Shown here piece by piece: positions 1 to 32,000 of a DNA stretch of 32,000 bases (the first letter of the stretch is position 1; the number at the start of each line of letters is the position of its first letter). The stretch comes from Candidatus Electrothrix yaqonensis. Lineage in GTDB: Bacteria; Desulfobacterota; Desulfobulbia; Desulfobulbales; Desulfobulbaceae. The DNA lies in NCBI GenBank assembly GCA_047651235.1, contig CP178758.1, positions 270,001 through 302,000 on the forward strand, written 5' to 3'. The notes beneath the pieces are model-generated. The model searched no databases. It was given only the letters and a program-made list of their open reading frames with translations, and was not told where the DNA came from. A program made the translations under genes and the position numbers.

Positions 1-1
1 A

Positions 2-148
2 GAAAGCTATTCTATTTATCAACCGCAGGCTACAGTTAAATTTACCTTGGTAAAAGAAAAAATTATAGAAGAAGCAGGATGGTGTGAGGATAAATTAGAA
101 AAAATTAAAGCCAGACTGCAGGAAAGCGGGAAGGCTGATGGACAATAA
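2..148 (+). CDS. C-terminal end of an unidentified protein (gene begins upstream of window)
   Basis: Frame 2 is open from the window edge: ESYSIYQPQATVKFTLVKEKIIEEAGWCEDKLEKIKARLQESGKADGQ, ending at TAA 146-148. It is absent from the ORF track because there is no start in the window. No family recognised. Confidence 0.3.
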   Translation, partial: ESYSIYQPQATVKFTLVKEKIIEEAGWCEDKLEKIKARLQESGKADGQ

Positions 149-185
149 CGCCTTGACTGACTTTGTCCTGCGTCCCGCCGGAACT

Positions 186-218
186 GATGAAGCCGCCTGA
201 ATTCTGACAGGCTTCATC
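186..218 (+). other. intergenic stem-loop (perfect 9-bp stem GATGAAGCC / GGCTTCATC, 15-nt loop)
   Basis: Read directly from the sequence, 38 nt after the upstream stop. No clear T-tract follows, so terminator function is unproven. Confidence 0.3.
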
Positions 219-327
219 TCAAGGTTTGGTCAGGGGGAGCTTCGGCAAGGTGAGTACTCCGCCTCTTTCATTCCTGCACCTTTCCTTTCCGTCCGGACAG
301 CTTTTCGGATACTCTACAATTCACCCA

Positions 328-1092
328 ATGAACAGAACAATCGGCATTGTCGGTGTCCCGCCGCTGGAAATCATCCGGCAGATCAAGGCGGAGCAGGACA
401 GCATCATCGATCTTGATGAACCGCACCTGCCTCTGTCTATGGACAGAGAAACATACCTGCCCAAGGTCTACTGCGCTATTCTCCGCACCGTCCTGCTCAA
501 CGCCATGAACATGAACTTGGACCGGATTTACGTTGACACCGGGCCGGGCAAATGTGACTGTGCCCGCCATGTTGCCACGGTTCTGCAGGATTTTCTCCGT
601 ATTCCCGTGATCACGACCAGCAATAAGGACAGCCGAGGCTTCGGGTATCCCATCTGCCGGAGCAGCCTGCCGCTGACCGAAAAACTGCAGGCCATCACCA
701 AAGGGGTGCAGTCCTGCGAACCGTCATCCGGCTGCGACTGCTACCCCCCGTGCGTCCCGACCGCCGGATTCTGGGGTGTGCCGCCGAGGGATTTCTCCCT
801 TCTTTCCCTGTTTCCGGACACCACCCATGTCTACGGCTGGAGCCGATGCATGGAAAACAAAACCCCTGCTGATCTTGAGCTGGAATCGTATTCTAATCCG
901 GCTGTCCCGACCGTCTTTTTTGCTCAATCTTTCTGTGCCAAAACAGCTTTGGCCAAGCATCTGGCGGAACAGCATCCGAAAGGACTGTATGTGGACTGTG
1001 ATGTCAGTGCCGGTTCCAGCGCCAGAGCAAAAATCGAGGCATTTCTGGAGCTTTCCAAGGTCAGGACCGGAGGCGCAGATGCTGCTGGCTGA
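328..1092 (+). CDS. 2-hydroxyacyl-CoA dehydratase / benzoyl-CoA reductase-type (HGD-D family) subunit, short form
   Basis: Track ORF 226..1092. The internal ATG at 328 (MNRTIGIVGVPPLEII) is the likely start. The protein is Cys-rich (GKCDCARH, SGCDCYPPC, SFCAKT, VDCD) and ends with a ...ARAKIEAFLEL tail typical of HGD-D proteins. Its stop overlaps the start of the next gene. The start is uncertain because no clear SD is present. Confidence 0.5.
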   Translation: MNRTIGIVGVPPLEIIRQIKAEQDSIIDLDEPHLPLSMDRETYLPKVYCAILRTVLLNAMNMNLDRIYVDTGPGKCDCARHVATVLQDFLRIPVITTSNKDSRGFGYPICRSSLPLTEKLQAITKGVQSCEPSSGCDCYPPCVPTAGFWGVPPRDFSLLSLFPDTTHVYGWSRCMENKTPADLELESYSNPAVPTVFFAQSFCAKTALAKHLAEQHPKGLYVDCDVSAGSSARAKIEAFLELSKVRTGGADAAG

Positions 1093-1747
1093 TTTCGGTT
1101 CTTCCTACAGCAAGGTAGTGGAAACCGGGTCCGGCACTGCGCCGGAGGTCATCCCGACCCGCCAGCTGGCAGAGGACTTCCGGGCCGATCTGGGCACCGG
1201 GCATAATGCCCAGCGGCGAAGCAAAGAGTCGGTCAATGAGCTAACCGCGCTGGCTCTGGGCGGCAGGCGGCTGATTCAGGAAGCGGATTTTACCCTGCTC
1301 GACTGCGGCAGCCGGGATATCAAGTTTATCCGCTACGCAGGCGCGGAAGCCGTTGACATGGGTTGGAACGCCGAATGCGGGGCATCAATGGGTTTTACCA
1401 TTGAACTGCTGCAAAAATATTATAATATTGATTATACTGCTGTGCCGGTACCGACCAGCGGTTTCTCCGTGACCTGCGGCGTACTCGGCATGAGCCATAT
1501 CTTTGACGCCGTAGTGACGGGCAGCTCGGAGACCGAGGCGGTGGCAAAATTTGTGCGCGGCATTGCCCGCAACGCCTTTTGTTTTGCAGGCGCACCAGAC
1601 CGGCTCTACCTTTCCGGCGGCCTCTGTGACAACCCACTCTTTATTTCCTGTTTCCCCTGTGAACTCATCCCGCTGGGCCGCTTTGTCCTCCTGGAAGGGC
1701 TAAAGGAACGGCTTGCGGCAGGAAAAGGCGAAGGAATGAAAATTTAA
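1079..1747 (+). CDS. BadF/BadG/BcrA/BcrD-type ATPase (acyl-CoA dehydratase activase-like)
   Basis: Lies inside track ORF 776..1747. The ATG at 1079 gives MLLADFGSSYSKVV (acetate/sugar-kinase phosphate-1 motif). Other motifs are LLDCGSRDIKFI, NAECGASMGF and SVTCGVLGMS (the two cluster-Cys positions of HgdC-type activators) and LYLSGGLCDNP. The start overlaps the upstream stop (1079 vs 1090-1092), suggesting translational coupling. Confidence 0.65.
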   Translation: MLLADFGSSYSKVVETGSGTAPEVIPTRQLAEDFRADLGTGHNAQRRSKESVNELTALALGGRRLIQEADFTLLDCGSRDIKFIRYAGAEAVDMGWNAECGASMGFTIELLQKYYNIDYTAVPVPTSGFSVTCGVLGMSHIFDAVVTGSSETEAVAKFVRGIARNAFCFAGAPDRLYLSGGLCDNPLFISCFPCELIPLGRFVLLEGLKERLAAGKGEGMKI

Positions 1748-1810
1748 TAACAACGGAACTTGCTGACAGGTCATTGACAATTTCATAGTTGCGTTTATTC
1801 TCATCCGGTT

Positions 1811-2236
1811 ATGAAGATAAAAACATATTCTCCTGAGATAGAAACGCGAATGCGTAATTTTTACGGCAGCCTGTCTGAAAAAGAAGAACGAATTCGCAAA
1901 CCGGGCGGGGGACGTAAATCCGTCCTCTCGACCGCCGTCGGCCTTGATGACGCATTTTTCGCAGTGCTGAAAAATCACACGGCGGGTTCGCCTATGGACT
2001 GTATGATATATACAGTAATATCGGTTATATCAAATTAGGGGCAAGCGGTGATACCTCCGAATTCTGGTGCGCCTGTATTCGGAACTGGTGGACGACACAT
2101 GGAAAATCTGAATTCCTCTTCGAGACAGGCCGCAAAACGGCTGACGGTTTTAAAGAAAATATGAAATATGAAAATTCACTTCGACGAGTTTCTGCCGAAG
2201 TGGAATTATGCCGCTGTTCCGTCAGGACGGCTTTGA
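1811..2236 (+). pseudogene. ISAzo13-family transposase remnant with several internal deletions and frame changes
   Basis: ORF 1811..2038 carries RIRKPGGGRK and HTAGSPMD. Further fragments follow in other frames: DTSEFWCACIRNWWTTHGK, ETGRKTADGFKENMKYE and the C-terminal KIHFDEFLPKWNYAAVP. Together they cover only a small part of a full-length (~400+ aa) enzyme. Confidence 0.6.
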
Positions 2237-2264
2237 ATCCCGTTCCATATGCACAACAAAAAAG

Positions 2265-2681
2265 ATGAAGATACAGAATATTCTATTAACAAGCGCCGCA
2301 TTCGCACTGGGATGCTGTCTTGCCGGATGCGGCCCGGACCTTCCGTTTGAGGCAAAATACACCTCTAAGAATCAGGTAATTATTAGCTATCAGGGAAAAC
2401 GGTATACCCTGAACCGTTACGGCATTCCGGCGCGGACGCCTTTTTCCTACAGGTTTGAGAGGGATGGAGATCTTGACCTGAAGATTGACGGCAGGCTGTA
2501 TGAAGTGGACAGCCCGTATGACCGGGATACCAAAAAGGTAACGAAGAAGGCCGTAACAAAGAAACCTGCTGCCAGAAAGGTAAAGAAAAAGACCGTAAAA
2601 AATAAAACGAAAAGAAAGGTAAAGAAAAAAAGCAGATCCAGCTCGAAATCGAGATCGAGATCGAGATCAAAAAGACGGTAA
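2265..2681 (+). CDS. lipoprotein with an extreme polybasic Lys/Arg/Ser C-terminal tail
   Basis: Internal ATG of track ORF 2208..2681. The signal peptide plus lipobox is MKIQNILLTSAAFALGCCLAGC. The tail is KKVTKKAVTKKPAARKVKKKTVKNKTKRKVKKKSRSSSKSRSRSRSKRR. Confidence 0.6.
   Translation: MKIQNILLTSAAFALGCCLAGCGPDLPFEAKYTSKNQVIISYQGKRYTLNRYGIPARTPFSYRFERDGDLDLKIDGRLYEVDSPYDRDTKKVTKKAVTKKPAARKVKKKTVKNKTKRKVKKKSRSSSKSRSRSRSKRR
2643..2668 (+). repeat. hexanucleotide tandem repeat (TCGARA x4) encoding the SKSRSRSRS tail; each unit carries a GATC
   Basis: tcgaaatcgagatcgagatcgagatc, read directly from the sequence. Confidence 0.7.
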
Positions 2682-2690
2682 CCGGAGCTC

Positions 2691-3716
2691 ATGAGCATTA
2701 TGAAGAAGCAGCTGAAGCAGCTCTATCTTTTGCTCCTGCGGGAGAACTTGCTGTATCTTTCTGCCGTTATTGTGGTGCTTGTTCTGGTGAGCGCTTGGCT
2801 GATAGCGAAGTTTGAACCGGGCGTTTCCTTTTCCTCCGGGATATGGTGGAGTATTGTTACGCTGACCACGGTGGGATACGGTGATATTTCCCCGGCAACC
2901 CCGGCCGGTCGAGTGCTGGCCGTTATTATTATGTTTTTCGGCATCGGCCTGCTCGGTATGCTCAGCGCCGGTCTCGCCGCAGTGTTCATCAGCAGGAAAT
3001 CCAGGGAGAACAGAGGAATGTGCCCTTCAACAGTTGAAAATCATATTATTCTCTGCGAGTGGAATCATCGGGCAAAGGCGATCCTCAAGGAGCTGCGGGC
3101 TGATCCGCATACTGAAGACGCTCCCATTGTGCTGGTGGCTGATATTGAACAGAAGCCGGTTGACGACCGTAACCTGATTTTTATCCGGGGCGTGGTCAGC
3201 GAGGATACCTTGGAAAAGGCCAACCTAAAAAAAGCGCGGACCATCATCGTGTTGGGCGATGACAGCGTGGAATCCACAGCCCGAGATGCCAAGGTCGTGC
3301 TGACCACCCTGACCGTTGAAAGCATAAATCCTGAGGTGTACAGTGTGGTCGAGCTGGTGGACAAAAGCCATGAGCAGTACTGCCTGCGGGCCAATGCGGA
3401 TGAAATTATCATCGGCAGCGAACTGAGCACGCACCTGATCGCCAGCGCAGCCCTGGATCACGGCATCAGTAAAGTCGTCTCTGAGCTCCTGAGCAACCGG
3501 TACGGCAATGAACTCTACGCCATGCCGGTTCCGACTGACATGGTCGGATCGAAATTTCTGGATGTCTTTGTCGGCATGAAGACCAAGGAAAATGTCATTG
3601 TCTTCGGGGTCCAGAAAGGCAGAGGCGGCACCTTTATCCCTAATCCGGACGGCGATTATCCGGTCACTGAAAATGATCTGCTGCTGGTTATTGCGCGGGA
3701 CAGGCTGAGACTGTAA
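2691..3716 (+). CDS. two-TM potassium channel with cytoplasmic RCK/TrkA-N domain (MthK/Kch-like)
   Basis: Selectivity filter TLTTVGYGD lies between two hydrophobic helices. It is followed by HIILCEWNHRAKAIL...IIVLGDD, a Rossmann-like RCK domain. The gene starts 10 nt after the lipoprotein gene. Confidence 0.85.
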   Translation: MSIMKKQLKQLYLLLLRENLLYLSAVIVVLVLVSAWLIAKFEPGVSFSSGIWWSIVTLTTVGYGDISPATPAGRVLAVIIMFFGIGLLGMLSAGLAAVFISRKSRENRGMCPSTVENHIILCEWNHRAKAILKELRADPHTEDAPIVLVADIEQKPVDDRNLIFIRGVVSEDTLEKANLKKARTIIVLGDDSVESTARDAKVVLTTLTVESINPEVYSVVELVDKSHEQYCLRANADEIIIGSELSTHLIASAALDHGISKVVSELLSNRYGNELYAMPVPTDMVGSKFLDVFVGMKTKENVIVFGVQKGRGGTFIPNPDGDYPVTENDLLLVIARDRLRL

Positions 3717-3949
3717 GAAGGAGGTCAGCCATTGTTTCCTCTTTCAGTAGCATTATCTTTTATCTCCTGAAAGATACGTATTTGTCATGCACTTAAGAGA
3801 GAGACCAGCCTGTCCTTGCTGTGCTATTTGTTCAGGACGCTTCTTTTCTCCAGTAAGAGTTCGATCGAATACGCCTGCCCCTTTTGCCCTAAATTGCCCT
3901 GAAAGGGCAGCGTTCTTCCCTGCCTACAGAATTCAGCTTGGAGGCAATT

Positions 3950-5149
3950 ATGAAATACTCTCTTTTCTTTATCGTATTCTTCTTTATTCTGCATTGCGGT
4001 GTACCCTCTCTCTTTGCCCATGAGATTCATCTGAAAAACGGCAGGATCATTAAAACAGGGAATGTCTGGCGGGAGGGGGATACTGTACATTATGAACAGT
4101 ACGGCGGAACGATTTCCATTCCGTTCAGTCGGGTAAAAGGTGTTGTTTACGATGAAAAGCAGCAGGAGGAATCCAATACCTCCGATGATCAGGTTGCCGG
4201 AGAACAGGAACGCCCGTTGCCTTCAGATAAAGACCTGGCCGCGAAACTCAAAAAATCCCTTGCTCCAAAAAACTCTGTGGAACAGGCCAGTCTGTGTACG
4301 CTTTCCGTGAAGACAGCTGTCGGGTTCGGATCCGGTTTTTTCATCAGCGATGACGGTTTTATCGTTACCAACAAACATGTGGTCAGGGGCAGTGAGAAGC
4401 AAGCTGAAGAGATTGATCAACAGATTGATCAGACCCGCAGAAGATTTGTCAATCATAAAAAATATCTGGATAATATAGCGCAGAGAAACAGCGAATACCG
4501 GGCTGATGCCAAAAAACAGCGGAGCGTACTGAACAGACTGGAGAAGACAGGCCGGTATGAGAAACAGTATCTTACTGAAAAAAGAAAAGAACTGCGTGAA
4601 TTTGAAAAAGAATTACGCCGGGAGGAGAAAGAGTATAAGAAGGCCAAAAAGAAGTATCTTGCCCAAAAACGGGAGTTTGAAAAAGATGTCGGTAAATTCC
4701 GCAGCGGCCAGCGGGAACTGGCAGGGCAGGGAACCTTTAAGATTATTCTGGCCGATGAAACCGAACTGTATGCCACCCTCTACAGAGTAAGCGACGAACA
4801 TGATTTGGCTCTGCTGAAAATAACCGGTTACCGAACACCTTTTCTGCAGCCGGTCAGGAGAAAAAACCTTTCCCAAGGCCAGAAAGTTTTTGCGGTGGGC
4901 AGCCCTGCGGATCTCAGCTTACAAAATACTGTCACTTCCGGAGTATTGTCCGCCATTCGGAAGAACTTTGTTCAGACCAATGCCCAGATTTATCCCGGCA
5001 ACAGCGGCGGACCGCTGATTGATGAGCAGGGCAGGGTGATCGGGGTCAATACCAAGAAATTGCTGACTAGGAAATTTGAAGGACTGGGCTTTGCCATCCC
5101 CATCAGTATTGTTTTTTCCGAGTTCAGAGATTATCTGCTGGATGACTGA
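3950..5149 (+). CDS. secreted trypsin-like (S1, HtrA/DegP-type fold, no PDZ) serine protease with a long charged insert
   Basis: GGAGG lies 6 nt before the ATG at 3950. The signal peptide is MKYSLFFIVFFFILHCGVPSLFA. The catalytic triad contexts are TNKHVV (His), DLALLKI (Asp) and GNSGGPLID (Ser). Confidence 0.8.
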   Translation: MKYSLFFIVFFFILHCGVPSLFAHEIHLKNGRIIKTGNVWREGDTVHYEQYGGTISIPFSRVKGVVYDEKQQEESNTSDDQVAGEQERPLPSDKDLAAKLKKSLAPKNSVEQASLCTLSVKTAVGFGSGFFISDDGFIVTNKHVVRGSEKQAEEIDQQIDQTRRRFVNHKKYLDNIAQRNSEYRADAKKQRSVLNRLEKTGRYEKQYLTEKRKELREFEKELRREEKEYKKAKKKYLAQKREFEKDVGKFRSGQRELAGQGTFKIILADETELYATLYRVSDEHDLALLKITGYRTPFLQPVRRKNLSQGQKVFAVGSPADLSLQNTVTSGVLSAIRKNFVQTNAQIYPGNSGGPLIDEQGRVIGVNTKKLLTRKFEGLGFAIPISIVFSEFRDYLLDD

Positions 5150-6023
5150 AAAAATCTTCTTTATCACCCCAGTCTCTCTGTTTTTCGTAATTCCCGGCCT
5201 GAAGCCGCGTATGAGCTGACAGCTTTTGTGGAGAGTATAAATAATATACAGTAGTGATGTTTTTGGTATATAAAATGTAACCCAACAGAGTGATATGGGA
5301 ATAATTATCACTGATATCAGGAGGGTAAAATTTGTTTTCAGCAAAGAAATACACAGGTGAGGCTACATTAAACCAGAAGATAACTCTGCCCATACATCAA
5401 CATGTTACATGGCGAAAGTATTCCTACTTGATTAGTTATCTCAGAATGATATTAATAGATAGATACAAAAAACATATAAAGAGGGGCAGGGTGGCATGAA
5501 ATACGCATATATGAAAATAAAAAATTTAAAGACCACAAGGTGGTTTGCAAGATAAAGCTAATCAGACAAATTTATTTCTATTGTCCTTCAAAAATATTTT
5601 TTTCTCTGTAATAGGATCTGACAGAATTCCGTTTGTCGATGCGTAAGAGAATATATCGATTCCAGCTTTATTTTTTATTGACAATATTTGAGATAGTGAG
5701 TAAATAATACTCGAAATAAATAGCATTTGAAGACTGCTCAGGATACAGGACAGTCTGACCGCAGGCTGGTGAAAACATCTGCGGTGAACAGCATCAAACA
5801 AATAATTGAACGTTTCGCTGAAGTAATGCGGTAAATATCTTGTTTTTCATGCAGGATGACGGTCGTGCTTTTCTGGTCGGCAGGTGATTGCAAAATCCTC
5901 TGCTCCGTGACCTGAAAAGTTGACAAAGCCACAATCACCGTGAGGTGATGTCGGAAAGCCACGGGTCTCCAGAGGGGGAGAAAGCCAGGTTGCCTGCTTT
6001 TTAGTTTATACCAGGAGGGTATC

Positions 6024-6257
6024 ATGAAAAGTACAACAGGAGTAGTCGTCTCTTTTTTCGTCGCAGCAGCAATGCTTGTAACTCTGCAGATATCTCCGGC
6101 AGGTGCTGAAGATTCTTCAATACAGACACAGATAGCTGCCGCACTGGACGGAGAATTTTTTAGCCGGGCGGTTTTCAGTAATTCCGGCCAGTCTGGTCAG
6201 TCCGGGGATACGCAGCATAGAGAAAGATGCCAGCGATGTACTGGGATATATGACTGA
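6024..6257 (+). CDS. small secreted hypothetical protein
   Basis: GGAGGG SD precedes the ATG. The signal peptide is MKSTTGVVVSFFVAAAMLVTLQISPAGA. A strong terminator follows. Confidence 0.45.
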   Translation: MKSTTGVVVSFFVAAAMLVTLQISPAGAEDSSIQTQIAAALDGEFFSRAVFSNSGQSGQSGDTQHRERCQRCTGIYD

Positions 6258-6274
6258 GTTTCAGTTCAACCAAA

Positions 6275-6316
6275 ATAAAAAAGGTCAGGCTCGCATGAGT
6301 CTGACCTTTTGTTCTT
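6275..6316. terminator. bidirectional rho-independent terminator between convergent genes
   Basis: The sequence is aaaataaaaaa-GGTCAGGCTC-gcat-GAGTCTGACC-ttttgttcttt. The stem is 10 bp with one G.U pair, flanked by an A-run upstream and a T-run downstream. Confidence 0.6.
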
Positions 6317-6336
6317 TCGGATACAGGGAGGATTGG

Positions 6337-7617
6337 TTACATCGGAACGATTAGTTTGTTGCTCTCTTCATTCCACGTCACAATCACATACCACAGGGCC
6401 ATGACCAAAGCAATCATCCCTAAGGTCCAGCCGTAGCCCATCGCATCTGGCAAATAAATGAACTTCCCTAAAATGCCGGCGTCATTTATCCCCTCGTCAA
6501 GCCACCCTTCCCATCCCTCAAAGTCCTCAGCTTTGAACCACATGGTCATCAGTGAGTTGGCAATACCGAAGAAAGGGACCACTATCCAGAGTTTGAGCTG
6601 TCCTTCTCCTACGCGCCACAGGGTGCCGGAACCGCAACCGCCTGCCAGCATTCCCCCCAGGCCGAAGAGAAACCCGCCGAAAACTCCGCCCCAGCCGAAG
6701 GTTCCGCGTACATAAGCGGACGGATCAAGAACAGAATAGCCATCCAGAGTAATCGGTACGGCATATTTGACAACAGCACCGCCTGCGGCAAGGATGAAAA
6801 TCGACAGGGCAACGGATTTTGCCAGGGTGCAGTCGCCGGTCATATGCGGCTCCCGGAACCCCTGAATCATACACCAGCGTCCGCGGTGCATCGCATAGCC
6901 CAGTCCGGCGGCAATCAGCAGAATACCGGAGAGCGAGGCGATATAGTCCACATTGCCGTCACCGTCATAGCCGCTGTACTGAGAAGCTCCCCAGATCAGA
7001 CCGGCAAGAGCGGCAAGCCCGAGCAGGGTCTGCAGCACCCTCGGAACCTCCACGGTCCATGCGCCCTTGGAACCCCAGGTGATATACTCCATTTCCTTGT
7101 ACAGGAGCCACAATCCGAGAATAACCCCCAGAACAATGCCGAACCACATGGTAAAGCCGTTTGCAGCCAGATTGCCGATGGCGTTGTACATACCACCGAC
7201 ATTGCAGCCGCCTGCCAGAGCAGAACCGACTCCCATCAGAATACCGGCCAGAATCGCCTTGACCACTTCCCGGTAGGGAGGAAAACGGAAGGCAAACTGT
7301 CCCCCGAGACAGGCGGAGAGAAACGCTCCGCCCAGAAATCCGATGCCGATTACGGAACCGGAACTGATCAGAGGTGATTTCGGATCGCCGAGGTGTCCGA
7401 AACTGATGCCATACACAATCCAGTCGCCCCAGTTGCGGATCGCTCCCACTGCACCCCAGGGGCGCCACCAGACCATAATCAGAATGCTCAGGAGCGCAAT
7501 AATCACCCCTGTCATATTGGCATTCCATTCGGTTTCACAGAGATCTTTATACAGGGCTCTCGTTTTTCCCAATAAGCTCGATTCGCTTATGAACCCGCTT
7601 TTTTTCGTCTTGCTCAT
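6337..7617 (-). CDS. yeeE: YeeE/YedE-family sulfur (thiosulfate-type) transporter
   Basis: Polytopic Gly-rich membrane protein with repeated GGCxxG-type motifs (LAGGCNVGG, LAGGCGSGTLW). The start was refined to the ATG at 7617 (MSKTKKSGF), which is preceded by AGGAGG. The 94-codon 5' extension in the track has no coding character. Confidence 0.85.
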   Translation of the reverse strand: MSKTKKSGFISESSLLGKTRALYKDLCETEWNANMTGVIIALLSILIMVWWRPWGAVGAIRNWGDWIVYGISFGHLGDPKSPLISSGSVIGIGFLGGAFLSACLGGQFAFRFPPYREVVKAILAGILMGVGSALAGGCNVGGMYNAIGNLAANGFTMWFGIVLGVILGLWLLYKEMEYITWGSKGAWTVEVPRVLQTLLGLAALAGLIWGASQYSGYDGDGNVDYIASLSGILLIAAGLGYAMHRGRWCMIQGFREPHMTGDCTLAKSVALSIFILAAGGAVVKYAVPITLDGYSVLDPSAYVRGTFGWGGVFGGFLFGLGGMLAGGCGSGTLWRVGEGQLKLWIVVPFFGIANSLMTMWFKAEDFEGWEGWLDEGINDAGILGKFIYLPDAMGYGWTLGMIALVMALWYVIVTWNEESNKLIVPM

Positions 7618-7714
7618 TAAACATCCTCCTGCTTTCCTGTAACTTGTTCTGATAAAAAAATATACATAAATTTTCCTTAACCTCCGTCGTCCTGAAACAG
7701 TCTGCAGCCGACAA

Positions 7715-7749
7715 CTGTACAGTTTTTTAGATTCTCTGTACAGTTTTTT
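7715..7749. promoter_or_regulatory. two perfect copies of CTGTACAGTTTTTT spaced 21 bp start to start (candidate operator pair)
   Basis: Copies lie at 7715-7728 and 7736-7749. Each contains the 8-bp perfect palindrome CTGTACAG. They sit in the yeeE/tusA divergent intergenic region. Confidence 0.4.
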
Positions 7750-7899
7750 CATGCCTGTCTTTTCAAAAAATATATTAGGTATTGTTGATGATGAAGCCGC
7801 TGCCGTATAACCATCCAGAACAAATTCCGGAAAGACCGGTTGGGCGGAACTGCAGGGCGTTAGCTGGCAGCTGGAGCTTTCGGTAAGCTCATTAATCAC

Positions 7900-7928
7900 T
7901 TGACAGAGAAGAAACTATTCGTTATAGA
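7900..7928 (+). promoter_or_regulatory. sigma70-like promoter for the tusA operon (TTGACA - 17 nt - TATAGA)
   Basis: Hexamers and spacing read directly from the sequence, about 125 nt upstream of the tusA ATG. Confidence 0.4.
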
Positions 7929-7963
7929 AATAATTTTTAATATGAAAAAGAAACTGCGACAGG

Positions 7964-7981
7964 ATCATCATCACTGATGAT
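7964..7981 (+). promoter_or_regulatory. palindrome/hairpin ATCATCA-tcac-TGATGAT in the tusA leader
   Basis: 7-bp perfect inverted repeat, downstream of the predicted promoter. Confidence 0.3.
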
Positions 7982-8053
7982 TCTGCGCAGACTGACCGAG
8001 TTATGACCAATAATTTTTATTTTATCTTAACCTTACCAAGGTAGGAGGATCAG

Positions 8054-8311
8054 ATGAGTGATGTAAAAACAGCACCTGACGGATTGGACGTGGCAACAGT
8101 ACTTGACGCAAAAGGTTTGAGCTGCCCTATGCCGCTGCTGCGCACCAAAAAAGAAATCGGCAAGATCGGCAGCGGTCAGATTCTGCAGATCGACGGGACT
8201 GATCCCGGTTCCCGCAACGATATCCCCGGATGGTGTGCCCGCGCCGGTCACGAGTACCTCGGCGAAAAAGAGGAGTCAGGCTATATGAGCTTCTACGTCC
8301 AGAAAGGCTGA
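8054..8311 (+). CDS. tusA: TusA/SirA-family sulfur carrier protein
   Basis: LDAKGLSCPMPLLRTKKEI carries the conserved Cys-Pro-x-Pro motif. The protein is about 85 aa, and GGAGG precedes the ATG. Confidence 0.85.
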   Translation: MSDVKTAPDGLDVATVLDAKGLSCPMPLLRTKKEIGKIGSGQILQIDGTDPGSRNDIPGWCARAGHEYLGEKEESGYMSFYVQKG

Positions 8312-8363
8312 TCCTGATTAACCTTGATTTAAAATGCGTCTCAGACAAGGGAGATAAAAGCCG

Positions 8364-8708
8364 ATGGCTGCTGAGCAGAACAACGATCCGAATAAACTGG
8401 CTATTTTTGTCACATCACCTCAGCATATGACCCATGTAGTGGGTATTGCCGAAGCTGCGGCAAGAGCGAAAAAGAAGCCCATGATTTTCTTTACCTACAA
8501 GTCAATTCACCTGACCAAAGATCCGCGCTTCAAGGCTCTGGCTGAACTGTGCGGTGAAGCAGATATCGCTATCTGCGCTGACAGCTACACCTGCGAAGGA
8601 TATGACAGCGAAAAGGATATTCCGGCAGGACTGACCGCAACGCAGATGAGAACTCAGGCATTCCACGGCGCTCTGCTGGACGAATGCGGCAAGTACATTG
8701 TTTTATAA
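8364..8708 (+). CDS. DsrE-like (DsrE/DsrF fold) sulfur relay protein
   Basis: KLAIFVTSPQH...IFFTYKSIHL...ICADSYTCEG has the layout of small DsrE-fold proteins. It lies directly after tusA. Confidence 0.6.
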   Translation: MAAEQNNDPNKLAIFVTSPQHMTHVVGIAEAAARAKKKPMIFFTYKSIHLTKDPRFKALAELCGEADIAICADSYTCEGYDSEKDIPAGLTATQMRTQAFHGALLDECGKYIVL

Positions 8709-8721
8709 GGAGCGAATCCAG

Positions 8722-9069
8722 ATGGAATCATTAAAAGTATATATTCTGATTGCCAATCGTACCTATAACGACGGCATTCGTTCCGCCCTCGGACTTGCTG
8801 TGGAAAATCACTACGGTTACCCGGTGGTCATGAATGGGGAGTTCCCGAAAATGAGCGAGTACATGGCCGAAAATATGGCCTGGATCGCTGACATGGAAGG
8901 CGAGGTGCTCAGCTGCGGTGCTGAGGCGCCGACTGACCTGCCTGAAGGGGTCGAGATGAGCAATATCGATCTGGAGGCACTGGGTGAGAGAATGCGCGAG
9001 GCGGATGTCATTATTCCGTACGGCCTGCCCAAACAGACAAAAGAGCCGCCGCCCGCATGTGCGGAATAG
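8722..9069 (+). CDS. second DsrE/DsrF-fold-like protein (conserved hypothetical)
   Basis: Internal ATG of track ORF 8698..9069, preceded by AAGGAG. MESLKVYILIANRTYNDGIRSALGLA resembles DsrE/F N-termini. Confidence 0.45.
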   Translation: MESLKVYILIANRTYNDGIRSALGLAVENHYGYPVVMNGEFPKMSEYMAENMAWIADMEGEVLSCGAEAPTDLPEGVEMSNIDLEALGERMREADVIIPYGLPKQTKEPPPACAE

Positions 9070-9087
9070 GACAAGGAGGAATGTGCG

Positions 9088-9261
9088 ATGAAAATATTAC
9101 AGGTATATCGTTCCGAACCGAACGATGATGTAAACACACTGGTCGGAATTCTCAACCGTGACCGTGATGCAGATGAGTTCAGACTTTATGAAGAAAATCC
9201 GGATTATGATCTGCTGGTCAGCAAGATTTTTGATGCGGACAAGACAGTCTGCTGGTGGTAA
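9088..9261 (+). CDS. 57-aa ORF, possible minimal DsrH/TusB-like protein (below the ORF-track length cutoff)
   Basis: AAGGAGGA lies 7 nt upstream of the ATG. The translation is MKILQVYRSEPNDDVNTLVGILNRDRDADEFRLYEENPDYDLLVSKIFDADKTVCWW. It is the last gene before the operon terminator. Confidence 0.4.
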   Translation: MKILQVYRSEPNDDVNTLVGILNRDRDADEFRLYEENPDYDLLVSKIFDADKTVCWW

Positions 9262-9263
9262 TT

Positions 9264-9289
9264 CTGCTGTACGCTGCTGCTGTACGCTG
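9264..9289 (+). repeat. 13-nt perfect tandem duplication (CTGCTGTACGCTG x2)
   Basis: Read directly from the sequence, starting 3 nt after the stop of the 57-aa ORF. Confidence 0.7.
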
Positions 9290-9350
9290 CATAAGGGTGT
9301 AAAATGTGTATGCAAGCACGCGAAGCTACAGCCTTATACAGTACGGTACG

Positions 9351-9387
9351 GCCCGTGGTCATTTTGATCACGGGCTTTCTTTGTTTT
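9351..9387 (+). terminator. rho-independent terminator of the tusA-dsrE-like operon
   Basis: GCCCGTGGTC-atttt-GATCACGGGC (10-bp stem including one G.U pair) is followed by tttctttgtttt. Confidence 0.6.
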
Positions 9388-9758
9388 CCGCATAAGCAGG
9401 CTCTGTCTCCGCTGACATTTTGCGGCATTCCGTGACCTGTTTTGCCTTTGTTCCGGGCCGTTCTCACCGGTTGCACACATTCAGGCAGCACGTGTTTTTA
9501 CTGATCAGCCAGCAGATGTTCTCTCTGGTTCCCTTTGGATTTTCCCTTGTTTCCTGCACATGGACAGGATATAATTTTTTATACTGTCTCGCCGGGATAC
9601 TTGAGAAATATTACCGGCACATTTTCTGCAGAAAGAAGAGTAGTCCTTTTCATGTTTTTATCCGGATAAAGAAGGATGATACTGCGGATGCACGACAAAA
9701 GAATATATTTTCCCCCTGCATTCCGACAAGATAACAAAGTTTATGCCACCCTGATGAT

Positions 9759-12140
9759 ATGGCCGCAGAAAAAGAACAGCTTGCAAAGGATTTCGAAGAA
9801 GTGCAAGGTCTACTTGCGCAGTACCCGGATATCAATGTGCTGCAGACCGAGGGCGAGCCGCCAGGCAACTATGATATTGAATATCATGTCAAAGGATTTG
9901 TTCGGGATGCCGATGGAAATGTCCGTCAGGCATCACAGCACTTGCTACGCATTAACCTCCCCTTCGGGTATCCTCATTTCCCTCCTATCGTTAAACCGCT
10001 GACCCCGCTTTTTCATCCGGATATTGATCCGGATGCCGTCCGTATCACCTCGTACTGGCAGCAAAACCCGTCACTTGCCCGACTCATTCTCCATCTCGGA
10101 GAAATGATCTGCGGCAAAGAATATAATACTGAAGAACCATTTAACCAGCGGGCAGCTGACTGGTATATTGAACATGCTGCGGATCTTCCTCTGGATGAAA
10201 TACGGAAAAGGGAGGCAGGAGCAGCTGATGAAGAGGTTGGTCTCTCTCTGGAAATGGACAGCGATGGACACAGCAACGGACTCGATTCCCTAGCAATGGA
10301 GATTGATACGCCGCAGGAAGACGCGCCGACACCGGCGCAGTTGGACGAAGTCCGGGCACATATTGACAGAAACGAGGTGGTGACTGCCGGTAAATTACTG
10401 GCCGACCTGCCAGCGTCATCCCCGGAAGTGCAGAATCTGCAGGAGATTGTGAGCTCGGCGCTTAATGAACGGGACAGGCTGATCAGGGAACTGGAAGAAC
10501 TGGAAGACGAAGACCGGTTTACAGATGCCTATGAATTATTTGAAAAAGTACAGGAGATTGCGCCGGATACACCGGCCCTGTCAGATATAGGGCATCGCCT
10601 GCGGCAGTCTCAGGCCATGCTGGAGACATTTTCTTTGTCTTCCGGCTCTGAAGAAGACTCTGCGGAGCAACCGGCAGACCAGGAACAATCTGCACCGGCT
10701 TCCAAAAAGAAAACAAAAAAACAGCAACAAAAGTCAGTCAACCAGGGAGAGGAGAAAAAATACAGGACAAAACCTCCTGTCCGGACAAGAATCAGGCAGA
10801 AGGCCCAGATAAAAGTGCCGGTCAAACCGGTATTGGTGGCGCTTGCATTGCTGGCATTGATCTGCGGCGCTGTTTTCCTGCACACAAAAGACATGAATAC
10901 CCTCATGAAAGCACAGCGTGACTGGATAGAGGTTAAATATCAGCGCTGTCAGACGAAGGAGCAGTTTAGGGAGAAGAGAATAAAAGCGGAAAAAATTCTG
11001 GTCGGTCTCAAATCCATTATCACGCCCGGTATCGGAAAAAAAGAGCTGCAGCAGGAGATTCTTGACCAGCTTAATTCCCCTGAGTTTAAAGCCGGAGAGA
11101 GCGGCCAAGCTGAAGCGGCCGAACTGCAGAAAAAGGTTGAGTCGCTAATAGAGGAGGCAAAGGCTCTTGCTGAGAAGGACCAGTTTGCAGAGGCTGCCTC
11201 CACGTGTAATGAGGCGCTTTCCCTGGCTGAAGAAAGGAAGCTGGAACAGTATGTTGTAAAAATAAAACAGCTCTTGGAACAGATACAGGAGCTGCGAAAT
11301 CAGGAGAGTGCACAAAGAGAGCAGGAACAGGTCGGGAAAAGCGGCAGAGAGGCCGCTGAGTTTTTCCGGCAGCTGGACAAGGAAGACAGTGCTGCTGATG
11401 CGTCAAACAAGCGGGTCGCTGCAGCCCGGTGGCAGGAGGCCGCTGACCAGCTACAACGCGCTTTGGAGCTGCTGGATGCCCATCCTGAGATCAGCCTGCC
11501 TGACAGACGGCGTGAACTGCAGCATATGCTGGCTTATTCTATTCTGTATCAGCAGCTTGCCCATGCCCGGCAGGTTTATTACACAGGGGATTTCAAAGAA
11601 GCAATCAATGATTACCGGAAAGCGCTGGTGCTGCTTGATGAGCAGCAGGCGGGTTTCTCCTCGATCTATAATAATGCGGTTGCCAGTATTCGTCAGGCGA
11701 TTATCATGCTGGAAATCAGCATTGAACTCAGATCTGCTATTGAAGCAGAGAGCCGGGATGATCTGAAGAAGTCCCTGGCAAAGTATAAGGGGATTTTGAA
11801 AATTATTTCTTCCTCCAGAGTTGCGAAAGATGATAATCTGATCGGAATCAAAAAATATATCCGCAAAAAAATTAAAGAGCAGAGCCTGAAGGAAGCCAAG
11901 AACAGCACCCAGGAATGGCTGAAGAAAAACTACGAGGCCATTTTTAGAAGGGCCTACCCTTCAACAAAATCTTCCGAGTTGAGCCGTCCGCAGATTACCT
12001 TTATCAGAGTGATGAACGGACATCTTCTCTATACGATAAGCTGCGCAGAGCGGAAACGGGGCAGCGTCTATCAGCTTGAGCTGAATTATCAGTATAATCC
12101 GGCGACAGGCGGATGGAGCCGCTATCAGGGCGAGTTATGA
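9759..12140 (+). CDS. membrane-anchored protein with an N-terminal UBC/E2-like (Cys-less, UEV-type) domain, a single TM helix and a long helical/TPR-like C-terminal region
   Basis: LLRINLPFGYPHFPPIVKPLTPLFHPDIDPDAVRITSYWQQNPSLARLILHLGEMI...PFNQRAADWY follows the UBC core pattern. The TM helix is VKPVLVALALLALICGAVFL, preceded by a K/R-rich stretch. Confidence 0.65.
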   Translation: MAAEKEQLAKDFEEVQGLLAQYPDINVLQTEGEPPGNYDIEYHVKGFVRDADGNVRQASQHLLRINLPFGYPHFPPIVKPLTPLFHPDIDPDAVRITSYWQQNPSLARLILHLGEMICGKEYNTEEPFNQRAADWYIEHAADLPLDEIRKREAGAADEEVGLSLEMDSDGHSNGLDSLAMEIDTPQEDAPTPAQLDEVRAHIDRNEVVTAGKLLADLPASSPEVQNLQEIVSSALNERDRLIRELEELEDEDRFTDAYELFEKVQEIAPDTPALSDIGHRLRQSQAMLETFSLSSGSEEDSAEQPADQEQSAPASKKKTKKQQQKSVNQGEEKKYRTKPPVRTRIRQKAQIKVPVKPVLVALALLALICGAVFLHTKDMNTLMKAQRDWIEVKYQRCQTKEQFREKRIKAEKILVGLKSIITPGIGKKELQQEILDQLNSPEFKAGESGQAEAAELQKKVESLIEEAKALAEKDQFAEAASTCNEALSLAEERKLEQYVVKIKQLLEQIQELRNQESAQREQEQVGKSGREAAEFFRQLDKEDSAADASNKRVAAARWQEAADQLQRALELLDAHPEISLPDRRRELQHMLAYSILYQQLAHARQVYYTGDFKEAINDYRKALVLLDEQQAGFSSIYNNAVASIRQAIIMLEISIELRSAIEAESRDDLKKSLAKYKGILKIISSSRVAKDDNLIGIKKYIRKKIKEQSLKEAKNSTQEWLKKNYEAIFRRAYPSTKSSELSRPQITFIRVMNGHLLYTISCAERKRGSVYQLELNYQYNPATGGWSRYQGEL

Positions 12141-12159
12141 GGTATGGTTATGAATGGGA

Positions 12160-12420
12160 TTATGAGTGATGGTGACCGGCATGATGATGTCCATGATCTT
12201 GATGCTTGTGATCGGCAAGAGGACCGCCTGCCTTCTGCAGAGCTTCTTCGAGGCTGTTCTGTGCCTCCTGCAGGGAATGCACGGCCTTGTGCAGCAGGGC
12301 TGCGGTCTCCGGGGCATCGCTGGCCAGTTTTTCCGCCCATTGGGAAAATTCCCGGGCGTGTCCCTGGTTATGTTCTATCCAGTGGGGCAGCATAACACGT
12401 AATTTATCAATATCATTCAT
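12160..12420 (-). CDS. histidine-rich putative metal-binding protein
   Basis: The C-terminus is DHKHQDHGHHHAGHHHS, and the N-terminal part contains HWIEHNQGHAREF. It lies 31 nt downstream of cooT on the same strand. Confidence 0.65.
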   Translation of the reverse strand: MNDIDKLRVMLPHWIEHNQGHAREFSQWAEKLASDAPETAALLHKAVHSLQEAQNSLEEALQKAGGPLADHKHQDHGHHHAGHHHS

Positions 12421-12451
12421 CGTTCAGAGTCCTTCATATTCAGGTTGTTGT

Positions 12452-12658
12452 TCAACGGCTGCCAGCATTATCGCGGGTCAGTACTACGGAACCACCCAGA
12501 AAGTCAATGCTTCTGATGTGTGCGTCACTGATGGTCATGGGTTCTTCAAAATAGGTACGGAGGATAATTCCTTTGTCTGTAACCTCCAGACCGGTAACTG
12601 CCTCCATAACAGTTTCCTGCTTTCCTTCCTGCTCCACCACTACGTTTAACTGACACAT
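12452..12658 (-). CDS. cooT: CooT-family nickel-binding protein
   Basis: 68 aa, starting Met-Cys (MCQLNVVV...) with the ...VMEAV...IILRTYFEEP...IRSIDF... pattern of CooT. AGGAGA SD is present. Confidence 0.65.
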   Translation of the reverse strand: MCQLNVVVEQEGKQETVMEAVTGLEVTDKGIILRTYFEEPMTISDAHIRSIDFLGGSVVLTRDNAGSR

Positions 12659-12880
12659 ATTCTCTCCTGATCATTACTTTCGGATGACGGCAGTGCAGCT
12701 TCATAATACCTGCAGTCCTCTCCGCTGTCAATCCTCTGACCTTTCCGGATTATAGGTGCAGGCAGCACCAAGGGCGGTTAATTTGTACGTGAGATCGGTA
12801 TATGAGGGAAAATTCCTTCCCCAAAGCATACGCCAGCTGGATTTTAATATTGTCTGTACGCCGGAATCCCGTTATAGTGC

Positions 12881-12908
12881 TTGCTTTGCCTATAAAAATC
12901 AATATATT
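12881..12908 (+). promoter_or_regulatory. possible sigma70-like promoter for serA (TTGCTT - 16 nt - TATATT)
   Basis: Hexamers read directly from the sequence, about 45 nt upstream of the serA ATG. Confidence 0.25.
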
Positions 12909-12952
12909 TTGTGTCTGAATATTTCAACGAAGCAGGAGTATCAGGGGGAAAA

Positions 12953-14551
12953 ATGAAAGTACTTATCAGTGACAACCTTGCGCCCGTTGGTGAAGAAATT
13001 CTGAAAAAAGCCGGGCTTGAGGTAGATGTAAAAACCGGCCTGCCGCCGGAAGAACTCAGGGCAATTATCCCTGATTACGACGGGCTGGTAATCCGCAGCG
13101 CCACCAAGGTGCGCAAGGATATCATTGAGGCGGCCACGAAACTCAAGGTGGTCGGGCGGGCCGGTATCGGGCTGGACAACGTGGATATTCCCGCAGCCAG
13201 TGAAAAGGGCGTCGTGGTGATGAATGCGCCGGACGGCAACGCAACCACAGCTGCTGAACATGCCGTTGCCATGATGATGTCCCTGGCCAGGAATATTCCC
13301 CAAGCCACAGCGTCCATGAAAGCAGGCAAGTGGGAGAAAAAGAGCTTCATGGGCCGTGAGGTCACCGGAAAAATCCTGGGTATTGTGGGGATCGGCAGGA
13401 TCGGCTCCATTGTTGCCAGCCGGGCCCAGGGCCTGCGGATGAAGGTGATTGCCTATGACCCGTTTATGCCGGACGATCTGGTGAAAAAACTCGGCATCGA
13501 GCGGGTTGAGCTTTTGGAGCTGGCTGAACGGGCAGATTTTATTTCCGTGCATACGCCGTTGACCAAGGATACCAAGCATCTGCTGTCCACGGACTTTTTT
13601 GCCGCCATGAAAGAAGGGGCTATGTTCATCGACTGCGCCCGCGGTGGTGTGCTGGATGAAGAAGCCCTGTATGCGGCCCTGCAGGAGGGCAGAATTGCCG
13701 GAGCAGCTCTGGACGTTTTTGAGAAGGAGCCGACAACCCTGGAAGGTACGCCGCTGCTCGGACTGAACAACTTCATCTGCACGCCGCATCTCGGTGCCTC
13801 CACCTCTGAAGCCCAGGAGAACGTGGCTGTGGCCATTGCCGAACAAATGGCGGATTATCTGCTCAAAGGGGCAGTCCGTAATGCGGTGAATGTCCCCTCG
13901 GTCAGTGATGATGTGCTGGCCAAGATCGGGCCGTACATTACCTTGGGCGAGATGCTCGGCTGCCTGCACATGCAGATTTCCAAGGGCGGCGTTCAGGAAG
14001 TTGTCCTGGAATACAGCGGCGATCTTTCCGAACAGGACACCAATCCGGTAACGGTCGCTTTTCTCAAGGGGCTGTTCACGCCGATTCTGCAGGATGCGGT
14101 GAATTTTGTCAATGCGCCGCTGATTGCTGAAGAACGGGGCATTCAGGTTGTTGAATCCAAGACTAGCCGGAATGCGGATTTCACCAATCTGGTGCGGATC
14201 ACGGTCAAAACCACGGAAGGAAAAAACATGCTGGCCGGTACCGTGTTCGGCACCAAAGAACCGCGCCTGGTGCGCTTCAACTCCTTCCGGCTTGAAGCCC
14301 TGCCTGCCGGTCCGATGCTTCTGGTCTACAATAAAAACATTCCCGGCGTGATCGGTGCACTGGGAACATCTCTCGGAATGGGGGGGGTGAATATTTCCAG
14401 CATGGTGGTGGGGCAGGAAGAAAGCGGCAGCCGGAACATCATCCTGATCAACACGGATCAGCTAGTCTCCAGAGAGTTGCTGGGTAAGGTGATGGAGCTG
14501 GAGCATATAGATGATGCAATGGCTCTGGAGCTGCCCGCATACACCGGCTGA
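12953..14551 (+). CDS. serA: D-3-phosphoglycerate dehydrogenase, long form with C-terminal ASB/ACT regulatory domains
   Basis: MKVLISDNL..., the GIVGIGRIGS NAD-binding loop, catalytic ...CARGG... and ...TPHLGAST.... The length is about 530 aa. The start was refined from the track GTG at 12911 to the ATG at 12953. Confidence 0.9.
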   Translation: MKVLISDNLAPVGEEILKKAGLEVDVKTGLPPEELRAIIPDYDGLVIRSATKVRKDIIEAATKLKVVGRAGIGLDNVDIPAASEKGVVVMNAPDGNATTAAEHAVAMMMSLARNIPQATASMKAGKWEKKSFMGREVTGKILGIVGIGRIGSIVASRAQGLRMKVIAYDPFMPDDLVKKLGIERVELLELAERADFISVHTPLTKDTKHLLSTDFFAAMKEGAMFIDCARGGVLDEEALYAALQEGRIAGAALDVFEKEPTTLEGTPLLGLNNFICTPHLGASTSEAQENVAVAIAEQMADYLLKGAVRNAVNVPSVSDDVLAKIGPYITLGEMLGCLHMQISKGGVQEVVLEYSGDLSEQDTNPVTVAFLKGLFTPILQDAVNFVNAPLIAEERGIQVVESKTSRNADFTNLVRITVKTTEGKNMLAGTVFGTKEPRLVRFNSFRLEALPAGPMLLVYNKNIPGVIGALGTSLGMGGVNISSMVVGQEESGSRNIILINTDQLVSRELLGKVMELEHIDDAMALELPAYTG

Positions 14552-14627
14552 ACAGGAAAACCGGAAACAGAGAAAAGGGGGAATCCCCGATCCTGATAAA
14601 CCTCAACCCTGAACCCTGTACAACGTA

Positions 14628-14945
14628 ATGAGTGAACGGAAAAAAGATTGCGAATGTCCCAAAGGAAGGGGGAAGAGCAGGAACGGGGACTGCGTTATGC
14701 CGGCAGTTTCCTTTATCTCCTTTATCCTCTCCCTGAACACCACGGCCCTGTTTCATCTCGGCGAACTGCCCCACCCTGAAACCGGACAGAAAACCATAGA
14801 CCTTGAACTCACCCGCCATACCATCGATACTCTGGTGATGCTGGAAAAAAAGACTGCCGGGAACCTGGAAAAAGAAGAACAGGAGTTGCTGGACAAGGTG
14901 CTGTATGAACTGCAGATGCGCTTTATCCGGGCAAAGAAGGATTAG
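14628..14945 (+). CDS. DUF1844-family protein
   Basis: FISFILSLNTTALFHLGELPHPETGQKTIDLELTRHTIDTLVMLEKKTAGNL matches the DUF1844 signature as I recall it. Confidence 0.65.
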   Translation: MSERKKDCECPKGRGKSRNGDCVMPAVSFISFILSLNTTALFHLGELPHPETGQKTIDLELTRHTIDTLVMLEKKTAGNLEKEEQELLDKVLYELQMRFIRAKKD

Positions 14946-15009
14946 GTGGCCACTCAGGGCTGTTCAATTGTAGAAAAACTTGTATCTTCAACAGTTATAC
15001 AGGAATGGA

Positions 15010-15140
15010 AATCTAATAACTGTGGGAAATGATAATCCCGGTCAGGCAGTTGAAAAAGGTGATTTTTCCTGCCCCGTTCGGGACCGATCAGGGCGGCGAT
15101 TTCCCCCTGCCGAACCCGGATATCCAGTTTATACTGCTCC
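15010..15140 (-). pseudogene. fragment of a LivG/LivF-type ABC transporter ATPase (Walker A region only, frameshifted)
   Basis: The minus strand reads ...LDIRVRQGEIAALIG, then after a 1-nt shift PNGAGKITFFNCLTGII. It is truncated on both sides and abuts the IS982 remnant. Coordinates are approximate. Confidence 0.45.
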
Positions 15141-15689
15141 AGCTATATCAGCCTCATTCGCGGCTGTAATTCCGATGTAATCAGGCAGAGGAAGCCGGCC
15201 GTTTCTTCTGACGGCGAGAATGTGGAGCTTGAGGCCGTAATAATACGTTTTCTTTGTTGAATTATATCCTTTGGCGGCGATTTCACGGGCGACTTTCGCG
15301 TTGCCGCTGCGTTGAGCCTTCGCGATCATAATCGGCATGGAGTCGATCAGCCGAATCAATTCCGATCCGTTCGGCAACGTAAAATCATTCTGTATCCGGG
15401 GAAGCAGATGAGAAAAAACGGAACTCAGGCGGTTCAGCCGCTGAATATATGTCGCATATGCCGGTATATCCGGAAACCATTCGATCAAGTGGTTCCGGGC
15501 ATATTTATGAGCGTCTTTTACTTTTCTGTATCCGTTCATAATCCCCCATAAATAAACAGTTATCAGCTCGGGATCACTGAACTTCGGACTGCTGTTACTG
15601 CTCATTATTTCGGAATATATAAAGAGTTCGGAGTCGTAATGCTTGGTTACATACAAAAACAGTGCTATAAGTATTTCCTGCCAATCCAT
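15129..15689 (-). pseudogene. IS982-family transposase, C-terminally truncated
   Basis: DSMPIMIAKAQRSGNAKVAREIAAKGYNSTKKTYYYGLKLHILAV...ITAANEADI matches the IS982 N-terminal and central region. The ORF stops about 100 aa short of full length, at the junction with the ABC fragment. Confidence 0.65.
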
Positions 15690-15867
15690 CTTGTTCTCCT
15701 GCGGTCAATGTCGGTAAAGGTGGTGCTTCACCGGCATATAGCAGTTTCAATTTGAGTGACAATCAATATTTGACTTTATAGCCATCTATAATCAATAGGT
15801 TATTAACCTGCAATTGATACTCATTCAAGCTGAAATCGCTATATTCTACAGGAAGGATGGATTGGCT

Positions 15868-16131
15868 TTAACCCCTAATTCGCATTACCAAGATATGTAT
15901 ATGATTAGATCTTATAGTACCGCTGATTATATTCATTTTGTTCTGAGCGCATATCTCCATTATTATTTCACGAAGACGCAGAGCGATATCATCTTGCAGC
16001 ACATGATGACCGTATTTCGTCTTCCACACAAAATGATATTTGAAATCTGCAACAGTATGAGAACCACGTCTGTATCTCTCTTTGTCCATCAGCTTTCTCC
16101 CAGTTGTTATTCCTGAGAACTTATTGTACAC
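15868..16131 (-). pseudogene. IS200/IS605-family TnpA (Y1/HUH transposase), truncated just after the HUH motif
   Basis: YHFVWKTKYGHHVL and NHIHILV (HUH) are present. The C-terminal half carrying the catalytic Tyr is missing. The likely true start is MDKERY at about 16089. Confidence 0.7.
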
Positions 16132-16241
16132 CCGGAGGAAAATCGGCTAAAGACATTTCCGCCTGAAAGCGAAGGTTTATACCCTGCCCCGTGGAAATAA
16201 GCAGATTCTGCCGGTTGAATATTCTTTCTTCCTGAACACAG

Positions 16242-16270
16242 GGCGGGGCCGTAAGGCTCCGCCTTTTTTA
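16242..16270 (+). terminator. GC-rich imperfect hairpin plus T-run (terminator-like; alternatively the IS200-type subterminal hairpin)
   Basis: GGCGGGGCC-gtaa-GGCTCCGCC (9-bp stem with one G.T) is followed by tttttta. Confidence 0.4.
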
Positions 16271-16446
16271 TTGCTGTATTGCAGCTGCACGTAACTCATC
16301 TCTCCTCTCAAGCCGAAAAAATACCTGCTCCCCGGCTTTTTTTACAGCACATCCGAACCGTCTGCTTTATGTTGGTGACATGCGGTGTTACAGGAATGCT
16401 GCGATTCTGCAGAGATCATCAGACATCAACAACCGATCAGAACAAC

Positions 16447-17391
16447 ATGCCTTCATTCCGCCCTGTTCTTCCCCCGCGTCTCCGGCCCGGCGACACTGTC
16501 GGGGTTGTGTATCCGGCCGGACCTGTCCGCGATACAGCAACCCTGGAAAACGGCATCCGGATGCTCCGGGATCTGAATCTGCGGGTCCGGCATTATGCGC
16601 CTGACAACAGCGGCCCGGACTATCTTGCTGCGGATGACGGGCAGCGGATCATGAGCCTGCAGCGGCTCTGGAGCGATGACGAGGTCAAGGCGCTGATCGC
16701 GGCCAGAGGCGGCTACGGCTGTCTGCGGATCATGGGCCAGCTGAATACCGACCTGCTGCGGGCAAAACCGAAATGGCTGATCGGCTTCAGTGATCTGACT
16801 GTACTGCTCAACGGTATTTTCGGAGCAACCGGGCTGGTCACCCTGCACGGCCCCATGATCACCACTCTGCCGAGGACTGATGCTCTGTCTTTTCATAGGT
16901 TCCGAGAGATACTGGGTGGTCAGTTCCCGCCTGTACCGCCTTCCTGCGACCTGGAAGTTCTCCGCTCCGGCATGGGGCAGGGCAGACTGATCGGCGGCAA
17001 TCTGACCACCCTGACCCATCTGGTCGGGACCCCCTGGCAGCCCCGGTTTGACGGCAGTATTTTCTTTCTGGAAGATACTGCCGAGCCTGTGTACGCGCTG
17101 GATCGGATGCTTACCCATCTTGCCTGCTGCGGTGTGCTGAACAACCTTGCCGGGCTGATTATCGGGGTGTTTGATCCCGGCCATAATGACCGGCTGGAAA
17201 TCCTGCGGCTCAATGAGCAGGTCTGGCAGCGGGCCCTTGAACTGACCGGCCAGGCCGGGTATCCTGTCTGGGGCGGATTTCCGGTGGGCCATCAGCAGGG
17301 CAATGTTCCCCTGCCCATCGGTATGGAGGCGGTCATGGACAGTTTCACCGGTACCCTGAAGTTCCTGCCGCAAAGCTGCGAGCGCGCCTGA
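16447..17391 (+). CDS. ldcA: LD-carboxypeptidase (S66 peptidase; muramoyltetrapeptide carboxypeptidase)
   Basis: LRPGDTVGVVYPAGP, IAARGGYG, the GFSDLTVLL nucleophile motif, FFLEDT and GFPVGHQ. The start was refined to the ATG at 16447 within track ORF 16279..17391. Confidence 0.8.
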   Translation: MPSFRPVLPPRLRPGDTVGVVYPAGPVRDTATLENGIRMLRDLNLRVRHYAPDNSGPDYLAADDGQRIMSLQRLWSDDEVKALIAARGGYGCLRIMGQLNTDLLRAKPKWLIGFSDLTVLLNGIFGATGLVTLHGPMITTLPRTDALSFHRFREILGGQFPPVPPSCDLEVLRSGMGQGRLIGGNLTTLTHLVGTPWQPRFDGSIFFLEDTAEPVYALDRMLTHLACCGVLNNLAGLIIGVFDPGHNDRLEILRLNEQVWQRALELTGQAGYPVWGGFPVGHQQGNVPLPIGMEAVMDSFTGTLKFLPQSCERA

Positions 17392-17446
17392 TGCAGCCTC
17401 TGATGTGCTGATGTATTCTTCTTCCTGAACCGACCGACTCACGCGC

Positions 17447-18097
17447 ATGTTTCTCCGCTGTGTCAAGACCTTCGGCCTCCTGCTTCTGGTGCCTGTCGGC
17501 TACGGCTTCACCCTGCTGCCCCTGCTTCTGGTCTGGCCCTATGTTCAGTCCGAATACCTGCTGCCAGCCCTGATTGCTTGGGCAGCGCTGTATCTCCTGC
17601 CGTTTCCCTTTCTGCTGCGCTGTATCCTCCGCAGAGTCTGGTTTTTCTGCGGCAAAGGCGAACCGGCGCTCCAGGATCTGCTGGAATTCACCCTGCTTGC
17701 TGTCAATGATTTCCCTAATCCGGTGGCTGTCCGAAAAAAGAAGAACAGGATGTGCATCAGCTGGCGCCATGATGACCCGGACTGGTGTCCGCGCATGGCC
17801 CTGGCTGGCATGCGGAAGACATACGAGCTGCATCTGGAGCTTCTGCCTGCTTTCCGAACCGTGATCATGCGGGATCGGGTCCGGCATGTCAACCTTGCTC
17901 TCTGCCCGCTCAAAGTGAGATCCGGGCTGCTCAGTTCGGCGCGTTTTTTCTTCCGGGTGCAGACCGGGCCGCAATGGACTATAAAGTTCTTTGAGCAGAC
18001 CCCTGCGGCTGATTACCGCTTCAGAGCGCAGGAAATCAAATCACCGGTGTTCAACGCCATCCTTGCAAACGGCTGGAATGTCCGTTTTGATCTGTAA
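17447..18097 (+). CDS. hypothetical membrane protein
   Basis: Two or three N-terminal hydrophobic helices. No recognised motif. Confidence 0.5.
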   Translation: MFLRCVKTFGLLLLVPVGYGFTLLPLLLVWPYVQSEYLLPALIAWAALYLLPFPFLLRCILRRVWFFCGKGEPALQDLLEFTLLAVNDFPNPVAVRKKKNRMCISWRHDDPDWCPRMALAGMRKTYELHLELLPAFRTVIMRDRVRHVNLALCPLKVRSGLLSSARFFFRVQTGPQWTIKFFEQTPAADYRFRAQEIKSPVFNAILANGWNVRFDL

Positions 18098-18240
18098 GAA
18101 CAGTTTTCACGACATTTATCGTGACATTTTTATGGATCAACAATATGATATCCGCTGACAAAGTCTATTGAGCATTCCCTGTAAACGGAGCGGCGGCCAA
18201 GGAGGAACCTGCTGCCGTCCATAACACTGAAAGGAATACA

Positions 18241-20046
18241 ATGAAACCTGTAAGAAACAAAGTACTGGTGCTTCTTCTGGTGTCACTGCTGCTGGTTGCC
18301 TGTGACAAAAAAGATAAGGAGGAAGTGAAATCGCAACCGAAGCCGGAGCCGCCGAAACAGGAGGTGAAGCTGGATGTCTCCATGCTTGAGCTGGTGCCGG
18401 AGGATACCATCTTCTTCTCCGGCGGACTGGAACCGTTTCCGCTGAAAGAGACCCTGCAGTGGAGCGCGGCGCAGTTCAGCATGCTGAAGGAGCTTGATCC
18501 GAAGACCATGCTGCCGCCGGTTCAGGAAACAGCTCCTGAAGGACAGCGGATGGCGGCGCAGCTCTGGGCTGAATACTATGCCCTCCTTGTTTCTCCGGAA
18601 ACAGAGCTGACCGCCTGGGGCATCAAGGAAAAACCTGTTATGGCCTCGTATTCCATCGGCCTATCCCCTGTGCTGCTGCGCATCAGCCTGCAGGATGCGG
18701 AAAAATTCAATGCAAAACTTGATGGACTGGAGGCAGATGCCAAAATTACCGGCAAGTCGGAAACTTTGGGTGAGGCAACCTTTCGGCGTTATGTGCTGCA
18801 GGAGAAAGATCCGCACCTGACGCTGATCATAGGTGTGGACGGTGAACGCAACCATGCTGTTGTCCTGCTGGATTTAGGGGTTGACAGCGACCAGACCCTT
18901 GCGCTGGCCCTGGGACAGAAAAAGCCGGAAAAATCTTTGGCGCAGAGCGGACGGGTTGAGGCCCTGCAGAAGAAATATCAGCTTCTGCCTTCCTGGATCA
19001 GTTATATCGATCACCAGCAGCTGATCACCGGACTGACCACAAAAGAGGGCAACAGTCTTGCAAAGATGGTCCAGGTTCTTGCTCCGCAGCTGCAGGGTGC
19101 GACAGAATCTCTGGCAGCCCTGCAGGAGGAGGGCTGCCGTAATGACCTCACAGCCATCGGCGAGAACTGGCCGCAGACGGTGATCGGGTATACCGCACTG
19201 GACCTGAAGGCCAAGCCGTCTCATATTGATTCCCTGATGGTGGTGGAAAGCAAGGATAAAAAACTGCTGGACGGACTGGGTTCGCTTCGCGGCGTTGTGC
19301 CTGACTACGTCCGCAACTCGCCTGAACCGCCTGTGTTCTCATTCGGCCTTGGCCTGAATCTGGACAACCTCATGCCGTTCCTCACGCAGCGCTGGACTGA
19401 AATCACCCAGAAACAGTACAGTTGCTCCTTTCTGCAGGAAATGCAGGCGCAGGTCAAGACGCAGCAGCCGGCTGTTATTGGTGCGGCTACAGGTATGGCT
19501 CCCGGTGTGCAGGGAATTGCCTTTTCCCTGCTGTCGCTGACCATGAGCAGCCCGGAGAACAGCGGGATGCCCATGCCTGAAAAGGCTGACGCCGTGATCA
19601 GCCTGGCCGCCAAAGATCCGGCAACACTGGTGCAGATGGCCAGCACAATGGTTCCGCCGCTGGCAGAACTGCAGCTGCCTGCTGATGGCACGCCGGTGCA
19701 GCTTCCTCTGCCGTTGCCGCTGCAATTTCCGGTCATGGCAGCTATACATGGCCAGCACCTGACTGTATATGCCGGAGAAAAGGCAGCAGGTATTGCCCAG
19801 GGACTGGACAAGGTCAGTTTGGACGCCTCCCGTGGATTTATGGCCGCAGATATTGACTATGGCAAATATTACGGGTTGATCGGAGATGTTATGACCGATT
19901 TTGGTGTTACGGCAGACAGCCCGGAAAATGCCCAGGCTACGGCCATTCTTGAAGGGATGAAGAAAGCTGCAATGCGGCTCTGGATGGATATGGATTTTAC
20001 GGAGCGCGGCATTGAAATGCATGCGAATGTGATTTCAACAAAGTAA
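18241..20046 (+). CDS. large hypothetical lipoprotein
   Basis: MKPVRNKVLVLLLVSLLLVAC has a lipobox. 600 aa with no catalytic motif recognised. Confidence 0.7.
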   Translation: MKPVRNKVLVLLLVSLLLVACDKKDKEEVKSQPKPEPPKQEVKLDVSMLELVPEDTIFFSGGLEPFPLKETLQWSAAQFSMLKELDPKTMLPPVQETAPEGQRMAAQLWAEYYALLVSPETELTAWGIKEKPVMASYSIGLSPVLLRISLQDAEKFNAKLDGLEADAKITGKSETLGEATFRRYVLQEKDPHLTLIIGVDGERNHAVVLLDLGVDSDQTLALALGQKKPEKSLAQSGRVEALQKKYQLLPSWISYIDHQQLITGLTTKEGNSLAKMVQVLAPQLQGATESLAALQEEGCRNDLTAIGENWPQTVIGYTALDLKAKPSHIDSLMVVESKDKKLLDGLGSLRGVVPDYVRNSPEPPVFSFGLGLNLDNLMPFLTQRWTEITQKQYSCSFLQEMQAQVKTQQPAVIGAATGMAPGVQGIAFSLLSLTMSSPENSGMPMPEKADAVISLAAKDPATLVQMASTMVPPLAELQLPADGTPVQLPLPLPLQFPVMAAIHGQHLTVYAGEKAAGIAQGLDKVSLDASRGFMAADIDYGKYYGLIGDVMTDFGVTADSPENAQATAILEGMKKAAMRLWMDMDFTERGIEMHANVISTK

Positions 20047-20154
20047 GAAGCCTGCTGATCTTTGTTGTATTCTTCTGCCGCCCGGTCCTTCGGAGCCGGG
20101 CGCGCCCTGTGGAGAATGCGTCCTGATGAATGTACTGAAGGAAGTTGTGCTCAG

Positions 20155-20856
20155 ATGAGAATCCGGAAAAAAGATTTTGTAGCCGGGGCTGAGGAAGCTG
20201 AAGGTATTGCGGTCATCATTGACGTGTTCCGGGCTTTTTCTGTAGCCTGTTACTGCCTGCACGGCGGGGCGGAGCGGGTGCTTCCTGTCGGGGCAGTTGA
20301 AGAAGCTCTGACCCTGAAAGAGCAGGTTGCCTGTCCCGTGCTGATCGGCGAACGGGGCGGCAGAAGACTGGACGGCTTTGATTTCGGCAACTCACCCTCT
20401 GAGCTGCAGTCCGCTGAGCTGCAGGGGAAAAATATCATTCATACCACCCATGCCGGTACCCAGGGCGTTGTCCATGCCCGCAGGGCTTCCGAGGTGCTGA
20501 CCGGGGCCTTTGTCAATGCCCGCGCTACAGCCCGGTATATCAGAAGCAGATCGCCTGAGACAGTCACGCTGGTCAGAATGGGCTGGAAGGCAGAGACCCC
20601 ATCGGATGAGGATAATCTGTGTGCCGATTATCTGGAAAGTCTGCTGCTGGAACTCCCGTTTGATGAGCAGGCTGTCAGACCGGCTTTGAAGGCGTCCCCC
20701 TGTGCAGAGCGCTTTTTTGATCCGCAGCAGCCGTGGAATCCCGCAGAGGATTTTGACCTGTGTCTGCGGATCAATACCTTTGATTTTGCCGTGATCGCCG
20801 GGACAGATGAAGACGGTCTGCTGGCGTTGCGCAGAAGCTGTCTTCTCAGGAGATAG
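20155..20856 (+). CDS. comB: 2-phosphosulfolactate phosphatase (ComB family)
   Basis: VIIDVFRAFS and FGNSPSE are the ComB signature motifs. The start is uncertain: ATG at 20155 or 20116, both within track ORF 20062..20856. Confidence 0.7.
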   Translation: MRIRKKDFVAGAEEAEGIAVIIDVFRAFSVACYCLHGGAERVLPVGAVEEALTLKEQVACPVLIGERGGRRLDGFDFGNSPSELQSAELQGKNIIHTTHAGTQGVVHARRASEVLTGAFVNARATARYIRSRSPETVTLVRMGWKAETPSDEDNLCADYLESLLLELPFDEQAVRPALKASPCAERFFDPQQPWNPAEDFDLCLRINTFDFAVIAGTDEDGLLALRRSCLLRR

Positions 20857-20877
20857 CCGAATCCTGCTCCCCGGCTG

Positions 20878-21279
20878 TCAGCCGACCCGGACCTGCAGCT
20901 TTTCAGCCAGCTTATAGCCGATAATCGCGCCCCGTCCTTTTGTGCCGAAACTGAATTCCCCCTGCTGCAGATAGCCTCCAAGACGACCGTGCCGCTCTTC
21001 CGCCTCCAGATCGACACCGAGCAACACCGCGCTGCGTGAATAATGGGCAGTCGCGACCAGCCCGTCCTGCCTGAGCCGCTGCACAAAGCTCTTTACCCGC
21101 GTCGGCAAGCAGTGCTTCCAGCTCCCTGTCCTTGCCGATCATCTGTTCGGTCATGCCGTCATCCCTTCCATAAAGAGCAGGCCCCAGAGGCTGACCGCGA
21201 TCATCAGCACCAGCAGGACTGAACGGGTGCGCCGGCGGATCAGTGAGGCCCAGGCTATTTTGGTTGTTGTTGTGAACAT
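20878..21279 (-). pseudogene. remnant of an FtsX/MacB/LolCE-type ABC transporter permease (N-terminal ~130 codons spread over three frames)
   Basis: The ATG at 21279 gives MFTTTTKIAWASLIRRRTRSVLLVLMIAVSLWGLLF (typical TM1), followed by a stop. The sequence then continues in other frames as TEQMIGKD... and ...LLGVDLEAEERHGRLGGYLQQGEFSFGTKGRGAIIGYKLAEKLQVRVG, a periplasmic-domain pattern. Confidence 0.55.
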
Positions 21280-21313
21280 GGTGTATATCCTCTGTATATC
21301 TTTTTGCGGAAGG

Positions 21314-22291
21314 TTAGTGATTCTGTCCCTGCTGAATATGTTGCAGGATTTTTTTGCTCAGAATCTCCCAGAGTTCTTTGTTGAAAAACACATGTCCTCC
21401 GCCTTTGATGATGAAAACTTCCGCATTGTCGAGGGAGTGGGCAAGGAGCTTTGTGTTTTCCGGGTTGGCCGGAAGATAGTCTTTTTCCCCGTGAATATAG
21501 AGCAGGGACTTGTTGAGACGGCTCAGTTCTTCCCAGATATCCCGGATACCAGCCTGTACATTGGTATGATTCCAGGCCGGGCCGATTGTTTCTGTGGCAT
21601 AGATAGCCTCGGTATATCGGTAGGCCATGTCCTTATCAAACTCCCAGTCCCCGTTCAGATAACGCCATACCTTGAGGAATTCCGGCGCACCTCTCTCAAA
21701 ATCCTGGTACATGGGGTTTGCCATAAATATCCCCCAGATTTTTTCCGTAATCTCAGGAGGTGTTGCAACATAGGGCAGATTGCCTTTGGCCAAGATAGGA
21801 CTGCTCACTGCTGTCACTGATCTGGTTTGCTTTGGATACGACAGAGCAAAGAGCTGGGCAATGGAACCGCCCAGAGAATGGCCGATGATATGCGCCGGTT
21901 GCTCTGAGTGTGCAGCAAGAACGGCAGCAGCATCGTCCACCATATCATTGATCGAATAGGGAAGCTCAATGCCGCTGTCAGGTGCGTTCTGGGGGAAATG
22001 GGTTGAGCGGCCCATGTCCCGGTTGTCAAAGCGGATAACGAAATATCCATTGGCAACCAGTCTTGCGCAGAAGCTGTCTTCCCAGAAGAGAGCTGGAGCC
22101 ATAGCTCCGGCTATCAACAGGACCGGAACATCGTCTTTGTTGCCAAAGCTTTCAGCGTAGAGTTTGACTGATCCGTTGTGTATCATTCGAGACATAAAAT
22201 GAGGTTTCATGTTGTTAGCTGTTCCAATGTTGATGATAGCAAAGACAAAGATTATACTGAGCGAAATATAAAGGAGTTTTGTGTCATTCAT
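21314..22291 (-). CDS. secreted alpha/beta-fold hydrolase
   Basis: N-terminal signal/anchor, GHSLGG nucleophile elbow, and a C-terminal GGGH. Confidence 0.8.
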   Translation of the reverse strand: MNDTKLLYISLSIIFVFAIINIGTANNMKPHFMSRMIHNGSVKLYAESFGNKDDVPVLLIAGAMAPALFWEDSFCARLVANGYFVIRFDNRDMGRSTHFPQNAPDSGIELPYSINDMVDDAAAVLAAHSEQPAHIIGHSLGGSIAQLFALSYPKQTRSVTAVSSPILAKGNLPYVATPPEITEKIWGIFMANPMYQDFERGAPEFLKVWRYLNGDWEFDKDMAYRYTEAIYATETIGPAWNHTNVQAGIRDIWEELSRLNKSLLYIHGEKDYLPANPENTKLLAHSLDNAEVFIIKGGGHVFFNKELWEILSKKILQHIQQGQNH

Positions 22292-22444
22292 CTCAAAATT
22301 ATCTGCGCCTAAGAGAAGAACTCATGTTGACTGTCCAGGCTTGTAAAAAAATCACATGGTTCAGGTTTCATGCCTCTGTTCTCCATAGCAACTTTGACAA
22401 TCAATTTATTATACGGGTGAATATCCTCAGCGTTTATATATTCA

Positions 22445-23038
22445 TCAATGCTTTATCCATCGCGCTTCAAGTATCTCCTGGCTGTCGGTAATATGAATCG
22501 TTGTGGATAACGGTACGGCCTTGCAAATAAAATAAATATTTGACGCATTAAACTGGCATGGTGAAAAATGTCCGATGGAGACAATAGACTCCGGCTGCAC
22601 ATCTATTCCGGTTTCTTCAGATACCTCTCTTGTGACCGCCTGTGAGATATTTTCTGCGTTGTCTACATAACCACCCGGAAGCTTATATTTTCTGTATACC
22701 CTGTCCTTAACAACCAACATGCTGTCTCCGTCCCGGACAAAGGCACCAACTCCTATTGTGTGGTTTGTCGGGGTGGGAATGACAGGATTCTGTGTTAATT
22801 TCCTGAGCAGAATGATTGTCTTTTCATTACAGTCATAAAATGTAAATTCGTGCTTTGTTAATACAGGGATATAGCGTGATTTGCTGATGGGTAGAGTAAT
22901 CCATAGTAATTTTTTGTCGGCCTGATCGGAGATGAGCTTTACGAGACCTTTCTCAAACTCGTCAAGAGCTTGAACAACGGTGGTATCATCAATGATGATG
23001 CCGCCATATTTGTCTTCTTTGTATGTAATCCGTATCAT
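22445..23038 (-). CDS. Nudix hydrolase with an N-terminal accessory domain
   Basis: The Nudix box is GGYVDNAENISQAVTREVSEETGI. Confidence 0.8.
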   Translation of the reverse strand: MIRITYKEDKYGGIIIDDTTVVQALDEFEKGLVKLISDQADKKLLWITLPISKSRYIPVLTKHEFTFYDCNEKTIILLRKLTQNPVIPTPTNHTIGVGAFVRDGDSMLVVKDRVYRKYKLPGGYVDNAENISQAVTREVSEETGIDVQPESIVSIGHFSPCQFNASNIYFICKAVPLSTTIHITDSQEILEARWIKH

Positions 23039-23039
23039 T

Positions 23040-23360
23040 TTACTGTAATATCAAAACAATAAATCCAATTACAATTAAAGCAAAATTCAGTTGAAACAAA
23101 TGGAACCATTTTAGCGATTTGTTTTTTCTTTTACAAATATCGTGGTATTTCAAAACAGTAGAGAAAACATAAAACGGCGAAACCCAAAACTTGTAATAGC
23201 TGAATTCTCTTTCGGCTTCCAAAACAGGCCTCATCTTGAAGTAATAAATCAATATGTTCCCAACCACAGGGAGCATTATCAAATTTTCAAAATTCATTCT
23301 GATGCCACCATATTTGTCTTCCCTGTATGCAATCGCTGTGTGATCAATAAAAGGGTTCAT
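23040..23360 (-). CDS. small hypothetical membrane protein; its first ~21 codons duplicate the 5' end of the Nudix gene
   Basis: AT-rich ORF with hydrophobic segments. The real start may be the internal MNFENL. See the related finding. Confidence 0.35.
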   Translation of the reverse strand: MNPFIDHTAIAYREDKYGGIRMNFENLIMLPVVGNILIYYFKMRPVLEAEREFSYYKFWVSPFYVFSTVLKYHDICKRKNKSLKWFHLFQLNFALIVIGFIVLILQ

Positions 23361-24196
23361 GCTTTCCTGGCAATCACTGCAAATTCGCTGGATTTCTGAT
23401 CATAAGGGCTGCCTGCAACGTCGGAATACAGCCCTTTGATGGAGAAGCCAGCCGCAACAAACTCGTTTTCAAGGTCTTCAGGGGTAAAATGCTGAAACCA
23501 GTTGTAGACTTGTCTGGTGCGTTCAGGCTCAATGATTGTGTACTTATCCAGGATGACCTTCTCTTCATCGTATTTGAAGGTATTCACAAAGCCGTAATAC
23601 TTGTTCGGCGACCAGAATCCGTTGAGTTGATTCAGCTCATATGTCGCGCTCTCTTCCCGTTGTTCGAAGGCTGAGAGGGAGTTTACATCAAGAAGGACCG
23701 AGCCTCCCGGTTGCAGCATGTTATGGAATTTGCTCAGGAGCATCTTGCGTTGCGTCGGGCTGAGGGCGCAGAAATCACACATAATCATCACAATAAGGTC
23801 GAACTGTTCTTCCGCCTCAAATTCCAGGTAGTTATGGTTCAAATAGTTGATATTCAACTGCTCACGGGCTGCAACTTCTTTTGCGTAGTCGATGGATCTC
23901 TTAGAAAAATCAATGCCAGTCACTTGTGCGCCGTGTTGTGCCAAAGCTGTTGCATAGAGTCCCGGACCACAGCCGAAATCAGCTATCCTGTTGTTATTGC
24001 CGATGTTGAACTCAGCCGCGATCCATTCCACTGATCGCTTGATAAACTCCGAGTTTCGCGAAGAAAGATCGACATCCTCATTAAGATGGTATGAAAGCAT
24101 CTGCTTTGACGTATGCTCATCAGTCCACAGGTCGCTTGCCGTGTAATACTGGAACGGTTCAGGTTTTTGGTTGATCTTCTCTAATTCTTCAAACAT
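23357..24196 (-). CDS. class I SAM-dependent methyltransferase
   Basis: Motif I is IADFGCGPGLY, followed by an acidic loop ...GIDFS.... Confidence 0.8.
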   Translation of the reverse strand: MFEELEKINQKPEPFQYYTASDLWTDEHTSKQMLSYHLNEDVDLSSRNSEFIKRSVEWIAAEFNIGNNNRIADFGCGPGLYATALAQHGAQVTGIDFSKRSIDYAKEVAAREQLNINYLNHNYLEFEAEEQFDLIVMIMCDFCALSPTQRKMLLSKFHNMLQPGGSVLLDVNSLSAFEQREESATYELNQLNGFWSPNKYYGFVNTFKYDEEKVILDKYTIIEPERTRQVYNWFQHFTPEDLENEFVAAGFSIKGLYSDVAGSPYDQKSSEFAVIARKA

Positions 24197-24549
24197 GGTA
24201 TTTCCTCGTTATTTAGCAGAACATCAACTCTGCAATGATTGTTAAATGCTAGCTCTATAGCCAGTTGGGGGCCGGTTGCTTTGAATCCTTCATGAAAAAT
24301 GACGTTGCCCTGAGGTATGTCACTGTCAAAGGAAAGAGCAAAGAACACTTCCTGCGGAACGCCCTCAAGAGCGAGATCGTCAACATTCTTAAACCCGAAT
24401 TGTCGGTAGTATTCCGGGTGCCCGACCAGACAGCAGCCTTTCGCCTGAAGTGCTCGCAAGCGTGATAACCCTTCTTCTATAAGTGCCTTGCCGATCCCCT
24501 GGCGTTGAACGTCCGGGAGCACGGAAACCGGGCCGAGTCCGTACCAGTC
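24181..24549 (-). pseudogene. GNAT (YhbS-like) N-acetyltransferase, C-terminal part, severed by an IS insertion
   Basis: (DWY)GLGPVSVLPDVQRQGIGKALIEEG carries the acetyl-CoA-binding Q/RxxGxG/A motif. The track ORF start (24579) lies inside the IS end. Confidence 0.8.
24541..24549. repeat. 9-bp target-site duplication GTACCAGTC (left copy; right copy at 26051-26059)
   Basis: Identical 9-mers directly flank the inverted repeats. Both encode D-W-Y of the interrupted GNAT reading frame. Confidence 0.8.
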
Positions 24550-26050
24550 GGGTGCGATTAAAAGTGCGGTTTCTGACACCTTACGCTGCCCAGCTTATAT
24601 TCTCCCAATATTTATCCCAGTATCCGTCCGCACGGTCAACTCTCAGGGAAAGCATGATTCGGGCATTTTCCGGTGTCCACCATGCGCCGGCTATTTTCAG
24701 ACGTTCCTGGATGACATACCGGTGCGCACTTTCTATTTCTCCAGAACCGATAGGTAAACCAAGCTGTTGAGCATCGGGATAGTCGAACTGCCCCGGACGG
24801 TTGCTCAGGTAACGCAGGCAGCAGCGGACAGGTGCATTTTGATCTTCTGTCTTTTCCGGCTCAAGATGAGGCTTCAATGCTTCGATCAGTTTTTTTTCCT
24901 GTCCCTTTTTCAGCCGCTCTTTCTGCTGCTTACCCCATGATCCTTTTCCGTCTTTCCCGGAACATGCCGGTGCAGCAGCCTCCAGGTATTCACAAACATG
25001 ATAAAAATCGACAAGGTAATGTCCCTGTGAACCGAACTGTTTTTTCACCTGCCCGGAAATCCACGTTGCTCCGTCACCCACTGAATGCAGAGATGTACCC
25101 CGACCGAATCCCGCACGGCAGGCGCAATCAAAGAGAACCTTTCCCGACTCGTCAACGTTTTCCTGAAATGCAACTCCGAATTTAAGCGTCCTTTCACCGA
25201 GAACATGAGCTATACTCAGGCGTGCTTCTTTCCAGCTGTGCTTTTTACCTTTGCGCCGGTCCCTGGCATCTGTATCCGTCAGGACAATCGGAACCATGCT
25301 GCCGTCCGTCTCGGCAATAACGAAGTCCCGTCCCTTTATAGACGGATATTCTTCAATTCTCTCCTATCGACGTCTTTCATGTATGTGTCGGGCGTGAGTC
25401 TCCGTGATATTTCGGACAGTACTTACCGGTAATGTTATCCCATAATGTTCCTTCAGTTTTTCAGGAACCCGACCAAAGGAATGGTCTGCCCCGAAATCTG
25501 TTACGGCACGCTGCAGAGGCAGCGAGCAGCATCGGCAGGTTATTCCGGCACTTCGGCTGAACGGCCGGTACCGTTTTCCCGGCTGTCTGTACTCCTGCTC
25601 AACTACGTGAATTATCCCGAACGTCGTGTGCCAATGTGTTTTTTTTACCGCTACGGGTACAATTACCGTCCGTCGGAAGAGCTGCCCCGGATTTTTCAAT
25701 TCGACTCTCCGCCCATCCGCTGAGCACCTCATTACCCATCCGGCGAACTTCCTCAATGACCCTACTTTCGGCCTCATCAGCTTTTACAATCCCGTCTCCG
25801 TCATCACCGGCTATAGAAAGAATAGCTTGAATACGCGTTTTCAGATTTGGCTGACGGTTCAATTGATTGAGCAATTCCTTATCTTCCTGTGACAGTGAGG
25901 ACATAAATATCTTCTCCGGGATAATATTATACGAACGGACAACACAGCATCCTGATTACTTGCTGTTTCTTTCTCAAAGAAATCAAAGTAACAGAAAAAT
26001 ACGCTCTCATGCATCCCGTAATTGATAAAACCGCACTTGTAATCGCACCC
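24550..26050 (-). mobile_element. ISKra4-like insertion sequence, 1501 bp, with 23-bp terminal inverted repeats
   Basis: IRL at 24550-24572 is GGGTGCGATTAAAAGTGCGGTTT. The reverse complement of IRR at 26028-26050 is GGGTGCGATTACAAGTGCGGTTT (22/23 identical). A 9-bp TSD is present, and the interior encodes a DDE transposase. Confidence 0.8.
24581..25904 (-). pseudogene. ISKra4-family DDE transposase, interrupted by one frameshift and one in-frame TAG
   Basis: Three track ORFs cover it: 25599..25904, 25364..25777 and 24581..25297. The last two share a frame and are separated by the TAG at 25364-25366. Motifs are IAETDG, VGDGATW and GSGEIES. Confidence 0.7.
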
Positions 26051-26293
26051 GTACCAGTCTGTGCTGCCGTCCGACATGGTGACAGGAGAGAAGGCAATAT
26101 GGCCTACAACACGGTCGTCTATTTCCGCAACCAATGAGATTGTCAGGGCATTGGCAGTTCGTAATGCCTCAATGATGAATTGTTCAGTGTGGTTGCTGAT
26201 CTCCAGCGTCTCGAACGCTGCTTGCGTCACATCTGAGATGACGCTGTGGTCTGTGTCTTTTTCGTCTCTGATCAAGATGTTTTGTGGTTTCAT
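26051..26293 (-). pseudogene. GNAT N-acetyltransferase, N-terminal part (other half at 24181-24549)
   Basis: MKPQNILIRDEKDTDHSVISDVTQAAFE...VVGHIAFSPVTMSDGSTDWY runs straight into the IS right end. Confidence 0.8.
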
Positions 26294-26323
26294 GAAAAAT
26301 GTCTTCGTTTTTATATTGTGTTG

Positions 26324-26899
26324 CTAACACTCATCGATAGTCTCATCTTCCTCAAGTTGTTGCAGGTAGCACTCAAGGTTGCCTGAAATTTTTTTCAGTA
26401 CGTCTGGCAAATAATGTGAAAGCTCCTCCATAGTAAGATTATCTCCTAGAGGACCACCGTGATAGTAGCGCATATGCGAAAGGACATCTTGTTGCTCCGA
26501 TTTCTCAAGTTTTTCAAAGGGATTTTCCGAAGAGTGATTGTGAAAATCAGAGAGATGAACGAATGCGCATCCAAATTTATACACCGATTGTGTCCATCCT
26601 TGCAGTTGCTGGGCCAAATCGACCATATCTCGGTCTGTCACTTTTTTCCATTTTCCTTTATGCGTAAGAACTCTCCATTGTTTACCACTTAGCGTAAGGT
26701 TTACAAGTCGGTAGCGTTCATATAGATCTGCAATGGAGAGAAGATATATCACTCTAACCATTGAGTCCAATTCTTGACGAAGAATTGAAAATGCGGGGCT
26801 CAACACACTGTGTACAGATGAAAATGAGCGCAGAGCTGTTTGGTTTTCTTTGGATCTTTTTCTAATCAGACCGCAGAATTTTTCTATATCAGTGTTCAC
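26324..26899 (-). CDS. hypothetical protein (191 aa), no family recognised
   Basis: GTG start with AGGAG 7 nt upstream. AT-rich. Predicted mostly helical, with an acidic C-terminus. Confidence 0.6.
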   Translation of the reverse strand: MNTDIEKFCGLIRKRSKENQTALRSFSSVHSVLSPAFSILRQELDSMVRVIYLLSIADLYERYRLVNLTLSGKQWRVLTHKGKWKKVTDRDMVDLAQQLQGWTQSVYKFGCAFVHLSDFHNHSSENPFEKLEKSEQQDVLSHMRYYHGGPLGDNLTMEELSHYLPDVLKKISGNLECYLQQLEEDETIDEC

Positions 26900-26916
26900 G
26901 TTTTTCTCCTGATTTT

Positions 26917-26988
26917 CAAGCTCCAGCTTGGAAATCCTTGTTTCTGAAGCGGAGCTTCACGGTATCAGTGGCCCAATCGGAGCTTGGG
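26917..26988. repeat. array of three short hairpins at 27-28-nt spacing, each containing SSAGCTTS
   Basis: The hairpins are CAAGCT-cc-AGCTTG (26917-26930), TGAAGC-gga-GCTTCA (26945-26959) and CCCAA-tcggagc-TTGGG (26972-26988). Confidence 0.6.
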
Positions 26989-27026
26989 TACCAGTAAAGC
27001 CAGTCCTCTGAAAATAATAACTTCGT

Positions 27027-28157
27027 CTAGTTCCTGGATTGCTTATCTAAATATCTTTTGTAGTCGCCGATAATAAAACCTATTGGTCCCATCCCTGGAA
27101 GGAACTTTCCAAGAAACTGATCTAACCCACCTATGACCATACCGGAAATTGGCTCCGCAATTCCTATACCGGTTGATGCCAGCCATCGAACGCTCTTTGC
27201 TTTTTTTGTTTTCAGTACTTCTCCTATTTTCTGTTTCCACCCTCCCAATAAATCTTTTACTTCTTCATCGGTAAGCTTGGTCGAATCATGAAGCCAATCA
27301 CGAAGTATTCGCGCTTCATCACTATCTCTAAGTCGAAGCAACATATCTACATCCACTTTCAGTCCAGCATCTAAAACTGGCACTTCTGCTATCTCTCTAA
27401 TTCTAGTGAATTCATGACGGAAATCAGACTGCAAATGGATATTAGACGTAAAATCAATGCGATCAGCAATAAAATCAACCTGCAGGGGAGTAAGACCTGA
27501 AGCCGCACCAACTGCTTGCATTCGAAGTAATTGCAGGTTTGTACCAGTAACACCAAAAAAAGGCTTTTTTATCATCTCATGTATTTCTTCTCCACCTAAA
27601 CCGAGTAAATCTCCAAGGTTTGTTGTTACTTCAAATACTTCATCTGACACTTCTTCAACATTTAACTCAACTTTCGCATGATCTACTGAAAAGTTAGTTG
27701 TCCGCTTTAAGTAGTCAATGAACAGTCGTTTGAGAATATTCTCTTTATTCGCGATATCCGTTCTGAAAGCATCAATTGTTTTAAGCGACGCAGGATCAAT
27801 AAAACGCAGAGTTTCAAGTATGCGACCCTGAATCCGTGATAGCTTCCCACTATCAATCCCTGGATTTCTTTTGGTTTTGGCGATATCTTTCGCTATTCGT
27901 TCTTCAACTGAAGGGTTATTCGGATTTTTTGGATCTACAAAGATGGTTTCGAATCCGTACCGGAGTGGACGATCCAATGGTCGATTTTGAAAAAAACCAG
28001 GTTTTTTATAGTCGTATGTGCCTTGGGCGTTAGGGATACCTCCTGCCAGAGCCAATCGTCCTTCCTCCAAAAGGCGCAGAGTCCCAGTCGATCCTACCGA
28101 ATCAATAAGGCATGGTATAATCGCCGAATCAGAAACAAGGACTGTGTCAAAAAGCAA
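27027..28157 (-). CDS. hypothetical protein (376 aa in track), no family recognised; Gly-rich hydrophobic C-terminus
   Basis: Long AT-rich ORF with no in-frame ATG near its 5' end; the track start is TTG. An ATG at about 28237 in another frame could be the original start. Confidence 0.6.
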   Translation of the reverse strand: MLFDTVLVSDSAIIPCLIDSVGSTGTLRLLEEGRLALAGGIPNAQGTYDYKKPGFFQNRPLDRPLRYGFETIFVDPKNPNNPSVEERIAKDIAKTKRNPGIDSGKLSRIQGRILETLRFIDPASLKTIDAFRTDIANKENILKRLFIDYLKRTTNFSVDHAKVELNVEEVSDEVFEVTTNLGDLLGLGGEEIHEMIKKPFFGVTGTNLQLLRMQAVGAASGLTPLQVDFIADRIDFTSNIHLQSDFRHEFTRIREIAEVPVLDAGLKVDVDMLLRLRDSDEARILRDWLHDSTKLTDEEVKDLLGGWKQKIGEVLKTKKAKSVRWLASTGIGIAEPISGMVIGGLDQFLGKFLPGMGPIGFIIGDYKRYLDKQSRN

Positions 28158-28352
28158 GATGGCTTAACAAGCCTTCCAGATTCTAACAGTCCGTCTTTGC
28201 TTTGGAATCCACTGTAGAGTGTGCGAGTGATAGTCATTTCAATATTGATCAAAAAAAAACATAACAGTAATTAAAAAGTGATAACGTTCTATCCTATTGC
28301 CAGCAACAGCTCGCCGCATTTTCTCCTTCCAGCCCTCAGCCAACCACTTAAA

Positions 28353-29207
28353 TCACACCGCCGCAACAGCAAAAAACTCCACCCCGTGTCGATCTGACCC
28401 CTTGATTAATTCCGGTGCCTCTCTCCAGCTATGTTTCTGCAAGAACGACGAAAGCTCTTCAGGCCGGATACTCCACACCCACGGCTCGCCGACAACTCTT
28501 TGCAGCCAAAGCATCAACCCGGTCCACCTCCCCACATATGGCCGACCATCTTCGCCGCTGGGAATGTAGGAAAAGGCGATGCGCGATCCCTGACCGACAC
28601 TTGCCGCGCATTGCCTGAACAAGGATTGCACAGCTTCCGTTGGTAAATACATGACAAGCCCTTCGGCAAGGATAACGCTTTGCGCAGTTACGTCCCAATT
28701 CGCATTTGTTCCCAGCACATCAGACAGTTCCCTCTCACCCAAATCCTCAGCGATCAGATGCAAATTCTCACTTGCTCCTAACGCCTCAATCCCTTTCTGT
28801 TTCAGAGAAGATGTGGCCGGATGATCAATTTCAAAAAAATGTACGCCCGGAAACTCCGGTGCCAATCGACAGCACAGGGTATCATATCCTGCTCCGAGGA
28901 CAAGCACCTGGGTCGCTCCGCTGCTGATACTGTCTCGTACCTGCTGTTCACAGAAGGCCTTGCGATGGGCAAATGCCTCAAACTGACCCGGCAACATCCA
29001 GTCAAAGGCTTCATACACAGCAATCATTCTGGGAGAGCGGGCCAACCGGACTGTCCTTTCCCCGGCAGCACCTGATGCAACAAGTAACTGTGCCGTGGCA
29101 TCAACAATCCCGTGCGGAAGAACCGCGTCCATTCCGGGTTGAGAGCCAAGAGTGACAATGTTCAGAGCGACCTTGCGGGCCGTCATGCTCGGTTTGTTGT
29201 GCTTCAT
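28353..29207 (-). CDS. SAM-dependent methyltransferase of the LCMT / TIGR00027 type
   Basis: SMTARKVA..., VLVLGAGYDT and FFEIDHPAT are characteristic of this family. Confidence 0.75.
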   Translation of the reverse strand: MKHNKPSMTARKVALNIVTLGSQPGMDAVLPHGIVDATAQLLVASGAAGERTVRLARSPRMIAVYEAFDWMLPGQFEAFAHRKAFCEQQVRDSISSGATQVLVLGAGYDTLCCRLAPEFPGVHFFEIDHPATSSLKQKGIEALGASENLHLIAEDLGERELSDVLGTNANWDVTAQSVILAEGLVMYLPTEAVQSLFRQCAASVGQGSRIAFSYIPSGEDGRPYVGRWTGLMLWLQRVVGEPWVWSIRPEELSSFLQKHSWREAPELIKGSDRHGVEFFAVAAV

Positions 29208-29782
29208 CTGATAATTTTTACGATTTCAGCTTCCTTTCTCTTGGGCACAGGAGGGATGTTTTCCGGGTAGCCCAGGATGATCGGGGCAACAATTGTACAG
29301 TTGTCCGGTATCGCCAGCTCCTTCAGCATCTCTGGGTCATGTATCTCAGTGCCGAGATTCACCCAGCATGTTCCCAAGCCTCTGGAGCTTGCCGCCATCA
29401 TGAAATAACTGGCTGCCAAGGCACAATCGACAGAGAGATTCTTCAGATGAGAAAGTCCGAGAATCATCACCAGACATGGCGCATTGTAGAAGACATTGAA
29501 CGATTCATTCTCCAGCATCCCTTGGTATTTCTTGGCATAATCATCGGGATTGGCGGCAATGCGGGCCAGGATGTTTTTCTTGCTCTCGTCCGAGATTTTC
29601 TGCAGCATCTCCCTGTTGTTAACGATGATAAACTTCCAGGGCTGCTCGTTCCCTGCATTGGGGGCAAGCGTGCTTTCCTTGATCATCTCCTGGATAAGAT
29701 CGACAGCTACAGGTTTGTCCTGGTATTTCCCTACGGAGCGTCGATTCTTGAGTAACTCTTTAAATGTCATAATGTTATCCAC
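29204..29782 (-). CDS. nitroreductase-family flavoprotein
   Basis: LKNRRSVGKY, APNAGNEQPWKFIIV and ...GLGTCW.... The stop overlaps the downstream start by 4 nt. Confidence 0.85.
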   Translation of the reverse strand: MDNIMTFKELLKNRRSVGKYQDKPVAVDLIQEMIKESTLAPNAGNEQPWKFIIVNNREMLQKISDESKKNILARIAANPDDYAKKYQGMLENESFNVFYNAPCLVMILGLSHLKNLSVDCALAASYFMMAASSRGLGTCWVNLGTEIHDPEMLKELAIPDNCTIVAPIILGYPENIPPVPKRKEAEIVKIIR

Positions 29783-29818
29783 CGAGATTCTGATTGGATG
29801 AGGTCGTTTTGCCGTAGC

Positions 29819-30823
29819 CTATCTAGTAACCCTGAATAATACAAACGACGGAATCAGCATTTCACTTTTAATTTTACGATAGCCTGCTTTTTTTAGCTGA
29901 TCATGTATTTGCTTTGGACTAGGAAGAGGGCCGTAGCCATCTGTCATGGAGGTCCATAAATTCATAAGACTCAGAGATGGATCCTTCCCCTTACACATAC
30001 TTGTTAATATTAATTCGCCACCGGGCTTTAAATGCTCCCCAAGTTCTTTTAAAAGATCAATTCTTTCATCAAGAGGGAAGTAATAGATAAGATTATAAAA
30101 TGTAACCAGATCAAAATCTGACTTGCTTTCATATTTTCGAATATCTGTATTTTCAATATCGACGCGATCTTCAAAGTCCCAGGTTTTAATATTTTCTCTT
30201 GCGAAATCCGCAACGCTTTGCTGAACTTCCAAGCCAACCGCAGTTAATAAGGGATTCAGTTCACAGGCACGTTTAATATAAATTCCTGAGCCACAACCGA
30301 CCTCCAACAATCGATAGGGTTTGCTTTTGGGTATAATTTTATCAACAACATCAAGCAAAACAGGCTCAAGTGTTCGTGAGGATCTGGCAACTAGTTCCCC
30401 ATGAGCTTCGCTGTATTTAAACTGCATATTTTTTTTGAGCATTGAAGGTGTATTAACAATAAAATTATAAAAAACCTCAGATCGTACTTGTAAAAACGCA
30501 TGCCATGTATCATTGGATGGCTTTACAAGTTCTTTAGAGAGTTTGCCTTTAATGGAATACCCCCTGGCGCTTTTTTTAAGTTCACCAAGACTGACACCTA
30601 AATCGAGCCACGCCCTGAGGCCTTCAGAATTGAAATCCGATTGAAATAATTTTTGTATTTCCTCAAATGTAGCAGGCTTAGATTGCATGATATCATACAT
30701 GCCTTCAGAAATTGCCGTTAAGACAAAACCTGTACGACAGGTCTCTTTAGTTAATTTGCCGATACGGAGCATCAGCATTACAGGTGTGTTCGAAAAGAAT
30801 TTAATTAATGATTTTATCGCCAT
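29819..30823 (-). CDS. class I SAM-dependent (O-)methyltransferase with an N-terminal dimerisation/wHTH-like domain
   Basis: Motif I is LLEVGCGSGIY. The N-terminal ~150 aa resemble the Methyltransf_2-type dimerisation region. Confidence 0.7.
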   Translation of the reverse strand: MAIKSLIKFFSNTPVMLMLRIGKLTKETCRTGFVLTAISEGMYDIMQSKPATFEEIQKLFQSDFNSEGLRAWLDLGVSLGELKKSARGYSIKGKLSKELVKPSNDTWHAFLQVRSEVFYNFIVNTPSMLKKNMQFKYSEAHGELVARSSRTLEPVLLDVVDKIIPKSKPYRLLEVGCGSGIYIKRACELNPLLTAVGLEVQQSVADFARENIKTWDFEDRVDIENTDIRKYESKSDFDLVTFYNLIYYFPLDERIDLLKELGEHLKPGGELILTSMCKGKDPSLSLMNLWTSMTDGYGPLPSPKQIHDQLKKAGYRKIKSEMLIPSFVLFRVTR

Positions 30824-30950
30824 ATGAACTCCTTGATAAGAAAATTTGCCTTGTGGGTTATGATTAAAAACACATAACGTTTAGCTGTGCCGCCCTGCTT
30901 TTTGGGTCGGCACAAGTGGTTGTCTGGGCAGCATGATAACTGCTTACAAA

Positions 30951-31682
30951 TTAATATATTCCAGGAATCAACCTATATCGTACCCGTCGTACATATACTT
31001 TATATCCTCTCAATTCTTCATGAAGCGTTCTGTCTTCTATTTTCGTTCTTATCACGGCGATTATTATGGCTATGACTACTGGAATCAATGTCCACACTGA
31101 ACCTAAAGCAAGAACAATACCTGGAAGTGCCAACATATTTCCGGCATAGCCCGGATGTCGCACAATCCGATAGGGACCACTGTCACACACTACATGCCCT
31201 CGGTCCACCTGAATACGCACCACGCTGGAGAAAAAGCGATTCTCTATCAATGCCCACTCAGCGAAAGCGTATCCGATCGAGATCAAAAGGAAACCGAGCA
31301 TGATGAGCCACAACGGGAATACGGGTGACCAGCCAAAACGATGATCTAACCCGGCCACAATGACAAGTGGGAAACTCACACTCAGTGCCATCAATGGTGC
31401 AAGTACTTTGTCCCAAGCTTTCGCGCCTTGGACTTTCTCCATATTTTGTCGTTCAGCTGTTAATCCTGGATTTCGCTGTTCCGCCCACCTGCGGCCACCA
31501 ATACCTGCGGCCAAGATCAGGAGGGAATATAGCCACGCCTCCCACCAGCCAAGATCCCCGCCACATATAAATAAAGCCAGCGGAATAAGTAGATAAACCA
31601 CAGTTAACCTAATCCACTGGCGTGGGGATACTGTTTGAACTGCCTCTTCATTAACCGCCTTTGCTGACATGTCATCCTCCAA
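30951..31682 (-). CDS. integral-membrane methyltransferase of the ICMT/PEMT (isoprenylcysteine carboxyl methyltransferase-like) family
   Basis: Multiple TM helices, plus the SGPYRIVRHPGYAGNML signature. Confidence 0.75.
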   Translation of the reverse strand: MEDDMSAKAVNEEAVQTVSPRQWIRLTVVYLLIPLALFICGGDLGWWEAWLYSLLILAAGIGGRRWAEQRNPGLTAERQNMEKVQGAKAWDKVLAPLMALSVSFPLVIVAGLDHRFGWSPVFPLWLIMLGFLLISIGYAFAEWALIENRFFSSVVRIQVDRGHVVCDSGPYRIVRHPGYAGNMLALPGIVLALGSVWTLIPVVIAIIIAVIRTKIEDRTLHEELRGYKVYVRRVRYRLIPGIY

Positions 31683-31742
31683 AATAAGATGGATTTGAGT
31701 GTGTGCAGGATGTTTTCGTTGGGTGATTTTCCTGAAAATCCC

Positions 31743-32000
31743 CTAATCGTTTTCTGCCTCTGAGGGGTATATTGAGACCCATTGCCTGACTGAACCACGA
31801 CCATAGAGGTCTCCCACAAAAAATTCCGGCATGGTCCCGGGTGGCTCGATCAGAGATGCTCCGTAATGGTTTCTGACCCACGAGCCTTTGTAACCGGCGA
31901 GTCTAATGATCGTTGGGAATATCTGAAAATGGCTCGTCTTGTTGTAATTGGTCTCGTGGGCTGCCTTAAATTTTTTCAGAACAACTTCGTTATTGGAGAA
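31743..32000 (-). CDS. C-terminal end of a sulfatase/phosphoethanolamine-transferase-like protein (gene begins beyond the window)
   Basis: The frame is open on the minus strand from the window edge: ...TSHFQIFPTIIRLAGYKGSWVRNHYGASLIEP...SEAEND, ending at TAG 31743-31745. The FPTIIxLxG pattern is typical of sulfatase-fold C-termini. Track ORFs here are in other frames. Confidence 0.4.
   Translation of the reverse strand, partial: FSNNEVVLKKFKAAHETNYNKTSHFQIFPTIIRLAGYKGSWVRNHYGASLIEPPGTMPEFFVGDLYGRGSVRQWVSIYPSEAEND

Follow-up and report, generated by a model that had tools for sequence, protein, structure and literature searches.

The gene described here lies at 9759..12140 on the + strand of the window, by which we mean the whole 32,000-nucleotide stretch of DNA that was analysed, and encodes (stop codon included in the coordinates) a 793-aa bitopic membrane protein with a pseudo-E2 head. 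The open reading frame had been called in a preliminary description of this DNA and was confirmed; it is collinear over its full length with a Cys-bearing orthologue, P0176 (27% identity, E = 5e-67), and has 97 full-length close homologues with E-values down to 2.4e-251. Upstream, a strong intrinsic-terminator-like hairpin (9350..9376, + strand; a 12-bp stem, 7 of its pairs GC, and then a T-run) closes a TusA-containing cluster and isolates the gene transcriptionally. Downstream, a small convergent gene (12160..12420, - strand) encodes a His-rich, DUF8180-like protein of 86 aa, whose homologues at two related loci (L003, L005) carry PF26551. This gene is adjacent and convergent to the E2-like gene at 44 of 83 loci, including all loci of the type with Arg at the former catalytic position (R-type).

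The 793-aa protein is conserved in the Desulfobulbales, a single order of sulfur-cycling bacteria, and is uncharacterised. Members of the family are named "ubiquitin-conjugating enzyme E2" or "ubiquitin-protein ligase" in NCBI and JGI, and an NCBIfam search gave no meaningful match. Within the literature covered, a search on cable bacteria, Desulfotalea and Desulfobulbales genera with "ubiquitin-conjugating" returned nothing on this protein family, and a second search on bacterial E2, UBC fold and transmembrane returned general papers and none on the family.

Domain architecture and membrane topology

The N-terminal UBC/E2-fold domain (aa 1-150; 9759..10208, + strand), predicted to be cytoplasmic, is followed by an acidic, poorly conserved linker (aa 151-200; 10209..10358, +) with 14 D+E and 2 K+R, which varies in length and is gapped in the alignment. 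A low-complexity stretch with a K/R-rich end just before the membrane helix (aa 296-354; 10644..10820, +; 15 K+R) leads into a single transmembrane (TM) helix at aa 355-376 (VKPVLVALALLALICGAVFLHT; 10821..10886, +), where the Kyte-Doolittle hydropathy peaks at 2.53 in a 19-residue window. Beyond it lie a helical, TPR-like region predicted to be periplasmic (aa 377-715; 10887..11903, +) and a C-terminal alpha+beta domain (aa 716-793; 11904..12137, +). These parts had been listed in the preliminary description and all were seen, the small C-terminal module, described there as beta-rich, being modelled as alpha+beta.

A conserved helical segment of ~95 aa (aa ~201-295; 10359..10643, +), TPR-like and on the cytoplasmic side of the protein, separates the acidic linker from the basic stretch and had been missed in the preliminary description. 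Nearly invariant positions in the alignment of this segment include A210, L214, L241, E249, A257, D270, P272, L274 and R280, and in P0176 TPR_14 matches the corresponding part of the protein (aa 266-296).

Topology was predicted from hydropathy together with a positive-inside calculation. A second hydrophobic window (>=1.7) was found in only 2 of the 191 long family members with a TM helix, while K+R was higher on the N-terminal than on the C-terminal side of the helix in 162 of the 191 (family mean within the 20 flanking residues 5.5 vs 2.5). This indicates a predicted N-in/C-out orientation with the head in the cytoplasm and the repeat region in the periplasm, in agreement with the arrangement first proposed. 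In the far-side region, TPR_2 and TPR_1 matches fall at aa 607-625; the TPR_2 match (E = 1.4e-6, 28.4 bits vs a cut-off of 27) is the sole repeat that passes in the window protein, and TPR matches are stronger in P0176. Conserved residues here include W558, L572, P576, A603 and Y619.

The C-terminal domain was modelled by AlphaFold2 (AF2) as a helix and a 4-stranded antiparallel sheet (pLDDT 86.7). It occurs in 112 of 114 long R-type members and, together with the TM helix, in 60 of 63 long Cys-type members. Foldseek returned no PDB match to the model at E<=1e-3, with only a weak NTF2/SnoaL/VirB8-like resemblance, and a profile search with the domain recovered no other architecture, its yield being limited to two short proteins, of 102 and 114 aa. 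The domain is family-specific.

Fold of the N-terminal domain

Pfam UQ_con (PF00179) aligns to aa 59-139 of the window protein through positions 45-128 of the 140 in the profile (E = 3.4e-6); its score of 27.2 bits against a cut-off of 27 is marginal for the window protein alone but robust with the family profile. That profile, built on the N-terminal 160 aa of 27 homologues, has 257 matches among PDB E2 sequences at E<=1, with UBE2C at the top (3.7e-9). The AF2 model of aa 1-160 (pLDDT 89.2, pTM 0.84) contains the long helix alpha1, the beta-meander, the HPD loop and helices alpha2 and alpha3 within aa 1-150, while the secondary structure of the model suggests that the UBC helix alpha4 is absent. 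Searched with Foldseek, the same model matched 348 PDB E2 chains at E<=1e-3, and the top matches were all canonical E2s with probability 1.00 and a TM-score of about 0.6. The cytoplasmic N-terminal domain is thus a genuine UBC/E2 fold, as the preliminary description had supposed from motif resemblance and as the model and structure search it had called for bear out.

The label "UEV-type", which had also been attached to the domain, holds as a functional analogy only. As a statement of kinship it fails, since neither UEV (PF05743) nor an RWD family was listed for the window protein in the Pfam search even at E<=10, and the protein is no nearer to Mms2/TSG101 than to other E2s.

The former active site

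A gapless chain of pairwise alignments links the catalytic Cys of UBE2C to the Cys of Myxococcus MYSTI_05411 and this in turn to R95 of the window protein (codon 10041..10043, + strand); the Cys of P0176 also aligns to R95. The catalytic position is therefore non-Cys, as had been claimed, but corresponds to R95 and not to I96, where it had been placed. Arg was observed at position 95 in 98 of 98 sequences (the window protein and 97 close homologues from Desulfobulbaceae, including cable bacteria), and none of the 98 has a Cys anywhere in aa 89-100, so that the lack of a catalytic thiol extends across the close homologues. With Cys replaced by Arg95, no thioester is possible on the head; it is a pseudo-E2, and the database labels "ubiquitin-conjugating enzyme E2" and "ubiquitin-protein ligase" cannot be right for the Desulfobulbaceae forms.

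The canonical HPN motif is replaced by HPD at aa 86-88 (10014..10022, + strand, from the translation), a change noted in the preliminary description and found here in 97 of the 98 close sequences. HPD is common to the Cys-bearing Desulfocapsaceae clade as well. In E2 mutagenesis, changing the Asn of HPN impairs isopeptide formation. Other highly conserved residues of the window clade are K79, S105 (92 of 98) and C118, which sits in helix alpha2 and is Ser in 11 of the 98.

No other part of the protein is as well conserved as the head, whose mean column identity is 67% compared with 36% over the full length. With divergence of the C-terminal domain held equal, conservation of the E2-like domain was higher in the R clade (0.52-0.72) than in the Cys clade (0.45-0.59). 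By this comparison the head appears to be still functional, with constraint that was not relaxed after the loss of Cys; the comparison also suggests a dN/dS clearly below 1 for aa 1-150 within Desulfobulbaceae.

Relatives and descent

Among the species-representative genomes searched, 227 loci were confirmed, and the 80 that were kept belong to Desulfopila, Desulfofustis, Desulfocapsa, Desulforhopalus, Desulfosediminicola and relatives. The sister family Desulfocapsaceae carries Cys-bearing orthologues of the same architecture (Desulfopila, Desulfofustis glycolicus DSM 9705, Desulfocapsa, Desulforhopalus, Desulfosediminicola), which have the TM helix at the same position, the C-terminal domain and HPD, and share part of the synteny of the window locus, including the convergent DUF8180 gene. 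They differ from the window clade, which has R95 and mostly V78, in keeping C95 (motif FHPDFDPAAICLGDFW) together with C78. Among 30 aligned sequences of the Desulfocapsaceae type C95 is invariant. C78 is likewise invariant in the Cys clade. We considered C78 and C95 as a metal or disulfide site and rejected this, as C78 falls where canonical E2s have a core Val, and many variants without C95 still possess it; a buried position is the likelier explanation for C78.

Variants with S, H, Y, A, F or N at column 95 nest among Cys-bearing neighbours and keep the full architecture. A rough neighbour-joining tree of 150-160 columns gave about 20 state changes at the catalytic column and reconstructs Cys at its root; the R-type sequences do not form a clean clade in this tree, which we used only for a qualitative statement of multiple loss. 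Cys has apparently been lost many times within the family, and the thiol appears to be dispensable for it.

The nearest outgroup, which comes from Myxococcota, Planctomycetota and Aminicenantes, consists of soluble E2s with HPN and Cys. The window protein shares 40% identity over 145 aa with MYSTI_05411 of Myxococcus stipitatus (E = 2e-36, gapless in the active-site region), and the A2 profile matches P0223 at 5.2e-38. Representative relatives number 1,574. Both the window protein and such operon E2s have a shortened HPx...x(C/R)IxxxW loop, a PxGYPxxPP motif and UQ_con matches. The operon E2s are soluble, short (150-370 aa) proteins with HPN and a catalytic Cys, whereas the window protein combines HPD and Arg with a TM helix, the TPR-like region predicted to be periplasmic and the C-terminal domain. 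It represents, for Desulfobulbaceae and cable bacteria, a protein that is inherited vertically throughout the Desulfobulbales, and it is a lineage-specific Cys-to-Arg derivative of a Cys-bearing bacterial E2 family. The protein is apparently widespread in cable bacteria (Ca. Electrothrix, Ca. Electronema).

Genomic neighbourhood

No ThiF, ThiS/YukD, JAB or RING family was detected in any open reading frame of the 32 kb window, which upholds the earlier statement that ubiquitin-system partners are missing nearby. The comparison of neighbourhoods across homologues gave a divided result: E1, Ubl, JAB and RING were absent within +/-5 genes at 85 related loci, but three outgroup loci (L086, L087, L088) do have them, as YukD-Ubl/ThiF-E1/JAB/FHA/Prok-RING operons. 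The operon E2s adjoin Ubl, E1, JAB, FHA, RING and a trypsin/DUF4190 protein, in contrast to the window protein, which has no such partners. Because the nearest soluble relatives reside in Ubl-E1-JAB-RING operons, the absence of partners at the window locus is a derived state. Prokaryotic Ub-E1-E2-RING-JAB neighbourhoods were reportedly described by Burroughs, Iyer and Aravind in 2011, and we take the outgroup operons, with their Prok-RING_1 component, to be the same neighbourhoods.

A Trypsin_2 protease at 3938-5149 was considered as a remnant of the operon trypsin/DUF4190 partner and discarded; it shows only generic S1 catalytic-motif similarity and lies beyond an opposite-strand gene.

The E2-like gene is found in conserved synteny with SecDF, HAD, SIS/CBS, MetK and AhcY, and GC content around it is unremarkable. 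PADLOC defence models gave no match in the window at E<=0.01. With no PADLOC match, housekeeping synteny, a terminator upstream and a convergent gene downstream, the locus is not a defence island. The blank PADLOC result, the monocistronic gene and the housekeeping synteny likewise agree with the earlier remark that the architecture does not fit CBASS Cap2-type or Bil-type operons. The conserved neighbours DUF8180, CooT and a cNMP/PatA_N protein are encoded on the strand opposite to the E2-like gene and may reflect inherited synteny only, and the neighbourhood offers no pointer to a ligand of the head or of the periplasmic part.

Discussion

What is new here is the recognition of R95 as the Cys position, the Cys-bearing Desulfocapsaceae orthologues and the descent from operon E2s. 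We consider it probable that the protein is an operon-E2-derived pseudo-E2, in which a non-catalytic cytoplasmic binding head is carried on a bitopic envelope scaffold or sensor. An operon E2 would have gained by fusion a TM helix, the TPR-like region in the periplasm and the C-terminal alpha+beta module, would then have become separated from E1, Ubl, JAB and RING, and in the Desulfobulbaceae line would have been converted to the non-catalytic form. The head, tethered to the cytoplasmic face of the membrane via the flexible acidic linker and the helical segment, would act by analogy with UEV and RWD domains as a non-covalent protein-binding module, while the periplasmic TPR and C-terminal domains would bind an envelope component, so that the protein may couple or scaffold something across the inner membrane. 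More speculatively, the invariant Arg in the former active-site groove, beside the HPD loop, may make contact with an acidic group or a carboxylate on a partner.

Several known proteins resemble parts of this arrangement. Eukaryotic UEV (Mms2/Uev1, TSG101/Vps23) and RWD domains have a UBC fold with no catalytic Cys, like the window head, and act as non-covalent binding modules; these pseudo-E2s are central adaptors in eukaryotes. They share no specific sequence kinship with the head, whose top matches are active E2s and whose loss of Cys was independent, and UEVs are soluble or part of ESCRT-I, in contrast to the bitopic membrane protein described here. The tail-anchored ER E2s Ubc6 and UBE2J1/2 also place an E2 fold at the cytoplasmic membrane face with one TM helix; they are active enzymes that use Cys, are anchored by a C-terminal tail and lack a large domain in the lumen, whereas the TM helix of the window protein is central, with ~420 aa on the far side.

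A different and unlikely reading is that the head pairs, as a UEV-style cofactor, with an active E2, or with E1 and Ubl, whose genes lie at other places in the genome, and directs Ubl transfer to substrates at the membrane, the Desulfocapsaceae Cys form being an active membrane E2. Mms2/Uev1 pairs with Ubc13 in such a manner. This would be consistent with the nature of the closest soluble relatives, which are true operon E2s partnered by Ubl, E1, JAB and RING, with the invariance of Cys in the 30 aligned Desulfocapsaceae-type sequences and with the strong constraint on the E2-like surface that persists after Cys loss. It is weakened by the absence of E1, Ubl, JAB and RING within 10 kb, in the window and at the 85 related loci, by HPD instead of HPN in both membrane clades, and by the repeated loss of Cys inside the Cys clade with the architecture kept. 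An extended version, which we regard as doubtful to a somewhat greater degree, would have the Desulfobulbales run a chromosomally scattered housekeeping Ubl pathway at the inner membrane, in which the Desulfocapsaceae Cys form would be a membrane E2 charged in trans by E1/Ubl from elsewhere, and the Arg form of Desulfobulbaceae and cable bacteria a UEV-like receptor that reads but does not write a Ubl or other cytoplasmic signal and is coupled to the periplasmic TPR/alpha+beta sensor. If true, this would constitute a bacterial transmembrane adaptor on an E2 fold with no described counterpart.

Cys-less bacterial E2-like proteins were previously predicted to be inactive, but BubB of the Bub (6E/DUF6527) operons, which like the window head has an E2 fold with no catalytic Cys, invariably has Ser at the structurally equivalent site and forms oxyester intermediates together with an operon-encoded E1, Ubl and peptidase (PMC11601596). 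This precedent, and the high conservation of K79, S105 and C118 in the window clade, raise the idea that the head is an acyl carrier using another nucleophile. We judge such non-canonical catalysis highly improbable, as the window protein, unlike BubB with its Ser and operon, has at the equivalent position an Arg that is unable to form an acyl intermediate, with no operon and no E1 or Ubl nearby to supply an activated substrate; the substitution of C118 by Ser in 11 of 98 sequences, its place in helix alpha2 and the incomplete conservation of S105 speak against these residues in its stead.

It is equally improbable that the head is an evolutionary relic, functionless and decaying, with the essential function residing in the periplasmic TPR region, the C-terminal module and the anchor. 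Repeated loss of the catalytic residue and the lack of a partner at the locus would fit such a relic, but no other part of the protein is conserved as well as the head, the Cys-less clade conserves it more strongly than the Cys clade does at matched divergence, and R95 is uniform across the close homologues, whereas a decaying site would drift. Finally, although many bacterial E2-like proteins belong to anti-phage systems (PMC11601596), a mobile anti-phage or conflict component of the CBASS Cap2, Bil or Bub type is effectively refuted by the stable housekeeping synteny across two families and the 227 loci confirmed in the species-representative genomes searched, alongside the missing PADLOC match, the missing E1 or JAB partner and the unremarkable GC content.

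Under the favoured reading, a non-catalytic binding head on an envelope-spanning protein, the route from an active E2 to a Cys-less binding module may be traced within one bacterial order, from the operon-type E2 through the Cys-bearing membrane fusion to the Arg end state. The envelope biology of cable bacteria is of wide interest, and a conserved envelope-spanning pseudo-E2 is a reasonable candidate for study there. The Cys form is available in cultured Desulfocapsaceae, namely Desulfofustis glycolicus, Desulfopila aestuarii and Desulfosediminicola.

Fold and active-site position of the N-terminal domain

The ORF at 9759-12140 (+) was called as a 793-aa protein, and its product is the sequence quoted in the preliminary description, which had proposed an N-terminal UBC/E2-like domain lacking the catalytic cysteine. 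Residues 59-139 matched Pfam UQ_con barely above the gathering score (27.2 bits versus 27, E 3.4e-6), and A2, a profile of 27 homologues restricted to their first 160 aa, matched 257 distinct PDB E2 sequences at E<=1, with UBE2C as the top match (3.7e-9). The AlphaFold2 model of residues 1-160 was confident (pLDDT 89.2, pTM 0.84) and had its elements in the order of an E2, i.e. a long alpha1, beta-meander, loop, alpha2 and alpha3. Canonical E2s end in a helix alpha4 that seems to be missing here. Foldseek with this model returned 348 PDB chains at E<=1e-3, and the top matches were all canonical E2s (Ubc13, UbcH7, Rad6b, UbcH5, UBE2C; probability 1.00, TM ~0.6), as had been anticipated. These lines of evidence agree on a UBC/E2 fold.

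The position of the catalytic Cys had been placed at I96, one residue off. Gapless pairwise alignments fixed the register among the window protein (FHPDIDPDAVRITSYW), the Cys-bearing, Desulfopila-type orthologue P0176 (FHPDFDQAAICIGEYW) and Myxococcus stipitatus MYSTI_05411 (FHPNIAPHAICIGDHW), and the catalytic Cys of UBE2C (NICLDIL) aligns with the Cys of MYSTI_05411. In this register, Arg95 is the equivalent of the catalytic Cys. Compared with eukaryotic E2s, the family's active-site loop is four residues shorter. Position counts were made on 98 sequences, the window protein and 97 close homologues. None of these had a Cys anywhere in residues 89-100, so the reported loss of the thiol holds, and R95 was invariant without drift. 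HPD replaced HPN in 97 of the 98, and the only common Cys was C118 in helix alpha2 (Ser in 11). The Cys-type clade, the Desulfocapsaceae orthologues keeping C95, has a second invariant cysteine at residue 78 (PPSCKP; alignment A3 of Cys-type orthologues). This column corresponds to a core Val of canonical E2s; most window-clade sequences have Val there, and many variants that lost C95 retained C78.

Membrane topology and remaining domains

Past the E2-like domain, the chain runs through an acidic linker of variable length (aa 151-200), a helical segment (aa ~201-295) that is conserved and was absent from the preliminary description, a low-complexity stretch between aa ~295 and the membrane with a K/R-rich run at its end, and a single TM helix (aa 355-376). 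Across 191 long family members, K+R within 20 residues of the TM averaged 5.5 on the N-side and 2.5 on the C-side, with the N-side higher in 162. A second hydrophobic window occurred in just two of the 191, and no signal-like segment was found at the N-terminus. Because of these features, calculation supports the N-in/C-out orientation that had been proposed for the window protein.

Beyond the membrane, ~340 aa are helical; a single TPR repeat exceeds Pfam thresholds in the window protein, and orthologues have more of them. A conserved domain occupies the last ~80 aa and was modeled by AlphaFold (last ~103 aa, pLDDT 86.7) as a long helix on a four-stranded antiparallel sheet. A structure search gave no significant PDB match for this model, only a loose resemblance to NTF2/SnoaL/VirB8-type folds, and the domain was not found outside the membrane-anchored family.

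Distribution and origin

The 97 close homologues were from Ca. Electrothrix, Ca. Electronema, 'Desulfobulbus sp.' and Desulfobulbaceae MAGs, and the best of them was just 52% identical to the window protein, placing the window in a separate lineage close to the marine cable bacteria. An exhaustive profile search yielded 1,574 representative relatives at E<=1e-3; among the relatives listed, the R95 column held R in 129 and C in 88, with S, K, A, Q, H or other residues in the rest. A TM at ~aa 350 and the C-terminal domain, together the full architecture, were observed in 112 of 114 long R-type sequences and also in 60 of 63 long HPD-Cys sequences. Run against species-representative genomes, the Cys-type alignment yielded 227 confirmed loci, and the 80 kept were from Desulfocapsaceae (Desulfopila, Desulfofustis glycolicus DSM 9705, Desulfocapsa, Desulforhopalus, Desulfosediminicola, Desulfoprunum). 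Given the shared architecture and the Desulfocapsaceae loci, the protein is vertically inherited and order-wide in Desulfobulbales, with Cys kept in one family (Desulfocapsaceae) and Arg substituted in the other (Desulfobulbaceae).

Outside the membrane-anchored family, the nearest relatives were short soluble HPN-Cys E2s (>3,000 proteins; Myxococcota, Planctomycetota, Aminicenantes and others). At two of three outgroup loci examined, the E2 gene closed an operon encoding a YukD-like Ubl, ThiF E1, JAB peptidase, FHA protein and Prok-RING_1 proteins; of these two loci, L086 additionally had a trypsin/DUF4190 protein. The third locus held the FHA, Prok-RING and trypsin portion. This Ubl-E1-JAB-FHA-RING neighbourhood type was reportedly described by Burroughs, Iyer and Aravind in Mol Biosyst in 2011. 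In the outgroup Ubl-E1-JAB-RING operons, a DUF4190/Trypsin_2 protease gene (L086 5946-7510; L087 5634-7819) has its stop overlapped by the E2 gene. One relative, P0233, fuses DUF4190, Trypsin_2 and E2 in a single protein, pointing to a functional pairing of protease and E2 in those systems. Given these nearest relatives and their operons, the best explanation for the Desulfobulbales protein is that an operon E2 became joined to a membrane/periplasmic module, its partners left behind; it descends from a Cys-bearing E2 and has no partners nearby. The Trypsin_2 protease in the window (3938-5149), considered as kin of the operon protease, had generic similarity only.

Constraint and possible function

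No other part of the protein is as conserved as the E2-like domain, whose mean column identity in A2 is 67%, versus 36% over the full length. When sequence pairs were matched by divergence of the C-terminal domain, its conservation was higher in the R clade (0.52-0.72) than in the Cys clade (0.45-0.59), which argues that constraint on the head was not relaxed after Cys loss. Within the Cys clade, the cysteine was independently replaced by S, H, Y, A, F and N with the whole architecture kept, and rough parsimony gave ~20 changes at this column with Cys as the root state. Together with the conserved head, the invariant R95 and HPD in both membrane clades, these replacements suggest that the membrane-anchored family does not have thioester chemistry as its core function, and that the window's clade certainly does not. 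The head, a UBC fold with no thiol in a bitopic architecture, has been under sustained purifying selection.

We propose that the head would act on the cytoplasmic face as a non-covalent binding module, functionally like UEV/RWD domains, and would connect through the membrane to the periplasmic TPR-like and alpha+beta module. This module may bind an envelope component, making the whole protein a trans-envelope scaffold or sensor. More speculatively, Arg95, invariant and placed in what was once the active-site groove, might contact an acidic/carboxylate group of the ligand. It seems unlikely to us that the head serves, as a UEV-type cofactor, a conjugation pathway whose genes lie elsewhere, and we give far less credence to non-canonical catalysis, for which the E2-like protein BubB is a precedent (PMC11601596), as an Arg is not acylatable. 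A functionless relic is just as improbable, the head being better conserved in the R clade than in the Cys clade at matched divergence.

Since annotation pipelines already name such proteins 'ubiquitin-conjugating enzyme E2' or 'ubiquitin-protein ligase', a UQ_con domain in them is no new finding, but this labelling is wrong for the Arg forms. We found no papers on the family, its architecture, the Cys/Arg split or the operon ancestry in the literature searched, which covered material outside subscription. The window protein is presented as a bacterial, membrane-anchored pseudo-E2, conserved and uncharacterised in cable bacteria, and as a clean, experimentally accessible example of E2-to-pseudo-E2 conversion.

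Gene neighbourhood

A strong terminator-like hairpin (9350-9376) closes the upstream sulfur-trafficking cluster (6337-9261), which includes the TusA gene (8054-8308), a Sulf_transp (YeeE/YedE-like) membrane protein gene on the opposite strand (minus), and, downstream of TusA, three small ORFs with no Pfam matches (8364-8705, 8698-9069, 9088-9261). A convergent 86-aa His-rich ORF (12160-12420, minus) ends 20 bp past the stop codon of the E2-like gene. Because of this hairpin and convergent ORF, the E2-like gene looks monocistronic.

No ThiF, Ubl, JAB or RING was present in any ORF of the window, in line with the preliminary description, and the neighbourhood comparison suggested there found no recurrent ThiF (E1), Ubl, JAB or RING gene near the E2-like gene across 86 loci. 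Housekeeping genes flanked the E2-like gene at these loci. The upstream side encoded AIRC, SecDF, a CxxCxxCC protein and a HAD hydrolase, followed by a divergently oriented cNMP-binding/PatA_N protein. The downstream side encoded, on the other strand, DUF8180, CooT, SIS-CBS and alcohol-dehydrogenase-like proteins, with MetK and AhcY after them. Against this conserved housekeeping synteny, a role as a defence-system component is the least credible reading of all; PADLOC gave no match on the window.

Upstream synteny is broken in the window. The divergent cNMP-binding and PatA_N (DUF4388) gene, which lies directly upstream of the E2-like gene across Desulfocapsaceae (~63 loci within L006-L085) and in one Desulfobulbaceae MAG (L005 9046-9726, minus), is absent. 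Truncated transposase-like ORFs (DDE_Tnp_1_3, UPF0236; 15129-15689 and 24581-25297, both minus) are present, in keeping with a rearrangement here of a gene order that is otherwise conserved. The window retains the convergent DUF8180 gene, as in 44 of 83 loci, and this gene adjoins the E2-like gene even where window synteny is otherwise broken; in other genomes it is followed by nickel-binding CooT. Its His-rich product has the motif LPHW(I/V)EHNQGHA and a C-terminal HxH run, was assigned to DUF8180/PF26551 from homologues (among its homologues are L003 12655-12912 and L005 13168-13413), and may possibly be functionally linked to the E2-like protein.

Elsewhere in the window, two large ORFs had no Pfam match at E<=1 (18241-20046, +, 601 aa; 27027-28157, -, 376 aa). 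The region 20062-31682 is a run of small-molecule and methyl-transfer genes unrelated to the E2-like finding, including 2-phosphosulfolactate phosphatase, alpha/beta hydrolase, NUDIX, nitroreductase, GNAT and several SAM methyltransferases, LCM-type and ICMT/PEMT-type among them.
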